In this document: positions 1-56,144 of the stretch, piece after piece | Position numbering within the stretch: the stretch's first letter is position 1 | How the letters are laid out: every line of letters begins with the position of its first letter | From: a virus | Taxonomy: Duplodnaviria; Caudoviricetes | Length of the DNA stretch: 56,144 nucleotides | Direction: 5' to 3' (one strand) | Virus record (IMG/VR): IMGVR_UViG_3300045957_000043 | Span: 1 to 56,144 of that record | Notes under the pieces: generated by a model | Seen by the model: the letters and a program-made list of their open reading frames with translations, nothing else | What the model was told of the DNA's origin: nothing | Databases searched by the model: none | Translations under genes and position numbers: made by a program

Positions 1-65
1 AGCAAGTGTTCTCCCGGCACGCCGCTATCAGCGCAGCAAACCAGATACTAACCGCCATCGGATAA
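1..65 (+). CDS. C-terminal end of the vWA-like protein starting at 55370 (across the junction)
   Basis: G(56144)+AG gives GAG, then QVFSRHAAISAANQILTAIG, with TAA at 63-65. Confidence 0.8.
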   Translation, partial: QVFSRHAAISAANQILTAIG

Positions 66-66
66 C

Positions 67-127
67 GCCGCGTGTAGGTCGCGCGAACCTGCCCTAGATC
101 GGTCTAGCCTAGGGCAGGCTGCGCGGC
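67..127 (+). other. Intergenic stem-loop in the early transcript
   Basis: CCTGCCCTAG (88-97) pairs with CTAGGGCAGG (109-118); outer GCCGCG/CGCGGC. Confidence 0.5.
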
Positions 128-159
128 TTACTTGTGCCACCAATCTGTCACTACATTAT

Positions 160-170
160 GAAAGGCTAGA
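160..170 (+). promoter_or_regulatory. GAAAGGCTAGA translation-initiation motif (one of 7 copies: 160, 494, 796, 872, 1136, 53970, 55357)
   Basis: Identical 11-mer 2-9 nt upstream of ATG codons in the early operon. Confidence 0.85.
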
Positions 171-174
171 TAAG

Positions 175-453
175 ATGAAACCCGAAGTCGAGACTTGCGC
201 AAACCTGTCGATGGACATCGGAAACTCACTCGCGCGTCTCATTGTGGAAGTGTGCGAAACTCACGACTTAGACGCTGGCGAAACGCACAGCGTCCTGCTT
301 GCTGTCTTCAATATGTTGCTTTCGAAAGCGGCGGCGCTAGCTGTAACTACCGACAGCGCAGAAGCTGTTAGCGATCTTACGCTGTCGTTCGGGAATCTAC
401 TGCAGCGCACAGTGACTAGCGAAATCGCACGGCAACGCATGTGCGCCAACTAA
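175..453 (+). CDS. Hypothetical early protein
   Basis: 92-aa ORF preceded by GAAAGGCTAGA. Confidence 0.75.
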   Translation: MKPEVETCANLSMDIGNSLARLIVEVCETHDLDAGETHSVLLAVFNMLLSKAAALAVTTDSAEAVSDLTLSFGNLLQRTVTSEIARQRMCAN

Positions 454-509
454 CCGTCAATCAGATAAAAGAGCAGGCATCGCGATGCCTGCAGAAAGGC
501 TAGAAACCC

Positions 510-623
510 ATGTTTACGGAACGTGACGCGATCTGTGTAGTTCTGATTCTGCTGGTCGGCGGTCTCGCCGAACTGTACCGGGTGCACTGTCAGCTAGAGG
601 AGCTTTGGCGCGATGACGAGTAA
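510..623 (+). CDS. Small hydrophobic early protein (37 aa; not in ORF track)
   Basis: MFTERDAICVVLILLVGGLAELYRVHCQLEELWRDDE; motif at 494-504, preceded by a 20-bp palindrome at 473-492. Confidence 0.65.
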   Translation: MFTERDAICVVLILLVGGLAELYRVHCQLEELWRDDE

Positions 624-813
624 CGTAGTCGGAGCTATACGGTATGCCGTACTCGAAAGCGATGAGTCTCTAAGATCGCTCGCCAGAAAAGCAGGCGTTA
701 ACGTTAGCGTAGTCTCGCGATTCGCATGTGGTCGCGATATTTCTGTCGATAACTTAACTAAGCTTGCCCGCGCGGTCGGGTGTGCAATCGCTATCGAAAG
801 GCTAGAAAGATGA
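613..813 (+). CDS. XRE/Cro-like helix-turn-helix protein
   Basis: SLRSLARKAGVNVSVVSRF...ISVDNLTKLARAVG HTH pattern. Confidence 0.8.
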   Translation: MTSNVVGAIRYAVLESDESLRSLARKAGVNVSVVSRFACGRDISVDNLTKLARAVGCAIAIERLER

Positions 814-881
814 GCGTCACAGCTTGGCTACTGTTGTCGATGATTGTAGTTGTCACTTCGATGTGTTTTTTGAAAGGCTAG
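810..881 (+). CDS. 23-aa hydrophobic peptide (not in ORF track)
   Basis: MSVTAWLLLSMIVVVTSMCFLKG; motif at 796-806 upstream; its TAG stop lies inside the next motif copy. Confidence 0.55.
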   Translation: MSVTAWLLLSMIVVVTSMCFLKG

Positions 882-884
882 ATT

Positions 885-1145
885 ATGAACGACAGATACC
901 CAACTCATAAGCCGTTTACCGACCCGGCTTGGTCAGCAGACATGCTCAGGGACTACGAAAGCAACGGTGGCGAAATCTACGTCTCGCGGGTCGACTGGTG
1001 CACCTCAACCGGGCGTCGAATCAGCCACGATATCGAAGCCCCCACGGAAGCTATCGCGAGACTACAGACTAGGCGTTTAACCGGACTTGGCGCCAACCGT
1101 GGCTATGAAGTTTTTGCACAAGATCACCCCACTAAGAAAGGCTAG
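885..1145 (+). CDS. Hypothetical early protein
   Basis: 86-aa ORF, motif at 872-882. Confidence 0.7.
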   Translation: MNDRYPTHKPFTDPAWSADMLRDYESNGGEIYVSRVDWCTSTGRRISHDIEAPTEAIARLQTRRLTGLGANRGYEVFAQDHPTKKG

Positions 1146-1155
1146 ATAGAAGATC

Positions 1156-1419
1156 ATGAAATTCAAACCCGGAACCCTAGTAGCAACGCGCGGAGCGATT
1201 GCAGAATTCTCCCAGAAAGAACTGCAGCGCAGCGTACTGCGCCATTTGCAGGCTGATTGGGGCGATACATGCCCGGAAGACGCGGAGCTTAACGACCGCG
1301 CGTTAGCCGACGGCGGTCGAATCCTGTCGGTATACGCTTTCCCAGAATCGCGCAGATTGTGGATTATCACGGAAGCCGACCGATCGGCGACTACGTGTTT
1401 ACTGCCGGAAGAATATTAA
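1156..1419 (+). CDS. Conserved plasmid/phage-related small protein
   Basis: F.PG.LVAT.GA...RH...DWG...ED...N..AL..G.RILS.Y...WIITEADRS.TT.LLPEEY signature. Confidence 0.8.
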   Translation: MKFKPGTLVATRGAIAEFSQKELQRSVLRHLQADWGDTCPEDAELNDRALADGGRILSVYAFPESRRLWIITEADRSATTCLLPEEY

Positions 1420-1613
1420 TGGACCGCCACGAATTCTTTACGTTGGAGGCCGAAATCAGTGAACTGTCCGAGAAGATCCGCGTGGCGCAGCATAGTCTTG
1501 TCCGCAACGGTCTACCTAGTTTTCGGCTCAAGCATGATTGTCTCGGCACAATGAAAGTTAACATCGACGTGCTTATCGCGCGGTTAAACTCGCTACGAGA
1601 TCAGATGCGATAA
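1419..1613 (+). CDS. Hypothetical protein
   Basis: ATG overlaps the upstream TAA (TAATG); MDRHEFF... Confidence 0.6.
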   Translation: MDRHEFFTLEAEISELSEKIRVAQHSLVRNGLPSFRLKHDCLGTMKVNIDVLIARLNSLRDQMR

Positions 1614-1624
1614 GCAAGGCGAGA

Positions 1625-1659
1625 CTACACCCGGTGCGAAGCTGTTGCACTGGGTGTAG
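1625..1659 (+). terminator. Stem-loop, possible terminator or processing site
   Basis: CTACACCCGGTGCGA / TTGCACTGGGTGTAG 15-bp stem. Confidence 0.45.
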
Positions 1660-1700
1660 CCGGTCTGTCTAATTATCACAGCTACACACTACACACAGGG

Positions 1701-1976
1701 GTGAAAAAGCGATACCAAGTTTACGTGGACAGAGGCAACGGTCTAGAGCTTGACGGTTGTTGGGGCAGCGAAGAAGCGACCAGCAACAACCGCAAAGAAT
1801 GCGAATTTTTCGCGCGGGGATCGCATCGTGACTACCTCGACTGCGCGTGGGTAGTCTACGACGAAAAAGCACGGGAAGAGGTCTACCGAATTGAATCGAA
1901 GCCGGCACCGACCGCCCTGGGAATTCCGTTGCCGTTGCCGTCGCGACTAGGAACAACAGCCCCGCAGCGGCGCTAA
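1701..1976 (+). CDS. Hypothetical protein
   Basis: 91-aa ORF with GTG start; converges on the minus-strand cluster. Confidence 0.55.
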   Translation: MKKRYQVYVDRGNGLELDGCWGSEEATSNNRKECEFFARGSHRDYLDCAWVVYDEKAREEVYRIESKPAPTALGIPLPLPSRLGTTAPQRR

Positions 1977-2320
1977 ACTTGCTCACCTAGGTACCGTCCG
2001 TGTGTAGTCTCGCCTGTGATGTGGTCTTTCGTGTAGATACCACGGGGTGAGCAATGATAGGTTTTAACCTGCTGGTCTAGGTTTAGGTTTTCAGACTGCC
2101 ATACTCTAACGCGGAGTATCCGCAACGCTGTAACCAAGACTTGCTTTGCAGACTTTGCTCTACACTGCAGGTTGTTTAGTTCTACGCGCGTTTGTGTCGG
2201 GTTGTGCGTGAGCACAAACTCAAAGCTTGGCGAGTTAACCAGCCCGCCGCCTGCTTGCGGGCCGGTACGCTTGACGTACTCGACCGAAACGTCTTTTAGA
2301 AACGTCTTTAGATCGGTCAT
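1973..2320 (-). CDS. Class I peptide release factor-like fragment with GGQ changed to GGG
   Basis: DVSVEYVKRTGPQAGGGLVN...VLTHNPTQ...QVKTY...TKDHITGET parallels RF2 DLRIDTYRSSGAGGQHVN...VRITHLPTG...QIRSY...VKDHRTGxET. Confidence 0.7.
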   Translation of the reverse strand: MTDLKTFLKDVSVEYVKRTGPQAGGGLVNSPSFEFVLTHNPTQTRVELNNLQCRAKSAKQVLVTALRILRVRVWQSENLNLDQQVKTYHCSPRGIYTKDHITGETTHGRYLGEQV

Positions 2321-2329
2321 AGTACCTCG

Positions 2330-2728
2330 TCAATCCCTTGCGCGGCGAAGCTCGTCCGCAAACGCCCGCTCGTAAGTAATTCCGTAGCACCCTGGGCCGA
2401 GCAGCCAATCACCGTGTTCCGGGTGGGTTACGGTCACCGGTTCGGTCACACGCAGGCACGGCCCGGTAAGAGCGCCGTTAGATCGCGTGAAATATTCGAC
2501 GCGATCGTGGCTCAGAATGTGACGGCTGCCCTTTGTGGTCCCCGGCGCAAGTTGTAACTGCACTAAAGCGGGTTTTCCTTCTGGTTCAGCGAGTTTGTGA
2601 ATTAACACGTCGCCTTGCCGCACGTACTCACCGACAGACGCGGCTACGGGAAACTCCTGTAGATCGTCGCAGCGGATTGCTTCGAGGCTTTCGCGAATAG
2701 ATTTAAAAACTTGGGCTGCACTTGGCAT
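2330..2728 (-). CDS. Conserved RQGDV/HPEH protein, usual partner of DUF6745 genes
   Basis: YVRQGDVLI, LAPGTTKGSRHIL, VTHPEHG...LGPGCY motifs. Confidence 0.75.
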   Translation of the reverse strand: MPSAAQVFKSIRESLEAIRCDDLQEFPVAASVGEYVRQGDVLIHKLAEPEGKPALVQLQLAPGTTKGSRHILSHDRVEYFTRSNGALTGPCLRVTEPVTVTHPEHGDWLLGPGCYGITYERAFADELRRARD

Positions 2729-2743
2729 GGGTTTCTCTCCTGG

Positions 2744-2941
2744 TTAAATGGTACCCAGATCGTTTCGTAACTGGCTGTCTAGCTGACTGCGGAGCTGGTT
2801 GTGGAGCTGGCTGCGGAGCTGGTTGTGGAGCTGGCTGTAGAGCTGGCTGTAGAGCTGGCTGTGGAGCTGGCTTTCGAGCTGGCTGTAGAGCTGGCTGTAG
2901 AGCTGGCTGTGGAGCTGGTTGTGGAGCTGGGTGCCTATCAT
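2744..2941 (-). CDS. Tetrapeptide (xSQL) repeat protein, 65 aa
   Basis: MIGTQLHNQLHSQLYSQL...; ATGA overlap with the DUF6745 stop. Confidence 0.65.
   Translation of the reverse strand: MIGTQLHNQLHSQLYSQLYSQLESQLHSQLYSQLYSQLHNQLRSQLHNQLRSQLDSQLRNDLGTI
2772..2930. repeat. 12-bp tandem repeat array (GAGCTGGCTGTR-type)
   Basis: About 13 imperfect units read directly from the sequence. Confidence 0.95.
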
Positions 2942-3750
2942 GATGCACCGACGCACTTTCCGTCTGGCGCGTTTCGCACCCAAGACTGAGCCTCGCCGCA
3001 GGTCGAGACGCCTTGCGGTACTTCCAAGAAGTACACACGGGCGGTCGACGGGCACCCGCAGACCAGCACCCGAATTCCTTCGCACTCAAACAATGCTTCT
3101 TCAGTCGCCTCGATGTCATTCCGGCGCCGGTCTAAAACTTTCGCGCGGGTGGCTTTCAGAAACTTGTCCCAGCCGTACCGCTCGATCGCAATCCGGCGGA
3201 CCTCTTCGCTGTCTTCGGCTCTGATCTGCGCCACGGTTAGCGTCTCAGGTCGCATAACGATCTGCTCGGTGACACGAACCCCCGAAATCGAGTACACTCC
3301 CCAGCCGTCCCTGAATCGCACAGATGGCCCTGTATCGCAATGCAGCTCGCCAGCCTGCCAGTGTACCTCTACCGGCCTCCGAGAGACTACGGGGCTGTCT
3401 GAGAGGGCTACAAACGGACATTTCCAGCACCACTGATCAAAAGCCTCTAAAGTCTCCGAATCGAACTCTACGCCGACCAACTCGGCGCCGCGATACCACC
3501 CCGCCCACGCGGACCACCACCAGGACGCATAGTAGGGCACGTCGCCGGCGAGCCGCATCGCCGCGAGCGGCGAATCAGCCACGCGAACTTTCGGGCGGGG
3601 GTGGCCGAACCTCGCCCACATATCGCCCAGAGCTTCCGCAATCTCCGCGTCGGTGTACTGCTCGGTCTGCCTCGCGAGCCACGGGTCTTTGAAGCGTTCA
3701 ACTTGTGCCCACTGGCGGGAGGTTAACGACTCGATTCGTTGGCTGACCAT
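2938..3750 (-). CDS. DUF6745 domain protein
   Basis: ELHCDTGPSVRFRDGWGVYSISGVRV...EEVRRIAIERYGW...CPSTARVYFLEVP. Confidence 0.8.
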   Translation of the reverse strand: MVSQRIESLTSRQWAQVERFKDPWLARQTEQYTDAEIAEALGDMWARFGHPRPKVRVADSPLAAMRLAGDVPYYASWWWSAWAGWYRGAELVGVEFDSETLEAFDQWCWKCPFVALSDSPVVSRRPVEVHWQAGELHCDTGPSVRFRDGWGVYSISGVRVTEQIVMRPETLTVAQIRAEDSEEVRRIAIERYGWDKFLKATRAKVLDRRRNDIEATEEALFECEGIRVLVCGCPSTARVYFLEVPQGVSTCGEAQSWVRNAPDGKCVGAS

Positions 3751-3772
3751 TCTGAAGTCTCCTGTAGATCGG

Positions 3773-3931
3773 TTAGTAGCTGATTGTGAAGCTGTCGTCG
3801 AGCCGGGTGCAAAACCTAAAGTCGCCGATGGGTCGGGTACCCTCCGAAACTGACGACCGGAGAAGACCGGTGAGATGCTGGGTAAACTGCTCGTGAAGCT
3901 GTTTTTCCAGATAGCGGGGCGAGATCACCAT
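3773..3931 (-). CDS. Hypothetical protein (52 aa)
   Basis: MVISPRYLEKQLHEQF...; coupled to the upstream repeat ORF. Confidence 0.5.
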   Translation of the reverse strand: MVISPRYLEKQLHEQFTQHLTGLLRSSVSEGTRPIGDFRFCTRLDDSFTISY

Positions 3932-4143
3932 TGCAAGTCCTCCCGGAGTTGGCTGTCGAGCTGGTTGCCGAGTTCGCTTTCGAGCTGGTTGCCGAGCTGG
4001 CTGCGGAGCTGGCTGTGGAGCTGGCTGTAGAGCTGGCTGTAGAGCTGGCTGCGGAGCTGGCTGTGGAGCTGGCTGTAGAGCTGGCTGTAGAGCTGGCTTT
4101 CGAGCTGGCTGCAGAGCTGGTTGCTGAGCTGGTTCGCGTTCAT
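3925..4143 (-). CDS. Second xSQL tetrapeptide repeat protein, 72 aa
   Basis: MNANQLSNQLCSQLESQLYSQL...; GAGGG RBS. Confidence 0.65.
   Translation of the reverse strand: MNANQLSNQLCSQLESQLYSQLYSQLHSQLRSQLYSQLYSQLHSQLRSQLGNQLESELGNQLDSQLREDLQW
3946..4133. repeat. 12-bp tandem repeat array, same unit and orientation as 2772-2930
   Basis: About 15 imperfect units. Confidence 0.95.
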
Positions 4144-4175
4144 AGTCAAGACCCTCTTCAAGCTGACTGCGGACC

Positions 4176-4204
4176 ATACTACCGCCAGCCTATCAGAACG
4201 TCAA
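4176..4204 (-). promoter_or_regulatory. Sigma70-like promoter for the DUF6745 cluster
   Basis: TTGACG-17bp-TAGTAT; ATAGGCTG motif in the spacer. Confidence 0.65.
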
Positions 4205-4229
4205 TAGACGTCCGTCCATTTTCTTAGAC

Positions 4230-4860
4230 TCTCGCAGGGGGTTTTACTCGCGACGAACCACGGGCGGTTCCCGCCGTGTTCGCAGGGGGTTGAAAGTCAG
4301 AAAACGCGCTAAAGGCAAAAACCCCTCTTCTGGGAGGGGGTAGTCTTATTTTATTATATTTTTATATTAATTAATTAGTTATAGCTACTGACCCTTGGTC
4401 TCCCCCCACCCGTGGGGCCCCGTTTGGGGGATTGTGAGAGGGTGACACTTACAACAAATAATTAATTAATAAATTACCCGTCTGAGACGCAAAAAACACT
4501 TGTTTTATAGGGTCAATCAGGCTTCGGGTATTATTTTCGCCAGATGTGGAAACAAAGTCGAATTCGCGCGGCGATGACACAAACTGTCAAATGAAAAATA
4601 GGGAAAAAACTGGCCACGCTTCCGCAGTGAATTAGTTTCAACCCCGGCGCGAACTAATTAGTCTAAGAAACAGAACCCGGGGGGTATGCAAATACCCCCG
4701 CCTGATTTTGGCCTTGAGGGGGCTTCACAGCCCAGCAGCCAGCAAGCCAAATCGCAACCATTTTCCATGCCGGAGGCTCGCTGGTGAGCGTCTATTAAAG
4801 TAGACCCGACCTCGGATCAGCGGTCGACTTCATGTCAAAGAGGGCGGTCCCGCCGGCACT
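4230..4860. other. Putative replication origin region
   Basis: ~630 bp non-coding next to the primase gene; AT-only tracts at 4346-4377 and 4456-4477; TCGCAGGGGGTT direct repeats; several inverted repeats. Confidence 0.5.
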
Positions 4861-7100
4861 CAGATTGTGCTACGTGCGACCCACTGTTTCGGCGGCTTAA
4901 AGTCTGGCATGGCCAGCACCGTCGGGGGCCGCCCCGGTCCCGCTGCGGGCGTGAGATACGCAGCCACTTCCCCGCGTTCAAGCAGACGCAGGACCGCGTG
5001 TTTGATCTTCTTGTGGGCCAGCGTCGTGCTGCGATAAATCTGAGTGAGGCTCTTCGGCTCGTCGGCTAATTGCCGCAGGACGGCACTGGTGAGCTGCTCT
5101 TCGGCTCTGTCTTCGTCTGACGCGATCGTGGCTGCTTTGACGAGCATATCCTCGACAGCCTTCAGGCGGTCCACTACGACGCTGTGAGCGGCCTTAAGAT
5201 CGCATTCTTCGACCTGGAACCCCTGGTCTAGGTTTCCCCAGCTGCGGCTCAACGCGAACAGCAGCGCGAGTTTCTGGATGTGCAGCACCGCGCGAACCCA
5301 GATCGTAGCTCTTACGTTGTTGCCGGCTTCCCGGTCGTCCCGCACTCTGGAATCAATTGCGCGACGGTATTTGCTGAGCAGCTGCCGGCCTTTGGGGCTG
5401 TAGTGTATTGTGCGCGGCTGGTCTAATAGCAAAAGCTGCTTAGCGAACGCGAGTAAAGCTTCCGGGACGGGAATAAACCCGATACTCTCGTCAGCTAGGT
5501 CTACATGCGGGATCTCGAAGACTAAAATCCTGGAGAGAAACCCGTCGATAGATAGCCCTGTGTTTACAGCCGGCCAGAAAGTCTCGGGGGTACTTGCGCC
5601 CTGGACGATCACCCGGGGATTAGTGCACGAGACTTGTTTGCCGTCAGCGTAAGTCTTTCGCACGTGGTCGGTGCTGTACAGTTCCATGAGCGTAACAGGG
5701 AGCGCCGCTAGATGCTGGCTGTTTGAGTTCGCGCGGAGTTTGCCGCCGATCTCGTCGATCTGCAGGAGCACCCCTGGGACTTGCGCGGCGATTGCGACAG
5801 CAGCCTGCGCGCTGGCTACGTCGGTGTAGACTAAGCCGTTAGCGCCGGCTTCGAACATTAAGCTCTGTACGCTTTTGCGGGTGTGCTCTTTGCCACCCCC
5901 GGACGCGGCTAAATTCACAGTAAACAGCCTGAGATCAATCCGGTCTTGCTTGATCGTGCGGCAGCCGAGCGAAGCTAACGCTGTGATCGCTGCAGAGAAC
6001 GCGAACTGCTCGTGCGGCCTGGGCGCCGTCTGCATGTAGTAGTTCATGAACTCCGAGATAAACCCCGGCACCCAGAAATCCACGACCCCCTTGCCTGCTC
6101 CTGCTCCCGCTCCCGGCTCGGTGTTCCCGCTCGGTGGCGCGGGGAGCACTCCTGTAGGCTCGTAAATACAGTCTTCCGCTTTGGCCAGGGCTTGCAGGCT
6201 TCGGTGCATGTCGACTTGCTCGTTTAACGGCGGCTCTTCATGAAATAACTCACGGATAGTCCATTTACAGCTTGCATGGAGACAAGATCCCGTGAGCTTG
6301 CCGTCGGACTGCAGACACACCGAGCACGAGTTATCCCCGACGTGCCTCGGACTGGTATTCTGGGGATTATCTGAATACTCTTTGCAACAGTGAGCTTGCT
6401 TGAATTTCCAGATATAAGCCCCTGAGCCCCAGACTTCCCGTGAAGACTCGATGCCTAGTTCTTGGAGCTTGACTTCGCAGTACAAAGCTTGCTGGCGGAC
6501 CAGCTCGGGGTTACTAACTGCGGGTTCCTGGACTTCGCGCGGTTTATTCCCGGCGATCGCGTGCTGTGAGACCCACTCTAGAAACTCATCTACACATTGC
6601 GATGGGTGGCAGGATTCTGGAGTGCCCAGTAAATCTTCGTTTAAGTCAAACGGCTGATAGGTATTCGCGCAGAACCTACCGGAAGTATTCGCGTAGATTT
6701 CAAGAGTCACGCCACCCGGTAGCTCGTATTTGCCGGAATACTGGGTGTTAGTCTCTGTGTAGCCTAAGAAATGCAGTCCCTTGCCCGAGCAGCTGCGCTC
6801 GCAGAAAGTATCTTTCAGCAGCTCGCAGACCTGCCTGTATTTTGGGTTTAGCTCGCCGGAGTCTAGAAAGACATCTGAGTCTAGGTCTATTAAGACTAGT
6901 TTGTTTTCGCGGTTGCAGTAACACCCTGTGGCGCCACTACACTGTGGCTTAGTCTGAGAGTATTCCTGCGCGAGCTTGTACGAAGTTAAGCCTTGCGGGT
7001 AGCCTTTTGATGTTCCGGTTTTTGGGTTGATCGCGAGTTTGGGATTTTTCTTAGATACCGGCAGGTGACAGTCGAGTTCGCGTAGGTCAACAGCAAGCAT
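4860..7100 (-). CDS. Primase-polymerase (AEP-like) fused to a DUF3987-like helicase domain
   Basis: LIDLD, ERSCSGKGLHF, LEIY...RF in the N-terminus; CLHASC; AASGGGKE Walker A, QIDEIG Walker B, DGFLSR. Confidence 0.85.
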   Translation of the reverse strand: MLAVDLRELDCHLPVSKKNPKLAINPKTGTSKGYPQGLTSYKLAQEYSQTKPQCSGATGCYCNRENKLVLIDLDSDVFLDSGELNPKYRQVCELLKDTFCERSCSGKGLHFLGYTETNTQYSGKYELPGGVTLEIYANTSGRFCANTYQPFDLNEDLLGTPESCHPSQCVDEFLEWVSQHAIAGNKPREVQEPAVSNPELVRQQALYCEVKLQELGIESSREVWGSGAYIWKFKQAHCCKEYSDNPQNTSPRHVGDNSCSVCLQSDGKLTGSCLHASCKWTIRELFHEEPPLNEQVDMHRSLQALAKAEDCIYEPTGVLPAPPSGNTEPGAGAGAGKGVVDFWVPGFISEFMNYYMQTAPRPHEQFAFSAAITALASLGCRTIKQDRIDLRLFTVNLAASGGGKEHTRKSVQSLMFEAGANGLVYTDVASAQAAVAIAAQVPGVLLQIDEIGGKLRANSNSQHLAALPVTLMELYSTDHVRKTYADGKQVSCTNPRVIVQGASTPETFWPAVNTGLSIDGFLSRILVFEIPHVDLADESIGFIPVPEALLAFAKQLLLLDQPRTIHYSPKGRQLLSKYRRAIDSRVRDDREAGNNVRATIWVRAVLHIQKLALLFALSRSWGNLDQGFQVEECDLKAAHSVVVDRLKAVEDMLVKAATIASDEDRAEEQLTSAVLRQLADEPKSLTQIYRSTTLAHKKIKHAVLRLLERGEVAAYLTPAAGPGRPPTVLAMPDFKPPKQWVARSTI

Positions 7101-7191
7101 CGCAGCCCCTCTAAACAAAAACAATGCCGCCTGCAAAACTGCTTGCAAGCGGCATTTAAGTATACCCACCCTGTGATTAGGCAGTCACCGT

Positions 7192-7611
7192 CTACAAATC
7201 TGGACTGAACTCCAGGACGTGTTCCCAACAGGCAATTAGGTTCAGGCAACTCGGGGTCTTTTCGTACTGCTGCTTTTGGCCGACGATCGCCCAGTCGTGG
7301 GTGAACAAGTCAATAAACCGAGCGCCTGCATGGGGCCAGACGGGAACCTCTTCCGGCCAGTCCCAGTTCGAGCCGTAGACTCGATCTAGAAAGTATTTCG
7401 CCGCCTTCTCGTAATGAAACTCGGCGGGATGACCTTCGTCGAACGACTGTATTGCGAGGTAGAGCCACGCCGCGTGACAGCCGGGTGTGCCGCAATCGGG
7501 CTCTAGCTCTTCGCTGGCCATGTCGACGCCGGCTTCGCCGTACTGTTTGCGGTAGTTCCAGTCGAGATTGCCCAGCGCAGTTACGACTTTTTCAAGATAT
7601 TCGCGGTTCAC
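7192..7611 (-). CDS. Hypothetical phage protein (CGTxGC motif)
   Basis: 139-aa ORF in operon orientation. Confidence 0.7.
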   Translation of the reverse strand: MNREYLEKVVTALGNLDWNYRKQYGEAGVDMASEELEPDCGTPGCHAAWLYLAIQSFDEGHPAEFHYEKAAKYFLDRVYGSNWDWPEEVPVWPHAGARFIDLFTHDWAIVGQKQQYEKTPSCLNLIACWEHVLEFSPDL

Positions 7612-7759
7612 GTTCGAGCCCTTCAGGTTTGACTTTGCTTTTCACCAGCTTCGGTAAAAACATCGGCTGGTACTTACCTGACTGGGCTCGATACGGCGCG
7701 AGTGTAGTCCGAGTTGAGCCCCGTTTGCGTCTAACTAGTTCTCTTCCACGTTTCATGAT

Positions 7760-7972
7760 TCACACTCCCTTGCTCTTTCGCCGTAGTCCCCCTAGGGGAT
7801 CACTTGCCCAACCCGGTTTTTCTTTTTCTGCGGGGCTCTCGCCTTTACTGCTGTCGTACCTAGGATCTTCACTCCAGCCGCACTGCCAGCAACCCCACGG
7901 TCCATAGACGTAGCCCACGCCGACGTCGACTTCATCACGTTCGCATTCTTCGCCGCATTTTTCACAGTTCAT
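7760..7972 (-). CDS. Small zinc-ribbon protein
   Basis: CEKC...VDVGVG...CWQC; AGAGGAG RBS. Confidence 0.75.
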   Translation of the reverse strand: MNCEKCGEECERDEVDVGVGYVYGPWGCWQCGWSEDPRYDSSKGESPAEKEKPGWASDPLGGLRRKSKGV

Positions 7973-8120
7973 TGCAGCACTCCTCTACGAAACTCAAAGG
8001 CATCGGGCGACTTTCAAGCAACCGCTCGGCAGCTACCTTCCCCGGTAACAACCCGCTCTAGCTCGTAGTAAAGCGTATCTAGATTCAGTTCAGCACGTCG
8101 GTGTTTTGCGAGTTCGCTGG

Positions 8121-8294
8121 TCACTGCTCAGCCTCCCATTCGCAGCACGATTCGTCAGAGGCTAAATAGACTTTGCGGTTCCAGAAACCCTCGACCAACC
8201 GCGTGAGCAGCAGCTCGTCGGCGGCGGTTTCCGCCTGCAACGTGAGCATCTGAGGCCGCCGAGATTCCGCGTCCGCGACAAATAAAACTTTCAT
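8121..8294 (-). CDS. Hypothetical protein, paralog of 17428-17658
   Basis: LTLQAETAADELLLTRLV vs LILKADTFGDEKLLHRLI. Confidence 0.6.
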   Translation of the reverse strand: MKVLFVADAESRRPQMLTLQAETAADELLLTRLVEGFWNRKVYLASDESCCEWEAEQ

Positions 8295-8427
8295 ACCCTG
8301 CACTCCTAGCTGGAAAGGAAAATAGTCCGCTGCCCCTTTGGACTGCAAAATAAACGGACACTCACCTTGCATGTGTTAGTAATTAAACCAACAGCCGCAG
8401 GGGCAGCGGCATATCGACACGACTAGT

Positions 8428-9831
8428 CTACCCTCGTCCTGTTTTCTGGACAAGCACTTTTTCGCGATATTTCTTGAGCGCGTCGAAAAGGGCTTTTTGC
8501 CCCGCAGCCTTCGCGGCCAGCCGCCCCAAAACCACTTCGTCAATCGTCAGCTCGGACACGATGCGGTGAATCCTGACCTGCTTTTGTTTCTGCCCCTGGC
8601 GGTAGATTCTGGCTTCAGCCTGCTGGACAGTCTCGGGCTTGTCGCTCAAGCCATACCAGATCACGTCGGCGCAGGCACCTTGCAGCCCGTCGACTCCGTG
8701 CGACATGGCAGCTGGCTGCGCGAGCAAGAGCTGGATTCCCCCTGCGCGAAACCGCTTGATCAGCTCTTGGGTTTGCTTGCTGTTGGTCTTGCCGTTGATC
8801 GCCGGGGCGTCTGGGAACCTTTTGTGCAAGCGCTCTAAGTCATGCCACGTCTGATACAGGCACAAAGCCGGTTTGCCTTGCAGCTCGCCGAGAATCTCGC
8901 TCACGGCGTCGGTCTTGGCGTCATGAATGTGCTCGCTCTCGCGGGTGTCGCTACCCGCTTGGGTGACGTACACGCCGCCGTTAGCGATCTGCCGGCACTT
9001 AGCGTAAGAACTCGTGGGTGAATTAAAATCGAGCGTGCCGTTTTCGAGTTCGGTAAAGACCGCGCGTTCTGCTTTCTCGTAGATCGCGCGGGCTTTTCTA
9101 GGTAACTGCACTATTACGTCTCGGTATACCCGATCAGGCATATCAAGATAGTCTTCTGCGGACATGCGCAGGACCATCGGCGCGATCTGCTTGTCGATCA
9201 GCTTCCTGCCGGCTTCGGTAATTACATATTCCGGGAACGGACCGCGCATGATCTTTTGGCAGAACTTAGCTTTGAATCGGTACTCTGTAGTGCAGAGCGA
9301 TTTGCCCTGGTCGACGAGCTTCATCTGCGGGCCGAGATCGTGATAAGAATTCGCAGCCGGCGTACCGGTCAAGATTACAGTCGGCGAGCCGTTACAGATT
9401 TTGCTGAGAGCTTTCTGCCGTTGCGAGTTCCAGCTTTTAAAACAGCTCGACTCGTCGACGATGACGAGATCGTATTTCGGGCGTGAGTCTTGTTTCGCAA
9501 GCCACCGCACGCCGTCGGTGTTGATTAAGTGCACTTCGCAGCCGTTGTTTAGGTACTTAGCCTTGTTGCTGCCGTGCAGAATACAGTAATCAAAGTTGTA
9601 ACCCCACTGCTCGATTTCTTTAGGCCAGACCAGCCCCATGACCCGGAGAGGCGCGCAGATTAAAACCTGCTGCCATGCGCCAAGTAAGTCTAAACTCGCG
9701 AGCGCTTCGAGCGTGACGACTGTTTTGCCTAAGCCTGGGTCCAGAAAGATCGCAGCGCCCTGGCCCGCCGTGAGTTTCTCTAGCAGGAACTTCACGGCTG
9801 TTTTCTGATACGGATGCAGCTCTAGCTTCAC
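8428..9831 (-). CDS. SNF2-family helicase
   Basis: LHPYQ, DPGLGKT, VDES, LTGTP, QAEARIYRQGQ. Confidence 0.95.
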   Translation of the reverse strand: MKLELHPYQKTAVKFLLEKLTAGQGAAIFLDPGLGKTVVTLEALASLDLLGAWQQVLICAPLRVMGLVWPKEIEQWGYNFDYCILHGSNKAKYLNNGCEVHLINTDGVRWLAKQDSRPKYDLVIVDESSCFKSWNSQRQKALSKICNGSPTVILTGTPAANSYHDLGPQMKLVDQGKSLCTTEYRFKAKFCQKIMRGPFPEYVITEAGRKLIDKQIAPMVLRMSAEDYLDMPDRVYRDVIVQLPRKARAIYEKAERAVFTELENGTLDFNSPTSSYAKCRQIANGGVYVTQAGSDTRESEHIHDAKTDAVSEILGELQGKPALCLYQTWHDLERLHKRFPDAPAINGKTNSKQTQELIKRFRAGGIQLLLAQPAAMSHGVDGLQGACADVIWYGLSDKPETVQQAEARIYRQGQKQKQVRIHRIVSELTIDEVVLGRLAAKAAGQKALFDALKKYREKVLVQKTGRG

Positions 9832-10193
9832 GGCTGTTGTACTGCCTCGAAGAGCGTCGTGTAGTTTCTTGCTTTGAGCTGCTCGTGTCGCCAGTACAGC
9901 TCCGCGCGGCTATTAAAGCTTTCGAGATCTCGGGATTCATCGTGAATGTGCTGCAAGTTAGAAACCAGATCGAGGTGCTTAGGCGGGATGAGGTTTAGCT
10001 CGCTGATTGCTTTGCCCTCGAATTCTGGCTTGTAGTCTTCGTCGTCGATCAGCCACCCCGCTGCGCAGCGTTTGCCGTTTTTCATTCGGTAAAAGCACGA
10101 GCCGCATTCAGTCTGGGATAACGAGCCCTGCTCGTTGAGCTTCTGCACTATGTAGTTAAACACTTCTTCGCGGGACCACTCGTTGAGATCCAT
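9828..10193 (-). CDS. Hypothetical phage protein, paralog C
   Basis: C.YR...RCAAGWLIDDEDYKPEFEG...LQ.IHD. Confidence 0.8.
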   Translation of the reverse strand: MDLNEWSREEVFNYIVQKLNEQGSLSQTECGSCFYRMKNGKRCAAGWLIDDEDYKPEFEGKAISELNLIPPKHLDLVSNLQHIHDESRDLESFNSRAELYWRHEQLKARNYTTLFEAVQQP

Positions 10194-10534
10194 GCGTTCT
10201 CTCCTAGTCGGGTTTTCAGGTCGTTTGCTAACTCGTTAAAAAATTTCAAACCTCTGCGAATCGATAGGTCGTGTATCTCTTGAAGCCCGCTGACGAGATT
10301 GAGGTGCTTGCGGGGGATACATTTCGCGACCGTGGGATCAGTAACCGGTCTGCCTTCGAACTCAGGCTTGTAGTCTTTGTCGTCGATTAGCCAGCCCGCT
10401 GCGCAGCGTCTTGCGTGCGGTCCGCGATACATGCACACGCCCAGTAGAGCGTCATAGCACAGATCACCTTGCTCGTTGATCTTCTGAACAACGTAGTCGA
10501 CTACTTCCTTAGCAGTCCACGCTGAGATATCCAC
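10148..10534 (-). CDS. Hypothetical phage protein, paralog B
   Basis: CMYRGP...RCAAGWLIDDKDYKPEFEG...LQEIHD. Confidence 0.8.
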   Translation of the reverse strand: MDISAWTAKEVVDYVVQKINEQGDLCYDALLGVCMYRGPHARRCAAGWLIDDKDYKPEFEGRPVTDPTVAKCIPRKHLNLVSGLQEIHDLSIRRGLKFFNELANDLKTRLGENAWISTSGPAKKCLTT

Positions 10535-10695
10535 CGTGAGTTTTCTCCTGTTGTATGTCTACCGCCGCACTCTAGAGAGCCCAGCGTCTTGCCTGGGCCG
10601 GGGTCAAGAAGCAACCCCGCCCCGCGACCCTCGGTGATCCGTTCTAAGAGAAAAGCGACTGCTTGTTTTTGGTAGTTGTGCAGCATGGTTTCCAT
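10501..10695 (-). pseudogene. Truncated duplicate of the SNF2 helicase N-terminus
   Basis: LHNYQKQAVAFLLERITEGRGAGLLLDPGPGKT vs LHPYQKTAVKFLLEKLTAGQGAAIFLDPGLGKT. Confidence 0.8.
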
Positions 10696-11048
10696 TCCAG
10701 GTTGAGTTCGCGAGCCAGACGTTCCGCGTTGAGGTTAAACCCAGCTACGCCTTTTCGAGTTATTGCCGCGTCGTCGTGCGCGTCTTGCAGCCTCCCGATT
10801 AAATCCCGATGGTGTTCCGGGAACACGGCATCGAGCGGCGGATCTGAAACGCACTTTCCTTCGTAACTCAGCTTGTAGTCTTCGTCGTCGATCAACCAAC
10901 CCGCTGCGCATCTCACCCCGTGCGGCCCGCGATAGCAACACGCGGCGCCAAGCTCGTCCTGTACAAACGACAGCGCGTTTTGCTCGTTGATCTTCTGCAC
11001 TACAAAGTCAAAAACGTGTTGCCATGTCCAGTTTGAGATATCCATCAT
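10644..11048 (-). CDS. Hypothetical phage protein, paralog A
   Basis: CCYRGPHGVRCAAGWLIDDEDYKLSYEG...LQDAHD. Confidence 0.8.
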   Translation of the reverse strand: MMDISNWTWQHVFDFVVQKINEQNALSFVQDELGAACCYRGPHGVRCAAGWLIDDEDYKLSYEGKCVSDPPLDAVFPEHHRDLIGRLQDAHDDAAITRKGVAGFNLNAERLARELNLEWKPCCTTTKNKQSLFS

Positions 11049-11143
11049 TCACCCTCCCGCTGATTAGCTTCCGATAACGCTTCGGCTAAGGCTTCCTGCA
11101 GTCCGTGTTCTAATAGCATCCAGATATCTTCTTGATCCATCAT
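11045..11143 (-). CDS. 32-aa acidic peptide (not in ORF track)
   Basis: MMDQEDIWMLLEHGLQEALAEALSEANQREGE; GGAGGG RBS; ATGA coupling. Confidence 0.5.
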   Translation of the reverse strand: MMDQEDIWMLLEHGLQEALAEALSEANQREGE

Positions 11144-11164
11144 TCACCCTCCCCGCTGCGGTTG

Positions 11165-13255
11165 TTAATCTTTTCGATACCGAGTAGCCGTGAAGCCTGC
11201 TGCTTTGATCGGCCAACCTTGAGCCCATGCAGGCAACTCGCACAACAGCTGTTGGACTTGCTCAACAGAGACATTGAGGTCAGTCTCACAGCACGCTTCG
11301 TCGTGCACATGAAAAATCGTATTGATCCCGGCGCGCTCCAGGTTTAGTAAACCCTGCGCGAGAATATCCCGAGCGATAGCCTGGGTAGCGTTCTCGACCA
11401 GCAAGCCCGGATAGAGTCTCTTGGCGGAGCGATCGTTGGGGTTAAAGCAAGTCAAAACGTCGCGTTTGCCGATGGGAGTCTCGACTTGTTTCTTGATCTC
11501 CGGCTTAAAGTAATACAGCGATCTACCTGACGGCAGAGCCATGCGCAACCACTGGTAGCCGGCCTGCTCGTAGATATCAAACTTTATGAACTGGTTCACG
11601 TGCTGCGGCTCACCGGTTTGCACACACGCAAACGCCGCGTCGCCCATCGCGTACCAGAACTCAACGATCGGGCGGTTCGCGCGGCGATACACATCTACGA
11701 CGTAAGCCGCTGCGATCTGGTGGTCAGTGAGCTTGCCGGGTTTAGCGATGAGTGTAGTGCCGTGCTTCTGTAATGCAGTAAAGCTCTTCTCTCCGCCGGT
11801 TAACTCAGCCACTCGGTTCCACTTGTCGAGCTGTGCGGTTTTGCCTCGGATTACTTTCGTGCCGGGGATCTCAAGATCCTGGTTATCACCCCAAGCGTGC
11901 AGCATTTCAGCGAACTTCAAGAACCCACACGAATACTGCAAACTGAGCACGGCGACTTTAGAGACAAACCGTTCAGCTTTAGTAATCTCGTCTGCGGGTT
12001 TCTCGTAGAGCTTGGCGCCGAACTCGCAGTAAATATCTGCACCTGAATCAAACAGCTTGAGCATCTCAGTGTGCTGACTGAGTGCACAGACTACGACACC
12101 TTCAATCGAAGTGTAGTCACAAGCGATCAGCTGCTTGTTCTCGGGAGCTTTTACCATCGACCTGATGCACGAGCTTAAAGCGGCGGTTGTGTCGCCGTAT
12201 AGCATTTCGATCAGGTCGGGGTCTTCTTCGGGTAGCAGCTCGATCACGTCTTCGATTTGCTGCTGGTTTTTCAGCGACCCCCGCGTGAGATTCTGAAACT
12301 GCACGCCCCTGCCTGACCAGCGGCCCGTACCCGCACCGTAGAACATCATCGAGTTATGCACGCGCCCGCAGTACTCGCGGTCGAGCATTGCTTGGTATTT
12401 GCTCACACTCGCACGGGATAATTCCAGGCGCAGCTCTAACATCCGGCTGGCTTCGCTCGGCAAGTCCGGGTCCTTGAGTGCAGTCTCGACGACGGGTCTT
12501 GATAAATCTTCGAGCTGCACACCGTGGTGAATTTCTAGCCAGCCAAGAATGCGCTGCACTTGCCGACCTGTAGTGATCTCGCCGCTGGATAATTCAGCGA
12601 TCTCTTGCTCTAGTTTCTGTTTGTGCTTTTCGAGAAGGTTCACCGCGTGTCGGCAGGATTCTAGATCAACCGGGATGCCCCGGTTATTGATGACGTAATC
12701 TAATTGCCAGATAGTCTGCTCGCTCTCGGGGATCGCGGGCGTCGCTTTGTGGATCTCGCGTTCGACTTCTACGTCGATCTGGCAGTAGGCGTAGGTCTTC
12801 TCTAGCAGGTCCGGATTAAAGTTTCGCACGCCGTCTTTGTTGGGCTTGCAAACGTGCAGCATCGCGCGGTGCCCGATATCGTCTTTCTGCTGTGTGAGAT
12901 TAAGCGCAGCGCCGCAGTGCTTGAGGGCTCTAGGTAGTCCGCAAGCAGCAGCCCGGACTGCAGTGCATTCCCACTGTGAGATTGGTATTTCCGGCCAGCC
13001 GTGCACCGGCGCACAGTGATTATTTAAGACAGCTAGCTCAAAGCTTGCGTTGTAAGCGTGAAATTTGTAGTTCTCGGGCTCATAGAAAAAACCTGGCAGC
13101 GGATCTTCAGGGAGCCATAACTCTGCTGGTTTATCTCCGACAGCCCACGCCATGCAGAGCAAGTCAAACGACTCGCAGCTGGTGTAGCACTTCGTGCTTG
13201 TCTTGCGCAAGTCAGTCTCGCAGTAAGTTTCGAAATCAATAAACACGTTAGTCAT
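11165..13255 (-). CDS. polA: Phage family A DNA polymerase with 3'-5' exonuclease
   Basis: IDFET exonuclease I; motif A ACDYTSIE; motif B RFVSKVAVLSLQY; motif C HVHDE; ENATQAIARD. Confidence 0.95.
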   Translation of the reverse strand: MTNVFIDFETYCETDLRKTSTKCYTSCESFDLLCMAWAVGDKPAELWLPEDPLPGFFYEPENYKFHAYNASFELAVLNNHCAPVHGWPEIPISQWECTAVRAAACGLPRALKHCGAALNLTQQKDDIGHRAMLHVCKPNKDGVRNFNPDLLEKTYAYCQIDVEVEREIHKATPAIPESEQTIWQLDYVINNRGIPVDLESCRHAVNLLEKHKQKLEQEIAELSSGEITTGRQVQRILGWLEIHHGVQLEDLSRPVVETALKDPDLPSEASRMLELRLELSRASVSKYQAMLDREYCGRVHNSMMFYGAGTGRWSGRGVQFQNLTRGSLKNQQQIEDVIELLPEEDPDLIEMLYGDTTAALSSCIRSMVKAPENKQLIACDYTSIEGVVVCALSQHTEMLKLFDSGADIYCEFGAKLYEKPADEITKAERFVSKVAVLSLQYSCGFLKFAEMLHAWGDNQDLEIPGTKVIRGKTAQLDKWNRVAELTGGEKSFTALQKHGTTLIAKPGKLTDHQIAAAYVVDVYRRANRPIVEFWYAMGDAAFACVQTGEPQHVNQFIKFDIYEQAGYQWLRMALPSGRSLYYFKPEIKKQVETPIGKRDVLTCFNPNDRSAKRLYPGLLVENATQAIARDILAQGLLNLERAGINTIFHVHDEACCETDLNVSVEQVQQLLCELPAWAQGWPIKAAGFTATRYRKD

Positions 13256-13908
13256 ACTCTTGCCACCTTGCGCACGGGTATCGTTATGGCGTCTTCGGGA
13301 TGCCAGCCTCGATTGAGACGGCTGGTTATCGTGCGTCTGTGAATGCCCGTGATCTCGCCCCATTCGGTGATTGTTTTCGCAATACCGTTGACGGTTAGCA
13401 CATGGTTGTTGCGGCGGTTACGTGATTGCGTGATTCTGTCAGCCCAGCGGCAGTTTTCAGGCTCATAGTCGCTGTCGTTGTCGATCCGGTCCAGGCTGTA
13501 GTCGTTGCCCGGTCGCGGTCCCATGTCGTCGTAGAAATACTCGAAGCCTTCAAGCCAGCGGACACATACGCGAATACCCCGCGCGCCGTAGTCTTTGTAG
13601 TACGGGCTGCGAGGGTTGTAACATCGCTTTTTCATCGACGCCCACGCTTCGTATTCGGGGGTCCTGCACATCCCGTGTTGTAGGTTGCGAGAAGTTTTTG
13701 TCTCTCGGTCGTAGCAGCCGCAGCTCTTCGTGTTGCCGTTGCTGAGACTACCCGGATAGACAGCCGTGCGTTTTCCGCAGCGACACCTGCAGATAGCGAT
13801 CCGTGATCGGCACCAGCCTTTTTTGAGTCGTGCGTACGGGACAACCCGGTAGTAGAAAGCTTCGACGGTTAGCCGGCCAAAAACGTCGCCAAGATGGACT
13901 GCAGCCAC
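13252..13908 (-). CDS. HNH-type (homing-like) endonuclease
   Basis: FGRLTV, CRCRCG, TKSCGC, W.SMKKRC, YGARGI.VC, SLDRIDND..YEPENCRWA. Confidence 0.85.
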   Translation of the reverse strand: MAAVHLGDVFGRLTVEAFYYRVVPYARLKKGWCRSRIAICRCRCGKRTAVYPGSLSNGNTKSCGCYDRETKTSRNLQHGMCRTPEYEAWASMKKRCYNPRSPYYKDYGARGIRVCVRWLEGFEYFYDDMGPRPGNDYSLDRIDNDSDYEPENCRWADRITQSRNRRNNHVLTVNGIAKTITEWGEITGIHRRTITSRLNRGWHPEDAITIPVRKVARV

Positions 13909-13920
13909 GGGAACACCAGT

Positions 13921-13967
13921 TAAAGAAACCGCCCGCCGCGCGGGGGAACGCGACGGACGGCGGGGGA
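13921..13967 (-). terminator. Putative intrinsic terminator after the SSB gene
   Basis: GC-rich hairpin followed by TTTCTTT on the minus strand. Confidence 0.5.
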
Positions 13968-13988
13968 AAAGAAGCAAGAAAAGAGGGG

Positions 13989-14558
13989 TTACGCCAGCAT
14001 TTCGTCTTCGAGTTCTTCGTACTCTTCAGCATCCGCGAATGCCGACTCGGGATTGCCGCCGCCGCTTGAACCAAAAGCCGTGTCTTGCTTAACCAGCAGC
14101 ACTGAATTCAGTCCGAGCGAAACACCTTTACCGAGATAGTCATAGGCATACGATGAAGTTTCCACGCGGCACCAACACCCGGCGTAGATTTTGCCGTCGT
14201 CTTCTGTTAGGTCTTCAAATTGACCTTCGAATTTGCGCACGACGCGCACGGGTTTTTTGGAACTGAACTTCACGTATGTCCAGCCGTCTTCGTAGCCTTC
14301 TAGGTCGCTCTTTCGACCGCAGTCATGAAACGGCTGTCGGTTTTCAGCAAGGTTTTTGAGCGAGACTTTGCCGTTGAACGCTTCCTTGAGTTTTTCTTCG
14401 CAGGCTTTTCGCAGTACTGATAGATCAGCACTCGGTGGAAACAACAGAGTGCACTCGTATTTCGGCGCTGATGCGTTCCCGGTGTTTGGATCGACAAACA
14501 CGGTGGGTTTCCAGAGCGACGGAAACGACAGTCGGCCAACAGGCGTAACTAATGCCAT
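13989..14558 (-). CDS. DUF2815 / T7 gp2.5-like ssDNA-binding protein
   Basis: GRLSFPSLWKP, KYECTLL, IYAGCW, GVSLGLNSV; acidic C-terminal tail. Confidence 0.9.
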   Translation of the reverse strand: MALVTPVGRLSFPSLWKPTVFVDPNTGNASAPKYECTLLFPPSADLSVLRKACEEKLKEAFNGKVSLKNLAENRQPFHDCGRKSDLEGYEDGWTYVKFSSKKPVRVVRKFEGQFEDLTEDDGKIYAGCWCRVETSSYAYDYLGKGVSLGLNSVLLVKQDTAFGSSGGGNPESAFADAEEYEELEDEMLA

Positions 14559-14560
14559 GA

Positions 14561-15697
14561 TTAACACTCCTCATAGTCTTGGAATACAGTCTCGGGGTCA
14601 GAAGCTTCGACAGCTTGACGGTGATCAGAGACCGGGGCTGCAACCAATCCGCGCGGCGGTCGACAGGTGAGATCGCTTAGGTCGATCTTCAGTCTCTGAT
14701 TCTCTTTGATTGCTTTCGCGACTTGCGTCGGCGACTGCAGTTTTTTAGTTGTCTTGTACAGATACTTAGCCGGGACTTTGCGCGACTTGAGTTCCTTAAC
14801 GAGATCCTCTTCGTCGAGCGCCCAAGTTGTACTCCCGAGCGACTCGACCACCTTATAGCCTTCGACTTCAGCGCCGTTTTGCATTGCATCGCACAGCTTT
14901 CTCGGCACCGAGTCGCATACTTTCTTAATCGCGACACGGGCTTCGTAGATATCAAGCCAGTCTTGAATCGGCCAGTTATCTACGTCGACGTGCTTGGATT
15001 TCTTAGCGAGAGCTAACAGCGCCGGACAATAGTTCCGCGAGTTGCAGAGACTACAGTGATCGCCTGTGATTAGCTCCACACTGAGCAACGACTCAACGAA
15101 ACGATCGCGGAACGCAATCAGTTCTCCGTAAGTAATATCAGCGTGCTTGATCTGCTGGTCGTCCCGCGAGTTTTGGTACGCGCGAGGCTGCACGACTGTC
15201 GCGCGGAACCGAACACCTTCAGGATCAGGCAGCTCTTCGATACCGAATTTCTCGGCGGCGAGTAGCAAGTACAGCATCAACTGCGGGTTGTCATGCACCG
15301 CAACAAACTGGCCAACGCCGTGCTTGTAGTCGACAACGTGCAGGACTAGCTCGCCGTCGTCATCTTCGTACACCAACAGGCAGTCGATTGTCCCGCCGAG
15401 CCCTTTGATATTTTGCGACTTGCATCGCACCTCAAATTCTTTGGTGATCAATAACGCCTGACTGCAGACGTGCTTGACGTACTTAACGTAGACGCTCACG
15501 CTTGCAAGCATTTCTTCGTCGAGTTCGTTACCCGGTACGGGCGCATCGACGAGCAACTTGTAAGCAAGCGCGTGGGCTTCGTGCCCCTCGCGGGTGAACT
15601 CGTTTTCGTCGTTATCCTTGGCCAACGTTAGATGCCCAGGACAGAGCAGTGTCAGCCAGCCGCTACTCGGCGAGATAGGAAAACCCCGATACTCCAT
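14561..15697 (-). CDS. DUF2800 PD-(D/E)XK nuclease
   Basis: SPSS...CPG, EG..AH, GGTID, VVDYKHGVG..V...NPQL.LY, VQPR, G.HCSLC. Confidence 0.9.
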   Translation of the reverse strand: MEYRGFPISPSSGWLTLLCPGHLTLAKDNDENEFTREGHEAHALAYKLLVDAPVPGNELDEEMLASVSVYVKYVKHVCSQALLITKEFEVRCKSQNIKGLGGTIDCLLVYEDDDGELVLHVVDYKHGVGQFVAVHDNPQLMLYLLLAAEKFGIEELPDPEGVRFRATVVQPRAYQNSRDDQQIKHADITYGELIAFRDRFVESLLSVELITGDHCSLCNSRNYCPALLALAKKSKHVDVDNWPIQDWLDIYEARVAIKKVCDSVPRKLCDAMQNGAEVEGYKVVESLGSTTWALDEEDLVKELKSRKVPAKYLYKTTKKLQSPTQVAKAIKENQRLKIDLSDLTCRPPRGLVAAPVSDHRQAVEASDPETVFQDYEEC

Positions 15698-15703
15698 GTG
15701 TAG

Positions 15704-16039
15704 CTACTCCGAAACTAAGGCAAGTACCTTCTCGTAGAAGTCAGCTAACTGCTCGTCGGCAATTCCGCTGATTGACTTCGCGTCGTACTCGCCGAGAAGC
15801 TCAGCAAGCTGTGAGCGTTCGAGCCGCCCTCCGGTCAAGGCGTCTTTGCAAATTAGTACCAGCGAGTCGCGATCGGGTGCGGCGGCGGTTTGCGTTCGGG
15901 TTTTGGTTTCGGGTTTGGGTTTGCTGCTATCTCGCGACGGCGCGGTTTCTGCGTGAGATTCGAGCAACACGCGGCGGACGATATTGGCGAGCAAATCTTC
16001 GAGGTCGTCGATTTCGAGACGCACGTTTAGAACAGCCAT
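15704..16039 (-). CDS. Hypothetical replication-module protein
   Basis: AAGGAG RBS; C-terminal LL..Y.AK.IS.I motif, typical upstream of DUF2800. Confidence 0.75.
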   Translation of the reverse strand: MAVLNVRLEIDDLEDLLANIVRRVLLESHAETAPSRDSSKPKPETKTRTQTAAAPDRDSLVLICKDALTGGRLERSQLAELLGEYDAKSISGIADEQLADFYEKVLALVSE

Positions 16040-16114
16040 GTGTAGTAACTCCTTAACAAAACCAGCTGGCTGGGAATCAAGATGAGTCGCTTTTCTTTGC
16101 GACCAACTCGCCAC

Positions 16115-16144
16115 ATAGTAGGCGGGTAGTAAGCTACTAGTCAA
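16115..16144 (-). promoter_or_regulatory. Sigma70-like promoter for the replication operon
   Basis: TTGACT-18bp-TACTAT. Confidence 0.5.
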
Positions 16145-16545
16145 GCACCCGTTTTCTTTTTTCCGCTAACGCGATAGCCAGCGTGTTCGAGCGACAGGCG
16201 GCAGATTTCGAGGAACTCCTCGATTTCTAAGTTGCGCTTCGCGAAATTCGCGTGTTTCGTAGTCAGCTGCAGATTTTCAAGCGTATTTTTTCCGCCTTTT
16301 TCCAGCGGTCGAACATGATCGACACTGCAGTTATCTGGGGTCAGCGGCACCCCCGTGATTGCACAGGAATATTCCTGGTTTTCGAGCAGCTCTTGCAACT
16401 GCAATCGGGTGACGCTGCAACCCCGTCGACCTAGAAGCCTGACTTTGGTCTCCATCACTCTCACCCACGGGTCTTGCTGCCTTTTTTCGTCACGGTTCAG
16501 CTTCTTTGCGAGGGCTGCTAATCGGTATTTCCAAGCGGTATCCAA
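16141..16545 (-). CDS. HNH endonuclease
   Basis: CAITG...SVDHVRPLEKGGKNTLENLQL...N.AK. Confidence 0.85.
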   Translation of the reverse strand: MDTAWKYRLAALAKKLNRDEKRQQDPWVRVMETKVRLLGRRGCSVTRLQLQELLENQEYSCAITGVPLTPDNCSVDHVRPLEKGGKNTLENLQLTTKHANFAKRNLEIEEFLEICRLSLEHAGYRVSGKKKTGA

Positions 16546-16792
16546 GTTCGAAGAGACCTGTTGCGACGGAGTTAGCGGTTTTTGTTACAAACTCTTCGGC
16601 AAACACGTCGAAGGCGCAGCCGTGCAGCATTTCGTGGATGAGGGTTTCGAGAAGCGAACACCCGGATAAGTCTTCGTTGACCAGAATTTCGGAACGTTCC
16701 GAGTCGCAAGAACCGTGAGCACCGTCCAAAAGACTTGCTGGGACGGCGCTGACGCGATAGAATTGTCCGTTAAGCCTAACTATGCACTGCAT
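16490..16792 (-). CDS. Small HEXXH zincin-like protein
   Basis: G.CD....I.V....LETLIHEMLHG...EEFV. Confidence 0.75.
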   Translation of the reverse strand: MQCIVRLNGQFYRVSAVPASLLDGAHGSCDSERSEILVNEDLSGCSLLETLIHEMLHGCAFDVFAEEFVTKTANSVATGLFELGYRLEIPISSPRKEAEP

Positions 16793-16826
16793 AGTTAATT
16801 GTATGGCAGTAAGAGGTTACTGATCT

Positions 16827-17453
16827 ATGAAGGTTTATGTGTGCGGAAAGATGCGAGGAGTGCCGCTCTTCAATCGCCCGCAGTTCGACCAGATCGAGCA
16901 CCGGCTGAAGCTACGCGGCTGGCTGGTTCGCACCCCGATCACGTCGGATCTAGAACTTGGGTTCGATCTGCACGGTGAGAACACCGACGGGAGTGTCGAG
17001 CCTGACCCTGAGCAGATGGTGGAGTTTCTGCGGGCCGACGTGGAGAACGTAATCTGGTGCGACGCGATCGCGCTTTTGCCGGACTGGGTGCAATCTCGCG
17101 GCGCCCAGATGGAATACTGGATGGCGCGATACCTAGGCCGGCAAGTCCTGGACGACCACGGTAACCCCCTCCCGTTGCCACCGACTGACCCCCTACAGCA
17201 AGACGTGCTAGAAGAGGCGTTATTGCTGACTTCTGGTGCGCGTCACGACCAATACGGTGCGCCGAACGCAGATTTTCAGCGGATTGCCGCGATGTGGACG
17301 ACGCTTTTTTCTCGGGAATTCTCGCCACACGAAGTCGCAATGGCGATGATCTGCCTGAAACTGTCTAGAATGACGCACAGTCCCCAAAAGCGGGACCACT
17401 GGGTCGACGTAGCGGGTTACTCGCGGTGTGGGTGGCTTTGTCTTGACGACTGA
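16827..17453 (+). CDS. DUF4406 (nucleoside deoxyribosyltransferase-like) + DUF6378 fusion
   Basis: VYVCGKMRG...CDAIALLPDW..SRGA.ME; R...YG.P...F.RIA.MW...MICLKLSR...DHWVDVAGY. Confidence 0.8.
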   Translation: MKVYVCGKMRGVPLFNRPQFDQIEHRLKLRGWLVRTPITSDLELGFDLHGENTDGSVEPDPEQMVEFLRADVENVIWCDAIALLPDWVQSRGAQMEYWMARYLGRQVLDDHGNPLPLPPTDPLQQDVLEEALLLTSGARHDQYGAPNADFQRIAAMWTTLFSREFSPHEVAMAMICLKLSRMTHSPQKRDHWVDVAGYSRCGWLCLDD

Positions 17454-17658
17454 TAGGTACGATGAATTTATGGACATACGATACCCAGAGTCCAAAATTG
17501 CGGGTCGGACCGAATATCTGATCCTTAAAGCAGATACGTTCGGCGACGAGAAGCTATTGCATCGCCTTATCACCTGTTTTCAAGAAGGTGAGATGATCGT
17601 GGAGTCGCAAGACCGCGTGCTGACGTGGCGTTCAGAGCAAGTTCCGGAAACGGACTGA
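17428..17658 (+). CDS. Hypothetical protein, paralog of 8121-8294
   Basis: Internal similarity to 8121-8294; start uncertain. Confidence 0.6.
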   Translation: MGGFVLTTDRYDEFMDIRYPESKIAGRTEYLILKADTFGDEKLLHRLITCFQEGEMIVESQDRVLTWRSEQVPETD

Positions 17659-17662
17659 ATAG

Positions 17663-17791
17663 CTATTTAAACCGGTCGGCGAGTTCGCTGATTTCCGATA
17701 GCAGCTTTTTAAGCGGTGACAGTCCGAACAGAGCAACTGTCGCTGCGCCGATAAAGCCCCCAACAAGCCCGCCTAAAAACGCACCAAGCAT
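17663..17791 (-). CDS. 42-aa Gly-rich membrane peptide (not in ORF track)
   Basis: MLGAFLGGLVGGFIGAATVALFGLSPLKKLLSEISELADRFK; TGATG coupling, GGAGGA RBS. Confidence 0.6.
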   Translation of the reverse strand: MLGAFLGGLVGGFIGAATVALFGLSPLKKLLSEISELADRFK

Positions 17792-18288
17792 CACAGGTCC
17801 TCCGCATCTACGTCGAGTTCTTTTTCTGTATTCAGAGCACTGAGCGCGTCGTGAACGTCCGTGATGGAGGCACCCTTGAGTGCGTTAATTTGTTTGTCGA
17901 TTGCTTCGACATCCGGCTCGGCCTGCATGTTTGCAAGGTCCTGCAAGATCTTTAGGTTAAGCACGTCAGCCTGCAGCAGCGACTTGAATGCGGCGACTTT
18001 AGTCTGAGGTCGCAGCTCGCCGGACAAAATCATATTTACGAGTTCAGTGACCAGCTCGCCTTTGATGTTTAGCGGCAGTGTCGGCCACTGTAGTGCCCCA
18101 GTGATTAATTTCGCGCGAGCCGTAATACTCTGTAGCGGGTACTGCTCGGATTCTGGGTTCTTGGCTAGCTCTTGCTTTTCCATTTCTCGACGAACGCGCA
18201 GTTCTTCTTCGCGCTCGGCAAGATTGCGGGCAAGCTCGTTGTTGGTAGCTTCAGATTCAGATTCAAATTCAAACTCGGATTCAAGCAT
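17791..18288 (-). CDS. Hypothetical helical protein (possibly terminase small subunit-like)
   Basis: 165-aa acidic/helical ORF; function is a guess. Confidence 0.55.
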   Translation of the reverse strand: MLESEFEFESESEATNNELARNLAEREEELRVRREMEKQELAKNPESEQYPLQSITARAKLITGALQWPTLPLNIKGELVTELVNMILSGELRPQTKVAAFKSLLQADVLNLKILQDLANMQAEPDVEAIDKQINALKGASITDVHDALSALNTEKELDVDAEDL

Positions 18289-18372
18289 AAACGGTCATCG
18301 GCCCCTGACTCCGACACCCGGAACGGCAGAGGCGATAGCTTGCCGACCGGGGCGGAGATTTATGTAGATTAG

Positions 18373-18804
18373 TTAGCCCAAGACTGCAGTGTATTCTCCG
18401 CACCAATGCCGGTCGCTTACGGCAAGGGGGTTCGGGAACCTATGGCAGATCCCGCTCCCGCTGTGGGACTGGTAAAAAGTACAAGACACACACGCGGGCT
18501 CCGCTACGGACTGATTTTCTTCAGGCTGGCTTGCTTCGGGCATTTGTTGCTGCTCCAGTTTTTCTAGGTCTTCGATTGTTTGGCGAAAAATGGGTTCGTC
18601 TCGCCACGGCGGTTTGGGTAGCCATTCTGGCCACCAGCGATTCGGGTCCGGTGTCGGCTCCGGCGACGGCCAGGGGATAATCCGCTGGATTTTACCCTGG
18701 ACGAGCCCGATACCGTGCCCGACCTTAAACCCAACAAACAAGCCTGCTGCCAGGATGAGCGCGCCCACAACTAGCGAGCCCCAGGCTCGTAAAGCCTCTA
18801 GCAA
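18373..18804 (-). CDS. Membrane-anchored protein with a C-terminal Cys4 domain
   Basis: N-terminal TM, Pro/Trp linker, CVSC...GICHRFP...WCGEY. Confidence 0.7.
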   Translation of the reverse strand: MLEALRAWGSLVVGALILAAGLFVGFKVGHGIGLVQGKIQRIIPWPSPEPTPDPNRWWPEWLPKPPWRDEPIFRQTIEDLEKLEQQQMPEASQPEENQSVAEPACVSCTFYQSHSGSGICHRFPNPLAVSDRHWCGEYTAVLG

Positions 18805-18815
18805 CGGATCACCTC

Positions 18816-19178
18816 CTAACGGGTTTGTAAGCGATTCAGCCAGACCTTAATGGTATTAGCTGACGCTAAGCCCTGTAGCCGACCGATCTCTCTGCCGTGG
18901 CGATAGGCAGTCAATGTTGGTACAACCGACACTGGCGGACGAGCTATCTTGCGTAGTTCGATATGAGCCCATCGAATGTCCCGTCGTTGCCGATAGACTT
19001 TGTTAACGATAGGTGTCATTTTACCGCACGGTGGGCACGACTGAGCGTGCCAATACAGCACACTTAACTGAGCGGTATCGGCCCATTTGCGAATCCGCGC
19101 GTTTTCTGCGGAGAAGGCCGCTTGGCCAACGAAAAAAATTGCGAATACTACCGCCATTACCGCTAGATTTTTGAGCAT
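18816..19178 (-). CDS. Exported thioredoxin-fold protein
   Basis: Signal-like N-terminus; YWHAQSCPPCGKM CxxC; VVPTL cis-Pro; GREIGRLQG. Confidence 0.85.
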   Translation of the reverse strand: MLKNLAVMAVVFAIFFVGQAAFSAENARIRKWADTAQLSVLYWHAQSCPPCGKMTPIVNKVYRQRRDIRWAHIELRKIARPPVSVVPTLTAYRHGREIGRLQGLASANTIKVWLNRLQTR

Positions 19179-19260
19179 TGCTAGCAACAATCGTCGTATA
19201 TAGTGGGGGTAAGATACCTGACTATTACATTGTAGGCTTTCTAAGAGAGAAAGGTTTAAC

Positions 19261-19641
19261 ATGCAGGTTAAGTTTGCTGACTACCCGTGGGTCGCCAGGG
19301 CTATTGCTAGTCGCGGCGGCAACTACAAATTTCCACCCGAGCGGTTTTCGGCGCGTCGTTTAGTGGAGTACCAAGGGCGGCTCATCTATGCTGCGTCGCA
19401 ACTCGAACTGATCGCTGATATGCTACAGAAATACGGCGTCGAAGCGGTTGATCTCGTCGGGGGAGACAACATCGAAAACGCCGTGAATCTTGTTGAGCGA
19501 ACTGTGGGGCTGATCGCGGATCAGTGCTCAGGGTATGCGATCCACTATAAGACGAAACAGTCGTTTGTTACTGACGAGCCCGGCGACGCCCCCAAAAGAA
19601 AACGGGGGCGCCCTAGAAAGAAACCGCACGACGAAGCTTAG
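19261..19641 (+). CDS. Hypothetical protein with a C-terminal AT-hook
   Basis: KRKRGRPRKK; GAAAGG RBS. Confidence 0.75.
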   Translation: MQVKFADYPWVARAIASRGGNYKFPPERFSARRLVEYQGRLIYAASQLELIADMLQKYGVEAVDLVGGDNIENAVNLVERTVGLIADQCSGYAIHYKTKQSFVTDEPGDAPKRKRGRPRKKPHDEA

Positions 19642-20516
19642 ATAGGTTTAGGCGATTTCAGCGTTTCGGGGACAACCCGCGAAATAAGGTAGTGCTTTCG
19701 AAAAGTACTTTCGTTCGCGTGGCCCAGGTGAGTGCGGCCAGCTTCAATCCCGTATCTGCGGAATACATCTGTGCCGCTTCCGGCTCTTAGCCCGCCCAAG
19801 GTGTGACCAGGGAAACCGCCGGCTTGCTTAATAATCCGGGCAGCTTCGCCGAAAAAGTGGCGCTCGTCCCCTGGCAAGGGGAAAACTAACTCGCGAGCAG
19901 GAAGCTTGATCTTTTCGATGGCTCTGAGTGTATTCTCTGAGAACCGCCAGCAAATCGGGTTTCCGGTCTTCTCGCGCATGCGCACGACTACCCCGTCTTC
20001 CTGGATCTGGTCGAACCTAAGCGATCTCAAGTCTTTCGGGTGTGAACTGTCCCAAGTTGCGCGAATATACGCGACCCAGAAATCCCCGCGACAGATCCCA
20101 TTGCGCCTGTATTTTTTACTCAACCACTTCCGGTATCGCGGTAGCGGGTTTTCCAGTCGGTGAATCAGCTCTGAAGCTTCTTCCCAGGAAAACCCTTCAG
20201 TCGGTTTCGAGTCTTGACGGATCTTTACAGTGTTGTACCGCGACAGCTCTTCGGTGATCAGCTTTTGAGCCCTCGCGGCGTTGCACAACACACAGAGGAT
20301 AGTCTTGTAGAGCTTCCGTGTGCTGGAAGCGAGTCCGTCTGTTCTCAGCTGAACAAGATGCCGGTTGACCGCTTCCGGGTTCAGGTCTTCGACGGTTGCT
20401 TCCCGCCCTAGCGTGGCGCTGAATTTCTTCACCGTGAGATGCAGCGTTTTGACGTATTTCTTGCTGAGGTCTTCTCGTAACAGGATGTAGCTGTCGACAA
20501 AATCGCGAAGCAACAT
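19638..20516 (-). CDS. int: Tyrosine recombinase/integrase (catalytic residues partly degenerate)
   Basis: SAM-like N-domain, EKTG, GLR, HLGH, RKHY; GGAGAGGA RBS. Confidence 0.8.
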   Translation of the reverse strand: MLLRDFVDSYILLREDLSKKYVKTLHLTVKKFSATLGREATVEDLNPEAVNRHLVQLRTDGLASSTRKLYKTILCVLCNAARAQKLITEELSRYNTVKIRQDSKPTEGFSWEEASELIHRLENPLPRYRKWLSKKYRRNGICRGDFWVAYIRATWDSSHPKDLRSLRFDQIQEDGVVVRMREKTGNPICWRFSENTLRAIEKIKLPARELVFPLPGDERHFFGEAARIIKQAGGFPGHTLGGLRAGSGTDVFRRYGIEAGRTHLGHANESTFRKHYLISRVVPETLKSPKPI

Positions 20517-20552
20517 AGTGTCCTCTCCTAGTAAGCTGAACCAGCCAGAATC

Positions 20553-20790
20553 ATAGGCTGAACAAACACAAACGATAGGCTGCACGAAATGCAAACCTCA
20601 AACCGACGGGTCTATTATATTAGACTAAGCATCGGTAGGTCAATACCATCGGCCTACTATGCCAGCCTAGGTAATATAGGCCGCCAAGGGCATGTAACCA
20701 AAGTAGCGAATCGCTTCGGGCTGTCAACAAGCTAGGCTGCACAACCGCTAAAGAATAGGCAGAAGTATCGCCGAACCATAGGCTGCACAA
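20553..20790. promoter_or_regulatory. Direct repeats (A)TAGGCTG(C/A)AC, putative operator or arm-type sites
   Basis: Copies at 20553, 20575, 20733, 20778. Confidence 0.6.
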
Positions 20791-20796
20791 GTCGGT

Positions 20797-20825
20797 TTGC
20801 CAAGCAGGAGGCGAGCGGGTACACT
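20797..20825 (+). promoter_or_regulatory. Sigma70-like promoter
   Basis: TTGCCA (20797-20802)-17bp-TACACT (20820-20825). Confidence 0.7.
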
Positions 20826-20831
20826 GATCTT

Positions 20832-20893
20832 TAAGGCGGCGGGCTGTGCAGAGTTACTAGCCTTTCGATGTGCGGCCCGTTCGCCTCTCTTCT
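20832..20893 (+). ncRNA. Putative antisense sRNA or structured leader
   Basis: 17-bp stem (G-U pairs valid only on the + strand); 18-nt loop carries CTAGCCTTTCG, antisense to the early-gene RBS motif; starts at the predicted +1. Confidence 0.6.
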
Positions 20894-20919
20894 AGATTGC
20901 AACGAAAGGATCTCTACAC

Positions 20920-21222
20920 GTGGCCGAAAAGGACAAAACAGACCTCAGGTCTGATCTGCTGATGCAAGCGGTGCGCAATCTAATCCTGCGGTATCTGCGC
21001 GATCACCGAGGCGCCACCGCTTCGGAAATTATCGAACGCGCGGGGATCTGCAAGAGCCACTTTTACGCCATCATGGGCTCGACTAGCGGCTACTACCCGA
21101 CTATCAAAACGGTGCTGCTGCTTCTCAATGCAATCAACTGCGACCTGGAAATTGTTGAAAAGCTTCCGGCGGGGCTTCGCCGTGAGTCGAAAACTAGCAA
21201 GCAAATCAACTTTGAGTCCTAG
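20920..21222 (+). CDS. HTH transcriptional regulator (repressor/Cro-like)
   Basis: ASEIIERAGICKSHFYAIM...PTIKTVLLLLNAI; divergent from the integrase. Confidence 0.8.
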   Translation: MAEKDKTDLRSDLLMQAVRNLILRYLRDHRGATASEIIERAGICKSHFYAIMGSTSGYYPTIKTVLLLLNAINCDLEIVEKLPAGLRRESKTSKQINFES

Positions 21223-21315
21223 CTAGAAAAAATTTTTGGAAACGTATTCCAATCTTCTGAACGGTAGGTTACTATGCACCCACCATGAGGAAGTCGCAGC
21301 TAAGGGAGCAGCGGG

Positions 21316-21510
21316 ATGCTAATTATCGAACGGAAAACGGATGAAGCGTTCTGGCTGCACACGGACGGCGGGCACGAAGCCCGAATCATTGTAACGCGGA
21401 TCAAAGGAAACCGTGTTCGCATTGGCATCGAGGCCGATATGTCAGTCCGAGTTTGCAGGGAAGAGCTTCGAGGGACCGGGACTGAGGTGCTGGATGGAGA
21501 AGCGACCTAG
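21316..21510 (+). CDS. csrA: Carbon storage regulator CsrA/RsmA homolog
   Basis: MLIIERK.DE...I.VTRIKGNRVRIGIEA...V.V.REEL. Confidence 0.9.
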   Translation: MLIIERKTDEAFWLHTDGGHEARIIVTRIKGNRVRIGIEADMSVRVCREELRGTGTEVLDGEAT

Positions 21511-21554
21511 CTCGGCGGCGGCAGGGGACGTTGCCGCCGAGTTGCTTAATTCCT

Positions 21555-21905
21555 ATGCCGATCAACTCCCGAGCTAAAGGCGCCAGCGGCGAGCGCGAAC
21601 TGGCTAAAAAACTCACCGAGCTAGGCTTCCCGGCCCGGCGCGGGCAACAGTTTTCGGGGCTCGAAGGTAAAGACATCTGCACGGCGGTCGCCGGACTACA
21701 CATTGAGTGTAAACGAGTTGAACGACTCAATCTTCACAAGGCTGTCGACCAAGCGATACGAGACGCAGACGACAGTGAACTCCCGGTGGTGGTCCACCGC
21801 GCGAACGGCAAACCGTGGCTGTTTACTGCTCGCCTGGACGACCTCTTAGCCTTGTTGGAGCTGCTTGCGTGCTGGAAGACTTCGAACCCGACCGAGAAGA
21901 GTTGA
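21555..21905 (+). CDS. Holliday junction resolvase-like PD-(D/E)XK nuclease
   Basis: NSRAKGASGERELAKKL...RRGQQ...D...HIECKR. Confidence 0.85.
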   Translation: MPINSRAKGASGERELAKKLTELGFPARRGQQFSGLEGKDICTAVAGLHIECKRVERLNLHKAVDQAIRDADDSELPVVVHRANGKPWLFTARLDDLLALLELLACWKTSNPTEKS

Positions 21906-22216
21906 GGCGCCGCTTTCGCAACCGGATGGTTGAGGAAAAAGGCGCCGAGCTGATCGAGACAATCGCCATCGCCTTTTACGAGTTCGCGCTCGATCCTGAA
22001 GACTGGATGCAAGAAGACGAGTACCTTGACTGCGCGACAAGTGCCGCTATGTGGTGCTTGGTCAGCTTTCTTAACATGACCCTCTACGAGCTGCAGCAGC
22101 CCGCTCACCACGAGCCTGATCCTGAAAGCATCAGTGAAGTAAACCGAGAAATTCTGGAGCTATCTCGGCTACGAATGTCGCAAGTGTTAATGGATGCGGT
22201 CTCGAAAGACAATTAG
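21815..22216 (+). CDS. Hypothetical protein
   Basis: Acidic ORF in the operon; start uncertain. Confidence 0.6.
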   Translation: MAVYCSPGRPLSLVGAACVLEDFEPDREELRRRFRNRMVEEKGAELIETIAIAFYEFALDPEDWMQEDEYLDCATSAAMWCLVSFLNMTLYELQQPAHHEPDPESISEVNREILELSRLRMSQVLMDAVSKDN

Positions 22217-22275
22217 TTAGTGGCCCTAGAATTACAGTGTAGAACCCAACCAAAACTCGTAGGTAAGGTAGCACT

Positions 22276-22530
22276 GTGCTTGATCTCTTTGTCGTTCTCG
22301 CGGTCGCCGTGGCTTGGGGGGTTTTTGTCTACTCGCGCAAAAAGCCCTTGGAAGGCGGCGTGCCGCCCGGCTCCGAGTCCGCGCAATATCGCGCGCCTTG
22401 CGACTTGTCGCGGGTGAAATGCCTGCTAGAGACACTCGACCCCGAAAAAGACGCGGAGTTGATCGAAGCGATCGTGCGGGCCAGAGTATTAGCCGAGTTA
22501 CCCCAGTCAGTTAGAGACAAACTGAAATGA
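22276..22530 (+). CDS. Small membrane-anchored protein
   Basis: N-terminal TM; ATGA-coupled to the next gene. Confidence 0.7.
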   Translation: MLDLFVVLAVAVAWGVFVYSRKKPLEGGVPPGSESAQYRAPCDLSRVKCLLETLDPEKDAELIEAIVRARVLAELPQSVRDKLK

Positions 22531-22997
22531 ACGATCGGATCGTTAGCGCAGGGACGGTGATCATCTTAGCACTGCTCGTACTGGTGCTCGGGCGGCGGCT
22601 AGTAAACCAGCTCCCAGGGATCGCACCGGATACTAAGCTTCCCGCGAATCTTCAGCCGATTTCGCAGCAAATCTACACTCATATCGGGGGGCAGCCTAAC
22701 GCCCAGCAGGATTGCCGGACGCTCGCGGCACTTTTTCAAGGCTATCAAAACTTGCTGGCAAGCGACGGCAAGGCAGCTCTCTATTACGTTGCTGACCGGG
22801 GCTCGCTCAAAGCCAGATTCGCGCAAATGGGCGAGCTAATCGTAGGGCCTGATTGGCAACTCGGGGAGCGGTATCCGGGGCTGGCGCCAGTGCTCGCCGA
22901 GTACTGTGCACCGATTGATGAATTCCCTGGAGGCCGCGCGCAAGCGGTGCAGCGTTGCCGTGAGCTAGTCGTGGTATTCAGCCACTTGGCTAACTAA
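22527..22997 (+). CDS. Membrane-anchored hypothetical protein
   Basis: N-terminal TM helix, 156 aa. Confidence 0.75.
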   Translation: MNDRIVSAGTVIILALLVLVLGRRLVNQLPGIAPDTKLPANLQPISQQIYTHIGGQPNAQQDCRTLAALFQGYQNLLASDGKAALYYVADRGSLKARFAQMGELIVGPDWQLGERYPGLAPVLAEYCAPIDEFPGGRAQAVQRCRELVVVFSHLAN

Positions 22998-23011
22998 TCA
23001 AGGGGCTTGGG

Positions 23012-24052
23012 ATGACGTTTTTGCGTTGGCTGCTTGTTTGCTGCGGACTGGTCTTTTTAACGGCTACAGCAGGCGTCTCCCAAGAGCCGGCAGCTGACTT
23101 TTCAGTTAACAAAGAAGGCTGGCGGTACGAGCCGGAAGTACTCGAAGCCGCTATCAAGCGGGTTCCCCGTAAGTTTTACGCGCAAGCCGCGATCCTCGCT
23201 GAAGACAGCGACGAACGCACGGTGCTACTGTACCGGTTTGTAGTGCAGGCTCGGGGACTGCCTGCTGGAACTACACTACCAACGCGCGACCAAGGCAACG
23301 TCGGTTCGTGTGTAGGTTACGCGACAGCCAACGCGGTTGATCATTTAAGTGCAGTCCAGATCTACTTGAAAGGGCTGCGCGAGCGATTCGAGGCAGCCAG
23401 CGCGCCGGCGCTTTACGGCATCGGGCGGCAACAGGCTGGTCAACTCGGCGGGTGGGACGGGAGCACCGGTGCCTGGAGCGTCGAGGGAATTCAGCAGCTC
23501 GGCGCGTTGTGGCAGCTAAGCTACGGCGAAGCGGATCTTAGCCGTGAACGACCCAGCGATGCAAAGAATTTCGCCTCGCGGGGGCTGCCGGCAAGCTTAC
23601 TAGAGATTGCACGGGAAACACCCGTGCAGGCGCACGTCGCGGTGCGCGACTGGAAACACGCTCGCGGGCTAATTCAGTCGGGCTTCCCGCTCATCGTGTG
23701 TTCGGACGTGGGCTTTGATAACGGCTCGCGGGGCACACAACGGGACAATCTCGGGTTTGCCTCCCCGCGCGGGTCGTGGATGCACGCGATGTGCTGTGTC
23801 GCTTACCGAGGGCCGGACACGGGGCGCGAAGGTTTTCTGATTTTGAATTCCTGGAACCCGCGTTATATCTCGGGGGAAAAGTGGCCTGAAGACCAACCAG
23901 AAGGGAGTTTTTGGGTCACGCCGGAGGTCCTCGGTAGAATGATTTCAAAGCGGGACACCTGGGGCATTTCAGCGTTAAAGGGTTTCCCTAAAAAGGAACT
24001 CACCCTTCTAGAAATTTTTGAAAACGCAGGTGGGGCGAGAACGGAGAACTAA
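23012..24052 (+). CDS. Secreted papain-like (C1) cysteine peptidase
   Basis: Signal peptide; RDQGNVGSCVG, WMHAM, ILNSW. Confidence 0.9.
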   Translation: MTFLRWLLVCCGLVFLTATAGVSQEPAADFSVNKEGWRYEPEVLEAAIKRVPRKFYAQAAILAEDSDERTVLLYRFVVQARGLPAGTTLPTRDQGNVGSCVGYATANAVDHLSAVQIYLKGLRERFEAASAPALYGIGRQQAGQLGGWDGSTGAWSVEGIQQLGALWQLSYGEADLSRERPSDAKNFASRGLPASLLEIARETPVQAHVAVRDWKHARGLIQSGFPLIVCSDVGFDNGSRGTQRDNLGFASPRGSWMHAMCCVAYRGPDTGREGFLILNSWNPRYISGEKWPEDQPEGSFWVTPEVLGRMISKRDTWGISALKGFPKKELTLLEIFENAGGARTEN

Positions 24053-24054
24053 CG

Positions 24055-24264
24055 ATGTCACGCAGTATTGCTGTCGGGGTCGTACTCGGGGGTCTCGGCT
24101 TGGTCGCAGACACGGCGATCGAGCACCCACCAAAAGAAACCGGGCAGGCGGCTGTCGTCTTGACGGCGCCGGTTACGTCCCCGCATATTGCTCAGCAGCA
24201 GCAGCAGGAACAGCCTACGGGCGATCCGGGGTTTGAGTATTACGCTATCCACGATATGAAGTAA
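24055..24264 (+). CDS. Small membrane/secreted protein
   Basis: Hydrophobic N-terminus, GGAG RBS. Confidence 0.6.
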   Translation: MSRSIAVGVVLGGLGLVADTAIEHPPKETGQAAVVLTAPVTSPHIAQQQQQEQPTGDPGFEYYAIHDMK

Positions 24265-24269
24265 GTGTT

Positions 24270-24485
24270 ATGGGCTGAGGCTGCCGCAAAAAGAAAGCGC
24301 GTGCCGCTTTCGGAAAACCACTGAGCGTAAAAGTTGTTTCCGGCCTGCCTCAGCCGACTGTCATGAGGGGACCGGCGACTAATACGAACTATGGGCGCCG
24401 TCAAGACGGTGATGTCTTCACGGTGTTTGAAAAGGACGTGGAACCGCTCGTCAAAGACGAAACGGTCCGAATCGAAGTCGTGTAG
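24270..24485 (+). CDS. Putative selenoprotein (UxC motif, in-frame UGA at codon 3), 71 aa; not in ORF track
   Basis: MG*GCRKKK...TNYGRRQDGDVFTVFEKD; paralog of 24498-24707; SECIS-like hairpin at 24293-24311. Confidence 0.7.
24293..24311 (+). promoter_or_regulatory. Bacterial SECIS-like hairpin
   Basis: GAAAGCG-CGTGC-CGCTTTC; loop starts 21 nt after the UGA; GU at loop positions 2-3. Confidence 0.55.
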
Positions 24486-24497
24486 GAACCCGATGCA

Positions 24498-24707
24498 ATG
24501 CCTTGTTCAAGTTGTCAGAAACGCCGCGAAGCGCGACTGCGAAATACTGAAATGGTCAAAGTGAAGTTTGTGGATCTACACCCTACAGGCGTGATCCTGC
24601 AGGTTGGCATGACGAACTACGGTTTTCGCAAAAACGGGGACGTTTTGAAAATGTTCAAAACCGACTTCGAGAAGCTGAAATCAGGAGCCGCCGAAATTGT
24701 TGAGTGA
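24498..24707 (+). CDS. Small CxxC protein, paralog of the putative selenoprotein
   Basis: MPCSSCQKRR...TNYGFRKNGDVLKMFKTD. Confidence 0.8.
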   Translation: MPCSSCQKRREARLRNTEMVKVKFVDLHPTGVILQVGMTNYGFRKNGDVLKMFKTDFEKLKSGAAEIVE

Positions 24708-25026
24708 GAGCCCCATCTGGCCGTTAGTCGTCGCGCTTGCCGTGTGGCGCGTCACGCACATGATCACTGATGAAGACGGACCGTTGCGCGTGTTGTGGTA
24801 TTTGCGCGAGGCTTTGGGAGGGAACCAGCCTGACCCATCGCCGGGGTCTGCTGGGGACTTAATCAGTTGCGCGTATTGTCTGTCGGTGTGGGTCGCGCTG
24901 GTGTTTGTACTCTTAATGCAGCTTAACCTGAGAGCTGTGAATATCGGTTTCGAAGTACTCGCGCTGAGTGCCGTCTCGGTCTTCGCGACGACACTGCATA
25001 ACTACGTCAACGACCAGCTAAGCTAG
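24697..25026 (+). CDS. DUF1360-like membrane protein with CxxC
   Basis: LAVWRVTHMITDEDGP...LISCAYCLSVWVAL; about 3 TM segments; AGGAG RBS. Confidence 0.85.
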   Translation: MLSESPIWPLVVALAVWRVTHMITDEDGPLRVLWYLREALGGNQPDPSPGSAGDLISCAYCLSVWVALVFVLLMQLNLRAVNIGFEVLALSAVSVFATTLHNYVNDQLS

Positions 25027-25032
25027 AGGGGG

Positions 25033-26229
25033 CTAGGTGTAGGTGACGCAGCTACCGGGGTAGTCAGGGTGACCAGTTCCGATATTGCGGATGTCGTATT
25101 TCCCAAATGACGGGAACGTAGCGTCGTTGCAGTCTGAGTACGATTCGATTTCGAATGCGAAGCACACACCGTCAGCCGGCACGTAGCCCGGCTGCGCCGT
25201 GACTTCGGCAAGGATCGCACTGACGTTAATCGGCACGTAAGTCTGTGTCGGACCACCAAAGGGAGCCCAGCTGTTAGACGGCTGAGCAGTGAGCGTAACA
25301 GACGCGGTGCTCAAAGCCCCGAGACTTAGCGACCCGACAGGCGTTCCGGCGTGACCCCGGATACGGAGCACCATCGTATCGCAATTCCCTAGGGAGTCTT
25401 CCATTGCCTGCAGATGCAGCACACCGGAAGTCGTGTTCGCGGGGATATCCGGCGAGCAAATCAACGGAGTTCTTTGGTTGCCGTTAGTCGGGTCGTGTCC
25501 GACATTCGGTCCTGCCGTCTGCGGTTGTACAGCCCAAGTGGATTCACCCTCGACGCGAGCCAGAATCGTGTTGTTGCAGCTCCCTGCTGGGTTTTCGCAA
25601 CACGTTTCATACGGAATCCAGACGCAGGAGCCGTCTGCGCCGTGGGAAAGTACTTGTTGCTGCGAAGCGATGTACCCAGGAAGTTGCCCAAGCTGCTCGC
25701 ACACGTCACTCTCGCCGCCGCAGAAGTCAGCTTCCCACCGCGCGGAGTTTGCGTTCCAGGTAGCGCAGATACGGTCTGCGCTCAGCGGCGCGGCGTCCTC
25801 CTCTGCCGGGCAGTTGCCGTCCAAGCAGGGAATGAAAATCTCATACGGCTGGTCAGACCGCTCGGTCCACAGTCCAGTACACGGCTCAGCTTCAGCCCAA
25901 AGCGCATAAATACTCGGAGTCGATGACGAGTAGGTCGCGTCGCCACACGTGACGGTTTTGCAAGTGAGTAGATTCTGCGTCGCGTCTGCGGGAATCCCGA
26001 ACGTACCGGCTGCCTCTTCAACTTCCAGATCAGTCATCGGACGAAAGCACTGTCGCTTGGGCAAACCCGTGATCGAGATGTTAGTCTTCTCGCCAACGGT
26101 TTTGATGTTCAGCGGCGGTGTTACTGATAAGCTCTCGCGGAGTTTCGCCGCGATCGCCTTGATCGCACTACCGGAGAGCTTATTCGTGCGCGTCGTGTCG
26201 CTGACTGCAGGTTTCTTGCGGAACACCAT
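25033..26229 (-). CDS. Cys-rich tail tip/fibre-like virion protein
   Basis: Last gene of the tail operon; 18 Cys/398 aa. Confidence 0.7.
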   Translation of the reverse strand: MVFRKKPAVSDTTRTNKLSGSAIKAIAAKLRESLSVTPPLNIKTVGEKTNISITGLPKRQCFRPMTDLEVEEAAGTFGIPADATQNLLTCKTVTCGDATYSSSTPSIYALWAEAEPCTGLWTERSDQPYEIFIPCLDGNCPAEEDAAPLSADRICATWNANSARWEADFCGGESDVCEQLGQLPGYIASQQQVLSHGADGSCVWIPYETCCENPAGSCNNTILARVEGESTWAVQPQTAGPNVGHDPTNGNQRTPLICSPDIPANTTSGVLHLQAMEDSLGNCDTMVLRIRGHAGTPVGSLSLGALSTASVTLTAQPSNSWAPFGGPTQTYVPINVSAILAEVTAQPGYVPADGVCFAFEIESYSDCNDATFPSFGKYDIRNIGTGHPDYPGSCVTYT

Positions 26230-27470
26230 TAAGGGTTAACCACCCAGCTGCTACCAGGAATCTGGTCGGATCGTTCTTCTGAGACGTTCGGAAACACTTG
26301 CGAGATACCGCAGAATGTTACCGTTGCAGTCCCTAAAGGTACAGTTGCAAAATCAAGCGACAAGAGATTCGCGAAGCTCGTCGAGGGGTAGGGCTTCTGC
26401 TCGCACTCGACGCTCTGGATTTCCAAAAAGTGACAGCCGATTTCGCAAGAGGTGTTCGGCTCCCAAGTACCGCCGGCGTCGATGCACGCTTGCTCGGTCA
26501 TCTGTGCAGTGCTGGTATCCGGTAGTGTACACGTGCCTATTGGGTTTTCGCTGCCTTCGCCAAGTGGATTACGCCGCCACGCACGGTTCCAGGCGCCGAC
26601 AACGCCGCTACACGCGCAACCGGCGGCGAGCGTTTCAAACGGGCACTTAGGTACAGTCTTGACGACGAAAATAAACTCAACATCGTAGGTCGGAGTGCAG
26701 TACCAAGTCGGTCGCTCGGTGATCTCCGCGTCAGCCAGCAATACAGACTCGCACGGGAGATTATCAAACATCGGCTCGCTGTTGACGTGGCCCACAGCAT
26801 TGCGGATGGTGTCGTGCGGCACATACGGCAGGTTCGACCAGCGAACCCGGTAAGTCGTTGTGTTGATCGCGATCGCCGGGTTGATATCTTCGTCCGTGAG
26901 GACTTGACCGTCGACGATGTACTCGAAGGACCTACCGGGGAGCGTCTGCACGTCGAGTTCGTTTTCTGTTTCGACCTCGATAAACGTGCAGTTCGCGATC
27001 GCAGGCAGAATCGGCGCGCAATCATCCGGCAGGCATTCGCTGCGCATCCAGATCGGCCAATTCGCAAAGTTCTTGTGCCGGTAGTTGACTGTAATCTCGA
27101 CAAAGCCTTCACCAACTAGCGGCGCGGTCATTAAGTGCGGCACACCGCACGCGGTAGAGACCGTCGTGCAGCAGTTCTGTAGCGGCTGAATCGTGAAGTC
27201 TTCAGGGTAAAGCGTTGAAGTCCCGCCACAGAGATCAGTCGGGCAGAATAAAGCCAGCGGCTTGGGTTCGGCAGCACAGTGTACTGTGCAGTCTTCGTAC
27301 TGCCAGATGCCGAAAATCTCAGTGATAAAGCTTGTAGCATAAAACGCCGGGCCGATGTATTTCATTACCGCCGTGGCGCCGTCTGGATTCTGCGTGAGTA
27401 CCGGGTAGCCCGCCTCGACTTGATAGCCGAACGCAAGATTCCCGATTCGCGAGCAGTCGTTGATCGTCAT
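26229..27470 (-). CDS. Cys-rich tail tip/hub-like protein
   Basis: Immediately after the tape measure; 22 Cys/413 aa. Confidence 0.7.
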   Translation of the reverse strand: MTINDCSRIGNLAFGYQVEAGYPVLTQNPDGATAVMKYIGPAFYATSFITEIFGIWQYEDCTVHCAAEPKPLALFCPTDLCGGTSTLYPEDFTIQPLQNCCTTVSTACGVPHLMTAPLVGEGFVEITVNYRHKNFANWPIWMRSECLPDDCAPILPAIANCTFIEVETENELDVQTLPGRSFEYIVDGQVLTDEDINPAIAINTTTYRVRWSNLPYVPHDTIRNAVGHVNSEPMFDNLPCESVLLADAEITERPTWYCTPTYDVEFIFVVKTVPKCPFETLAAGCACSGVVGAWNRAWRRNPLGEGSENPIGTCTLPDTSTAQMTEQACIDAGGTWEPNTSCEIGCHFLEIQSVECEQKPYPSTSFANLLSLDFATVPLGTATVTFCGISQVFPNVSEERSDQIPGSSWVVNP

Positions 27471-27471
27471 G

Positions 27472-30400
27472 TTAGACTAAGCCCCCTAGTTGATCAGGCG
27501 CGCGGCGCGCAAATTCAATGCCTTGCGCAAGAGCAGAAAGCTCCCGCTGAATCGCCGCGATGCCGTTGGCAGTGCGTTCTTGCTGCTGGAGCATTTTGGT
27601 TTCTGTAGTCACGGACTGCTGTAGCTGATTGCGAAAGTCAATGATTCCGAAAATCTGTGAGCGAACTTGCTGTGCGACGCTGTTGATGTCCGGCTCGGGC
27701 GCCGGTGCGCCTTGCTGCTGGCTGCGCTGCTGTTCGCGCTCCTGCTGAGCTTTTAGGCGGGCTTCCTCTTCAGCTTTGATAATCTTCTCGCGTTCGGCGA
27801 GTTCTTTTCGGTAAGCATCCGCACGGCGGTCCAGCTCGCCCTCTGCGATCCTGAGCTGCAGTTCGTTAGACACGGCATCCCCGAAGAACGTTAGCAGTTG
27901 ATCTTCGAACCCGCCGAGTAACTGGGCAGCGATCTCCGGCGCGCGGAACGGGTTACGGATCGCGTCGGTGATCCTTGCGATTACTCTGAAAGTGTTGTCC
28001 GCGAGTGCTTTCGCAAAGTTGATCGCGACACCGACCAGCTCGTAGCCAAAAGCTTTCGCGCGATACACCGCGATGTTAAACACCAGCTCGAAGTTATCCG
28101 CTAAGAACGTGATACCCTCGATCAAGCTATCGAAATTCTCGATACGAAACGCACGCTTGAGCCTTGTTTCGAGTTCTTCAAGGGCTGGCAGGGCTACCGC
28201 GCTAAGCCTGCGGAAACCCTCAGTCAACCGGATAATTGCGACGCCGTTGATGACCGACAGAATGCTAACGAGCCGCTGCCCCGCAGCGACGATCGGTGCG
28301 AAAAACTCAGCCGCGCGTCCGCTTTGGACAAACTCTTTGATGCGGTCGATCACGAGAGTAACCGACGTGGCTACGCTCTCAACGAACCGCGCGAATGCGG
28401 GGTTCTCACGGAGAAACCCGATTGCCTTGCCGATCTCCAGGCCGATCGTGCGGAATACACCTAAGAAGTTAGCGGCAACCTGCCGTCGCAATAGAGTAAA
28501 CTGATTGCCGAGTGTAGTAACGACACCGCTAAGTGATTCAGCCTGCAGTACAGCCTGCTCGAAAAACTCACTAAACGCCTGATCGCCTACGGCTTTAATA
28601 AACTCGCGGGCAGAAATCTCGTTATTGCGAAGAGCCTCTGTCAGAGCCTCCCCAGATTTACCGATTGCGCGTTCGACCAAGCCGATCGCACCGGGGAGAC
28701 CCTCGGTGAGCTGGTTGTTAAGTTCTTCGCTACGCAGTACACCCTTCGAGATCACTTGCTCATAGGCTCGAAACACGCGGTTCAGGTCGCTGGTTTCGAC
28801 ATTCAGGACGCGGGCGGCGGCAGCTGTGCCCCGGAAGAGCTGGAAAATTTCGTCTTGCGGAACACCTGAGTTCTTCGCGGCGGCTGAGATTTTACCGTAG
28901 AGATTCTCGATCTCGTCCAGCGGCACTGCCAGTTGCAAAGCCAACGCCTGGATTCTTTGTAGCTCTGCCTGGGAATCTGCCCCGAATGCAAAGCTAAACC
29001 TCAGCCTGATATCTTCGAGCCGCTGTGCAGTCTGGAATAACGCACGAGTTGCTAAGCCGCCGACTGCCGCTGCAATGAGCGGGAGATTCGCAACTAGATT
29101 GCGAATGCCTCGGGCCAGAGCGATCGTCGGACCTAGCGCGAACGTAACCGCACGAGTGAACGCGCGAAATGCAGTTCTGGCTACGAAGAGTAACGCTTGG
29201 CCTAGTGCACGGGTTGCGGCGACTAAAGCCTGTAGCCCCACCAAACCGCCGACTACCAACGAGCCGATACCCACTCCCGCTAGACTTGCAGCTGAACCGA
29301 CAAGCCCTAGGTTCTGAAACACCCGGACGGCAGACAGTCCGACACGGCCCAGCGCTGCCGCGTAGTTACCGATTCTGCCGCTGGCTGCGCCTAAGTCGAA
29401 GCCGAGCTGACGGATACTCGTGAGTGTAGTCTGGGCCTGCCGTGCTCGTGCGCCCTCGATCGTGGCGAGTCTCGTAGTGACCTGCAGCTGCAGCCGCAAG
29501 ATTCGCAAGCGTTGCTCGGATGTGATGTTTTGCTGCTCTAGTTGAGCCTGCACCCGTCGTTGGATCAGCGTTAGCCGCAGTCGTTCGTCGACGGCACCTT
29601 TAGCCCGCAAGACTTCTTCTCTTTGCTGGTTAAGCCGTTGTCGCTGGTCACGGGCTTGACCGCGACTGATTTCACGTTCCCGCTGCGCGTCTCGTTGGCG
29701 GCGCACCGCGCGGGCTCGGCGGTCACGGGCGGCTTGCTGCACTTGCGTGCGGTTGGTCACCCGTAACAGCCGAGCTTCCGGTGATGTGTCCTCGCGGGCA
29801 ATGCGCTGACGCTCTTTCGCGGCTTCCCGCAGGGCGCGTTGCTCTCTTGCGCGAATGAGGCTTCTTGCTTTTGCGTTACGCTTGAGCTGTTCCAGTTCAG
29901 TCCGCGCAGTGACTCGGGCCAGCCGAGCTTCGATCGAAGTTCCGGTGCGACGCAGTTCGCGCTGTTGTTCTCTTTCGCGTCGTCGACGGAGCGATCTAGC
30001 TCGTGCATCGCGGCGGACCTGCTCGATCTCGGCGCGCTGGGCTAATCTCGCTCGTCTGCCTTCCAGGCTGGTAGACTGCAGCAAGGCTCGCTGCCGTTCA
30101 CGCTCAGCGCGCTGAACTTCACGAGCTTGACGCCGTAGTGTAGCCAGTTCCTCGCGGGCAATCTGGTCGCTGACTTTCTTGCGGCGCGCAGCAAATAGCC
30201 TTCGAGCCAAGATTCTTCGAGCTAGAATTTGCTCTTCAGTTCTCGCGGCAATCCGCTCTCGGCGAGCTTCGAGGGTGTCGGCCCTGACTTCAGTAGGCTG
30301 GCGTGATCTACCAACGCGCGTTGTAGAGCTAGATTCCTGCCGGGCCTTTTGGACAGCGCTAGATAAAGCTGCAGCTCCCGTCGCGGCGACGGTAATCTTC

Positions 30401-30507
30401 TGCTTGCCGAGCCGCTTGCTGATCTTCTCCAGCTCGCGGAGCTGCTTGAAGACTTCTTCTAAGCCTTGCGCGCGAACCGTGATGAAAGTCGATAGCAGCT
30501 CAAACAT
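27472..30507 (-). CDS. Tail tape measure protein
   Basis: ~1011 aa helical; AYEQVISKGVLRSEELNNQLTEGLPGA tape-measure motif; follows the chaperone genes. Confidence 0.92.
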   Translation of the reverse strand: MFELLSTFITVRAQGLEEVFKQLRELEKISKRLGKQKITVAATGAAALSSAVQKARQESSSTTRVGRSRQPTEVRADTLEARRERIAARTEEQILARRILARRLFAARRKKVSDQIAREELATLRRQAREVQRAERERQRALLQSTSLEGRRARLAQRAEIEQVRRDARARSLRRRREREQQRELRRTGTSIEARLARVTARTELEQLKRNAKARSLIRAREQRALREAAKERQRIAREDTSPEARLLRVTNRTQVQQAARDRRARAVRRQRDAQREREISRGQARDQRQRLNQQREEVLRAKGAVDERLRLTLIQRRVQAQLEQQNITSEQRLRILRLQLQVTTRLATIEGARARQAQTTLTSIRQLGFDLGAASGRIGNYAAALGRVGLSAVRVFQNLGLVGSAASLAGVGIGSLVVGGLVGLQALVAATRALGQALLFVARTAFRAFTRAVTFALGPTIALARGIRNLVANLPLIAAAVGGLATRALFQTAQRLEDIRLRFSFAFGADSQAELQRIQALALQLAVPLDEIENLYGKISAAAKNSGVPQDEIFQLFRGTAAAARVLNVETSDLNRVFRAYEQVISKGVLRSEELNNQLTEGLPGAIGLVERAIGKSGEALTEALRNNEISAREFIKAVGDQAFSEFFEQAVLQAESLSGVVTTLGNQFTLLRRQVAANFLGVFRTIGLEIGKAIGFLRENPAFARFVESVATSVTLVIDRIKEFVQSGRAAEFFAPIVAAGQRLVSILSVINGVAIIRLTEGFRRLSAVALPALEELETRLKRAFRIENFDSLIEGITFLADNFELVFNIAVYRAKAFGYELVGVAINFAKALADNTFRVIARITDAIRNPFRAPEIAAQLLGGFEDQLLTFFGDAVSNELQLRIAEGELDRRADAYRKELAEREKIIKAEEEARLKAQQEREQQRSQQQGAPAPEPDINSVAQQVRSQIFGIIDFRNQLQQSVTTETKMLQQQERTANGIAAIQRELSALAQGIEFARRAPDQLGGLV

Positions 30508-30745
30508 GCTTGCCTCCCTTATGCAGCTGGGCGAATCCGGCAAACTTTCGCATTAGAGCTGCTTGCGCGTCTTTGATTTCTGCCTCGGAGGGTTTTTCTC
30601 GGTAGCCGAACATCAACAACCGATCGTAGTCACTCATCGAGCGAATGTAGTCCAAGGTCCATCCGGTTTCGCGGGCTAAGCCTGCGTAAGCTTCTTCGAG
30701 TGTCACCCGCTGCGTTCCTTCGCCGCTGGGCGGGATTAGTTTTTT
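30500..30745 (-). CDS. Tail assembly chaperone, -1 frameshift extension (GT-like)
   Basis: A AAA AAC at 30745-30739; the -1 frame reads KKLIPPSGEGTQRVTLEEAY...GWTLDYIRSM. Confidence 0.8.
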   Translation of the reverse strand, partial: KKLIPPSGEGTQRVTLEEAYAGLARETGWTLDYIRSMSDYDRLLMFGYREKPSEAEIKDAQAALMRKFAGFAQLHKGGKHV

Positions 30746-31182
30746 GCTGCTTGGTGCGCCTCGTCTGCTACGCTCATTACGATTGTGAATAGCTTGTCGA
30801 GATTCCCGTAGGCGTTCATGACTTGCTTGGCTTCTTCTACAGTGTCAATCTCACGGACTGCACACTGCAGTAAAATCGCAAGCGCTTCAGTGTCGCCCTT
30901 TACGAGTAAATCAAAAGCGTCTTCAGCGCCGAGCTGCGTATCTTTTCGTGAGTCAGCTAGAATCGCTTCAGCAAAACTACGCTGGGCCGCTTCGGGGAGC
31001 GACCCAGCGTAATCAGCGAAGTCCTTGATTGCTTCCTGTCTCGCTTGGCGGTGCCGGTATTTGAGCAGCGCGACTAGCTTGTCTAGTGCGTACTCGCTGA
31101 GCACGTTACCGCCTAAGTGATACGTGCGATCTTCGCCGTCGATCGTAACTTTGAAGTACTCGCCTTTTGGTGCCCCACTCAT
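30736..31182 (-). CDS. Tail assembly chaperone (G-like)
   Basis: Between tail tube and tape measure; ends in slippery AAKN*. Confidence 0.85.
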   Translation of the reverse strand: MSGAPKGEYFKVTIDGEDRTYHLGGNVLSEYALDKLVALLKYRHRQARQEAIKDFADYAGSLPEAAQRSFAEAILADSRKDTQLGAEDAFDLLVKGDTEALAILLQCAVREIDTVEEAKQVMNAYGNLDKLFTIVMSVADEAHQAAKN

Positions 31183-31207
31183 CTACTCTCTCCAAAAAAG
31201 GTTCGTG

Positions 31208-31873
31208 TTAGTTGTCCGAAGGCTTCGGTGCGGCTTTCAGGCCGGCTGCCACGAGCGGCGCGGGTGTAACACCGTCCGTACCGCCAACCGCGACACAAGT
31301 ACCGGAGTTGTCACCGATCACGTCGCTCTTGCTATACGGGAGGTACGGGCCGTTAGTGACATCAATCAGCCACTCGGCTGTCGAGACATCCTGACCTTCG
31401 TTCGTGGCGCCGAAGCCCGGAGGCGAGACCTGACCGTACAGGTAAATGCCTGCTTCGTTGGTCGTGTAGCCGCCGTCGATCAGCGTTGACATATCGGTGA
31501 CTGATGGCAACCAGCCCTGACCGCCGCAACCAGCTTTCAGATACCCAGGGTCAAAACCCAAGAAGAACCAAGTCGTCGCACCGACGCTCGGGTATCGCGG
31601 GTCGTCTAGGATATGGCAGTACAGCCAATCATCGCCGCACAGTGTGTTGGTGACAGTAACCTGCCACTGCAGTTGGTCAGCGCAGAACTTAATCGCCTGC
31701 CGACAAGTCGAGCTGGTTTGCTTTCGCGGGGCTTCCTGGCGGTTGGGATCGAGTTCCCAAGAATCAACGTGTTCCAGGAACGTCCAAGCAGTTACGTCGG
31801 TGTTGTCTGCCGGGTTGGTCGTGGCGACAAATACCGAGAAAATGCCTGGGCACAAGCATGAATCAGTAGCCAT
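31208..31873 (-). CDS. Major tail (tube) protein
   Basis: Position, size and beta-rich composition; GAGGA RBS. Confidence 0.75.
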   Translation of the reverse strand: MATDSCLCPGIFSVFVATTNPADNTDVTAWTFLEHVDSWELDPNRQEAPRKQTSSTCRQAIKFCADQLQWQVTVTNTLCGDDWLYCHILDDPRYPSVGATTWFFLGFDPGYLKAGCGGQGWLPSVTDMSTLIDGGYTTNEAGIYLYGQVSPPGFGATNEGQDVSTAEWLIDVTNGPYLPYSKSDVIGDNSGTCVAVGGTDGVTPAPLVAAGLKAAPKPSDN

Positions 31874-31938
31874 ATTGGTGTTTTCCTCGTTGCCCCACAA
31901 CAAAGTATCTAGCTAGGTACTATCTGTATTCTAGGCAC

Positions 31939-32391
31939 TTAACACAGGGGTTCGACGACCCAGAACACGAGCGTCGCCTGCGTCATCCAAAGGCATTCTG
32001 CAGCCTGGACGCTACGCGGGCGCCCGGAGAGCCGGTTGTAGCAAGCTGGGCCGAGATTCGTCATCAAACAGCGTTCAGCTTGCAGTCTTGCGCGGGTATC
32101 CTGCACGATCGCTTGCCCGGCATGACTTGAAGTCGTGAACACGCGCAGCCTCACGGCAACCTGATAACGCACAGCCGTGAAGCCGATTCGCTGCCCGGCG
32201 GGTGCGTTTTGCTCTTCGAGCACAGCATACGGCACACGGGGGCTGTTATTGCTTGCTTGCGAATCACACTTGCGCGCAAGGCCCCCGGTGTAGACTTCTG
32301 CCGCGCCGGCGAGACTTACCTGCTCGGCAATTAAGTCTTCCAGAGTGCAGTCCGTGAGGTCTTCAGTGCTGGGAGTACAGGCAAACGTCAT
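31939..32391 (-). CDS. Tail terminator-like protein
   Basis: Position; PYAVL...VAVRLRVF pattern. Confidence 0.65.
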   Translation of the reverse strand: MTFACTPSTEDLTDCTLEDLIAEQVSLAGAAEVYTGGLARKCDSQASNNSPRVPYAVLEEQNAPAGQRIGFTAVRYQVAVRLRVFTTSSHAGQAIVQDTRARLQAERCLMTNLGPACYNRLSGRPRSVQAAECLWMTQATLVFWVVEPLC

Positions 32392-32774
32392 GCAGTGAGA
32401 TCCTCTACAATCTGCGCGCGGATCTGATCGAGATCCTCGAAAAAGCTATCGTAAATCCCTAGGCGGTTTTGTAGTTCCGCGAGCCACTCCAGGTGCGTGC
32501 CACCACGAGTTTTGTGCGGAGGTCTCTGGATTCCTTGGTCCGGGCCGGGCATTCCTGCGCGCCCTTCGAGCTTGTTATTCGGGTTCACTGCCGAGAAGAT
32601 CGAATCCCGGCCTTGCCCGGTTCGCACAGCCGGGTACTCGCCTTCGTTTGAACTGGGGGGCCAAAACTTGGCCCCAACTTTTTCGCGGTAGCCGTCGGCA
32701 ATCTCGTCGACGGCGATTTCGACGGCTATCGCGAGGCGGTCTTCGATAGCTTTCTGTACTTGGGCGAGCGTCAT
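32388..32774 (-). CDS. Neck/tail completion protein (HK97 gp10-like)
   Basis: PSSNEGEYPAVRTGQGRDSI motif; position. Confidence 0.7.
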   Translation of the reverse strand: MTLAQVQKAIEDRLAIAVEIAVDEIADGYREKVGAKFWPPSSNEGEYPAVRTGQGRDSIFSAVNPNNKLEGRAGMPGPDQGIQRPPHKTRGGTHLEWLAELQNRLGIYDSFFEDLDQIRAQIVEDLTA

Positions 32775-33373
32775 ACCCGGTCCTCCCAGCCGAAGGGTGC
32801 TTCTCTCGCCACAACTTGAGCCAGTTGCTTAACGTCACATCGGGTCTCGATTGAGTCGACCACGTAGGTAGTTTCTTCGCACTGTACAAAGTCTCCGGGA
32901 CGCACGTTGATGTTCGCGCCGAAGCAGATTTTCACGGTGCTAGTGCATACTTCGGCGTCGTTTACGATCTGAGTTTCGAGCTTCTCTTCGCAGATAGAAA
33001 TCGGCACGTCGGTCGCCAAGTCGGTTGCGAAGACTTCTGTGGGGCAGTCTTCACCAGGAGCACGATACACCCGGACTACTGTAGCTAAACAGTCCGGGCA
33101 ATCGAGCACTGGTCTTGCTAAAGAAAGCACGAGAGTGCACGCCGCGAACTGGACACTTGAGATCAGATAACTAATCTCGTCGTGGATTGCCGTGTCCCCG
33201 ATTCGCGGGGGGTTCTCTTCAGTGTAGTCGCAGCTCGTGAAGACCGCTTCGATGAAGCTGCACGGCTGGGTTTCGCTTTTGGTGACTTGGTACTCATAGA
33301 GAAACCCTTCGACCTGGACTTCTGTGCCCGTGCACTCGGTGATCGTGAGTTCCTGCGTGCAGTAGCAGCTCAT
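32771..33373 (-). CDS. Cys-rich head-closure/neck-like protein
   Basis: Position; ..PGD....Y.V motifs; 14 Cys. Confidence 0.6.
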   Translation of the reverse strand: MSCYCTQELTITECTGTEVQVEGFLYEYQVTKSETQPCSFIEAVFTSCDYTEENPPRIGDTAIHDEISYLISSVQFAACTLVLSLARPVLDCPDCLATVVRVYRAPGEDCPTEVFATDLATDVPISICEEKLETQIVNDAEVCTSTVKICFGANINVRPGDFVQCEETTYVVDSIETRCDVKQLAQVVAREAPFGWEDRV

Positions 33374-33810
33374 GGGTTGCAGCAATCTCCGGTAGTGCTC
33401 GCCTCTTCAGTGCTGCCAAAGCAGCTGCACTGGTGGAGATGAAACCGCTCCCGGACGACATACGTGCCGCAGCCGTCGCACACGACCCGTGCAGGCTCAC
33501 ACTGCGGGGCGCCGCAGCGGTCAGACCAAATCGTCTGAAAAATCACGTCGCCTGTATCTTCTCGCTCGCAAATCTCGAACGTGAGCTGCACGAGCTGCCG
33601 CAACTGGGCAATCAGCTGGCTGGGGTCAGCAAACCGCACATCACCGATCGAAACCGGCTTGCAGAGTGCCGAGCTGCTACACATGAGCTTCGCGATCTGA
33701 TCGAGGGCCAACGCGCGGATCACGCAAGCTTGCTCGCAGCCGCAGCCCGAGATCAGGTTAATGTTGTCTAAACACTCTTCGAGCGTCGGCGTGGTGCAGT
33801 CATGAGCCAT
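33370..33810 (-). CDS. Cys-rich head-tail adaptor-like protein
   Basis: First neck gene; 16 Cys/146 aa. Confidence 0.6.
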   Translation of the reverse strand: MAHDCTTPTLEECLDNINLISGCGCEQACVIRALALDQIAKLMCSSSALCKPVSIGDVRFADPSQLIAQLRQLVQLTFEICEREDTGDVIFQTIWSDRCGAPQCEPARVVCDGCGTYVVRERFHLHQCSCFGSTEEASTTGDCCNP

Positions 33811-33835
33811 GAATCGCTCGCTTGGGTTTTCTAGG

Positions 33836-33898
33836 GAAAAAAGCAGGGTGAGCCGCCGCCTTCACGGTGGGGCGGACGCTACAGCGACAGCCCACCCT
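33836..33898 (-). terminator. Intrinsic terminator-like hairpin
   Basis: AGGGTGGGCTGTCGCT/GGCGGCGGCTCACCCT stem followed by GCTTTTTT on the minus strand. Confidence 0.55.
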
Positions 33899-33955
33899 AT
33901 TAGTATTTTAGGCTTGGCTTGTCCGTGCCCCAGGACTTGAGTAGACTAGGCTACT

Positions 33956-34147
33956 ATGAACCGAGTTTCCGAGCCGCAGCTTGAACACCAGATACAAACC
34001 ATCGAATCGCGTCTGCACGCAAGTTTGGTCCCTAGCGGGTTTAGAGAGACCGTTGTTGCCGAAAGACTTCTTAACAGCCTGATGCAAGCGGCTTACCCTG
34101 TCCACAAAGAACTGCAAGCCCTGTTGGTCGATCATGCTAACGAGTAG
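33956..34147 (+). CDS. Hypothetical protein
   Basis: 63-aa ORF overlapping the MTase start; TTGTCC-17-TAGACT upstream. Confidence 0.55.
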   Translation: MNRVSEPQLEHQIQTIESRLHASLVPSGFRETVVAERLLNSLMQAAYPVHKELQALLVDHANE

Positions 34148-34934
34148 CAAACCCCTAAAGTGGCACGGCGGCAAACACTATCTCGCTCGCAAAATCATTG
34201 AGCTAATGCCCTCACACGTCCACTACGTGGAGCCGTTTTTCGGTGGTGGGAGTGTCCTTTTCGCGAAACCCTACGAAGGCGTCAGCGAAGTGATCAACGA
34301 CCGCAACGACGAGCTGGCTAACTTCTGGCTGGTTTTGAGCGACCCGGATCTGTTTGCTGACTTTCACCGCCGTGTGAGCGTTCTGGGCATGTCCGAAACC
34401 CTCTGGAAAACTGCCTGGGAGGGGTCTCCCGTGAAGCGAGCGGTTGCGTTCTTTGTGAAGTATCGGCAGAGCCGGCAAGGGCTTGGCAAAGACTTTGCAA
34501 CGCTGTCTCGCAATCGCACGCGGCGCGGGATGAACGAACAGGCTTCTAGCTGGCTCTCAGCAGTCGAAGGGCTGCCGGAAGTGCATTCCAGATTGCAACG
34601 AGTTGTCGTGCTCAACCGCGATGCCCTTAACGTGATCCACCAACAAGACGGTGAGCAAACGCTCTTCTACCTCGACCCCCCGTATTTGCACGAAACCCGT
34701 GTAACAACTAACGAATACGGCGAGCACGAGATGGTCCGCGAGGACCACGAAAAGCTACTAGAGCTGCTTCTCCAAGTGCGGGGTAAATTCCTGCTTTCAG
34801 GCTACCCGAGCGAGCTGTACGCTCAGTTTGCGACTGAAGGCAACTGGCGGCGGGTCGACTTTGAGATCGACAACAAGGCCAGCTCACGAGCCCGCAAGCC
34901 CCGCGTCACCGAGTGTGTCTGGCTAAACTACTGA
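34134..34934 (+). CDS. D12/Dam-class N6-adenine DNA methyltransferase
   Basis: LKWHGGK, YVEPFFGGGSV, EVIND, FYLDPPY. Confidence 0.95.
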   Translation: MLTSSKPLKWHGGKHYLARKIIELMPSHVHYVEPFFGGGSVLFAKPYEGVSEVINDRNDELANFWLVLSDPDLFADFHRRVSVLGMSETLWKTAWEGSPVKRAVAFFVKYRQSRQGLGKDFATLSRNRTRRGMNEQASSWLSAVEGLPEVHSRLQRVVVLNRDALNVIHQQDGEQTLFYLDPPYLHETRVTTNEYGEHEMVREDHEKLLELLLQVRGKFLLSGYPSELYAQFATEGNWRRVDFEIDNKASSRARKPRVTECVWLNY

Positions 34935-35460
34935 CGCGCAAGATTGCGGCGACGGGGATCACAGCGGCTTTGGTGAAGTCACCTGGACCGCCGTAGACGA
35001 GCCCGACCAGCTTACCCTCGAAATAGACCGGCCCGCCGCTGTGACCGGGCTGGCTGGCGAAACCGCACTGGTAGTTGCCCGAGTTGAAGAACAGCTCGAC
35101 GCTGCCTTGCTTGGTGGCGAATTCTCCGCGCGGAAACCCTTCGCTGGTAACCCGGTCACTGGGTAAAGGGGTATTACCGATAGCTACAGGCGTCAGCGTC
35201 GCAGCGGACTTTAATACTGCCACGTCTAGTTTCTTGTCTATTTGCAACACGACTGCAGTGTAGTGCGTGTTTATTGTTGCTTCGGGCTTTTCGCCCGCAG
35301 CCCACCCGTGCGCGCAGGTTGCAATCAGCTGCTCGCCGTCAAGCGTGCCGATACAGACGCCGGTCAAGACGCCGGCGTCTGGGGTTTCGATCTTGCACAC
35401 GTGCGGGCTTTGCCCAAAAGCCTGACAGGCCATGAGGAGAATAAAAACAAAGCACCGCAT
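34906..35460 (-). CDS. Secreted trypsin-like serine protease
   Basis: Signal peptide; TCAH, DVAVL, GHSGGP. Confidence 0.9.
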   Translation of the reverse strand: MRCFVFILLMACQAFGQSPHVCKIETPDAGVLTGVCIGTLDGEQLIATCAHGWAAGEKPEATINTHYTAVVLQIDKKLDVAVLKSAATLTPVAIGNTPLPSDRVTSEGFPRGEFATKQGSVELFFNSGNYQCGFASQPGHSGGPVYFEGKLVGLVYGGPGDFTKAAVIPVAAILRVSSLARHTR

Positions 35461-35478
35461 CGGTGGTCCTCGCTTTTC

Positions 35479-35847
35479 TTAGGAAGCGATCACTTCCAAC
35501 CACCGCTGGTTGAATTTCTTGATAGCTCGGATCTGCTTTTCCCAGATTTTCACCGTCTCGCGAAACGACAATTCAGAGACCATCCCGTCGGTGATCCCTT
35601 CCGAAGCCATATCGACCTGCACCACAGACAAGTCGTCATCACTTAACCCGTGAAATTCGATACCGGCCTTAAACACAACGTCGCCGGATTCAGTGACCAC
35701 CTGCGAGACCCAGACTTCACCCGTGGTCGGGTCTGCCTCGACCTCCATCGCCATCGCCCAGGTCTTCGAGTCAAAATCAACAGGCGATTTTCTGTTGATC
35801 TTTTGTTTGACCTTCTGAGTTTTCTCTTTTTTCAACATCTGAAACAT
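35479..35847 (-). CDS. Hypothetical protein
   Basis: 122-aa ORF in the operon. Confidence 0.65.
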   Translation of the reverse strand: MFQMLKKEKTQKVKQKINRKSPVDFDSKTWAMAMEVEADPTTGEVWVSQVVTESGDVVFKAGIEFHGLSDDDLSVVQVDMASEGITDGMVSELSFRETVKIWEKQIRAIKKFNQRWLEVIAS

Positions 35848-36118
35848 CCTTCTCTAAAAAGTGTGTAGTCACACGACCGTCTTTCTTGCGAACAACAATC
35901 CGTTTTGCACCCAGATCGCGTAGTTGGCGGACTAGTACTCTAGCCTCTGAGGCTGTCGGCGCTTTGGTAACGCCGACTAGCTCAACGCATTCGCCGTCCG
36001 TCCAGACGACAGTTGCGCACCACTGATACTTGCGGGGCGGGCGACAGCCTTCATCAGAGTTGAGAGAATCAAAGATACGGATCACGCCCACCAGCGGCTC
36101 GTACGCTGCTTGCGACAT
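35777..36118 (-). CDS. Hypothetical protein
   Basis: 113-aa ORF in the operon. Confidence 0.65.
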   Translation of the reverse strand: MSQAAYEPLVGVIRIFDSLNSDEGCRPPRKYQWCATVVWTDGECVELVGVTKAPTASEARVLVRQLRDLGAKRIVVRKKDGRVTTHFLEKDVSDVEKRENSEGQTKDQQKIAC

Positions 36119-36137
36119 GACAATGGCCCCTAATTGC

Positions 36138-36986
36138 TTATTCGACTCGCTCTTCAGCCGTGCGAATATTACTTTGGTCAGCGATTATCGCTAGACCCTC
36201 CGAAAAAGTGGCCCCTTTAATCGCGGCGATTCTCGCGCAGTTCGCGACTTGCAGGGGTCTGATTGAAGCATTGGATACCCATGCACCATAGCTGTCAACC
36301 GTGCCGACGACTTCGCCGGTCTCTGCAATGATCACTTGGTTGTCTCGAAAAGCAAGCGACGGGCGATCTGTGCAAGCTTCCTCACGCCAGCCGAACGGAT
36401 ATCTCCGTGCGATCTCCAGCGAATCCCAAGCACCTAGCGTTCGCAAGGGTTGGCCGAAACTAAACGTAGGCTCCATCAGGTTTGTTCGCCCACCGGTTGG
36501 CGCGTGTGACAAACCGATTGCGTGCATCGCTTCATGCAAAAACACATTTGCAAAGTCGTCTGTTGTCCAGGCTTCTTCGTTGTCAATCTCGATCCGCCCG
36601 ACAACGCCGCCGACGTTTAGCTCTTCGCCGCGAGCCGGCTGCCATGCTTGGCCGAGCACTCCGAGCCTGCCGTCAAGCCGTTTAAAGACTACACGGATAT
36701 TACCGTTCACGCTGACTTCTCGGAAACTCAAGTCTCCGTGTAGAGTGATTAACGCGAAAGCCCTGTGTATCCCCGCGTAGGCATCTTCCTGTGATAGCAC
36801 CCCGTTTAGTCCTGCGAAGTTCACGCTCCAGGTGATCACTGGGTTCGTGTCGTTCACAAACCACCTGAGCCCCTGACCAGGCGCTTCAGCCGTGGCCGTC
36901 GCCGCGAGTACGCTTTGCGTCGCCCATTGTTTTTCAGAGGGTTTTGCACAGCAGTCGACAGCTTGTCCGGGGTTTCGTTTAGCCAC
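36138..36986 (-). CDS. Matrixin (M10) zinc metalloprotease
   Basis: HEAMHAIGLSH, Met-turn NLMEP, DGRLGVLGQA; GTG start with GGAG RBS. Confidence 0.9.
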   Translation of the reverse strand: MAKRNPGQAVDCCAKPSEKQWATQSVLAATATAEAPGQGLRWFVNDTNPVITWSVNFAGLNGVLSQEDAYAGIHRAFALITLHGDLSFREVSVNGNIRVVFKRLDGRLGVLGQAWQPARGEELNVGGVVGRIEIDNEEAWTTDDFANVFLHEAMHAIGLSHAPTGGRTNLMEPTFSFGQPLRTLGAWDSLEIARRYPFGWREEACTDRPSLAFRDNQVIIAETGEVVGTVDSYGAWVSNASIRPLQVANCARIAAIKGATFSEGLAIIADQSNIRTAEERVE

Positions 36987-38358
36987 AGAAGTACTCCACA
37001 GATTCAGTCCAGCGAGGATACCCCGGTGAATCGAGTTCGTGCGACTTGAAGCCGAACGCATCGTCAGTACCGCAGCGGCGATACAAGGTGTGGTAGCCAG
37101 GGAAGTTAGCCGCGATATAAGTCAGCCAGTCCGCCCAGAACGCGCCGGCTTCTGGTCCGTTACTGATTGCAGCTAAGTTTGTGTCAATCGGCCCGTTGTC
37201 GTTTCGGTTAAGCGAAAAGCCAGTCTCGTAGAACCAAATCGGCAAGCCTGAGCTAGATGCGTAACCCTGCCACGTCGCCAAGTGCGGCAGCACTCTCGTG
37301 TCGCGGTCGTCTTCGCACGCGGTGATCGCTTCAGCTGGCGTCGACGTGGCTGTCGCGGTATTTGTCGCCCAGGTCTGACCAAAATACGGCGCGACCGCCA
37401 TTGCATCCAGAAACGTTCCGGGTCGCGTGCGACCTGACACGGCTTGGTTGTAGGTATTCGGCACGCTGAGCCAAGCACCCCACACACCGTAGATATCTAC
37501 GCCCGGCATCGTCGTCTTGAAAATCTCGGCGGTCCTGTCGCTGCGGTCCCAGCTGTAAGCAGCAATGCGGGCTGTGTCGCCGGCGCCAGCGTAGCCCGAC
37601 GCGGCAGCGGTATTCGTGCTCCAGTTTGCCGCAAACGAAGAGTTCCAGTTTTCGTTACCCCACTCAACGATCAACGGTGTAGTCGGGCCGGCAGCCGCGT
37701 ATTCGTTCGCGACTTCCTGGATAATCGTGTCGTTCCATGTGCAGTGGATGTTAATCCACGGTACAGTCCCAGTCTGGTTCGAGATGTCTACGATGTCAGC
37801 CGGCGTGATCATTCGCCGAATGAACTGGTTCGCGCCCGTGGGCGTCGGGTAGAAAACCCATCGCTGGCTAGCAACTGAAGTACGCGGCTGAAAGTTAGTA
37901 AAGTGCGCGTTCATGTACCGCACGACACAGGCGTTCTGCACGTCGGCAAGAAAAGTCGGCGTCCAGTTGTCGGGGTCGCCGTCGCGCTTCAGACTAAACC
38001 CGGCTAGATCCCCGTCGAATTGCCAGTTAACGGTAGTGCTGCCTGCAGTAATCGTCTTTGTTGCGCCATTAGTTGAAGTGCCGGTGCCCGACCAAGTAGC
38101 TGTATAGTCGCCAGCTGGCCACGTGCGGCCCTGTCGCGCCTCGATATTGAGTTGGGTCGGCCCGGTAACCGGATAGCCAGTCGTCGGGTCGGTCGTCGCG
38201 GCGCCGATCGTGTGATAGAACTGCGAGTACTTGCCGAAGTCGTAGTGGATTCTTGAGGCAGAAAACGCGCCGGGTTCGGCGACGTTGAAACCTAGCTTGA
38301 ACTCGGGGTCTGGATCAGGGGGCGGATCGCCCGCACAGATCGGTTGGATGAACGCCAT
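36979..38358 (-). CDS. Glycoside hydrolase-like (clan GH-A TIM barrel) protein
   Basis: VRYM, PWINIH, IVEWGNENWN (acid/base), APYF, FYETG (nucleophile). Confidence 0.7.
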   Translation of the reverse strand: MAFIQPICAGDPPPDPDPEFKLGFNVAEPGAFSASRIHYDFGKYSQFYHTIGAATTDPTTGYPVTGPTQLNIEARQGRTWPAGDYTATWSGTGTSTNGATKTITAGSTTVNWQFDGDLAGFSLKRDGDPDNWTPTFLADVQNACVVRYMNAHFTNFQPRTSVASQRWVFYPTPTGANQFIRRMITPADIVDISNQTGTVPWINIHCTWNDTIIQEVANEYAAAGPTTPLIVEWGNENWNSSFAANWSTNTAAASGYAGAGDTARIAAYSWDRSDRTAEIFKTTMPGVDIYGVWGAWLSVPNTYNQAVSGRTRPGTFLDAMAVAPYFGQTWATNTATATSTPAEAITACEDDRDTRVLPHLATWQGYASSSGLPIWFYETGFSLNRNDNGPIDTNLAAISNGPEAGAFWADWLTYIAANFPGYHTLYRRCGTDDAFGFKSHELDSPGYPRWTESVEYFCG

Positions 38359-38451
38359 TTATTTAACCCACCAGTACCATCGTTTCCAAACCCGCCAGCC
38401 AAGCCACCCCACAGCCAAACCAGCAACCAAATAGGCCCAATGCCAGTACAC
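38359..38451 (-). CDS. 30-aa Trp-rich cationic membrane peptide (not in ORF track)
   Basis: MYWHWAYLVAGLAVGWLGWRVWKRWYWWVK; fills the intergenic gap exactly. Confidence 0.65.
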   Translation of the reverse strand: MYWHWAYLVAGLAVGWLGWRVWKRWYWWVK

Positions 38452-38453
38452 GG

Positions 38454-38789
38454 CTAGCAGCCTAGGCTACCTGAAGCTACCAGCGTGTCGCTCGCGGCGG
38501 GCGCGCCGCCGGCCCTGATAAACACGCTGTAGCACATGCACCCCGGCAACGCCGGTAAGTCGATTGAGTACCAAGACTCGTCGCCTGAGAGCGGCGTGCC
38601 GGTCTCTTCAGTCAACAGAGCTGAACTGTAGTTAGCCCGGCTCGGGTCACTGTAGCTACCGTCGAGCTGGCTCGTGTTGAAGTTGTAGTGCTGACTGCCA
38701 TCGCACAGACCCGCGATAGCGTAAAGATTCTGTCCAGCAGCCGCGCGGGTCGCAACAGTCGAGCATTTTGTAATTTCTGCGTTGTGCAT
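38454..38789 (-). CDS. Hypothetical (probable virion) protein
   Basis: 111-aa beta-rich ORF with AAAGG RBS. Confidence 0.65.
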   Translation of the reverse strand: MHNAEITKCSTVATRAAAGQNLYAIAGLCDGSQHYNFNTSQLDGSYSDPSRANYSSALLTEETGTPLSGDESWYSIDLPALPGCMCYSVFIRAGGAPAASDTLVASGSLGC

Positions 38790-38802
38790 GACTTACCTTT
38801 TC

Positions 38803-40476
38803 TTAGAATTCCGCGATCCACTCGCCGCCGCCGGTAGTTGACCAGTGCCAGGAACGTACTTCGGTTGCTGAACTAGGAGACAGACCGCCCGAGTCAGCCC
38901 ACTGAGCATTTTGGATTGTCATGCAGGGCTCGCCCGCGAAGCTCGGCGCGTAGTGCGGCGCGCCGCCGAAGCTCGGGTGAGCTTGGTTACCGGTAAGCGT
39001 CGCGTCATGGCACTTTGCCAGCGGGTTTTCGCCGACCGAAGTCAGTGCGAGATTGCCTTCCGGCGTATCGCTCTTAGAGTGCGTGCCAGACCCGTGTAGA
39101 GACCCGGCAATGGTATTGCTGTTATCGAATCGCAACTTGCCTTTTTCGTTCGGGAAATCAGCCGCGATTAAGACCTGAGTCGGTCCAGCGCCGTCGGGGT
39201 TAAACCGACACTTGTCACACTCCAGTGACCCGGAGACTGCAAAAGCACCGATGGTATTCGGGTCGGACAAACCGTCTCCCGCAATCGCCCGCGACGTATA
39301 GTACAGTTCTGAGCCTTCGAGAGAAATGTCTTCATAGAAGCCCAGCACCGCCCAGCTCGTAGTGATGTCGACGCCGAGCTTCGAGCCGACAATCCGCACG
39401 CGAGGGCGCCCGGTGCGGCTGATGTGATTCAAGATGCCCTGGATGTAGCTGTCGTGGATCTCCAAAAAGCTTACAGTGCCTTCGATCATGATCCCCGAAC
39501 CGGCAGTCGTAGAGGTTTGAGGCCGCAACAGCGTGCAGCCTCGCACTGAAGCGTGTACTACGTCCTGGAGTTTAATCAGCGCGCTGCTCTCGGTGCCCGC
39601 GACAAGCTGCGCCGGGACTGCACCGAGATTAAACACGCAGTGTGAAATATCAGCATGTCGGTATGTCAAACCGGATGAGCCTCGATTGAAGTTAATCCCG
39701 CCAGTCGGGCCAAAACTCGTCGCGGTAGTCTTAGTGAACATGCACCCGGTGATCGACACGGAGTTCAAGTCTGGCCCACCGTTAATTACACCCCAGGACA
39801 GGATATCGGTAAACGTCGAGCCCTTAACACTCGTCGACCAGCCTTGGTTGTTCACCCCGTAGCTGCCCATCTTATAGAAGTCACACGCGGCGACCGTAAC
39901 CGCTTCGCAGTTTGAGTCGATCGTGATCCCGGCTGCGTCAACGTACCGCTGCACCGAGCCGCCGCCAGCAGGCGCGATCGTACCTGCGTGACGACGGAAC
40001 AAGCAGTTCTCGACCCTCACGGCGTGTGAGTTCTCGATTTTCAGGAGCGAAGCATTCGCAGTGTTGTTGGGGTTCGTCTGGTTGAAGTCCGCAGGGACCG
40101 TGAGTGTAGTCGGCGCGTCGAATTCAACTTCGCCGTCGAGAATACAGTCTACGAGCTTTGAGCGATTAGCTCCTGCGAGCGTGACTAGAGCTAAGTAGTT
40201 CTGACCCGGTGCTCTGGTGATCAGCCCTTTTTTAAGCGTCACGTCGGGCTGGCTGATCGTGATCGAGGCGCCAGCGGGTGACTCGTATTCCGCGTACTCG
40301 TCGCAGACAACCGTGTCGTACTGCACAGCGTCCGTCGCGGCTTGGTTGAGCGCAGCCCAGTTCGCGGCGGGCGTTTCAGAGCCCGGCGTGTACACTTCAT
40401 AAGTTCCGTCAGCACTGTACCGGACGACCTGCCCGACAGCTTGCCCGACGGATTGAGTAGGATCGAGATTATGCAC
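38803..40476 (-). CDS. Right-handed beta-helix (pectin-lyase-like) tailspike/depolymerase
   Basis: Repeating V.V.NC.F / SITGCMF / ISHCVF parallel beta-helix turns; start uncertain. Confidence 0.75.
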   Translation of the reverse strand: MHNLDPTQSVGQAVGQVVRYSADGTYEVYTPGSETPAANWAALNQAATDAVQYDTVVCDEYAEYESPAGASITISQPDVTLKKGLITRAPGQNYLALVTLAGANRSKLVDCILDGEVEFDAPTTLTVPADFNQTNPNNTANASLLKIENSHAVRVENCLFRRHAGTIAPAGGGSVQRYVDAAGITIDSNCEAVTVAACDFYKMGSYGVNNQGWSTSVKGSTFTDILSWGVINGGPDLNSVSITGCMFTKTTATSFGPTGGINFNRGSSGLTYRHADISHCVFNLGAVPAQLVAGTESSALIKLQDVVHASVRGCTLLRPQTSTTAGSGIMIEGTVSFLEIHDSYIQGILNHISRTGRPRVRIVGSKLGVDITTSWAVLGFYEDISLEGSELYYTSRAIAGDGLSDPNTIGAFAVSGSLECDKCRFNPDGAGPTQVLIAADFPNEKGKLRFDNSNTIAGSLHGSGTHSKSDTPEGNLALTSVGENPLAKCHDATLTGNQAHPSFGGAPHYAPSFAGEPCMTIQNAQWADSGGLSPSSATEVRSWHWSTTGGGEWIAEF

Positions 40477-40696
40477 GTTCTCTGCTTCTCCAGTTCTCGA
40501 TCGCCCAGCTCGCCGTCGCACAAGCCACTGTAAGGCCGAGATACGTAAGAGCGAGCGATTTTGCTTTGTCAACTTCACACGGTCCGGTGTAGAGCCCTGC
40601 CGGGGGCTGCGGTACTTCAGGCACAAAGGCGTAAAAGCCGCCGAAAGCTAGGCTCAGCCCCACGAAAAAGGCAGTGATCGGCGATACTTTAATCAT
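40469..40696 (-). CDS. Small two-TM membrane protein (holin candidate)
   Basis: Two hydrophobic segments, basic C-terminus, GGAG RBS. Confidence 0.55.
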   Translation of the reverse strand: MIKVSPITAFFVGLSLAFGGFYAFVPEVPQPPAGLYTGPCEVDKAKSLALTYLGLTVACATASWAIENWRSRERA

Positions 40697-40740
40697 AGGT
40701 ATCTACTCCGTTGCTGCCGGAATGCGATCCCAACCATAGG

Positions 40741-42132
40741 CTAAATCTGCTTCATCCAGAATTCGTCAATCTCGCACGACGGGCCGGTACTCGGCTGTGT
40801 AATCATCAGCAAACCGTGCTTGTAGTTGTTCTGATAAAAAGTTGTCAAAGTATCCGTGGCCGTGCTCACGCCGTCTACGAACACCTCGAAAGCTAGACCG
40901 TTAAATTCGATTTCGTAAAGATGGGGGACAGAATCGTCGTTGCCCAGATCGTGAACCGATTGCACAGTCGAACTCCGCATTAAAATGCCTTCGTTCGTCG
41001 TGCCGGTGTACCTGATGTAGTACCGCCAATGGTTGGTCGTACTCGTGCTGTCTTCGTTTCGGAAGACGAAACCCGCCATCGAACTGTTAGTGACGATTCC
41101 GGTCCCACCGAGTCCGTCATTAACCGTTTTTATGACAGCGCCGAGCCTCATGTCTTTGTCCCCGAGCACGTCGTGACAAGGGACAGTCACCTGCTGTCGT
41201 AGCCACGTCGTGTGTGCGGGCTTGACAAGCTTGTTGCTTAGCACCTGAATTTCAGTTCCCGCGCCTGAAGATTCCCACCACCGTGGTGCGCCTGGGACGT
41301 AATTTTCGTCAACAGTCGGGTATCGAGCGGCTGCCGCGACCAGCACCCCGTCTGCAGCAGTAAACGTGTCGCGGTAATAGTAATCGCTGACGATTGGGAC
41401 ATCATATGTGGCGAGCAATGCGTTGTACTGTGCATCGCTGATCCGTTGCCTTGACAGGCACAAATCAAGCACTGGGCTGCTGCCGTACTGCAACGTCCCT
41501 GAACCGGACCGCGTGTAAATCCCGCAGACACGTCCGACATTCGGCTCAGTGTCAGTAGCTTTCTGCACACCGTCGGCATACAGCGTCCACCGCGAAGCAA
41601 CCACTTCAAGTTCGAAGCGGTACGTCCCCGCCGCTAAGCCAAGCGGGTAAGCCGTAACGCTGTCCGCGACGGTGCCGTTCGTCGTGTAATGCCTTACGAC
41701 GAAATACACTTCCTCCGTAGTCTCGACATAAACGAAGCAGCCTTCAGTGTGATAGCCTGGGTCACCGAAGCGACGCCTCCAGCGAAAGCCCGTTCGCTGA
41801 GCACCTGAAGCGGTGGCGTCCGAGATCGAGACAGTCCAAGTTCCAACGACCTGGATTCGCGCGGTCAAAACATACGTTGAAGTCGGCAGCTCGATTTCTG
41901 TACGACCGGCAGAAAAACCAAACACCTGTTCGTTAACTAGCGTCCCGTTCCACGTCTTGTTATAGATCCCCATGTATCGCGTGTTGAGCCGCGAAAAGTC
42001 TGGGTCATGTACTTGGCTCCCCGTTCGGCTGTCGCCTGCCGCGATATCCTGGTGATTCGTATCGCGAAACGTGTCGAACAGGTAGATATTCGCATACTGC
42101 CAGAATGCAGCCCCGGCGCCTGAAGTTCCCAT
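40741..42132 (-). CDS. Protein with two concanavalin A-like beta-sandwich domains
   Basis: Two repeats of DTF...G..FR...Y..E......(L/V)(Y/F).DGV..ATD. Confidence 0.65.
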   Translation of the reverse strand: MGTSGAGAAFWQYANIYLFDTFRDTNHQDIAAGDSRTGSQVHDPDFSRLNTRYMGIYNKTWNGTLVNEQVFGFSAGRTEIELPTSTYVLTARIQVVGTWTVSISDATASGAQRTGFRWRRRFGDPGYHTEGCFVYVETTEEVYFVVRHYTTNGTVADSVTAYPLGLAAGTYRFELEVVASRWTLYADGVQKATDTEPNVGRVCGIYTRSGSGTLQYGSSPVLDLCLSRQRISDAQYNALLATYDVPIVSDYYYRDTFTAADGVLVAAAARYPTVDENYVPGAPRWWESSGAGTEIQVLSNKLVKPAHTTWLRQQVTVPCHDVLGDKDMRLGAVIKTVNDGLGGTGIVTNSSMAGFVFRNEDSTSTTNHWRYYIRYTGTTNEGILMRSSTVQSVHDLGNDDSVPHLYEIEFNGLAFEVFVDGVSTATDTLTTFYQNNYKHGLLMITQPSTGPSCEIDEFWMKQI

Positions 42133-42213
42133 GAGTGTTTAGTTCCTTGTGTCGCTGGGGCTGTTTTGTTTGACTGCACTACGCTTACTTAACTAGCTAA
42201 ATAGCCTGCTAGA

Positions 42214-45030
42214 TTAAGGCCAGACCGGTGCTTTGTGTCCTTCACGCACACTGCACTGGATCGTGCCGTCGTACTCCACTCGCCAGCTCAGCACTACGCC
42301 TTTGGTGTTGTCATTAGTCAAGATCCAAGCCGGCACGTTCGGTGCGGTGTCCGCGTCCGGGCCGAAGTCCCAGAGGCTACCCCAAGCCGGCGGGAAACTT
42401 GAGCCTTGCACAAACACTTGTCCGCTGTCGCCCGGCGAAGCGTTCGTGAGATTCGCGACAGTTCTCCCGCCAGCCAAGAGTTGGGGCAAAAACGCTTGTG
42501 GGCCAAGCGACACGTCGTACACAATGCTCGTCTGTGTACGGTCCAAAACCTGATAGCTCGGTCCTGCCGCGACGCCGCCCGTATCACAACACAACTGCGT
42601 GACAGTCAGGCTACCGCTAACAGAGTCAATGCAAGTGTGATACTTGAGCGACAGAGCACCCGGAGACGTGTAAATCAAAATGTCGCCAGACTGTTGCGGC
42701 GAAGCATTTGCCGCGTACCAAACCAGAATCTCGTTGTTAGTCGGAGCTTCTGGATCGCCGAACGATAAACCGCCGCCCGAGTTATCAATCGTGTAGCACT
42801 TGTCTTTCGGCAGCGAGTGATACTCGCCGGCATCATCCGTGTAGCCGAGAATATTCCCGTTCGCCCCCGTGTTATCCGAAACGAGCGTGAACTCGCTTGC
42901 GGTTGTGCTCCACGTCGCGGGGTCAACAAACGGACCGGCAGCGGCTTGGTTAACGCAGCAAGCATCGAGTCCTGTTGTTTGGATCAAGCTGGCATTGCCG
43001 TCGTCGTCCACGAAGTACCGATAGGTAGTCCCGTCGCCGTGGTCGTACTCAAGGACTGTTGGCCCGGAAATATTCTGTGCAGTCACATAGCTTTCGGCTT
43101 CTGTGACAACCAGCGGACTTGTGAAGCTACCGCCGGGGACCGTAGCGATCGGCGAGAGACAGCCTTGGATCGCTGCGCAGATATCAACCGTGACTGTAGT
43201 GCCGTCACCGTCGTTATGCACAATGGTGCCGTCGGCTAAGCCGTTTGCGCCGGTGTTGTCTGTGAGTACAGAAACACTACCGGTATCTACACCTGTAGTC
43301 TGAATCAGGCTCGCGTTACCGTCGTCATCCACGAAGTACCGATAAGTAGTCCCGTCGCCGTGATCGTACTCAAGGACTGTTGGCCCGGAAATATTCTGTG
43401 CAGTGACGTAGCTCTCGGCTTCTGTCACGACAAGCGGACTCGTGAACGTGCCGCCGGGGACCGTAGCGATCGGCGAGAGGCAGCCCTGGATTGCCGCACA
43501 CACGTCTACCGTGACTGTAGTCCCGTCACCGTCGTTGTGCACAAACGTGCCGTCGGCTAAGCCGTTCGCACCAGTGTTGTCGGTAAATACACTGACGGCG
43601 CCCGAGCTGATACCTGTAGTTTGGATTAGGCTCGCGTTACCGTCGTCATCCACGAAGTACCGATAAGTAGTCCCGTCGCCGTGATCGTACTCAAGCACCG
43701 TCGGTCCAGAGATACTCTGGGCCACGACGTAGCTCTCGGCTTCTGTCACGACAAGCGGACTCGTGAACGTGCCGCCGGGAACTGTTTCGATCGGTGACAG
43801 GCAGCCTTGGATCGCCGCGCAAATGTCGATGGTGACCGTAGTCCCGTCGCCGTCGTTATGCACAATCGTGCCGTCGGCTAAGCCAGTCACGCCAGTGTTG
43901 TCGGTCACTACAGACACCGCGCCGGCGCCGCCGCCTACCGGGACAGAACCGACACAGCTCTCGGTCATGACCGTGATATTCAGGTTCACGCCGTCACCGG
44001 CAGCGGTCACGACTTGATCAGAAATCGAGCTACCTGCAGGCAGAATCTCGCCGTCCAAGATGCTCGTCATGTCGAGCCGCGTCTGGCCAGCCGGCAAAAT
44101 CCACGGGTCTGCTGGGTTGACTACGCCACCAGGACCAGGAAGCAGCGTCGCCGAGCCGGGGCTCGTACCCGCCGCGATCCACATGAGGTGGAACTCGATA
44201 TCGCTCGCCGAAGTGCCCGTAACTTCCGCCCAAGCGCCCACAATGGTCTCTGAGGTGTTCGGGTTGACCATCGTGGAGTCAGAAGGCGTCGGTACTGAAC
44301 CCGAATCAACCGTCACGCTGCCGACTTTACCGACGGTGGTTTTCGTCCGCATACACACGCCGGGCAGCGGGTGCTCAACGCCGTTTTCGTCGACGTAGCC
44401 TACAAGGTACTGCACGGTGTCGTCGGGATTCTCGTAGAAGACGAACGTGTGGTTCGCAGACGGATTGGCCGCTGTAGCGCCCGCCGGCCAAGTGGTGGGG
44501 TCGTTAACGTCAACTAGCCCGCCGACAGTTGCTTCGATAGTGAAGTCGCAGCAGTTCTCGCCCGGCACTCGTAGTACCGTGACGTTGCCGTCATCATCTA
44601 CACCGTAGCGATATAGCCCGCCAGAACCGTCGGTGTAATCGATAAATGTCGGGCCAGAAGGCGAGCCTGCAGCTGCGTACACCGCAGCCAGATCGAGCGG
44701 GTCAACCAGACTCCCGGTCGTTACTGTAGCGATCGGGTCAAGGCAGCCTTGGATCGCCGCGCAAATGTCGATGGTGACCGTAGTCCCGCCGCCGTCGTTA
44801 TGCACGATCGTGCCGTCAGCTAAGCCGTTTGCCCCGGTGTTGTCCGTAACTACACTAGTAGCTCCCGTCGCCGTGATCGTCACGCTCAACGGGTCACCGT
44901 TAGTCTGCTGCAGCGTTAGCAGGCCCGTTTCGCTGGTGTAAACTAGGTCTGTGTTGCAACAGCCGTCGCCGCCTCCCCCGCAAGAATGCGCAACGTAACT
45001 ACTGCCGGGGGGAATTTGTGAGCCTGCCAT
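42214..45030 (-). CDS. Large repeat-containing virion fibre protein
   Basis: 938 aa, Thr/Gly/Asp-rich with four internal repeats; fibre-like C-terminal domain. Confidence 0.75.
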   Translation of the reverse strand: MAGSQIPPGSSYVAHSCGGGGDGCCNTDLVYTSETGLLTLQQTNGDPLSVTITATGATSVVTDNTGANGLADGTIVHNDGGGTTVTIDICAAIQGCLDPIATVTTGSLVDPLDLAAVYAAAGSPSGPTFIDYTDGSGGLYRYGVDDDGNVTVLRVPGENCCDFTIEATVGGLVDVNDPTTWPAGATAANPSANHTFVFYENPDDTVQYLVGYVDENGVEHPLPGVCMRTKTTVGKVGSVTVDSGSVPTPSDSTMVNPNTSETIVGAWAEVTGTSASDIEFHLMWIAAGTSPGSATLLPGPGGVVNPADPWILPAGQTRLDMTSILDGEILPAGSSISDQVVTAAGDGVNLNITVMTESCVGSVPVGGGAGAVSVVTDNTGVTGLADGTIVHNDGDGTTVTIDICAAIQGCLSPIETVPGGTFTSPLVVTEAESYVVAQSISGPTVLEYDHGDGTTYRYFVDDDGNASLIQTTGISSGAVSVFTDNTGANGLADGTFVHNDGDGTTVTVDVCAAIQGCLSPIATVPGGTFTSPLVVTEAESYVTAQNISGPTVLEYDHGDGTTYRYFVDDDGNASLIQTTGVDTGSVSVLTDNTGANGLADGTIVHNDGDGTTVTVDICAAIQGCLSPIATVPGGSFTSPLVVTEAESYVTAQNISGPTVLEYDHGDGTTYRYFVDDDGNASLIQTTGLDACCVNQAAAGPFVDPATWSTTASEFTLVSDNTGANGNILGYTDDAGEYHSLPKDKCYTIDNSGGGLSFGDPEAPTNNEILVWYAANASPQQSGDILIYTSPGALSLKYHTCIDSVSGSLTVTQLCCDTGGVAAGPSYQVLDRTQTSIVYDVSLGPQAFLPQLLAGGRTVANLTNASPGDSGQVFVQGSSFPPAWGSLWDFGPDADTAPNVPAWILTNDNTKGVVLSWRVEYDGTIQCSVREGHKAPVWP
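42965..43920. repeat. Three tandem 321-bp repeats (107 aa); a diverged fourth copy at ~44580-44860
   Basis: GTGTTGTC anchor at 43253, 43574, 43895. Confidence 0.9.
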
Positions 45031-45054
45031 TTACTACACTCCAGTGGTTTGTTT

Positions 45055-45483
45055 TTAGCCGACGAGTTCAGCTGTCAACGGATCGGGGCCGTTCTTGACG
45101 TTCCAGCTGCTACGGGTGCGTTTGCGGAATTCAGAAATAACCTGGGTCGCTTGGTTCCTCTGATCGAAGTCCGACCAGACCGTATACCCCACAGGTTCGC
45201 CGTCTCCGCCGAGATATCGCTTGTCGCGGACGACCCACTTGTGCTTCCCAGCGGATCGGCGTTCGGCTTCGATGCGTGCAAGAATCTTGCCTGCTTTGTG
45301 TTGGTGCTCTTCGAGCGTCGCCATCTGACCCCCGATCGACGCCACGCGCAAGTTTTGAATTTCAAGCTGCTCTTCCAGCTGTTGAATTCTATCTTCGAGT
45401 TGTTTTTGCTTTCCGCTTGCACGGGCGCCAGAAACAAGGGTGTTAGTTTCGTTGGAGACTGTAGTTTCAGTGGTTTTTGCCAT
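45055..45483 (-). CDS. Coiled-coil hypothetical protein after the capsid gene
   Basis: QKQLEDRIQQLEEQLEIQ; GAGGG RBS. Confidence 0.7.
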   Translation of the reverse strand: MAKTTETTVSNETNTLVSGARASGKQKQLEDRIQQLEEQLEIQNLRVASIGGQMATLEEHQHKAGKILARIEAERRSAGKHKWVVRDKRYLGGDGEPVGYTVWSDFDQRNQATQVISEFRKRTRSSWNVKNGPDPLTAELVG

Positions 45484-45504
45484 AGTTTCATACCCTCATC
45501 TGAT

Positions 45505-45542
45505 TAGACAAACAGGCTCAGATTTTACCCTGAGCCTGTCTA
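45505..45542 (-). terminator. Hairpin after the major capsid gene
   Basis: ACAGGCTCAG (45512-45521)/CTGAGCCTGT (45530-45539). Confidence 0.55.
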
Positions 45543-45577
45543 CTCTTTATCGTCGTAGTCACACCCCACGACGAGCG

Positions 45578-47134
45578 TTATTCAGTCGGGATTGCAGTCC
45601 CGTCCGCGTCAAGCGTGTTGTCGAACGCTCGCACCAAAACCGTCAGCCAAGGACGCAATGGAGTGAACGCCGCCATCCGCTCGTAACGACGCGCGAACGT
45701 AATCCCGCGATCAAAGTAAGCCCACGTGTTCGTTCCGCCGAACTCGCGGGTTGATACGTCGAAGTCGACCACTTGGCCGAACGTCGAAGTGAAGCTCTTG
45801 CTGACCAAGTACGTGTTCTCTGCCCACAACTCTGCGGTGCGGAGTGCAAGGTCCGGGTCTGCGATCCTGTCAGCAACCGTACCGTTGCCGTCGCCGTCGT
45901 AGCAGTTCAGGTAGAAGTCAACCAGGATGTTCCACATCCATCGCGACCACTTCACAACCGGGCTCCAGCCGTCACGCGATGACATATTGACGCGCCGTTC
46001 TGCATTGCAGCCGTTGTACGTGCCGCAAGTCGTCAGCAAGTGCGAGCCGATCGCACGTTGGTACTGCTCAGCTTTGCACCTTCGAGTCATCATCACTTGG
46101 TACTCGCCACCGCAGTCAACCGGCATTCCGGTCATCGGGTCGCAAGCGCCCTCGAAGACTTGCTCGATCGCGCAGTACGGCGGGCAAGTGCAGTCCGTCC
46201 AAGCCAAATCAGGGTCTTGCAGGACGTTCACCCAGGGGCCGTTATCCGCAGCCGTCAACCACATGGATTCGTATGTTACGTTGTCGTACGTGTACGGATA
46301 CTGATTGCAGCCCGTCTCGCAGCTCAACGCATCAAACGCCCAGCGGATAAAGTTCCGCTCGTCAATGATGTCAAACCATTGGCGGCGACGGTCGATTTCG
46401 CGGCGCATTTCGGCGTCTGCATCCAAGCAGGCGATATTCCGGTGTAGCGCGAATGCAAAGTGAATGTAGCAGGGCCGTCCAGGCTCCCAGCAACGTTCTT
46501 TGCCCAGCCCGTAAAACTGCGCCGGGTCGTCTTCGTTCGTGTCGTTGCAACAGAACTCAGGCGGCATATCCAGCGGCATTTCGCAAATCTTGCGGTCGAC
46601 ATACCGCGAGCACGGCATATCCAATCGCGAATAGCAGTCTTGAGTTGCCGTAGCAGCCGGCGGACAAGTGAAGTCCGACATAATCCGGGTCTTGCAACGC
46701 TCTCGGAAGCTATCAACGTAGCTCGCGGTGATCGGCACAATCCCGTCGCTTTCGGCCAAGATTCGATCCAGGTCGTTCGCGATCGAGATGTCGTAGCTCG
46801 GCGTGTGATGACGCATATGCGTCGTCACCAGCTTGTCGAACACCTTATCAAACTTCGTGGTTTTACACGCTTTGTCGGCTTCCTCGATGAGCTGTTCGCT
46901 GCGCGCGTTGCTCAAGCCGGGGCGACCTTCATAAAAAGCGTTGTACATCGCGTCGGGCATCAACTGCTCGAACACCATGTTATAGTCAACGTCATTGATG
47001 TTGTACGTGCCTTCCGCACAAGCATCTTTGAGTTCATCAAAGGCTTCGTTCAGGGTCTCATCGTTGACTTGACCCTTCGCTGCCTTCTCGAACTCCTCCG
47101 TCAGGAAGTCGTTAATGTTCTTCTTTTTGGGCAT
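45578..47134 (-). CDS. Major capsid protein (Cys-rich)
   Basis: Position after portal, protease and decoration genes; AGGAG RBS; 23 Cys/518 aa. Confidence 0.75.
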   Translation of the reverse strand: MPKKKNINDFLTEEFEKAAKGQVNDETLNEAFDELKDACAEGTYNINDVDYNMVFEQLMPDAMYNAFYEGRPGLSNARSEQLIEEADKACKTTKFDKVFDKLVTTHMRHHTPSYDISIANDLDRILAESDGIVPITASYVDSFRERCKTRIMSDFTCPPAATATQDCYSRLDMPCSRYVDRKICEMPLDMPPEFCCNDTNEDDPAQFYGLGKERCWEPGRPCYIHFAFALHRNIACLDADAEMRREIDRRRQWFDIIDERNFIRWAFDALSCETGCNQYPYTYDNVTYESMWLTAADNGPWVNVLQDPDLAWTDCTCPPYCAIEQVFEGACDPMTGMPVDCGGEYQVMMTRRCKAEQYQRAIGSHLLTTCGTYNGCNAERRVNMSSRDGWSPVVKWSRWMWNILVDFYLNCYDGDGNGTVADRIADPDLALRTAELWAENTYLVSKSFTSTFGQVVDFDVSTREFGGTNTWAYFDRGITFARRYERMAAFTPLRPWLTVLVRAFDNTLDADGTAIPTE

Positions 47135-47146
47135 CAGTGAGTTCTC

Positions 47147-47710
47147 CTAGCAGCGCCCGGCGTCGAAGGCGAGCAAGATGCAACGCTTCGTAGGCCGGGT
47201 GATCGAATTCAAGAGGGTCGGGCTCACATCAGCCGGGGCAGCCGGGTCAGGCGGGCACGACAACCGTTGCTGACAGTTACACGCACACTCTTCGACTGCT
47301 TCGAGAATGCCAGTACCGTTCGCAACAACAATTGTGTTGCTAACGAACGTGACTGCATTGACCGTCTCAGTCGCAAAAGTGTATTTCTCGCCCGGAATGC
47401 TCGCTACCGGAGTAGCGGTCTGCATTTCCACCCAACCGCAGCTGGCGATCTGTACCGTATGGCACTCGCCAGCTTCAAAGGTTTCAACGGTGAAACCAAC
47501 AAAGTTATCGACCGCCAAGCTAAGCGTTACCGCCGAGCTAAACGGGCGAACCGCGCTGGTCACGGGATCTTGGAACATGGGCGTTCCGCCAAGCGGAATC
47601 CCAAATGCCGGGTCAACCAAGTACTTGCGCAGACTGCAGGGTCCGCAAGTCCGGCGGATCTTGTTGCAAGTCAAATTGCAACTGCCGTCGTCAAGGCATT
47701 TCAGGCTCAT
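47147..47710 (-). CDS. Head decoration/cement protein (Cys-rich)
   Basis: Position between scaffold and MCP; FVGF motif; 13 Cys/187 aa. Confidence 0.65.
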   Translation of the reverse strand: MSLKCLDDGSCNLTCNKIRRTCGPCSLRKYLVDPAFGIPLGGTPMFQDPVTSAVRPFSSAVTLSLAVDNFVGFTVETFEAGECHTVQIASCGWVEMQTATPVASIPGEKYTFATETVNAVTFVSNTIVVANGTGILEAVEECACNCQQRLSCPPDPAAPADVSPTLLNSITRPTKRCILLAFDAGRC

Positions 47711-47721
47711 GGATTTAACTC

Positions 47722-48687
47722 CTACAGTTCGCGTCGGGAGAGTTTCTTACGTGGCTTCTTGCCATTGGCGGAGTAGCTCGTACCCGACTTGCTCTTCGGG
47801 GCCCCTGCGGGGTCGCCTTCAGCACTCTCGGGAGCCATTCGCTTCAAAATTCGCAGATAACGATCGTCGTCATACAGCTCAAGCAAGTCTTCCATCAGGT
47901 CTTCTTCGACCAGGAAGCCGTCGCCGCAAATCTCCTTCGCGCTCTCGGTGATCTTCTCCCGGCGAGCGTGGTCCTGCTCGGCCTGCTTGTATTGGTTCAG
48001 CTCAGCTTGAAGGTCGTCTAAAGCCTTCTTCAAGTCGGCTTTTTCGGCGATCAGGTTTTCAACCTTCTCGGCCTTTTCGTCGCGCTGTTGAGTCGCGCAG
48101 GCGCAGGCGGCTTCTTCAAGTTGCTCGCAGAGCACTGGGAAGGTCGCCTTCAGCTCCTCTTTAGTTTTGATTTCCATGATTTCCTCGTGGCTTTCAAACA
48201 AACTGCTGTTGGTGCCTCCCCGGTACACCGCAGCGACACCCAAGAACTTAGGGTCGTCGGTGATATCCTCAATCAGGGTGACCCCGCCCTTTTTGGATTC
48301 CTTCCAGCGGCCCACTTCGTGAGACAGCGGAATGTTCTGGGGGAACTTTTCCGCATCGACGAGAATCTTTTTGGTCAGCGGGTCGGCTTCGTTCAAGAAC
48401 CAGTCGTAACGGCTACAGGCTTCCTTCGAGCCGAGCTTTTCAGCTCGCCCGTTGCGAAGTTGCCCGTTTTGGCAGTGGTAGTCACGGTGTTTGCGGTCGT
48501 GACCGCCGCGCACTGTCACCGGCACGTTTTCGAACACACGACTCGACTTTTCGATTGCCTTGTCGGTGTATTCCCGGTTGTTGTTCGAGACCTTGCCCGT
48601 GACCTTGACCCCGTGGATAACGTGATTCTCGTGGTCGACTTTGACTTCAGATAAGTCAAACGACTCGACTAACAGGTTAGCTGGCAA
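47722..48687 (-). CDS. Prohead protease/scaffold
   Basis: VIHGVKV.G.VS.NNREY, PLSH; coiled-coil C-terminal half; internal GAGGA-ATG at 48177. Confidence 0.8.
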   Translation of the reverse strand: MPANLLVESFDLSEVKVDHENHVIHGVKVTGKVSNNNREYTDKAIEKSSRVFENVPVTVRGGHDRKHRDYHCQNGQLRNGRAEKLGSKEACSRYDWFLNEADPLTKKILVDAEKFPQNIPLSHEVGRWKESKKGGVTLIEDITDDPKFLGVAAVYRGGTNSSLFESHEEIMEIKTKEELKATFPVLCEQLEEAACACATQQRDEKAEKVENLIAEKADLKKALDDLQAELNQYKQAEQDHARREKITESAKEICGDGFLVEEDLMEDLLELYDDDRYLRILKRMAPESAEGDPAGAPKSKSGTSYSANGKKPRKKLSRREL

Positions 48688-48722
48688 GGTTTAGACTCTC
48701 GTAAAAAGAACAGGGGGCATCC

Positions 48723-50264
48723 TTAATCTGATTCTACGCCTGGGTCTGTAGTGCTAGTCCCTGCTGGGTACAGTTCACGGTGGCGACTGATCTCAGACTG
48801 CATTTGGTTGTAGTCCACGTTGAGCCTACGCGCGGCTTCCTGAACCGAGATAATCGCGGGGTGATCTGCAGTCTCACTAGCCAGCGAGATTACCATCTGG
48901 GCTTCTTTCGTCTTGTCGTTTTGCTCGGTCAACGGGAAGCTAGGTCGGATGATCACTTTCGCGCGGGCGTCTTTGATCGAATCCGGCTGCCAGCCCAAAA
49001 TTGCGGCGATACCTATCCATTGCAGCTCTTGCTCATAGAACCACATGGTTGTTTGCTCGCGCAAAACCCGCCGGCTAAACGGCCCGGTTGCCGAGACTAA
49101 ACTGCTCCGGTTTCCGGTGTTCGCATCCCCGAACATGAACTCCGGGATCTGCCGGATCGAGCCGATCGACCGTTGTAGCGCCTGGATCACCTCGATGTAG
49201 TTTCGGGCGTTCACTTTGAAGCCGTGCATCTCCACATCAATGTTTTTCAAGTGATGCTCTAAAGGATCTCGCCCCCTGGTGGACATTTGGCTATTCAGCT
49301 CTTCAGCGCGCCTTCCGATCACGTTTTGGACCGCCGCGCGGCGATTCGTCTTCGCGTGCTTATGGACTACCGCGTACTTGCTTTGCTTGATAGCTAACTC
49401 AGCCATCGACTGGGTGACTTCCTGGAGCAGCGCAACCACACAGCCGACCGCCAGAAACGGCGGGACTCCCCTCGGGTCGTTCACGTCGACCACGTTTTTT
49501 CCGTGCTGCACTTGGCTAGCCGGGACGTACTCAAACTCGTCACTCTCACCCGTCTGCGAGATTCGGTGCCAGTACCCTACAGGCATCGCGGCATCACCGG
49601 GCATTGCCACGATACCGAATTCCCCTGGGACTACATTCTCTTCGAGTAGTGACGCCACGAAAGACGGTACGGGGCTGATCACTTGCCGGGGGTCAGTCGG
49701 CTGCCGCACGTCCATCGGTTCCATGAATCTCACGTGGAACTCGCCGTTCACGTAAAACCACCGGCGGAAGAACTCCCCGTCTCGCACATACCGGCGGTAC
49801 GTCTCTTCCTGCATGAAGTACCAGCCCCGGAGGTTCCCGAGATGCACGTTTTCGACTAAGTACTGGTGAGCAGTACGAACGGCTTTCAGGCGTTCTTCCC
49901 TGAACGGATCAGTAGAGTCTCGGTTGGCGACCGTGTATTTCCAGCCGTTCGCCACCGTGTAGCTAAGCATCGCTTCGGTCGCCGCGATGATATTCGGGTC
50001 GCGAGCCAGTTTGAAACTTGCCTCTTGCATGGTATCCAGTGACCCTTGGTCACCGCTTTTGTACGGGAGGTGCTTGCCGTCCTGCAGTCCTTCTCTAGTC
50101 AAGAAATCAAACTCATCGCGGACTGTCTGCAGTCTACCTAAGCAGTCCTGTAGTCCGCGCACGTCGGCTTCAAGCAGCCCGAATTCAGTAAACTCCTCAA
50201 CGGCTTCGGTAAGCACATTGGGTTTAGTCTCGGGCTCAGCAAGAGCAGTAGTAGATTCAGTCAT
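48723..50264 (-). CDS. Portal protein
   Basis: Follows terL; RDGEFF, V.H.K..VD...RGVP, IPEFMFGDA..N..S. Confidence 0.85.
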   Translation of the reverse strand: MTESTTALAEPETKPNVLTEAVEEFTEFGLLEADVRGLQDCLGRLQTVRDEFDFLTREGLQDGKHLPYKSGDQGSLDTMQEASFKLARDPNIIAATEAMLSYTVANGWKYTVANRDSTDPFREERLKAVRTAHQYLVENVHLGNLRGWYFMQEETYRRYVRDGEFFRRWFYVNGEFHVRFMEPMDVRQPTDPRQVISPVPSFVASLLEENVVPGEFGIVAMPGDAAMPVGYWHRISQTGESDEFEYVPASQVQHGKNVVDVNDPRGVPPFLAVGCVVALLQEVTQSMAELAIKQSKYAVVHKHAKTNRRAAVQNVIGRRAEELNSQMSTRGRDPLEHHLKNIDVEMHGFKVNARNYIEVIQALQRSIGSIRQIPEFMFGDANTGNRSSLVSATGPFSRRVLREQTTMWFYEQELQWIGIAAILGWQPDSIKDARAKVIIRPSFPLTEQNDKTKEAQMVISLASETADHPAIISVQEAARRLNVDYNQMQSEISRHRELYPAGTSTTDPGVESD

Positions 50265-50265
50265 T

Positions 50266-51741
50266 TCAGTACACAATCTCACTCAGGAGGAAAGTAGCGA
50301 CCTCAAGAGCGTCTGGTCCGTCGTCATGTGCCGTCCGCGAGGGAAACGCGCGGAGCTGGCGTACAGTAAGCCCAGTGCCCCGGCTCCTGACAAACTTGAT
50401 ATCTCGGTTACGAATAAACGCATCTAGCCCTTCGGTAATCCGGTCTTCTTTGCTGCGCGGCGCGTCGCGCAAGACGTTATCAACTTCCATGATCTGACAG
50501 TTGATGCCTTGCTCGTGAAATACATCATCCGCAGTCGCGCCGATCAAAAACTGCATCGCGTTTGATTCGATGCCCACAACGTCGGGAACCCTGGGGAGCT
50601 TTTTAGTGCAGAACCGCGCAAGGCGCTGTACTGTCTCGAACGGGCCGTCTTTCTCTAGGTCAGCTTCACAGTAAAGCTGCCCCGTGCGGTCAGAGCCCAA
50701 GGCTACAACCGCACTGTAGTCGCCGTCTCTTAAAGCCCTTCCGGTCGCGGGGTCGACTGCTACAACCAACCATTCAATCTGGCTTGGCCACTTATCAACC
50801 CACTGCGACTCACTAAATAAGCTCCCCTCCCAGAGCAGCCCGTCCTGCGTGATCGGTCTCTGTTGGTAGGTCGCGTTCCACGCAAACCGGCTCAGCAAAT
50901 CGCGGCGGTTTTCGAGATACTCAAGCGGCAGAATTCCAGGGCAAAGGCTTTCACCCTTGCGCATGATCAGCTCGTTGTTGTGGTAGACATCGTCTTCCGC
51001 GAGCGCGGGAAGAATCAGCTTGCGCCACTTGATATGACCGCCTTCGTTCTCCTGGTCAAGCAGTCTCCCTAAGTGGTCTTCCGAGTGCCATCTTGTTCCG
51101 ACTGAGACAAGTTTAGTTTTCAGCTCGTCGTTGTCTTGCACGCGCTGCAGGAGCGTCATGTCAATCCAAGCCCAAATCTTGTCTCGGACTTTCTCGCTCA
51201 AAGCCTCTTCCGTGTCTTTGATCAAGTCATCCAAGATAATCAGATGACACTTCTGCCCCGTGATCCCGCCGCCCCAGCCAATGCAGTTGAAGCTACCCTC
51301 ATGCCCTTCAATGCCCCAGGACTCGTTCGCAGTTCGCTTCTTGGATAGCTTCAGGTTGAACAAATCCCCCGCGTTGTGCCTGAACACCTCTTTGCACTGC
51401 GCGCCGAACCGATTCGCCGTCGGTTGGTTGTACGTCACGATATACACGTTCTCGTCTGGGTGCATCGCAAAGTATCGCGTCGCACCATACAGCATCGTGC
51501 TCATCGTTTTACCCACACGCGGTGGGCAATTAATCATCAGGTACGGGTGCTCCCCCGAGAATACTTTCTCCAGCTCGGTATCTAGCAGCTTCGTGTGCCA
51601 GTACGGCTTAAAGAAGCTCGGCTTGTGGTTTAACATCCAGGCAAACGTCGAAACGCTACACAGGCTTCTCCTTGTCGCAATCGGCAAGTCCCGAAAGCTC
51701 TTCGCGCCCGAAATATGCTCCCGGATCGTCTCAATCGCCAT
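50266..51741 (-). CDS. terL: Terminase large subunit
   Basis: PPRVGKT, IILDDLIKD, GTRWHSED, VDPA, DYSA, HDDGPDAL. Confidence 0.95.
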   Translation of the reverse strand: MAIETIREHISGAKSFRDLPIATRRSLCSVSTFAWMLNHKPSFFKPYWHTKLLDTELEKVFSGEHPYLMINCPPRVGKTMSTMLYGATRYFAMHPDENVYIVTYNQPTANRFGAQCKEVFRHNAGDLFNLKLSKKRTANESWGIEGHEGSFNCIGWGGGITGQKCHLIILDDLIKDTEEALSEKVRDKIWAWIDMTLLQRVQDNDELKTKLVSVGTRWHSEDHLGRLLDQENEGGHIKWRKLILPALAEDDVYHNNELIMRKGESLCPGILPLEYLENRRDLLSRFAWNATYQQRPITQDGLLWEGSLFSESQWVDKWPSQIEWLVVAVDPATGRALRDGDYSAVVALGSDRTGQLYCEADLEKDGPFETVQRLARFCTKKLPRVPDVVGIESNAMQFLIGATADDVFHEQGINCQIMEVDNVLRDAPRSKEDRITEGLDAFIRNRDIKFVRSRGTGLTVRQLRAFPSRTAHDDGPDALEVATFLLSEIVY

Positions 51742-52006
51742 GCTGTTCCCGCCGCGCTGCTTCTTGCTCTTTGCTGGTCTGCCGCCGGCGCTCCCGGTTA
51801 CGTTCAGCCAGCGTCGAGGCTGAGTATTCTTTCCGAACTAAAACAAAACCAGTTTTAGGCTCCCAGTTGCGCAGGTCGCTATTCAAAGTGAAGTGCCGCT
51901 CAAAACACAGCAGGCAGAGCCCATTCTTGTAGTCCCCAAGCCGCAAGCAGTGCTCAGCACTACACGTAGTAATCTCGACTGACTCTTGTTTTTCAGTCGA
52001 ACGCAT
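51731..52006 (-). CDS. Small Cys-motif hypothetical protein
   Basis: CSAEHC...GLCLLC. Confidence 0.6.
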   Translation of the reverse strand: MRSTEKQESVEITTCSAEHCLRLGDYKNGLCLLCFERHFTLNSDLRNWEPKTGFVLVRKEYSASTLAERNRERRRQTSKEQEAARREQHGD

Positions 52007-52214
52007 GGACCTCGACCGTTGCATAAACGCCGCCAATCCCAAGTTCGTACACGTGCAGCTCGTACGGGTACAAGCAACCCGCATGACTAAGATTCGTCAG
52101 CCGCACAGCCTCAGAGTCGATCAGGAACACATGCTGCTTCCCCCTGAGCCGGCTTGTATCCACGATCTTCTCTAACCCGTGCGGCAGATTCTCAATCGAG
52201 ATGAGCTTGTTCAC
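51993..52214 (-). CDS. Hypothetical protein
   Basis: 73-aa ORF in the operon. Confidence 0.55.
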   Translation of the reverse strand: MNKLISIENLPHGLEKIVDTSRLRGKQHVFLIDSEAVRLTNLSHAGCLYPYELHVYELGIGGVYATVEVHAFD

Positions 52215-52223
52215 ACTCGAATT

Positions 52224-52484
52224 CTAGGGTGACCGCCGCATGGTACGGGCCTGAACCGCAGCTGGTTTAGGGGTGGCATGGCCCTGGACGAAGTGGACCA
52301 CGTGTTCCTGGCCATCAGGCGTCTTTTCCACAATCCGCAGTCGGGGGCACGGGTACTTCTCCAGCATTCCGGCGACGTACCCAAGACAGAAATTCCGCGT
52401 TTCCCCGAGCGTTGTGTAGACCGGCGACCAGTTCCCCCCGACGTGATACTGCATTTCCACGCGGTAAGTATTTCTCTTGCGCAC
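52224..52484 (-). CDS. Hypothetical protein
   Basis: 86-aa ORF, GAGG RBS. Confidence 0.6.
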   Translation of the reverse strand: MRKRNTYRVEMQYHVGGNWSPVYTTLGETRNFCLGYVAGMLEKYPCPRLRIVEKTPDGQEHVVHFVQGHATPKPAAVQARTMRRSP

Positions 52485-52495
52485 AAAGGCCGCCT

Positions 52496-52594
52496 CTAAA
52501 GCAGAAATCTACCTAGTAAATATCCTCCGATCGCAGCGACTACCACCCAGAACGTGAATATCGCTGCGATGATCCTCTCCAACCCGTCAAACAC
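52496..52594 (-). CDS. 32-aa single-TM peptide (not in ORF track)
   Basis: MFDGLERIIAAIFTFWVVVAAIGGYLLGRFLL; GAAAGGA RBS. Confidence 0.6.
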   Translation of the reverse strand: MFDGLERIIAAIFTFWVVVAAIGGYLLGRFLL

Positions 52595-52596
52595 AG

Positions 52597-52692
52597 CTAC
52601 AGTCCTTTCCCGAGCAAATAGCCGATCAGCCCCGACACTGCAGCCACAGCACCGAGGATCAACACCAAAATCCTCGCAACGCCTCTCGTCAC
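52597..52692 (-). CDS. 31-aa single-TM peptide (not in ORF track)
   Basis: MTRGVARILVLILGAVAAVSGLIGYLLGKGL; GTGA coupling. Confidence 0.6.
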   Translation of the reverse strand: MTRGVARILVLILGAVAAVSGLIGYLLGKGL

Positions 52693-52871
52693 TTCTCGCA
52701 CGGTGGGTCCTCTATAGTCGCCTGGAACAACAGCCTCATCGCCGCCAGCTCGCCCTTGTAAAGAACTCGACACTCGGGAGCAAATAGCACGTGGCGGGCT
52801 AAGCCTTCGTCACCGAGACAAAGCTGGCCGCAAGCCCGACACCGTATTCTCGGCTTCTTATCTCTAATCAC
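52689..52871 (-). CDS. Small zinc-finger-like protein
   Basis: CRAC...H.....C. Confidence 0.55.
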   Translation of the reverse strand: MIRDKKPRIRCRACGQLCLGDEGLARHVLFAPECRVLYKGELAAMRLLFQATIEDPPCEK

Positions 52872-53076
52872 CTGAAAACGGAAACGCCTCTTGGGGATCT
52901 AAAGCCGATGTAGCGATCTGGCGGATATCGCGGAGCGCCAGTTTGTTCGCACGGGGGGAGTCAGCTGCAGTTTGCGCACGGTTTGCGATCTCTGAGAGTG
53001 CAGTCTGCATTCGCTCAAAGAGATACTCCCGGCAGTCGCAAGCTTTGTAGTGAGTTACGCAGCGTTTCACGGGCAC
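52864..53076 (-). CDS. Hypothetical protein
   Basis: CVTHYKACDCRE motif. Confidence 0.6.
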   Translation of the reverse strand: MPVKRCVTHYKACDCREYLFERMQTALSEIANRAQTAADSPRANKLALRDIRQIATSALDPQEAFPFSGD

Positions 53077-53104
53077 TTCCGCACTGTTCTAAAGCTACTT
53101 CCGC

Positions 53105-53214
53105 AAAGCTAAAGCTAAGACTAAAGCTAAGACTAAAGCTAAGGCTAAAGCTAAAGCTAAAGCTAAAGCTAAAGCTAAAGCTAAAGCTAAAGCTAAAGCT
53201 AAAGCTAAAGCTAA
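53105..53214. repeat. Hexamer microsatellite (AAAGCT)~18
   Basis: Read directly; three variant units (AAGACT x2, AAGGCT). Confidence 0.95.
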
Positions 53215-53312
53215 CTGGCTCGCTACCCGACACAGCAAACGTGTAGCCTGCGGGGCTGTTGGGGGTACACGCATAGTACCCTACTAGTGCAGTCTGGGCA
53301 ACGCAACACAAC

Positions 53313-53815
53313 ACATTAAAGACCTTCAGGTCTTTAATTAGAGCACTACCTTTGTGTAGTCTACTTTCTTGGACCGCAAACCGGTTTCCGGTTTTGAAAA
53401 AATTTTTTGAGGTCGCTCGCTCCCTGCCGGCCTCGGTCGCGGGTCCCATCCGCCGTGGAGGGACCCTACGTCGTCAACCACTACGCAGCAAGCCGCGTAG
53501 CCCGCCTAACAGCCGCGCAGCCTAACTGGCTGTCAGACGGCTGTCAGACAGCGCTGTTAGCCTGCGCGGCTATACGGGCCTCTGGCGCGAAACACCCCGT
53601 CCCCCTAATTTTAGACGCTGCATGTCTACTAGTCGTATACCTGCAGCCTATCGGCAATAGGCTGCAAAACCCCTTGTTTTATAGGGGTTTTCGCGTGTTT
53701 ACATTAAAGACCTGCAGGTCTTTTATTCAGGTGTCGCAATCGCATGGTGCAGTGCAGCAACACTACAAAACGCTAAACTTTTTTGAGCCCAAAGTTTAGC
53801 CTAGGCTAAACTTTG
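53313..53815. promoter_or_regulatory. Palindrome-rich divergent control or packaging region
   Basis: AAAGACCT.CAGGTCTTT at 53318 and 53706; TGCAGCCTAT-N5-ATAGGCTGCA at 53642-53666; 26-bp perfect palindrome at 53790-53815. Confidence 0.6.
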
Positions 53816-53891
53816 CAGCCGGCGTAACTTGTTTGCCTGCAACGTGTTACAACTATCCCGAATTATTTTGCTGGATATTAGTCTATTCTTC

Positions 53892-53919
53892 TGGACATGC
53901 GGCCGATAGTGATTACAAT
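53892..53919 (+). promoter_or_regulatory. Putative early promoter
   Basis: TGGACA-16bp-TACAAT upstream of 53983. Confidence 0.55.
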
Positions 53920-53982
53920 CAGCAACTGTGTTGCGACGGTGCAACACGCAAGCGACCTACCACACGAACGAAAGGCTAGACC

Positions 53983-55335
53983 ATGACTCTCGAAACCAAC
54001 TTGGAAACAACCCCTTCCCGCAAACGCGCGCAATACGACAATCAATGCCAAGAGTGCGGCAAACCAATCACGAAAAACGTGGACTGGATTGTCCCCGGTC
54101 GCTATCCAGGGCGCAAGCGCTTGAAATGGATTCACGAACGATGCAGGACACCGGCGAATGATCCGCAACGCACGGAAAAACTGGAATTGCGCGTCGATGA
54201 GACCTACGAAACGCGCGGCGCTGGTCGCGTGACGATCACTGTACATGAACCCTGCAACGCTTACCCGTGGATCGCGGGGGACGGGCGCAGCTACGACGCG
54301 AAGGGCTTTTATTACAACCCCGAATCGCCAAATGAAAACGATATCGTGTCGCGCGTCGAACCGCAGTCGGAACCGCAGTCGGAACCGCAGTCCGAACCAC
54401 GGTCCGAACCTCGCAAAACTGGAAACCCGTTTGCGTTTAACGTCCAAGAATTGAACTCTTCGATCGCGCATCTTAGCGCAGTGTCCCACGCTATCGCAGA
54501 ATTGCAATCTCGCGTTGTCGATCTTGAGGCTAACGGCGTGTCTGGCGGCGGCGCAACGCGCATCGTGGTTGAACGCCAAGACGCGCCCGAACTAGAGTTG
54601 AACGAAACCGCGCACGAATGCCTGCAGGACGTGGTTGACCTCGCCTCGCAACGTATTCCTACGCTGCTCGTCGGTCCGACTGGATCAGGAAAAACTTATC
54701 TAGCGCGCCAGCTGTCGCAAGTGCTGGAGTCGCGCAAATTCGGCTCGCTAAGCCTATCTGCCGGCGTAACCGAATCAAAACTAGTCGGTCGCTGCCTGCC
54801 TGATCACACTGGCGGGTTTACGTTCCGCGCAACTGAATTTCTAGATATTTTCGAACACGGTGGGGTTTTCCTCTTTGATGAAGTCGACGCCGCAGATCCG
54901 AACGTGTTGCTTGCTGTGAACTCAGCTATCGCTAACGGGTTCCTTCACCTTCCCGATCGACACGAAAATCCTGTCGCTGAAAAACACGCCGATTGCGTTT
55001 TGATTGCGGCGGCTAACACGTTTATGACTGGACCAGACGCCGCGTTTAGCGGTCGCGACCAGCAAGACGCCGCGTTTATAGACCGGTTCTCAGTCGGAAA
55101 AGTTTGGGTGGATTATTCGCGCGATATCGAGACCGCAATTTGCCCTAGCGAGCGGTTGCGTGAACGATTTTGGGCAATCCGCGAGAAAACGCGCGAGCAC
55201 AACATCCGCCGACCGGTTTCGACGCGCACACTGCAGTCAGCCTACCGCATGCAGATTCAAGGTTGGTCAATCGAGAAAATCATCGACGGGTTCACGCGCG
55301 GCTGGACTGACGACGAAAAGCGAAAATGCTTGTAG
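53983..55335 (+). CDS. MoxR/CobS-like AAA+ ATPase
   Basis: GPTGSGKT, LFDEVD, AAANT, DAAFIDRF, STR; N-terminal CxxC and EPQS repeats. Confidence 0.9.
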   Translation: MTLETNLETTPSRKRAQYDNQCQECGKPITKNVDWIVPGRYPGRKRLKWIHERCRTPANDPQRTEKLELRVDETYETRGAGRVTITVHEPCNAYPWIAGDGRSYDAKGFYYNPESPNENDIVSRVEPQSEPQSEPQSEPRSEPRKTGNPFAFNVQELNSSIAHLSAVSHAIAELQSRVVDLEANGVSGGGATRIVVERQDAPELELNETAHECLQDVVDLASQRIPTLLVGPTGSGKTYLARQLSQVLESRKFGSLSLSAGVTESKLVGRCLPDHTGGFTFRATEFLDIFEHGGVFLFDEVDAADPNVLLAVNSAIANGFLHLPDRHENPVAEKHADCVLIAAANTFMTGPDAAFSGRDQQDAAFIDRFSVGKVWVDYSRDIETAICPSERLRERFWAIREKTREHNIRRPVSTRTLQSAYRMQIQGWSIEKIIDGFTRGWTDDEKRKCL

Positions 55336-55369
55336 TCTCAACTCAACTCAACTCACGAAAGGCTAGACT

Positions 55370-56144
55370 ATGACAGCAACAACAACCGGCAACGCGGGTC
55401 AGTTTCGGCACGTTTCCGACAACCAGTACCACTATCGGTTTAACTCAGTCGACGAAATGCTGAACGCGGCGCGTGACGTGCGCTATATGTCACACTCGGA
55501 CTGCATCGACGAACAACGCGCAGGCTTTCTAGGCCGTGCGTTTAGCCCGTGGACGTGGGACGAACTCTACCGGCAGATTGATATCGCAGAAGATGCGGAA
55601 TCGCAGGTCAACAGAATGGTCGCCGACCTGCGCCAGCAAGTTAGCCCGCCAACTACGCGCCGGCGTCGCCGCAAGTTTTCAGAGGATGACGGCAACGATA
55701 TCTGTTGGGATAGACTTCGAAATGGTGGCGCATGGTGGGAAACGCGCGAGCGTAAACAGACCAACAGCATCGCGGTCGTCACGCTAGTCTATAACGTCGC
55801 TAGTGGTTTCCGCATCGACGCTAACGACATCCAATGGCGTACCGCTGCGGCGGTCGCGATCGCGCAACTGCTCGCCGAGGCTAGCTACACTGTGCGGTTG
55901 GTTGCAGCTAGTTCGCAAAGCAGCGCGTACTGCTGCCGATCTGCGCTGCTCACCGAATGCCTAGTGAAACACGAGCGTGAACCGCTAGACGTGCGGCGGG
56001 TTGCGAATATGGGCTCTGGTTGGGTTTATCGAACGGTATGGTGGCGTGTCCGGTTTACCGAAGATAAGCCTAGCAACGTCGACGACCAGCTAGGCACGCC
56101 ACGTGAGCTAACTGCGCAGGACAAGCAGCTGCTAGATACGGTCG
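55370..56144 (+). CDS. vWA-like (CobT-like) partner of the AAA ATPase; continues into 1-65
   Basis: No stop to the window end; VVTLVYNVAS...WRTAAAVAIAQLLAEASY.V.L; motif at 55357. Confidence 0.75.
   Translation, partial: MTATTTGNAGQFRHVSDNQYHYRFNSVDEMLNAARDVRYMSHSDCIDEQRAGFLGRAFSPWTWDELYRQIDIAEDAESQVNRMVADLRQQVSPPTTRRRRRKFSEDDGNDICWDRLRNGGAWWETRERKQTNSIAVVTLVYNVASGFRIDANDIQWRTAAAVAIAQLLAEASYTVRLVAASSQSSAYCCRSALLTECLVKHEREPLDVRRVANMGSGWVYRTVWWRVRFTEDKPSNVDDQLGTPRELTAQDKQLLDTV

What the first reader, a model, noticed from the sequence alone, without database searches (positions are those of the whole stretch)
1973..2320. Release-factor mimic with the catalytic GGQ replaced by GGG
The 115-aa protein follows the RF1/RF2 domain 3-4 pattern, including the RF2-like QIRSY...KDHRTG tail. 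It reads AGGGLVN instead of AGGQHVN and lacks the codon-reading domain. Established: the GGQ Gln is required for peptidyl-tRNA hydrolysis and is methylated by PrmC. Inference: a dead mimic that could block termination or rescue (ArfB/PrfH-like), decoy PrmC or an RF-sensing defence, or favour UGA readthrough.
Basis: partly seen in the sequence, partly recalled or inferred. Interest (0 to 1): 0.7.

Follow-up and report, generated by a model that had tools for sequence, protein, structure and literature searches.

The report
Phage mini release factor lacking GGQ
An uncultured sediment phage carries a small, conserved gene derived from the peptide-releasing domain of bacterial release factors but without the catalytic GGQ motif, so it probably binds the translation machinery without releasing peptides; its function is untested.

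Summary
ORF 1973-2320 (-) encodes 115 aa with AGGGLVN where release factors have GGQ, a QVKTYH...TKDHITGE tail, and no codon-reading domain.

Alone it matches RF models only weakly (Pfam RF-1 none; NCBIfam prfA E 0.0016). It does belong to a small metagenome-only family of 9 protein clusters. That family's profile hits solved RF1 structures at E 1.6e-5 and matches GGQ-bearing phage mini release factors by hhalign (98.7%, E 1.7e-16). An alignment-based AlphaFold model (pLDDT 85) puts RF GGQ domains top (Z 7.3-6.3).

None of the 9 members keeps GGQ, and four lack the loop entirely. The most conserved part is the C-terminal hairpin. The clade sits on one tree branch (SH-aLRT 99), so this is a maintained GGQ-less lineage, not one decaying copy.

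The parent class, GGQ-bearing phage mini-RFs, is abundant and often sits in tRNA arrays.

Best reading: a non-catalytic RF-derived protein that binds the ribosome or a partner of it. This mechanism is inferred, not shown. UGA readthrough has no support: all three stops are used evenly and there is no tRNA.

The scan has noted other GGQ-less phage RF fragments on other DNA; I could not show they are the same family. Verdict: new variant of a known kind, moderate interest.

The parts
1973..2320 (-). Gene for the 115-aa GGQ-less mini release-factor homolog (P0001)
   Evidence: ORF. Homologs at 31-41% identity in 8 other protein clusters. RF homology. Fold.
2324..2328 (-). Shine-Dalgarno-like GAGGT, 4 nt (from GAGG) before the ATG and 1 nt after the upstream gene's TGA (2330-2332); suggests co-translation with the upstream gene
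   Evidence: Read directly from the sequence. Inference only.
2234..2254 (-). AGGGLVN (residues 23-29), the counterpart of the RF GGQ loop; the GGG codons are at 2243-2251
   Evidence: Translation. Aligned to GGQ.
2204..2212 (-). LTH (residues 37-39) of strand beta2. His39 is the only invariant column across 30 GGQ-less and GGQ-bearing mini-RFs
   Evidence: Alignment A5; A2 invariant columns.
2099..2128 (-). ALRILRVRVW (residues 65-74), part of the long helix that corresponds to RF helix alpha7
   Evidence: Translation. Aligned to TALRILRARLYQ of RF1 chain 2fvo_A. Helix 58-78 in the model.
2009..2071 (-). QVKTYHCSPRGIYTKDHITGE (residues 84-104), a beta-hairpin homologous to the RTY...DHR hairpin of RF domain 4; the best conserved part of the family
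   Evidence: Translation. Invariant V85 T87 Y88 H89 S91 G94 H100 G103. Strands 86-91 and 94-99 in the model.
2330..2728 (-). Upstream, probably co-transcribed gene (132 aa, phrog_27831, unknown function); not an obligate partner
   Evidence: PHROG hit E 4.4e-5. 18 related viral loci, 0 of 18 with an RF-like ORF within the fetched flanks. No Pfam, PDB or Atlas name.

Best explanation
SHOWN: this is a real phage gene. Its product is a very divergent homolog of the GGQ (peptidyl-hydrolase) domain of bacterial class I release factors, followed by the first beta-hairpin of RF domain 4. It belongs to a small, basic (pI 9.5-11.7) family found only in metagenomes. The family is derived from, or sister to, the abundant GGQ-bearing phage mini release factors. 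In this family the catalytic loop is free to vary (GGG, GGT, AGM, or absent), while the LTH strand, the RILRxRV helix and above all the RVRTYHTSxxGTWTKDHRTGE hairpin are conserved. Compared with GGQ-bearing mini-RFs, the helix-to-hairpin linker is about 8 residues shorter and the terminal helix is missing. INFERRED: the protein no longer hydrolyses peptidyl-tRNA. It acts by binding, most likely to the ribosomal A site or decoding-centre region through the conserved basic hairpin and helix. In this model the phage occupies vacant or stalled ribosomes, or competes with host RF, ArfB or PrfH-type factors, without releasing the nascent chain. The benefit to the phage is unknown; candidates are blocking a host rescue or abortive pathway, or protecting ribosomes.
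For: Gene reality: SD and coupling. Homologs P0002, P0003, P0005, P0008-P0012 at E 5e-11 to 8e-5 and 83-181 bits, with 15 invariant columns across 9 members at 31-41% identity.

RF homology: prfA E 0.0016 at the GGQ region. 41 of 41 PDB profile hits are RFs, best 1.6e-5. 5 of 9 members hit Pfam RF-1, best 2e-6. hhalign to phage mini-RFs gave 98.7%, E 1.7e-16 over 95 columns. All of the best 120 longer hits are PCRF+RF-1 proteins, best 7.1e-5.

Fold: AF2 with 30 sequences gave pLDDT 85. The first 15 Foldseek PDB rows are all RF1, RF2 or mtRF1a (best E 2.9e-3). The top 8 VIA rows are RF1, mtRF1, PrfH, mtRF-R and RF2, Z 7.3-6.3, over residues 1-84. The ESM Atlas's own single-sequence model matches RF-1 clusters at TM 0.49-0.50.

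Loss is clade-wide: 0 of 9 keep GGQ and 4 of 9 start after the loop. The clade is one side of a branch, SH-aLRT 99.

Binding rather than catalysis: all members are basic. For YaeJ/ArfB the GGQ domain alone does not bind ribosomes, the C-terminal part does, and shortening the linker by 2 residues abolishes hydrolysis but not binding (PMC3950681, section 20). In PrfH the part homologous to RF domains 2/4 contacts rRNA and S12 (10.1101/2021.09.22.461353, passages).

Translation link of the parent class: 35 of 80 viral loci with a GGQ-bearing mini-RF hold tRNA genes, 29 hold three or more, and 24 have one within 300 nt. RF-1-domain genes in tRNA arrays are in print for mycobacteria and their phages (PMC5966550, passages).

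Precedent for GGQ-less RF-like ribosome binders: Balon (PMC10901736, passages).
Against: No experiment and no ribosome-binding evidence exists for any member. This protein alone fails Pfam RF-1 at E<=1, and its NCBIfam score of 17.4 bits is far below the 423-bit cut-off.

The AF2 model was built from an alignment that contains RF-domain proteins, so the fold match is not independent of the sequence evidence. Foldseek found nothing at E<=0.001. VIA Z values are below 8, which the tool says can reflect a common alpha/beta arrangement, and dsRBD and hibernation-factor folds follow at Z 5-6.

P0001 is the most divergent member: end branch 2.34, Q for the near-invariant G43, I for R101. It could therefore be less constrained than its relatives. 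It keeps G24-G25 and the GG-to-TH spacing, so residual hydrolysis is not excluded.

Without RF domain 2, the hairpin has lost its normal packing partner, so it may do something unrelated to the decoding centre.

Unlike the parent class, this phage record has no tRNA genes.
Confidence: 0.5

Rival explanations
1. Exapted fold with a non-ribosomal target. The protein binds an RNA or a protein that normally recognises the RF GGQ domain or domain 4 (for example the methyltransferase PrmC, RF3, or an ArfA-like adaptor), or an unrelated phage or host molecule, and titrates or regulates it.
For: GGQ-less organellar RF relatives exist whose function is thought to have diverged: mtRF2b and a tick ICT1-like protein (PMC3472500, passages). 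The hairpin has lost its domain-2 partner, which leaves an exposed surface. dsRBD-like folds score Z 5-6 against the model. All members are basic. A phage tmRNA fragment proposed to titrate SmpB is a precedent for truncated mimics (PMC4131195, passage).
Against: No partner is indicated by context. The upstream neighbour's relatives never sit beside an RF-like gene (0 of 18 loci). There were no PADLOC hits for 7 proteins tested. Without the Gln the protein is no PrmC substrate, and four members lack the loop PrmC would recognise.
Confidence: 0.25
2. It is still a weak, codon-independent peptidyl-tRNA hydrolase like the GGQ-bearing phage mini-RFs and ArfB, because the two essential glycines and the loop spacing are kept in this member.
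For: G24-G25 and the distance from GG to the TH motif (15 residues) are the same as in GGQ-bearing mini-RFs, and LVN follows as in RF1 HVN. PMC5799190 (passages) states that the glycines are indispensable while the Gln side chain has a packing role. Recalled, not seen here: Gln substitutions in RF1 retain part of the in vitro release activity (Shaw and Green 2007).
Against: There is a two-residue insertion just before the GG. Relatives have AGM or GGT, or lack the loop entirely, so the family's conserved function cannot need it. The linker to the hairpin is about 8 residues shorter than in GGQ-bearing mini-RFs, and in YaeJ a 2-residue shortening already abolishes hydrolysis (PMC3950681, section 20).
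Confidence: 0.08
3. A decaying, functionless remnant of a phage mini release factor.
For: P0001 has the longest end branch in the tree (2.34) and departs from several family-consensus residues. Its own cluster has 1 member on 1 contig.
Against: The frame is intact with an SD and tight coupling. All 15 family-invariant residues are kept. The GGQ-less state is shared by 9 clusters that are only 31-41% identical yet keep a near-identical hairpin, which requires long purifying selection.
Confidence: 0.07
4. A factor that promotes UGA (or other stop) readthrough or supports a recoded phage genetic code by blocking RF2.
For: Only the general idea that an RF mimic could compete with RFs. An earlier scan note on another genome describes a phage RF tied to UGA readthrough (e1-5887256; not tested here).
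Against: In 81 non-overlapping ORFs of 50 aa or more, the stops are TGA 29, TAG 27, TAA 25. There is no tRNA or suppressor tRNA in the 56-kb record. The protein has no codon-reading domain, so it cannot be stop-codon specific.
Confidence: 0.05

Closest known systems
Phage 'RF-1 (domain) peptide chain release factor' mini-RFs, e.g. Mycobacterium phage Cane17 gene 201 (NC_054716.1), Phabba (BFVD A0A249XS59), and metagenomic P0013/KKN88809.1
   Same: Small (about 110-135 aa) stand-alone RF domain 3 plus the RVRTYH...KDHR hairpin. Phage-borne. hhalign 98.7%, E 1.7e-16. The H in RTYH is shared with this class.
   Different: They keep GGQ (80 of 80 loci, though one search pattern contained GGQ), the RNK after it, a linker about 8 residues longer, and a terminal G.LD..I helix. 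They are abundant: at least 565 confirmed IMG/VR stretches and 261 cultured-phage records. They often lie in tRNA arrays. The GGQ-less family has none of these properties and forms a separate branch.
Bacterial class I release factors RF1/RF2 (TIGR00019, TIGR00020; PDB 2fvo, 1rq0, 2ihr, 6osk)
   Same: Domain 3 fold (Z 7.3, rmsd 3.0, 73 residues). Shared motifs TH.PT and ALRILR.R, and the domain-4 hairpin RTY...DHR.
   Different: No domains 1 and 2, no PxT or SPF, no GGQ, no switch loop. 17.4 bits against a 423-bit cut-off.
ArfB/YaeJ and mitochondrial ICT1 / mtRF-R (C12orf65)
   Same: Codon-independent, domain-3-only RF relatives of similar size. mtRF-R 7a5h Z 6.7, C12orf65 2rsm Z 6.3, YaeJ 4v95 Z 5.2.
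   Different: They keep GGQ and use a basic helical C-terminal tail in the mRNA channel (PMC3950681, abstract and section 20). Here the C-terminus is an RF domain-4 type hairpin and GGQ is gone.
PrfH (PDB 7sa4, 9mq4)
   Same: Shortened RF with a GGQ domain and part of domain 4 (Z 7.0 and 6.5; 10.1101/2021.09.22.461353, passages).
   Different: PrfH keeps GGQ and a domain-2-derived rRNA-recognition domain of about 100 residues, and pairs with RtcB. None of these is present here.
Non-catalytic RF-like proteins: Balon (aeRF1-like hibernation factor), plant mtRF2b, tick ICT1-like protein without GGQ
   Same: RF-derived proteins that have lost GGQ and are thought or shown to act without peptide release (PMC10901736 and PMC3472500, passages).
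   Different: Balon is of the archaeo-eukaryotic aeRF1 fold, so it is an analogy, not a homolog. mtRF2b and the tick protein are full-size organellar paralogs, not phage mini proteins. A related plant case, PrfB3, is recalled only and was not seen in the passages read.

Membership tests
Class I release factor RF1/RF2 (TIGR00019 / TIGR00020) | Whole-protein score above the curated cut-off | tested here: not met
   17.4 bits against 423.25 (prfA); 12.9 against 370 (prfB).
Class I release factor RF1/RF2 | Codon-recognition superdomain (PCRF, PF03462; PxT or SPF) | tested here: not met
   115 aa and no Pfam hit. The alignment starts at RF position ~194-222.
Class I release factor RF1/RF2 | GGQ tripeptide in domain 3 | tested here: not met
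   GGG at residues 24-26. 0 of 9 family members have GGQ.
Pfam RF-1 domain (PF00472) | HMM match at or above the gathering score (35 bits, as given) | tested here: not met
   No hit at E<=1 for P0001 and none in the whole record. 5 of 9 family members match at E<=1, best 2e-6. Homology is therefore supported only transitively and by profiles.
Pfam RF-1 domain (PF00472) | GGQ-domain fold (beta-loop-beta-beta-long helix) | tested here: met
   Model secondary structure E11-18, E32-39, E44-49, H58-78. Top 8 VIA rows are RF-family GGQ domains, Z 7.3-6.3. Caveats: the model is alignment-driven and Z is below 8.
ArfB/YaeJ/ICT1 | GGQ plus a basic helical C-terminal tail that binds the empty mRNA channel | tested here: not met
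   No GGQ. The C-terminus is predicted as beta-strands 86-91, 94-99 and 105-107 and aligns to the RF domain-4 hairpin. YaeJ chain Z is only 5.2.
PrfH | Domain-2-derived rRNA-recognition domain plus GGQ, linked to RtcB | tested here: not met
   The protein is too short and has no N-terminal domain. PrfH profile hit E 0.63. No RtcB was seen among the annotated ORFs, though not all ORFs were scanned.
Phage mini release factors (RF-1 domain proteins of phages) | Stand-alone domain 3 plus RVRTYH...DHR hairpin, phage-encoded | tested here: met
   hhalign 98.7%. Alignment A5. The record is a virus with terminase, portal, tape measure and integrase.
Phage mini release factors | GGQ motif and terminal helix | tested here: not met
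   Absent in P0001 and in all 9 family members. The family forms a separate branch, SH-aLRT 99.
Non-catalytic ribosome-binding RF mimics (functional class, e.g. Balon) | Binds the ribosomal A site without peptide release | not testable with these tools
   Needs co-sedimentation, release assays or cryo-EM.

The most novel reading that the evidence does not exclude
A phage-encoded, bacterial-type (RF1/RF2 lineage) dead release factor locks onto the A site or decoding centre of host ribosomes through its conserved hairpin. By doing so it blocks host rescue or termination factors, or a ribosome-directed defence. It would be a viral counterpart, from a different fold lineage, of GGQ-less ribosome binders such as Balon, and the first functional class of anti-rescue or ribosome-guard proteins evolved from phage mini release factors.
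Probability: 0.3. Interest if true: 0.7.

Novelty: new variant of a known kind. Interest (0 to 1): 0.45.

Why it matters
Phages carry hundreds of small release-factor-domain genes whose roles have, as far as my searches show, not been tested. A sub-lineage has discarded the catalytic loop yet kept the rest under selection. That separates binding from catalysis and points to the conserved hairpin as the part that matters.

If the protein binds ribosomes, it would show how a virus turns a rescue or termination enzyme into an inhibitor or guard of host translation. It would also give a minimal probe (about 95-115 aa) for the A-site or decoding-centre surface recognised by RF domain 4. If it binds something else, it would reveal a new partner of the RF fold.

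Tried and rejected
Searches with the single protein found nothing useful. The word-seeded search found only the protein itself (1 of 5 candidates). IMG/VR pattern search: 28 stretches, none confirmed. Cultured phages: one E=10 match, meaningless. P0003 against cultured phages: no match.

Family profiles found no locus in IMG/VR, in the GTDB species genomes (32 stretches, none confirmed) or in JGI metagenomes (27 and 52 stretches, none confirmed). No genomic context of any homolog was obtained. This is a limit of pattern-based searches, not proof of absence.

Three hits (P0004, P0006, P0007; 916-1262 aa) were dropped. P0004 and P0006, read, are perfect tandem-repeat proteins whose scores add up over many short stretches. 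P0007 was not read; it was dropped for its similar length and its many short matched stretches (6).

The single-sequence AF2 model was poor (pLDDT 44) and was not used.

The longer-protein search gave only canonical RFs at 40 bits or less, so no fused form was seen. The tool warns this is weak evidence.

Synteny through the neighbour showed 0 of 18 loci with an RF-like ORF, so the two-gene-module idea was rejected. Relatives of the phage sought through its primase and DNA polymerase: none.

PADLOC: no hit for 7 proteins. The ESM Atlas feature search gave no usable hit for P0001.

Sequencing runs: one DNA run, possibly the source sample, and no RNA holder listed. Read laying was not used.

Promoter and terminator scan of 1500-4600: 3 promoter-like sites against 1.2 +/- 1.1 expected and 4 terminator-like sites against 3.0 +/- 1.8. 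This is not informative.

Literature: searches found no paper on a GGQ-less phage mini release factor and no functional study of phage mini-RFs.
Full report
WHAT IS THERE. The window is a linear IMG/VR virus record of 56,144 bases, estimated 68% complete, with 55.7% GC. It encodes terminase, portal, tape-measure, integrase, exonuclease, family-A-type DNA polymerase, helicase and a DUF3987 primase, so it is a tailed, probably temperate phage.

The finding is ORF 1973..2320 on the minus strand, 115 aa. It is the last gene of a minus-strand run that also holds a repeat-rich ORF (3773..4177), a DUF6745 gene (2938..3750) and a 132-aa gene of PHROG 27831 (2330..2728). Its ATG lies 9 nt after the TGA of that upstream gene, with GAGG four nt before the ATG. 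Its stop overlaps by 4 nt the stop of a convergent plus-strand ORF (1701..1976).

IS IT A RELEASE-FACTOR RELATIVE? Taken alone the protein is borderline.
- Pfam RF-1: no hit at E<=1.
- NCBIfam prfA: E 0.0016, 17.4 bits against a 423-bit cut-off, but aligned exactly on the GGQ region (profile 222-289 of 361). prfB: E 0.04.
- PDB by phmmer: three hits, all RF1 types, E 0.055 to 0.78. GGG falls on GGQ, LTHNPT on ITHLPT and TALRILRVRVWQ on TALRILRARLYQ.

An exhaustive HMMER scan of 1.84 billion representatives found three real relatives of 97-116 aa: P0002 at 5.1e-11, P0003 at 1.2e-7 and P0005 at 8.3e-5. It also found three tandem-repeat proteins. I dropped these after reading two of them (P0004, P0006); P0007 was not read.

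A profile of the first four members found 19 proteins at E<=0.01. Nine are GGQ-less proteins of 91-117 aa (83-181 bits). Ten are small proteins with a precomputed RF-1 domain.

The same profile hit 41 distinct PDB sequences at E<=10, and all 41 are release factors: RF1 best at 1.6e-5, RF2 about 1.2e-3, mitochondrial RF1, and PrfH at 0.63. Five of the nine members hit Pfam RF-1 on their own (best 2e-6). hhalign of the nine-member profile against five GGQ-bearing mini-RFs gave 98.7% probability and E 1.7e-16 over 95 columns. A search among longer proteins gave 227 hits at E<=0.001. The best 120 are all PCRF+RF-1 release factors at 40 bits or less, so no fused form was seen.

STRUCTURE. The single-sequence model was poor (pLDDT 44). 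With a 30-sequence alignment (A5) AlphaFold gave pLDDT 85 and pTM 0.62. The elements are strand 11-18, a low-confidence loop (mean 58 over residues 21-30), strands 32-39 and 44-49, a long helix 58-78, and a hairpin 86-91/94-99.

Foldseek against the PDB found nothing at E<=0.001, but the first 15 listed rows are all RF1, RF2 or mtRF1a chains (best 2ihr, 2.9e-3). In BFVD, rank 2 is the 'RF-1 peptide chain release factor' of Mycobacterium phage Phabba. VIA-align against 48,161 chains put eight RF-family GGQ domains on top: RF1 6osk Z 7.3, rmsd 3.0, 73 residues; then 1zbt, mtRF1, PrfH twice, mtRF-R, C12orf65 and RF2, down to Z 6.3. All cover model residues 1-84. dsRBD and hibernation-factor folds follow at Z 6.2 or less.

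Two caveats apply. The model rests on an alignment that contains RF-domain proteins. Z below 8 can reflect a common arrangement. The ESM Atlas's own single-sequence model independently matched RF-1 clusters at TM 0.49-0.50. I take homology to the RF GGQ domain as established by sequence profiles and consistent with the fold.

GGQ STATUS IN RELATIVES. None of the nine family members has GGQ.
- P0001 has GGG and P0005 has GGT.
- P0002, P0008 and P0009 have AGM.
- P0003, P0010, P0011 and P0012 (91-99 aa) begin just before the LTH strand, so they lack strand 1 and the whole loop.

What is conserved instead is L37, H39, T42, V46, R67, I68, and above all V85, T87, Y88, H89, S91, G94, H100 and G103 in the hairpin. 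That makes 15 invariant columns at 31-41% pairwise identity to P0001.

Relative to GGQ-bearing mini-RFs the family shares four differences:
- a 4-residue insertion before the helix,
- a 2-residue insertion in the hairpin,
- a helix-to-hairpin linker about 8 residues shorter,
- loss of the terminal helix.

In a maximum-likelihood tree of 39 sequences (9 GGQ-less, 30 with GGQ) the GGQ-less proteins are one side of a branch with SH-aLRT 99. P0001 has the longest end branch, 2.34, and the tool warns that long branches meet. So this is a maintained GGQ-less lineage, not a single decaying copy, and P0001 is its most divergent member. P0001 also has the most RF-like loop: GG is kept, the spacing to TH is the same, and LVN follows as HVN does in RF1.

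THE PARENT CLASS. GGQ-bearing mini-RFs of about 110-135 aa are common in phages. All 80 have GGQ, but one of the two search patterns contained GGQ, so that count is biased.

Of these 80 loci (not de-replicated), 35 contain tRNA genes, 29 contain three or more, and 24 have a tRNA within 300 nt of the mini-RF. One locus also holds a tmRNA.

Among cultured phages, 261 records match, 205 of them Mycobacterium phages, annotated 'RF-1 (domain) peptide chain release factor'. The association of RF-1-domain genes with tRNA arrays, Pth and tmRNA in mycobacteria and their phages is already in print (PMC5966550, passages).

The GGQ-less family is rare by contrast. It comprises nine clusters of 1-2 sequences, seen on 1-20 contigs each, only in ENA and Logan assemblies. 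It is absent from IMG/VR apart from this record, and from GTDB species genomes and JGI metagenomes by pattern search. This phage record has no tRNA.

MECHANISM. Shown: an RF-domain homolog, loss of GGQ across the clade, conservation concentrated in the helix and hairpin, and basic proteins (pI 9.5-11.7).

Inferred: it acts by binding, not hydrolysis. The YaeJ/ArfB study supports this logic. The GGQ domain alone stays in the soluble fraction, ribosome association depends on the C-terminal part, and removing two linker residues abolishes hydrolysis but not binding (PMC3950681, section 20). In PrfH the part equivalent to RF domains 2/4 contacts rRNA and S12.

A shortened linker plus a conserved hairpin fits a protein that still docks near the decoding centre but no longer needs to reach the peptidyl-transferase centre. 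Balon shows that a GGQ-less RF-like protein can be a bona fide A-site binder (PMC10901736, passages). That is an analogy from another fold lineage.

I put about 0.5 on a non-catalytic ribosome-associated role and 0.25 on a non-ribosomal partner. Residual hydrolase activity in this member gets 0.08, because the two glycines, which PMC5799190 describes as the indispensable part, are kept. A functionless remnant gets 0.07 and readthrough or recoding gets 0.05. The last is disfavoured because stops are used evenly (TGA 29, TAG 27, TAA 25 of 81 ORFs), there is no suppressor tRNA and there is no codon-reading domain.

CONTEXT GAVE LITTLE. The upstream gene has 18 relatives in viral contigs, but none has an RF-like ORF in the fetched flanks. 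It has no name in Pfam, the PDB or the Atlas. There were no PADLOC hits. This is the main gap.

NOVELTY. The scan's earlier notes list other GGQ-less phage RF fragments on other DNA: e1-5908031, e1-5908044 and e1-4046723. Sequence look-ups with P0010 and P0003 found no overlap, so I cannot say they are the same family.

My literature searches found no description of such proteins in phages. Supplements were closed and the library is partial.

I class this as a new variant of a known kind: a catalytically disabled offshoot of the known phage mini-RF / RF-1 domain class. Interest is moderate (0.45). The identity is solid and the family is new as far as I can see, but the function is wholly inferred.

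Noticed in passing
window 2700-3120 and 3770-4180: Two repeat-rich stretches flank the DUF6745 gene (2938..3750). Several frames give long periodic peptides (QPAPQPALQPA..., LxSQLxSQ...). They were also flagged on this window by another first-reader note (e1-6302021).
   Followed up: no
L019-L098 (IMG/VR loci with GGQ-bearing mini release factors): 35 of 80 loci hold tRNA genes, 29 hold three or more, and 24 have a tRNA within 300 nt of the mini-RF gene. Many mini-RF genes sit directly between two tRNAs inside arrays of 10-38 tRNAs. The link is in print for mycobacteria (PMC5966550) but here spans many uncultured phages.
   Followed up: partly
L085:4020-4391; L028:5800-5890; L064:95-166: A phage-borne tmRNA (tag ANAANDEVFALAA) lies about 0.8 kb from a mini-RF gene. 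In two other loci ARAGORN calls a tRNA with anticodon CTA (a possible amber suppressor) near a mini-RF or PrfH-like gene.
   Followed up: no
L060:4743-5375, L028:4746-5387, L023:4905-5405: Some phage RF homologs are longer (167-214 aa) and carry part of the codon-reading or PrfH-like N-terminal domain. Others (L046, L061, L064, L089, L090, L094) have GGQ followed by an unrelated, charged helical C-terminus. Phage mini-RFs therefore come in at least three architectures.
   Followed up: no
window 1973-1976: The stop codons of the mini-RF-like gene (minus strand) and of the convergent ORF 1701..1976 (plus strand) overlap by 4 nt, leaving no room for a terminator between them.
   Followed up: no
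window 4860-7169 and 11165-13363: The primase (DUF3987, PHROG 3022) and the DNA polymerase have no close relatives in IMG/VR by the pattern search, so the phage appears to be an isolated lineage.
   Followed up: partly
window 53983-55335: A 450-aa AAA_5 (MoxR/CobS-like) ATPase, PHROG 249 'porphyrin biosynthesis', next to the packaging module.
   Followed up: no
window 613-813 and 19638-20594: A Cro/CI-type HTH gene (HTH_3, E 1.8e-5) and an integrase (PHROG 1) suggest a temperate lifestyle.
   Followed up: no

What the first reader, a model, noticed from the sequence alone, without database searches (positions are those of the whole stretch)
20797..20893. Promoter-driven hairpin sRNA whose loop is antisense to the RBS of seven early genes
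Seen: TTGCCA-17-TACACT puts +1 near 20832, exactly where a 17-bp stem begins (20834-20850 / 20869-20886). Four G-U pairs work only for + strand RNA. The 18-nt loop GAGUUACUAGCCUUUCGA contains CUAGCCUUUC(G), the perfect complement of (C)GAAAGGCUAG found upstream of seven early start codons ~20-35 kb away, with a 13-nt match to the copy at 793-805. It sits between the integrase and an HTH gene. On the minus strand no start codon follows it, so it is not an eighth RBS. Established: P1/P7 c4 and P4 CI RNAs control immunity by loop-target pairing. Inference: one trans-acting RNA silences the whole early operon by occluding a shared SD, as an RNA-based lysogeny or early shut-off switch.
Basis: partly seen in the sequence, partly recalled or inferred. 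Interest (0 to 1): 0.88.

Follow-up and report, generated by a model that had tools for sequence, protein, structure and literature searches.

The report
Phage hairpin loop mirroring ribosome-site tag
An uncultured temperate phage puts the same 11-base tag on the ribosome-binding sites of seven genes and keeps one mirror-image copy in the open loop of an RNA hairpin at the start of a regulator operon, so one RNA probably turns those genes down together, but no transcript or related phage is available to prove it.

Summary
GAAAGGCTAG occurs 8 times (0.08 expected). Seven copies lie 2-9 nt before ATG codons on the + strand. The eighth is inverted and sits in the 18-nt loop of a + strand hairpin (20834-20886; -29.4 kcal/mol, z -3.55, against -19.3 on the other strand). 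A promoter-like site ends 8 nt before the stem. Only about 0.1% of positions in the window could place a 10-mer in such a loop, so chance is unlikely.

The hairpin has no U-tract terminator. It is more likely the 5' leader of an HTH-like/CsrA operon than a free 60-nt sRNA. The loop fits the distant tags (10-13 bp) better than its own ribosome site (7 bp).

I found no relatives and no RNA data, so covariation and expression are untested.

The closest published parallel is the start-associated sequences of Cluster K mycobacteriophages. In Adephagia the single reversed copy also lies in a hairpin loop. However, four Cluster K phages that I searched genome-wide or aligned keep the tags without an exact mirror copy.

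This scan has noted the same layout on other phage DNA.

Verdict: probable trans-acting anti-RBS leader RNA, confidence about 0.5.

The parts
20797..20825 (+). Promoter-like site TTGCCA-17-TACACT. It would start transcription at about 20831-20833, 1-3 nt before the stem.
   Evidence: 9 of 12 matches; 5 promoter-like sites in 19500-22500 against 1.0 in shuffles. This is a consensus match only, not shown to be active.
20834..20886 (+). RNA hairpin: 5' arm 20834-20850, 18-nt loop 20851-20868, 3' arm 20869-20886. It has 17 pairs including four G-U and one bulged U.
   Evidence: -29.4 kcal/mol, z -3.55 on +; -19.3, z -1.38 on -; among hairpins with window MFE of -25 or lower and a stem of 12 or more pairs, it is the only one in the window whose loop is wider than 11 nt.
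20857..20866 (+). Anti-tag CUAGCCUUUC inside the loop, the exact complement of tag bases 1-10. It extends to 13 nt against the copy at 793-805.
   Evidence: Opening the loop costs 1.55 kcal/mol.
20903..20909 (+). CGAAAGG, the SD of the downstream HTH-like gene. It is a 7-nt partner for the loop in cis.
   Evidence: inverted repeat I6, 20861-20870 / 20900-20909, 90%; duplex -12.3 kcal/mol.
20920..21222 (+). HTH-like gene (100 aa, GTG start), the first gene after the hairpin.
   Evidence: sub-threshold HTH families; model pLDDT 69.5, nearest folds XRE-type HTH at weak E-values; no homologue among 5.8 billion proteins other than itself.
21316..21510 (+). CsrA-family RNA-binding protein gene in the same + strand gene string.
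   Evidence: PF02599, E 5.5e-12, 45.9 bits against a cut-off of 27; phrog_9500.
160..170 (+). Tag GAAAGGCTAGA before ATG 175 (92-aa ORF).
494..504 (+). Tag before ATG 510 (37-aa hydrophobic ORF).
796..806 (+). Tag before ATG 810 (23-aa ORF). It lies inside the 3' end of the Cro/C1-type gene 613-813 and gives the 13-nt match to the loop.
872..882 (+). Tag before ATG 885 (86-aa ORF). Its TAG is the stop codon of ORF 810-881.
1136..1146 (+). Tag before ATG 1156 (87-aa ORF). Its TAG is the stop codon of ORF 885-1145.
53970..53980 (+). Tag before ATG 53983 (450-aa CobS-like AAA ATPase).
55357..55367 (+). Tag before ATG 55370 (DUF7192 protein; the ORF runs off the contig).
19638..20516 (-). Tyrosine-integrase-like gene, divergent from the hairpin operon.
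   Evidence: phrog_1, E 7.3e-11. SAM-like domain just under the cut-off. The start at ATG 20516 with AGGAGAGG before it was read.

Best explanation
The + strand of 20832-20890 is transcribed from the promoter-like site at 20797-20825. It forms the 5' end of the mRNA for the HTH-like gene, csrA and the genes after it. A fraction may be released as a short RNA by processing or weak termination.

This stretch folds into a 17-bp stem that holds open an 18-nt loop. Ten loop bases (CUAGCCUUUC), and up to 13 for one target, pair with a private ribosome-site tag, GAAAGGCUAG(A). The tag combines a GAAAGG Shine-Dalgarno with a CUAGA extension. It precedes seven genes of the other + strand gene block: small proteins, a CobS-like ATPase and DUF7192.

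Pairing covers the SD and blocks 30S binding, so expression of the HTH/CsrA operon lowers translation of the tagged genes in trans. The same loop can pair more weakly (7 nt) with its own gene's SD.

Shown here: the sequences, the fold and its strand bias, the non-random placement and favourable predicted energies.

Inferred: transcription, pairing in vivo, repression, and any role in lysogeny or timing.
For: - Eight exact copies against 0.08 expected, with no degenerate halo.
- Seven copies are at SD distance from ATG.
- GAAAGG alone also serves as SD for two other + strand genes without CTAGA. The extension is therefore not needed for ribosome binding and calls for a second reader.
- The eighth copy is inverted, has no start codon after it, and lies wholly in the apical loop.
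- Only 116 of 112,288 strand positions (0.10%) can put a 10-mer in an apical loop of 10 nt or more closed by a 10-bp stem. In the stricter class, 9 of the 13 positions belong to this hairpin. Expected chance copies times loop space is about 1e-4.
- All four wobble pairs favour the + strand, which is the antisense orientation.
- A promoter-like site ends 8 nt before the stem.
- The four loop bases beyond CCUUUCG match the distant tag 4 of 4 but the gene's own RBS only 1 of 4 (read).
- Net predicted interaction is -5.7 to -19.4 kcal/mol for 7 of 7 targets.
- The setting is a regulatory hub: a divergent integrase gene, repeated ATAGGCTGCA sites that recur as a palindrome upstream of the tagged block, and csrA next door.
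- Among 9 SD-like tags found in other CobS-carrying phage loci, 0 had an antisense copy in a hairpin loop. The layout is therefore not a by-product of having a tag.
- Independent parallel: Mycobacterium phage Adephagia has 16 forward start-associated sequences and one reversed copy. That copy sits in the 10-nt loop of a -33.7 kcal/mol hairpin, z -5.95. It lies in the gene 92-93 gap, where late transcription appears to initiate (PMC11373665, passage). The loop is identical in 6 of 9 aligned Cluster K phages although the stems differ.
Against: - This is one genome only. No relative was found in any collection, so there is no covariation test.
- There is no U-tract terminator, so no defined short RNA.
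- The promoter match is modest, 9 of 12.
- The hairpin's stability is not exceptional; it ranks just below the top 40 windows.
- The conserved tag is 11 nt but the loop complements only 10.
- Other phages keep strictly conserved extended RBSs with no antisense copy in the DNA fetched, for example L031 with 8 copies. A conserved tag alone therefore does not demand an RNA partner.
- In the Cluster K parallel, Pixie, ShedlockHolmes and Ekdilam keep 17-19 exact tag cores but have no exact reversed copy genome-wide. Pharb lacks it at the homologous locus. The tags therefore work without the loop there.
- The finding was noticed post hoc by a reader looking for such relations.
Confidence: 0.5

Rival explanations
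1. The hairpin is a cis-only leader element. It is a 5'-terminal stabiliser of the HTH-like/CsrA mRNA, and its loop masks that gene's own SD (CCUUUCG with CGAAAGG). The match to the distant tags would follow only because all these genes use a GAAAGG-type SD.
For: - The hairpin sits at the predicted 5' end and has no terminator, so it is part of that mRNA.
- There is a 7-nt perfect and 10-nt 90% complement to 20900-20909, with a duplex of -12.3 kcal/mol.
Against: - Beyond the shared 7 nt, the loop follows the distant tag (CUAG, 4 of 4) and not its own RBS (1 of 4). By chance that is about 1 in 256.
- Trans duplexes are 5-9 kcal/mol stronger than the cis one.
- A pseudoknot across a 17-bp stem with a 13-nt linker is strained (inference).
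Confidence: 0.15
2. The 11-mer is a DNA site for a phage protein, a stoperator-like or operator-like element read in double-stranded DNA. The eighth copy would simply be a site in the opposite orientation near the regulator gene, and the flanking inverted repeat would be incidental or itself a protein site. A variant of this reading is that the eighth copy is a relic RBS of a lost - strand gene.
For: - The motif is sharply bounded at 11 nt, about one helical turn.
- Two candidate DNA-binding proteins are encoded.
- Pope et al. 2011 left open a protein or an RNA reader for start-associated sequences and contrasted them with the L5 stoperators (PMC3203893, passage).
- The 11th conserved base is not explained by loop pairing.
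Against: - All seven copies contain an SD at SD spacing, 7-14 nt from GG to ATG. A DNA site would not need this.
- The contig has a separate and better operator candidate, ATAGGCTGCA, confined to the two regulatory regions.
- A DNA site does not explain the loop position or the one-sided G-U pairs.
Confidence: 0.15
3. Coincidence. An ordinary leader or structural hairpin happens to contain the reverse complement of a repeated RBS.
For: - One antisense 10-mer has a 4-8% chance per contig.
- An 8-nt partial complement also turns up in another hairpin, at 103-110, at a frequency near chance.
Against: - The joint requirement of loop placement, strand polarity, promoter spacing and an intergenic regulatory location brings the expectation to roughly 1e-4.
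- 0 of 9 control tags in other loci show it.
- The same layout occurs in Adephagia.
Confidence: 0.12
4. The functional strand is the minus strand. A transcript running towards the integrase gene would present a sense copy of the tag in a loop, as a decoy for whatever binds the tag, such as ribosomes or a tag-binding protein like the phage CsrA.
For: - CsrA-type proteins bind motifs shown in hairpin loops (established knowledge, recalled), and csrA lies 430 nt away.
- The - strand still folds to a hairpin with the tag unpaired.
Against: - The - strand fold is 10 kcal/mol weaker and not better than shuffles: z -1.38, 21 of 200.
- The tag has GGC, not the GGA core of CsrA sites (recalled).
- The only - strand promoter-like site upstream is about 215 nt away inside the HTH gene, and a terminator-like hairpin (20960-20937) lies between them.
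Confidence: 0.05

Closest known systems
Start-associated sequences (SAS) of Cluster K mycobacteriophages (Pope et al. 2011, PMC3203893; passages read)
   Same: - An asymmetric conserved motif that contains an SD core plus bases that cannot pair with 16S rRNA.
- It lies a few nt before the start codons (mostly ATG) of many non-structural genes, in one orientation.
- It sometimes contains the stop codon of the upstream gene.
[quoted passage not shown] I found this copy in Adephagia in a hairpin loop, as in this window.
- Its function is still called unknown in 2024 and 2025 papers.
   Different: - The sequence differs: GGGATAGGAGCCC, 13 nt, against GAAAGGCTAGA, 11 nt.
- The copy numbers differ: 11-19 against 7.
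- The host phylum differs.
- The papers I read do not connect the reversed copy with a hairpin or an RNA. PMC12699233 has 0 occurrences of hairpin, antisense or opposite orientation.
- Some Cluster K lineages have the tags without the reversed copy.
- I did not look for the extended SAS inverted repeats here.
c4 antisense RNA of phages P1 and P7 (Rfam C4; as summarised in the review PMC12197685, passages read)
   Same: - A phage-encoded RNA of about 77 nt whose loop sequences pair with target mRNA around a ribosome-binding site and block translation.
- It belongs to an immunity region.
- From recall: c4 is made from the leader of the operon it controls, which resembles the leader position here.
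   Different: - There is no sequence or structure similarity: no Rfam hit even at E up to 10.
- c4 controls one operon (icd-ant) downstream of itself. Here there are seven dispersed targets in another operon that share a tag.
- No antirepressor gene was recognised here.
sar RNA of phage P22 and OOP RNA of lambda (review PMC12197685, passages)
   Same: Small phage antisense RNAs that lower translation or stability of a regulator mRNA in the lysis-lysogeny circuit.
   Different: They are cis-encoded, overlap their single target and are fully complementary to it. This element is trans-encoded 20-35 kb from its targets, with a 10-13-nt match.
C-rich-loop sRNAs of Firmicutes that pair with SD sequences of several mRNAs
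   Same: An apical loop with an anti-SD sequence represses several mRNAs in trans by covering the SD.
   Different: Those loops target the generic host SD, not a private extended tag. They are host-encoded. Membership was not tested.
Stoperators of mycobacteriophage L5 and Cluster A (mentioned in PMC3203893, passage; details recalled)
   Same: A short asymmetric motif repeated in one orientation in short intergenic gaps of phage operons, plus a copy at the regulatory region.
   Different: Stoperators are DNA sites for the repressor and act on transcription. They are not tied to SD spacing. Here every copy carries an SD at SD distance.

Membership tests
c4 antisense RNA (Rfam C4) | Matches the family covariance model | tested here: not met
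   Rfam 15 scan of the whole window at gathering thresholds gave 0 hits. A scan of 20500-21000 at E up to 10 also gave 0 hits.
c4 antisense RNA (Rfam C4) | Loop sequences complementary to the target mRNA at or near the RBS | tested here: met
   10-13 nt of perfect complement to seven RBS tags; the loop is unpaired in the ensemble.
c4 antisense RNA (Rfam C4) | Target is the icd-ant (antirepressor) operon immediately downstream, and the RNA is processed from the same transcript | not testable with these tools
   No antirepressor was recognised. The targets lie in another operon. Only a 7-nt match to the downstream gene's SD exists. Processing needs RNA data.
Start-associated sequences (Cluster K type) | Asymmetric motif with an SD core plus extra conserved bases, a few nt upstream of many start codons, in one orientation, in non-structural genes | tested here: met
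   7 of 7 + strand copies lie 2-9 nt before ATG. None precedes a gene in the large - strand blocks that include the capsid and tail genes.
Start-associated sequences (Cluster K type) | A single copy in the opposite orientation, not at a gene start | tested here: met
   One - strand copy at 20857-20866 with no start codon after it. The same holds in Adephagia.
Start-associated sequences (Cluster K type) | Consensus GGGATAGGAGCCC and relatedness to Cluster K phages | tested here: not met
   The motif is different. blastn of 19600-22300 against 50,697 phage records gave no match.
Start-associated sequences (Cluster K type) | Extended SAS: 17-bp imperfect inverted repeats upstream of about half of the sites | not tested
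   Hairpins lie before two copies (73-132 before copy 160, 473-492 before copy 494). No shared repeat was searched for.
Intrinsic (Rho-independent) terminator | GC-rich stem with a short loop followed by a U run | tested here: not met
   The hairpin is not among the 6 terminator-like sites in 19500-22500. The loop is 18 nt and the tail is CUCUUCUAGAUU.
CsrA-binding hairpin (CsrB/RsmZ-type site) | GGA motif shown in the loop | tested here: not met
   The + strand loop GAGUUACUAGCCUUUCGA has no GGA. The - strand loop has AAGGC. The GGA rule is recalled knowledge.
Stoperator / repressor DNA site | Bound by the phage repressor in double-stranded DNA | not testable with these tools
   This needs binding assays. 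The SD content and spacing of all seven copies argue for an RNA-level role.

The most novel reading that the evidence does not exclude
The hairpin is one half of an RNA-level toggle between two phage operons.

The leader of the HTH-like/CsrA operon silences the seven tagged genes of the Cro-containing operon. In return, an abundant early transcript carrying seven tags titrates the leader loop. That changes whether the loop masks the HTH gene's own SD, which feeds back on the regulator and on CsrA.

Together with the Cluster K case, this would mean that private RBS tags plus one anti-tag loop are a general, convergently evolved way for phages to switch a whole gene class at the level of translation. 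It would also explain the start-associated sequences, whose role has been open since 2011.
Probability: 0.15. Interest if true: 0.85.

Novelty: new variant of a known kind. Interest (0 to 1): 0.6.

Why it matters
If the pairing is real, one short RNA controls a seven-gene set through a sequence tag that the phage adds to its own ribosome sites. This is a simple, programmable form of regulon control by translation. It is distinct from the one-target antisense RNAs known in P1, P22 and lambda.

It also offers a concrete, testable answer to what start-associated sequences do. They were described in Cluster K mycobacteriophages in 2011 and were still called undefined in 2024-2025 papers. I checked that in Adephagia the odd reversed copy is likewise in a hairpin loop. 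Adephagia is a cultured, engineerable phage of M. smegmatis with published RNA-seq, so the idea can be tested at the bench even though this window's host is unknown.

My searches listed no paper that links a reversed tag copy to a regulatory RNA. They cover open-access text only, and supplements were closed.

Tried and rejected
Relatives
- blastn of 19600-22300 against phage records: none.
- The HTH-like protein against 5.8 billion proteins: only itself.
- The search for related loci with the HTH-like, AAA and integrase proteins in viral contigs: none.
- The integrase in metagenome contigs: none.
- The loop 16-mer in viral contigs: none.
- An AAA alignment (A1) gave 80 viral loci at 25-48% identity. 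0 of 80 contain the 10-mer or its complement.
- The same alignment on genome contigs gave only generic MoxR-type hits.
- The two-tag pattern gave 1 viral hit, a coding tandem repeat in a giant-virus bin, and 67 metagenome hits. I tabulated all 67 and inspected 5 (L188, L196, L227, L228, L229). These are paralogue arrays, local duplications and a regularly spaced CRISPR-like repeat array. I did not compare the proteins of the 67 with the window.

RNA and read evidence
- No RNA holder was listed. The one DNA run is probably the source sample.
- Read laying on 54645-56144, done to test whether the contig ends join, laid 0 contigs, so it gave no information.

Other checks
- tRNA scan: none, so there is no tRNA-type attP clue.
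- Rfam: none.
- The screen for tag plus anti-tag in the 80 CobS loci was noisy in its first form and missed even the window's own hairpin. The repaired version found 0 of 9 SD-like tags with a loop-borne antisense copy. Those loci are at most 21 kb, so a hairpin elsewhere in those genomes would be missed.

Readings rejected
- The 32-aa ORF 20797-20895 as a gene: TTG start and no RBS.
- The hairpin as an attP core: an 18-nt spacer is too wide for core-type sites (recalled).
- The tag as a -10-like promoter for leaderless mRNAs: the spacing to ATG varies from 2 to 9 nt.
- A YUNR U-turn (CUAG) in the loop as evidence: about one is expected by chance in 18 nt.

Limits
- Supplements of PMC3203893 (Fig. 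S3, positions of the reversed sites) and of PMC12699233 were not available and may already show the reversed copies.
Full report
What is there

The window is a linear 56,144-bp IMG/VR virus record rated 68% complete. The 10-mer GAAAGGCTAG occurs 8 times, against 0.08 expected. Relaxing to two mismatches adds only chance-level matches: 45 found against 49.7 expected, with one single-mismatch copy. The copies are therefore exact.

Seven copies lie on the + strand at 160, 494, 796, 872, 1136, 53970 and 55357. All seven extend to the 11-mer GAAAGGCTAGA, with no conservation outside it. All are followed by ATG after 2-9 more bases. In two copies the TAG is the stop codon of the upstream ORF (810-881 and 885-1145). 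One copy lies inside the 3' end of a Cro/C1-type HTH_3 gene (613-813).

GAAAGG occurs 11 times on the + strand and twice on the - strand. Nine of the 11 + strand copies precede plausible starts. These are the seven tagged genes plus gene 19261 and the HTH-like gene 20920, and the last two lack CTAGA. A rough gene list suggests that the - strand genes mostly use GGAG-type sites. So GAAAGG works as an SD, and CTAGA is an extra that is confined to one gene set.

The hairpin

The eighth copy is inverted. On the + strand it reads CUAGCCUUUC inside the 18-nt loop (20851-20868) of a 17-pair stem (20834-20850 / 20869-20886) with four G-U pairs and one bulge. The + strand RNA folds at -29.4 kcal/mol, z -3.55, with 1 of 200 shuffles as good. 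The - strand folds at -19.3, z -1.38.

A promoter-like TTGCCA-17-TACACT ends at 20825. No start codon follows the - strand copy. No U-tract follows the stem, and the terminator scan does not list it. Rfam gives nothing, even at E up to 10.

In a scan of all 60-nt windows on both strands, the hairpin falls just below the 40 most stable. Its stability is therefore unremarkable. Its large loop is not. Only 116 of 112,288 positions (0.10%) could place a 10-mer wholly in an apical loop of 10 nt or more closed by a stem of 10 pairs or more. In the stricter class (MFE of -25 or lower, stem of 12 pairs or more) there are 13 such positions, and 9 of them belong to this hairpin.

Surroundings

To the left lies a divergent tyrosine-integrase-like gene (phrog_1, E 7e-11).

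The 400-bp gap between the integrase gene and the HTH-like gene holds four direct copies of ATAGGCTGCA, two exact and two with one mismatch. The only other copies in the window form a perfect palindrome at 53642-53666, about 320 bp upstream of the tagged AAA gene. This is a good candidate for the operator of a DNA-binding regulator. It is distinct from the tag.

To the right come three genes:
- An HTH-like gene. It has sub-threshold Pfam hits, XRE-type nearest folds at weak E-values on a pLDDT 69.5 model, and no homologue in 5.8 billion proteins.
- A CsrA-family gene (E 5.5e-12).
- A RusA-like resolvase gene.

The hairpin is thus at the predicted 5' end of a regulator operon in the phage's control region.

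How it most likely works

The loop is open; opening the 10-mer costs 1.55 kcal/mol. Predicted duplexes with the seven tags are -16.9 to -21.1 kcal/mol. After target opening costs the net is -5.7 to -19.4 kcal/mol. Pairing would cover the SD.

The loop can also pair with its own gene's SD, CGAAAGG. That is only 7 nt (-12.3 kcal/mol). The four further loop bases match the distant tag 4 of 4 and the gene's own RBS 1 of 4. The loop is therefore tuned to the distant genes.

Because there is no terminator, I read the element as the leader of the HTH-like/CsrA mRNA acting in trans, possibly after processing. I do not read it as a separate 60-nt gene. Transcription, pairing and repression are all inferred.

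Comparative evidence: none for this phage

The only sequencing run that holds the region is a DNA run, probably the source, and laying its contigs gave nothing.

The best AAA homologues reach 49% identity and include proteins named from Roseimaritima ulvae and Botrimarina. That is a weak hint of a planctomycete host.

Other CobS-carrying phage loci do have strictly conserved extended RBSs; L031, for example, has 8 copies of an extended GAAAGGAG site. So a conserved tag alone is not unusual. None of 9 such tags had an antisense copy in a hairpin loop within the DNA fetched.

A published parallel, checked here

A note from this scan (e1-5993543) pointed to the start-associated sequences of Cluster K mycobacteriophages. 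Pope et al. 2011 (PMC3203893; passages) describe them as follows:
- A 13-bp asymmetric motif with an SD core and extra conserved bases.
- 11-19 copies, located 3-7 bp before starts, in one orientation.
- A reader, 'either RNA or protein', that is still to be determined.

In Adephagia I found 16 forward sites and 1 reversed site. The reversed site sits in the 10-nt loop CCUCCUAUCC of a hairpin of -33.7 kcal/mol, z -5.95. It lies in the gene 92-93 gap, where late transcription appears to initiate (PMC11373665; passage).

The region matches 143 mycobacteriophage records. I aligned 9 of them:
- Six keep the identical loop on stems that differ.
- Ekdilam has a changed loop.
- Two Keshuvirus phages have a different apical hairpin.

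Genome-wide, Pixie, ShedlockHolmes and Ekdilam keep 17-19 exact tag cores but have no exact reversed copy.

The parallel therefore cuts both ways. The layout recurs and is conserved within a lineage. But the tags function without the loop in sister lineages, so the loop would be an added regulator and not the reason the tags exist.

Verdict

A functional link between loop and tags is likely, and I put trans pairing at about 0.5. The 'independent promoter-driven sRNA', 'whole operon' and 'lysogeny switch' parts are not shown.

It is not a c4 family member. It works like c4 and like anti-SD loop sRNAs, and it looks like a second, unrelated instance of the start-associated-sequence layout. The scan has reported the same layout on at least eight other phage genomes (AI notes that I did not check, apart from the Cluster K lead).

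My literature searches listed no paper that ties a reversed tag copy to an RNA. This covers open-access text only, without supplements.

Noticed in passing
20553-20787 and 53642-53666: ATAGGCTGCA has 4 exact and 2 one-mismatch copies, all in the two regulatory gaps. Four are direct copies between the integrase and HTH-like genes. The other two form a perfect palindrome, TGCAGCCTAT-cggca-ATAGGCTGCA, about 320 bp upstream of the tagged AAA gene. This is a candidate operator or arm-type site.
   Followed up: partly
613-813 (+): A 66-aa Cro/C1-type HTH_3 protein (E 1.8e-5) sits inside the tagged operon. It uses its own GAGGAG site, and its start overlaps the stop of the 37-aa ORF 510-623. Together with the HTH-like gene at 20920 it may form a two-regulator switch.
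   Followed up: partly
21316-21541 (+): A phage CsrA homologue (E 5.5e-12) is followed at once by a 12-bp hairpin with loop AGGGGAC that overlaps the start of the RusA-like gene. The HTH-like gene's own RBS, AAAGGAUCU, also carries a GGA. Both are possible CsrA targets.
   Followed up: partly
73-132 (+): A strong hairpin (about -39 kcal/mol in a 60-nt window) lies just upstream of the first tagged gene. UCUAGCCU, the complement of tag bases 4-11, spans its loop-stem border at 103-110. An 8-mer match is near chance: 2 antisense copies found against about 0.6 expected per strand.
   Followed up: partly
55370-56144 joined to 1-65: Reading from the contig's end into its start continues the DUF7192 ORF for 21 codons to a stop at 63-65, giving 279 aa against a profile length of 281. 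No terminal repeat was found. This is a weak hint that the ends abut and that the two tagged blocks form one operon.
   Followed up: partly
20803-20775 (-) and 20643-20614 (-): There are two - strand promoter-like sites facing the integrase gene. One, TTGGCA-17-TATGGT, shares its -35 with the + strand promoter-like site. The other, TTGACC-18-TATAAT, matches 11 of 12.
   Followed up: no
53983-55335 (+): The best homologues of the CobS-like AAA ATPase (up to 49% identity) include proteins named from the planctomycetes Roseimaritima ulvae and Botrimarina sp. This is a weak hint at the host group.
   Followed up: no
L237:38500-38545 (Adephagia, record about 58500-58545): A run of five near-identical 10-base units (CGCCGACGCC-like) lies about 140 nt upstream of the anti-SAS hairpin in the gene 92-93 gap.
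   Followed up: no
L031 (IMG/VR contig, 15.7 kb): Eight genes share an extended RBS, (C)ACCGAAAGGAGA(C/A)C. No antisense copy occurs on the contig.
   Followed up: partly

Follow-up and report, generated by a model that had tools for sequence, protein, structure and literature searches.

A TGA-bearing phage gene and its cysteine-form paralog

The DNA analysed here (the window) comprises an IMG/VR virus record in full, linear and 56,144 bases long, with a CheckV completeness of 68% and a GC content of 53-58%. It carries tailed-phage genes (terminase, lambda-type portal, tape measure) as well as genes of replication type (family A DNA polymerase, SNF2 helicase, DUF3987, D12 methylase), and the only run containing this DNA is a sediment metagenome. 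Between the replication and the tail genes, both on the minus strand, lies a short plus-strand block (22276-25026) that comprises small membrane-like ORFs, a 346-aa protein, a 69-aa ORF, two paralogs with a cysteine motif and a DUF1360 protein. The 346-aa protein has only a weak papain-like match (E 0.16), and for the C1-peptidase-like neighbour a single distant locus was found (L001, 29% identity), of which no use was made. As a whole, the block resembles a lysis or envelope module in which no peptidoglycan hydrolase can be recognised.

The first of the two paralogs is the subject of this study (Table 1). The ORF upstream of it, whose ATG is preceded by a GGAG-like run, is followed by the five bases GTGTT, the ATG at 24270, GGC, the in-frame TGA, GGC and TGC, after which the frame stays open until the TAG at 24483-24485. 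Reading through the TGA yields a product of 71 residues, and translation with table 11 gives only the 40-aa ORF. With the upstream stop ending 5 nt before its ATG, the gene is placed for translational coupling.

Table 1. Features in and around the TGA-bearing gene (positions within the window)
Feature	Position	Strand	Basis or remark
Upstream ORF, 69 aa, hydrophobic N-terminus	24055-24264	+	TAA stop 24262-24264; no Pfam family
71-codon ORF, P0001 when the TGA is read through	24270-24485	+	direct reading; paralog and homolog alignments
In-frame TGA, codon 3, at the Cys column of the homologs	24276-24278	+	direct reading; alignment
7-bp hairpin GAAAGCG/CGUGC/CGCUUUC	24293-24311	+	stem 24293-24299/24305-24311, loop CGUGC
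40-aa ORF of standard gene calling (P0002)	24363-24485	+	without the N-terminal motif, helix and first strand of the family
Cys-form paralog, 69 aa, MPCSSCQKRR...	24498-24707	+	BLASTP; alignment
DUF1360 membrane protein, last gene of the plus-strand block	24697-25026	+	PF07098, E 6.6e-08; phrog_781

The read-through product and the paralog, which begins 13 nt downstream of the TGA gene, are related by BLASTP (E 2e-08, 20/58 identical), the match beginning at residue 4 of the former and residue 5 of the latter. Furthermore, phmmer, run exhaustively against 1.84 billion representatives (E <= 0.001), returned four proteins, namely the window's own 40-aa product, P0003, P0004 and P0005. P0004, a protein of 63 aa with the N-terminus MGCGCGKKK that is encoded on three contigs of up to 9949 bases, aligns through its residues 1-55 with query residues 1-59, and because residue 1 of the one falls on residue 1 of the other, ATG 24270 is the start of the family. 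The true start of P0003 is uncertain, as its contig is only 967 bases long. P0005, a repetitive metagenomic protein of 345 aa, matches the query at residues 3-27 only and was excluded as spurious from every alignment; its repeat unit resembles these residues of the query (G-C-...-A-R-x-A-F-G-[KR]-P), and the protein probably arises from translating a DNA repeat.

When the four remaining sequences were aligned, the column of the TGA held cysteine in the paralog, P0004 and P0003, that is, in all three other rows, and ten columns were invariant, every one of them kept by the TGA gene. Searching 5.8 billion clustered proteins with a profile revealed no further member, and no relative was found among viral contigs (queried with P0001, the paralog and alignment A2) or metagenome contigs (alignment A2); in named phages, P0004 had tblastn matches with E >= 4 only, the ESM Atlas gave no usable match, and a cluster look-up two single-member clusters. 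The family thus counts four known members, of which this phage encodes two, with an N-terminal Cys-x-Cys or Cys-x-x-Cys followed by basic residues and a T-x-Y-G-x-R-x-x-G-D core as its features. The 71-codon ORF is a real member of this very small phage protein family.

An earlier note on this DNA had described the ATG at 24270, the TGA, the open frame up to the TAG, the adjoining paralog and a 7-bp hairpin, all of which are present to the exact base. Its choice of start codon agrees with the phmmer alignment to P0004, and its claim that the TGA stands in place of a cysteine, which it had drawn from one homolog, now extends to three. It had also raised the possibility of an assembly error. A 39,004-base Logan contig from run X1 is identical to 23900-24900 (0 differences over 1001 bases), shows the same TGA at a word depth of 15.8 and contains no variant. 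Since X1 may be the source sample of the window, this contig would represent a second assembly and not second data; the match rules out a slip of the assembler and leaves a read-level artefact as the form that an error could still take.

Nonsense or selenocysteine at codon 3

A TGA at the cysteine column could mean selenocysteine, and a recent knock-out mutation would fit the alignment about as well. The reading that we slightly prefer, albeit tentatively, is a recent opal nonsense allele of a redundant paralog. A single transversion of TGC or TGT to TGA would have struck one of two tandem paralogs, upon which the ribosome would end after Met-Gly, full-length protein would appear at most in traces by leaky reading, and the adjoining Cys-form paralog would carry the function. 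With this paralog so close downstream, loss of the TGA gene would be tolerable. Possible as well, though we regard it with slightly more doubt, is a phage selenoprotein, for which SelB and Sec-tRNA of the host would use the hairpin to decode the UGA at codon 3; the resulting start, Met-Gly-Sec-Gly-Cys, would be the selenium version of the Cys-Gly-Cys start of the family.

The use of TGA elsewhere in this phage favours the nonsense allele. Among 77 greedy non-overlapping ORFs of at least 60 aa, 29 stop at TGA, 25 at TAG and 23 at TAA, and TGA likewise ends 8 of the 32 ORFs of at least 150 aa, the long genes 4860-7169 and 50266-51741 being examples. By default, TGA is therefore a stop in this host, and on the preferred reading we infer termination at the TGA of codon 3. 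In addition, no other TGA-interrupted gene was found in the window, which points in the same direction. The candidates for a second selenocysteine gene in the phage were rejected, as the TGA-split frames turned out to be antisense, Arg-rich junk frames or merely neighbouring genes. A genome-wide reassignment of TGA, like that of codes 4/25, is ruled out by the 29 TGA stops together with the lack of another TGA-split gene.

Against a random nonsense mutation stands the site that was hit. Codon 3 accounts for one of the 20 single-base routes to a stop in the 71-codon ORF, so a random hit would strike this cysteine in only about 5% of cases. Moreover, the rest of the gene is intact, with the ten invariant columns preserved and with 68 open codons after the TGA, a run that remained open in only 957 of 20,000 shuffles (4.8%), and TGA is the only allele seen at the given depth. 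The same intactness of an ORF that starts 5 nt after the upstream stop speaks for selenocysteine. So does the origin from a sediment, a setting in which selenocysteine users are common and which accordingly counts against the nonsense allele. Finally, the alignment of the TGA to cysteine in three of three homologs goes beyond the at least two Cys homologs demanded at a TGA column in the consulted part of Zhang and Gladyshev 2007 (PMC1976440). There, clusters of one sequence are called "selenoprotein candidates", and the TGA gene, a single sequence, is by this rule such a candidate and nothing firmer, which weighs against selenocysteine.

The hairpin behind the TGA can be weighed on both sides. 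Its loop begins 21 nt downstream of the TGA, and loop positions 2-3 are occupied by G and U. Taken alone it reaches -7.1 kcal/mol with 3 A-U pairs, and within a 60-nt context -8.5 kcal/mol versus a minimum free energy of -12.7 kcal/mol, each of its pairs having a probability of about 0.10 and the structure making up 10% of the free-RNA ensemble. Once the 12-15 nt at the 5' end are removed (sequence start 24288-24293), as would be the case under a ribosome, it becomes the minimum-energy fold. We further counted hairpins by an exact-stem rule that demands at least 7 Watson-Crick pairs, a loop of 3-14 nt with G in one of its first two positions, and a loop start 16-37 nt after the codon. Such hairpins occur at 1316 of 112,148 positions (1.2%) and behind 15 of 1577 TGA triplets, and looser stem rules pass 4.5% to 49% of positions. 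The position and loop of the hairpin, its dominance in the shortened fold and the rarity of an equally perfect stem argue for selenocysteine. A perfect 7-bp stem with a G-U loop, spaced compatibly with a SECIS, is present at no more than about 1% of positions and counts against the nonsense allele.

In terms of energy, on the other hand, the region is ordinary (z +0.66, 140/200 shuffles as good; in a second test z +0.15, 96/200 as good). When the corresponding 42 nt after codon 3 were folded in 20 distinct genes bearing the motif with Cys, 6 folded as well as the TGA gene, at -8.8 kcal/mol or better, the paralog having -6.5 kcal/mol. Furthermore, the peptide K-K-A-R-A-A-F imposes four of the seven pairs, as the codons of Lys (AAA) and Phe (UUC), and those of Ala and Ala (GCN/GCN), are complementary. 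Hence a weak and not distinctive structure, matched in Cys-form genes and largely dictated by the protein, fits the nonsense allele and tells against selenocysteine. At gathering score, Rfam gave nothing in the window, and for 24200-24400 it gave chance-level rows only. The hairpin is compatible with a bacterial SECIS and is weak evidence for one; of the SECIS-like element that had been proposed, the stem and loop are present, and they are not distinct from shuffles by energy or from Cys-form controls.

Other TGA-bearing sequences were sought with a DNA-level motif pattern that allowed TGA, TGC or TGT at codon 3, leaving out the window's own record. Among viral contigs it matched 23 loci (L002-L024), 14 with TGC, 9 with TGT and 0 with TGA, and a pattern with TGA at codon 5 had no match in the viral contigs. 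In JGI metagenome contigs, a TGA-only pattern gave 2 matches, both lying in another frame of a longer ORF. Genome contigs gave 10 matches, 3 with Cys and 7 with TGA, and the frames of the latter shut after 5-28 codons; two of the seven share a flank with a metagenome false match. At L025, L026, L030 and L033, the TGA form of the motif arises by chance in another frame of a conserved bacterial gene (...WAEDAVRKS...), an accident that constitutes a trap for DNA-pattern searches of this kind. In the collections searched (proteins, viral, metagenome and genome contigs), the TGA form is a singleton. The earlier note had named homologs that never carry TGA as evidence against its own proposal, and across the three homologs and the 23 motif-bearing genes this is what was found, in favour of the nonsense allele and at the expense of selenocysteine.

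Of the selenocysteine machinery, as had been noted before, none is encoded in the record, 68% complete as it is: SelA and SelD are missing, the sole SelB-wing match (11.7 bits, below the cut-off) lies inside a peptidase gene, and ARAGORN found no tRNA in the window. The terminase matches named phages at less than 60% identity (about 27-29% among the matches listed) with scattered hosts, and it has no close relative among 185,579 species genomes and the IMG/VR viral contigs. With matches so distant and spread across many different hosts, no host could be called, and both results count against selenocysteine.

Compared with known systems, the phage gene shares with bacterial genes read by SelB through a SECIS within the ORF, such as E. 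coli fdhF, an in-frame UGA at the cysteine column of its homologs, a stem-loop that follows the UGA immediately on its 3' side and has G in its apical loop, and a Cys-form paralog in the same genome. It differs in that its UGA is known from one sequence only and lies at codon 3, and in that it belongs to a phage; in addition, its hairpin is weak and starts 14 nt after the UGA, whereas that of fdhF starts 11 nt after it. We know of no bacterial selenocysteine codon as early as codon 3, which would be the earliest position known to us, and this apparent lack of precedent argues for the nonsense allele and against selenocysteine. Opal nonsense alleles in redundant tandem paralogs (young pseudogenes), in turn, resemble the phage gene in being one base away from TGY, in an otherwise intact gene and with a working copy adjoining. 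The phage gene differs from them in that its TGA falls on the one conserved motif cysteine (one of 20 routes) and has a SECIS-compatible hairpin behind it.

If selenocysteine is indeed inserted, the phage would borrow the machinery of its host as poxviruses do; beyond their glutathione peroxidases in molluscum contagiosum and fowlpox, the consulted part of a 2021 review (PMC8310308) names no viral selenoprotein gene. Poxviruses, however, infect eukaryotes, and theirs are enzymes captured from the host, with SECIS elements of the eukaryotic type, whereas the phage gene encodes an uncharacterised small protein and would need a bacterial-type mechanism. Among the titles and abstract openings retrieved from the literature, none reports a bacteriophage selenoprotein gene. 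A true case would imply that phages can tap the selenium machinery of their hosts, and would bring to light genes that are truncated by standard callers. Its Sec-Gly-Cys start would then be the selenium form of the MGCGC-basic motif that heads many otherwise unrelated phage proteins, suggesting redox or metal chemistry as the job of this motif. As a singleton with an ordinary hairpin, this instance cannot alone carry the claim of phage selenoproteins; it does provide a cheap and clean test case for read-through, comprising some 90 nt of sequence.

Other routes past the TGA

Readings other than the nonsense allele and selenocysteine, even taken jointly, appear unlikely, though not negligible. 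Unlikely in its own right is another kind of recoding, in which the single UGA would be read as Trp or Cys by a near-cognate or a suppressor tRNA, possibly with the help of a release-factor-like protein or of a tRNA encoded in the third of the genome that the record lacks. The former could be the 114-aa product of 1973-2317 on the minus strand, which shows a weak resemblance to the GGQ domain of release factor 1 (E 0.059; PDB 2fvo/1rq0) and reads GGG where release factor 1 has GGQ. If real, it would be a catalytically dead piece of a release factor, and could bear on the reading of stop codons. This likeness and the 68% completeness of the record leave room for such a route, but the likeness is marginal, with nothing in Pfam at E <= 0.01, and the window is without tRNA. 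Moreover, the 29 TGA-ended ORFs would not be spared by a strong suppressor, and Trp at the cysteine column would destroy the motif.

We consider it even less probable that the working product is the 40-aa C-terminal piece, with ATG-GGC-TGA as a two-codon leader. Downstream of the TGA, the first standard start is ATG 24363, and gene callers choose it, but we saw no Shine-Dalgarno-like run before it, and neither P0004 nor P0003 has Met at its column. In addition, residues 4-31, which are homologous to the paralog and P0004, would be lost, and with them the modelled helix 5-14 and the strands 17-23 and 30-33.

Most improbable of all appears an origin of the TGA in a consensus read error, or else its circumvention by a -1 frameshift from GTG 24265 into the frame of the ORF on an A-run. 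An error would be favoured by GGCTGAGGCTGC, one base away from a perfect GGCTGC repeat, as GGC-rich context is error-prone on Illumina machines; the two agreeing assemblies, with their depth and without a variant, speak against it. As for the frameshift, the 19-codon frame beginning at GTG 24265 would be fused to the ORF by a -1 slip at GCA-AAA-AGA. However, GCA-AAA-AGA is not a canonical X-XXY-YYZ in the frame of the GTG, the hairpin overlaps the A-run instead of lying 5-9 nt behind it, and the product would be without the conserved MGCGC-type start. A programmed -1 frameshift was rejected on account of the heptamer and of the hairpin.

Predicted fold and the N-terminal cysteine motif

AlphaFold2 run on the four-row alignment gave a model with a pLDDT of 80.5 and a pTM of 0.62, in which a helix (5-14) is followed by four strands (17-23, 30-33, 40-44, 49-53), a second helix (54-62) and a last strand (67-70). 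The first ten residues, where the cysteine motif lies, are of low confidence (mean 54). Fold searches of PDB and BFVD returned no match at E <= 0.001, and the GINS-like and PsaD-like rows (E 0.15-0.3) are in our view noise. The protein is thus predicted to be a small helix-plus-beta domain and not a thioredoxin fold. A redox role would derive from the two N-terminal cysteines only, and the earlier proposal of a UxC redox protein with a CxxC paralog as backup is accordingly reduced to this motif, the predicted fold having no thioredoxin-like match.

The closest described families are Pfam DUF7196 (PF23826) and phrog_2069, both profiles of 68 positions, the first of which match the MG-C-G-C-basic start. 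This likeness is confined to the N-terminal motif: the read-through product scores 15 bits to DUF7196, over residues 1-33 only, and other motif bearers 11-21 bits, all below the gathering cut-off of 27 bits. A six-frame search of the record with DUF7196 gave no match, and we found no mention of this family in the literature searched.

The motif itself, MGCGC plus G or R and then KK, stands at the N-terminus of unrelated viral proteins at the 23 loci described above. At six of these (L004, L005, L008, L009, L019, L021) it stands on Erv1/Alr oxidases of 184-214 aa, and all four tested lie above the Pfam cut-off; it is further found on a zinc-ribbon-like 60-aa protein (L017), a 136-aa protein (L024) and many basic proteins of 20-66 aa. 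L005, with genes for a mitochondrial carrier, RFC1, TK and ThyX, is a giant virus of eukaryotes, and the motif there presumably acts as a myristoyl/palmitoyl signal (cf. Lck). The set of motif bearers is mixed, given that at this locus the motif is probably a lipidation signal. We had considered the CGC start as an Erv2-like shuttle disulfide, and abandoned it since L005, the one oxidase locus examined, is a giant virus, so that the link to Erv is uninformative on phages. In the literature, "MGCGC" brought up no title on phages among the matches listed. The MGCGC-basic start therefore recurs on unrelated viral proteins, with no function described in phages. At several loci of small proteins (L003, L010, L013, L017, L022), a GGAG-like run precedes the ATG, and these are apparently phage genes. 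For instance, on the high-GC phage contig L010 (5735-7797, minus strand), a 58-aa MGCGC protein is encoded directly upstream of ORFs of 614 aa and 299 aa, which look like head genes, a context unlike that of the window.

Follow-up and report, generated by a model that had tools for sequence, protein, structure and literature searches.

What are three small adjacent genes with candidate thiol motifs doing at the end of a phage operon, directly against the genes for cysteine-rich tail-tip proteins? They occupy positions 24,270 to 25,026 of a viral DNA record of 56,144 nucleotides (the whole of which is referred to here as the window), and an earlier note on this DNA had suggested that they form a relay that oxidizes virion proteins. 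Judged by sequence comparison, the locus is a phage copy of a widespread, previously undescribed two-part module, composed of a DUF1360 membrane protein and a small partner that we call Cys-hook. The pair is found across bacterial phyla, and we found no name, no partner family and no literature for it. In our view, it is a real thiol module; as a redox relay it is unproven.

The genes for P1, P2 and DUF1360 form the 3' end of one plus-strand operon. Tightly spaced genes lie upstream of them (22527..24264), the first coding for a 156-aa protein and others for a secreted papain-like protein of 346 aa (23012-24052) and a 69-aa protein with an N-terminal transmembrane segment (24055-24264). Tight spacing is all that ties these upstream genes to the module, and joint action is a candidate at most. 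P1 (24270..24485; 71 codons and a TAG stop), whose frame begins M-G-[TGA]-G-C followed by R-K-K-K, is separated from the upstream gene by 5 nt and from P2 by 12 nt. P2 (24498..24707; 69 aa, ending in TGA) has the head M-P-C-S-S-C, then Q-K-R-R and a small beta domain, and overlaps by 11 nt the co-oriented DUF1360 gene (24697..25026; 109 aa from TTG 24697). The DUF1360 stop at 25026 lies 6 nt from the stop at 25033 of the first of two convergent minus-strand genes (25033..27470), which encode Cys-rich tail-tip proteins of 398 aa (18 Cys) and 413 aa (22 Cys), so that the cassette does converge on tail genes, as the earlier note had stated. Its description of three adjacent genes with redox motifs holds for the genes themselves, for the C-S-S-C of P2 and for the C-A-Y-C of DUF1360, whereas the UxC motif given for P1 is a reading of the TGA and not an observation. 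Invariance of the CxxC among DUF1360 proteins, and an N-terminal Cys pair that defines a family of DUF1360 neighbours, put these motifs beyond chance. The CPPC thioredoxin that had been added to the proposed relay does have a thioredoxin fold, with S-C-P-P-C and a signal-anchor-like N-terminus, but its gene (18816..19262, minus strand) is located 5 kb away, on the other strand and in another module. The phage record is approximately 68% complete, and its terminase is less than 30% identical to that of any isolate phage.

The DUF1360 protein and its Cys-hook partner

The membrane protein of the window matches Pfam DUF1360 (PF07098) with 32.9 bits (cut-off 21; residues 13-99 on positions 3-100 of the 102-position profile) and PHROG 781 with an E value of 1.4e-9. 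Helices are predicted at residues 8-24, 32-39, 51-76 and 83-108, of which three are long and one is short and amphipathic. The protein contains all the family motifs, namely W-R-x-T-H (W17-R-V-T-H21), E-D-G-P (E26-D-G-P29) and CxxC-x-S-x-W, whose C58-A-Y-C61 is found at the start of the second hydrophobic helix. In an alignment of 72 sequences these motifs are invariant or nearly so, with W17, R18, E26, R37, C58, C61, S63 and W65 unchanged throughout, an invariance that is partly due to ascertainment since the loci were collected with patterns that included CxxC-L-S-V-W and W-R-V-T-H. This agrees with the earlier assignment of the gene to a CxxC membrane protein with about three transmembrane helices. 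A form of 88 aa starting at ATG 24760 would be without the conserved first helix.

The window protein has two cysteines in total and thus a single pair. Loop 1 and the C-terminal tail carry on average 3.25 and 2.59 Lys plus Arg residues, the N-terminus and loop 2 only 0.42 and 0.93; by this charge count only, an N-out/C-in topology is most likely, with the CxxC predicted to face the cytoplasm and not the periplasm. The predicted structure is of moderate quality (pLDDT 71, pTM 0.35). Foldseek gave no match to it among solved structures, and a wide VIA-align search produced generic helical chains with a best Z of 6.7; neither DsbB nor VKOR, the structures with which a comparison had been suggested, was among the matches listed, an absence that is not evidence of a different fold. 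A profile search against PDB sequences gave nothing, and predictions of a complex between DUF1360 and P2 (scores of 0.00 twice and a mark of 0.32) provide evidence for neither side. Neither the window DUF1360 nor the protein P0006 had a match among isolate phages, and the literature searched names DUF1360 in two papers, in passing.

As Cys-hooks we count proteins that start with Met, carry both cysteines of a pair by residue six, followed by Lys or Arg, and have no signal peptide. P2 shows all of these features, and P1 has such a head when its TGA is read as selenocysteine or cysteine. In general, the N-terminal Cys pair and the basic residues are joined by a variable linker to a beta domain of about 45 residues, for which the C-terminal pattern T-x-x-Y-x-F ... 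G ... V-D-x-x-D was sought. The heads at 72 bacterial loci include MSCC (27), MCC (12), MGCC (8), MCNC (8), MPCC (6) and MACC (5), among others, so that the spacing of the pair varies between CC, CxC and CxxC. What follows the head differs as well: the hook of the phage-like contig L003 carries an RpoA-CTD-like helix-hairpin-helix domain and the hook P0003 a 130-residue extension. None of these partner proteins belongs to a Pfam or NCBIfam family. When the phage hooks were compared with 68 bacterial hooks using hhalign, a probability of 80% was obtained (E 1.4e-5 over 31 columns, with a stray final C in the P1 input), and in a MAFFT alignment of 67 hooks P2 was aligned end to end at 14-27% identity.

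P2 has few close relatives. Among 1.84 billion representative proteins, phmmer returned P2 itself and one 224-aa protein, a hook that likewise starts with C-S-S-C. Single-protein scans of viral contigs with P2, DUF1360, P0003 and the 412-aa tail-tip protein gave no relative; no named neighbour came from the ESM Atlas, where scores reached 0.86 and the structure rows included a GINS C-terminal domain; three matches of P2 to isolate phages, found by tblastn, were chance ones antisense to annotated genes; and a metagenome scan with the phage-hook alignment yielded 285 pattern stretches, none of which was confirmed. The P2 model combines a helix (residues 4-15) with five short strands; Foldseek placed it closest to a GINS B-domain (E 0.07). 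The idea of P1 and P2 as thioredoxin-like carriers did not survive: a Pfam search at E up to 10 gave no hit, the model is that of a beta domain, and the Cys pair is found within the first six residues instead of at the start of helix 1, where the thioredoxin fold has its CxxC.

That the small Cys-motif proteins and DUF1360 belong together is supported by gene order. A Cys-hook gene is located directly downstream of DUF1360 at 74 of 80 bacterial loci (72 by script and two cut by contig ends) and at 71 of 79 metagenome loci (64 by script and seven by eye among 12 loci inspected), against a background of 17 hook-like open reading frames in 255,887 bp of the same strand and 21 in 398,596 bp of the other. 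The reversed order, with the hook before DUF1360, is found in the window and in L003 and L159, both phage-like contigs. DUF1360 occurs without a hook at six of the 80 genome loci, at four metagenome loci with room for one, in L002 and in the actinophages Phinally (gp12) and Big4 (gp70). In total, 272 relatives were confirmed in species genomes and at least 552 in metagenomes; they are spread over many bacterial phyla, where the setting is a non-phage three-gene operon. Pedobacter sp. V48, Paludibaculum fermentans and Limnovirga soli are examples of bacteria with the pair. Among viral contigs, the DUF1360 alignments matched two only. In four actinophages, DUF1360 is encoded directly upstream of the portal gene, and in GMA2 and Sixama the gene overlapping it upstream encodes a small protein with several cysteines in zinc-ribbon-like spacing. 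A window relative of the large upstream protein of the bacterial module was sought and rejected (best tblastn E 0.04).

The in-frame TGA of P1

The TGA is codon 3 of the P1 frame (24276..24278, plus strand), at the position of the first hook cysteine. Under translation table 11, the sole open reading frame is one of 40 aa from ATG 24363, and the BLASTP alignment of P1 with P2 (2e-8, 34% identity) begins at residue 4, upstream of that ATG; on this alignment, P1 and P2 are paralogs. Codons 4-31 are favoured by an in-frame codon model (1.74 nats), and the P1 N-terminus has a weak match, below the cut-off, to Pfam DUF7196 (E 0.029). As in bacterial selenoprotein genes, the TGA is aligned with cysteine, here that of the L159 head M-P-C-G-C and of the C-S-S-C in P2, P0003 and L003, and P1 is the only sequence with a TGA at a hook Cys codon. 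A second assembly has the same codon, on a Logan contig of 39,004 bp and depth 15.8, an agreement that compares assemblers and not samples because the Logan run is the probable source of the record. For the stretch, this one DNA run and no RNA run were listed.

Of the two readings of this codon, the more likely, and one that we regard as just about probable, is that a simple nonsense mutation has turned a TGC or TGT codon of a redundant duplicate into TGA; P1 would then be a young pseudogene, or give a hookless 40-aa product from ATG 24363, with P2 doing the work. In line with this, TGA is the normal stop of eight of 35 genes, including P2, an intact paralog follows 12 nt downstream, and the hooks adjoining DUF1360 at 159 further loci examined have no TGA. 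The record contains no tRNA-Sec and no tRNA of any kind, and Rfam gave no match at gathering scores across the whole window, with just two chance rows near P1. No P1 or P2 ortholog that could show the TGA to be conserved was returned from the viral, metagenome and protein collections searched, and a word-index search with P1 returned solely the 40-aa frame of the window itself. A hairpin (24293..24311, not assigned to a strand; 7-bp stem, 5-nt loop) begins 14 nt past the TGA and, with G-U in its loop, is SECIS-compatible on the plus strand; on the minus strand, a T run after the stem makes it terminator-like. By energy (-7.1 kcal/mol) the hairpin is no better than chance, being equalled or bettered at 52% of 500 sampled TGA triplets; under a stricter hairpin rule, set only after this hairpin had been seen, the count is 4 of 1577.

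The surroundings of the codon fit less well with a random hit. Just two of 20 stop-creating single-base changes in the 71 codons affect the two hook Cys codons, the remaining frame is intact over 69 codons with codons 4-31 still P2-like, and ATG 24270 sits 5 nt past the upstream stop, whereas no bases resembling a Shine-Dalgarno sequence are seen by eye at ATG 24363, a start that would open a gap of 98 nt where genes are otherwise tightly packed. Even so, that the TGA is read as selenocysteine seems doubtful to us. If it were, P1 would be the first phage selenoprotein gene reported, a literature phrase search having found no paper on phage-encoded selenoproteins. Two other causes of read-through were considered and rejected: global recoding is contradicted by the genes that stop at TGA and by the lack of a convincing TGA-split gene among 153 candidate frames, and a candidate release-factor mimic (1973-2320) has no Pfam RF-1 match.

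Possible chemistry of the module

As an explanation of the whole locus we tentatively put forward, with rather less than even confidence, a phage DUF1360/Cys-hook thiol module, in which the hook Cys pair would exchange with the DUF1360 CxxC at the inner face of the membrane. In the proposed model, DUF1360 is a three-helix membrane protein with its CxxC at the cytoplasmic start of helix 2, near the conserved His of W-R-x-T-H and near E-D-G-P, and the Cys-hook would be its small cytoplasmic partner, present here as two upstream copies of which P2 is probably translationally coupled to DUF1360. The basic N-terminus of the hook could place the Cys pair against the inner face of the membrane and so let it trade thiol chemistry with the CxxC, disulfide (or selenenyl-sulfide) exchange being the likeliest form. 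In the window phage, such an exchange may act on the Cys-rich virion proteins encoded next door. That these are Cys-rich, as the earlier note had claimed, is clear from contents of 4.4-11% Cys in the shell and tail-tip proteins, against which the tape measure has 0.1% and the portal 0.6%. In bacteria, the large upstream partner mostly is not: just 11 of 64 reach 3% Cys, and the idea of a Cys-rich substrate therefore does not generalize. The genes, the family motifs and the conserved pairing are observed; an oxidase activity, with its electron acceptor and substrate, is putative at most.

With a His and acidic residues close by, a Cys pair would suit metal binding no less than redox chemistry. 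Unlikely, but the best placed of the other functions, is a zinc clasp, in which the hook pair and the DUF1360 CxxC would bind one metal ion and tether the small proteins, with their beta domain or C-terminal cargo, to the inner membrane without redox turnover. Two Cys pairs on two chains would provide four ligands, as in the CD4-Lck zinc clasp, and the conservation of a His and of acidic residues close to the CxxC, the varied cargo of L003 and P0003 and the zinc-ribbon-like upstream proteins of GMA2 and Sixama are all consistent with it; the variable spacing of the hook pair, on the other hand, is unusual for a fixed metal geometry. If the TGA encodes selenocysteine, the chemistry would point to redox over a metal clasp and mark the DUF1360/Cys-hook pair as a redox catalyst. 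The joint reading, in which P1 is a genuine phage selenoprotein with a Sec-Gly-Cys hook and the module is a new membrane-bound thiol/selenol oxidoreductase at the cytoplasmic face, used by phages for disulfide-stapled virions, is, in our estimate, a long shot.

We consider it improbable that DUF1360 serves as an acyltransferase in the membrane and, in the manner of DHHC enzymes, S-acylates the Cys pair at the hook N-terminus. The hook heads, in which Met is followed by a small residue, the Cys pair, Gly and then Lys or Arg, look like the signals for dual acylation in the eukaryotic proteins Lck, Fyn and GAP-43 (Met-Gly-Cys or Met-Leu-Cys-Cys, then basic residues), and an acyl-enzyme site could be made up of the conserved His and Cys, which are predicted to lie where the membrane meets the cytoplasm. 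However, Pfam, fold and PDB-profile searches gave no similarity to DHHC or any other acyltransferase, bacteria are not known to have a cytoplasmic protein S-acyltransferase, and selenocysteine in P1 would be a poor stable anchor. Least credible is a lysis cassette, with DUF1360 as a class I-type holin or holin regulator for the secreted papain-like protein and P1 and P2 as cytoplasmic regulators: the shared operon with this peptidase-like protein and the 69-aa membrane protein would suit it, as would the size of about 100 aa, the three helices and the favoured N-out/C-in topology, a build similar to that of class I holins, but the family is found in non-phage three-gene operons of many bacterial phyla, its position upstream of the portal gene in four actinophages is not a lysis cassette, and holins are not marked by an invariant CxxC, His and E-D-G-P.

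Comparison with known systems

The closest relatives of the window protein are those of Pfam DUF1360 and PHROG 781, with which it shares the family motifs and which form a family without known function. In its logic, the proposed thiol module is similar to DsbB with DsbA, or VKOR with its thioredoxin-like partner: a small membrane CxxC protein genetically tied to a soluble Cys-pair protein. DsbB and VKOR have four helices and two essential Cys pairs facing the periplasm, whereas DUF1360 has three predicted helices, one pair and a CxxC predicted to be cytoplasmic, its hook partner does not have a thioredoxin fold and no quinone site can be proposed. The earlier view of DUF1360 as a DsbB/VKOR-like relay is not supported, neither a sequence nor a fold link having been found.

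Poxviruses encode their own cytoplasmic disulfide pathway for virion proteins (E10R/A2.5L/G4L); the Cys-rich virion of the window phage is a point of likeness, the components are unrelated, and no Pfam match to an Erv1/ALR-type FAD oxidase was found among 34 window proteins scanned. With bacterial selenoprotein genes, P1 has in common the in-frame TGA aligned with Cys in its paralog and homologs and the hairpin downstream, and differs in the chance-level energy of that hairpin and in the lack of Sec machinery in the incomplete record; codon 3 is also an unusually early site for selenocysteine.

For the Mycobacterium abscessus phage Jabs, a siphophage with a disulfide-stapled virion, a 2026 cryo-EM preprint posed it as an open question whether virion disulfides arise spontaneously or through catalysis by an oxidoreductase of the host or the phage; its main text does not use the terms 'DUF1360', 'thioredoxin' or 'membrane protein' (bioRxiv 10.64898/2026.07.24.740622). 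To that question the window, whose phage is known from its genes alone, offers a candidate set of disulfide genes next to those for Cys-rich virion proteins. With a conserved membrane protein that carries a CxxC, and with its Cys-pair partners, lying against Cys-rich tail-tip genes, the question of how virion disulfides form in a reducing cytoplasm becomes testable on a concrete gene set.

Gene layout and protein features

The phage is temperate and siphovirus-like, and the window is its entire IMG/VR record, which is linear with a completeness of about 68% (CheckV). The minus strand carries the terminase (50266-51741), the portal (48723-50282) and the tape measure (27472-30543), together with a pair of genes for the tail tip (26229-27470 and 25033-26229); an integrase gene lies at 19638-20594. 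A plus-strand operon (22527-25026) meets the tail genes at their end and, as the earlier note had observed, closes with three adjacent Cys-motif genes: P1 (24270-24485) and P2 (24498-24707), which encode small ‘Cys-hook’ proteins (a Cys pair within the first six residues, then basic residues), and a gene for the 109-aa membrane protein DUF1360 (24697-25026), whose first 11 nt are shared with P2 and whose stop lies 6 nt from that of the convergent tail-tip gene. A 346-aa protein encoded at 23012-24052 (plus strand) has a signal-like N-terminus and weakly resembles Legionella Lpg2622 (E 6e-4) and papain-family chains (E 0.28-0.74), with no Pfam Peptidase_C1 match at E values up to 0.1. A release-factor mimic reading of a 115-aa protein (1973-2320, minus strand), in which G-G-G replaces G-G-Q, was dropped, as its RF-1 domain was unconfirmed (no Pfam match at E values up to 0.01).

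P1 and P2 are paralogs (BLASTP 2e-8, 34% identity), with P2 starting M-P-C-S-S-C followed by Q-K-R-R, and P1 starting M-G-TGA-G-C followed by R-K-K-K. P2 has no family in Pfam, PHROG or NCBIfam, and the sole family match of P1, to DUF7196, is sub-threshold (E 0.029); no mention of DUF7196 was found in the literature searched. The AlphaFold2 model of P2 (pLDDT 73.6, pTM 0.50) consists of a helix (residues 4-15) and five short strands, its closest PDB match is a GINS B-domain (E 0.07), and the Cys pair forms the extreme tip of the chain. P1 and P2 are therefore no thioredoxin-like carriers.

For DUF1360 (PF07098, PHROG 781), only the TTG start at 24697 retains the conserved first helix of the family, which the 88-aa form starting at ATG 24760 loses. 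Residues W17, R18, E26, R37, C58, C61, S63 and W65 are invariant in 72 members and T20, H21, D27, G28 and P29 nearly so, part of this invariance being ascertainment because the search patterns contained two of these motifs. The model (pLDDT 71, pTM 0.35) has helices at 8-24, 32-39, 51-76 and 83-108. Lys and Arg together average 3.25 in the loop preceding the CxxC motif and 2.59 in the C-terminal tail, against 0.42 at the N-terminus and 0.93 in the loop that joins helices 2 and 3, and by the positive-inside rule this distribution favours an N-out/C-in topology, which would place the CxxC on the cytoplasmic face. Foldseek, VIA-align (48,161 chains) and a profile search of PDB sequences returned no relative, the top VIA-align score (Z 6.7) being to generic helices; neither DsbB nor VKOR, to which DUF1360 had been likened, was found by any of the three. 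In the literature searched, two papers mention DUF1360, both in passing.

Pairing of DUF1360 with Cys-hooks

The genome set comprised 80 loci fetched from species genomes with a DUF1360 alignment (272 relatives confirmed), and hooks were defined as same-strand ORFs of 50-160 aa that begin with Met, 0-2 residues, Cys, 0-2 residues, Cys and start 200-650 nt past the start of the DUF1360 match. Such an ORF follows DUF1360 in 72 of the 80 loci, or in 74 when two hooks cut by contig ends are included; six loci have none. Elsewhere in these loci, ORFs with such a head and length are rare: the same strand has 17 in 255,887 bp and the opposite strand 21 in 398,596 bp. The heads are MSCC (27), MCC (12), MGCC (8), MCNC (8), MPCC (6), MACC (5) and others, in most cases with Gly and Lys/Arg coming next. 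The record titles span Acidobacteriota, Bacteroidota, Proteobacteria, Myxococcota, Chloroflexota, Actinomycetota, Fibrobacterota and other phyla. In a metagenome set of 80 loci (at least 552 relatives), DUF1360 was located in 79, with a downstream hook in 64 by script and in seven more by eye among 12 inspected loci (71/79); of the other eight, four are hookless, three leave no more than 154 nt for a hook, and L159 carries its hook upstream.

In 64 of the 80 bacterial genome loci (L006-L085), a frame of at least 300 codons, mostly encoding 710-830 aa, lies upstream of DUF1360 and forms a three-gene operon with DUF1360 and the hook. These large proteins have no Pfam family in the two scanned (L032 and L077) and no relative in the window, and only 11 of the 64 contain at least 3% Cys. 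The 49 upstream frames of at least 600 codons fall into several BLAST groups (21, 10, 7, 5 and smaller).

The hook-then-DUF1360 order of the window recurs in two phage-like contigs, the 87-kb viral contig L003 (region 177-3273; head M-G-C-S-S-C) and the metagenome contig L159 (region 3-1497; head M-P-C-G-C). Each of these hooks begins at a Met codon inside the terminal part of a multi-glycosyltransferase ORF, and DUF1360 is followed by related proteins of 346-403 aa; the L003 hook has an RpoA-CTD-like helix-hairpin-helix domain at its C-terminal end. In a further locus (L002), DUF1360 lacks an accompanying hook. The hooks of phages and bacteria look homologous: hhalign matches their C-terminal 31 columns (probability 80%, E 1.4e-5) and MAFFT aligns them end to end; no model of the hook family was found in databases. 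Four isolated actinophages carry a DUF1360-like gene directly upstream of the portal (Gordonia phages Phinally gp12, GMA2 Orf8 and Sixama gp71, and Microbacterium phage Big4 gp70). GMA2 Orf7 and Sixama gp70, which overlap it from upstream, encode Cys-rich proteins of 57-61 aa with several Cys in zinc-ribbon-like spacing, not an N-terminal hook.

The in-frame TGA of P1

The earlier note had called P1 a UxC protein. The in-frame TGA itself stands, as it also occurs in a Logan contig of 39,004 bp (depth 15.8) from the only run that contains this stretch; the record probably derives from that run, so an assembler artefact is excluded and a real mutation is not. We somewhat favour P1 being a duplicate hit by a nonsense mutation, a loss made tolerable by the intact paralog. 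TGA is the normal stop of 8 of 35 genes, P2 among them, no tRNA-Sec was found in the incomplete record, no other hook beside DUF1360 in the genome and metagenome loci contains a TGA, and no P1 ortholog was found. Selenocysteine at this codon is less likely. Several observations speak for translation of the TGA. It occupies a defining hook Cys position (compare C-G-C in L159), and only 2 of the 20 single-base changes that create a stop in P1 strike the two hook Cys codons. The frame is otherwise intact, its ATG at 24270 lies only 5 nt past the upstream stop, and codons 4-31 resemble P2 and weakly fit an in-frame codon model (1.74 nats, where pieces of real genes have a median of 6.95). The only P1 start permitted under table 11 is ATG 24363, and the likeness to P2 reaches upstream of it because the alignment begins at P1 residue 4.

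A hairpin inside P1 (24293-24311) is spaced like a SECIS element and carries G-U in its loop; its energy of -7.1 kcal/mol is reached or surpassed at 52% of the 500 TGAs used as controls, and it is rare (4/1577) only by a stricter rule chosen post hoc, after the hairpin had been seen. Read on the minus strand, it has a run of five T after the stem and passes a terminator-like scan. In that reading, it lies about 720 nt past the end of the tail operon.

Virion cysteines and a possible thiol hand-over

The description of the virion proteins as Cys-rich holds for the shell and tail-tip genes (25033-47710, minus strand; 4.4-11% Cys): the 518-aa probable capsid protein has 4.4%, three small head or connector proteins 7.0%, 11.0% and 6.9%, and the two tail-tip proteins 5.3% and 4.5%, versus 0.1% in the tape measure (1 in 1023 residues); the portal has 0.6% (3 in 519). 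The replication proteins, at 2-3% Cys, are fairly rich in this residue as well. The thioredoxin-fold protein (S-C-P-P-C, signal-anchor-like N-terminus), once counted into the relay, belongs to a different module and neighbours a HiPIP-like membrane protein. The latter, a 143-aa product encoded directly downstream (18373-18804, minus strand), combines an N-terminal hydrophobic helix with a C-terminal four-Cys stretch (Pfam HIPIP 22.3 bits, cut-off 22).

The genes, their motifs and their pairing are established; the mechanism is a proposal only. We tentatively suggest, at somewhat less than an even chance, that the hook Cys pair and the DUF1360 CxxC would hand over thiols at the inner membrane face, with disulfide exchange as the likeliest chemistry. 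A zinc clasp formed by the same two Cys pairs is a lesser candidate, S-acylation of the hooks is improbable and a lysis role highly so. That the proposed hand-over might further serve virion disulfides, as the earlier note envisaged, is doubtful. To the hook and DUF1360 pairing found in bacteria and metagenomes, the window adds a phage-type gene order with two hooks, a module positioned against Cys-rich tail genes and a TGA at a hook Cys position.
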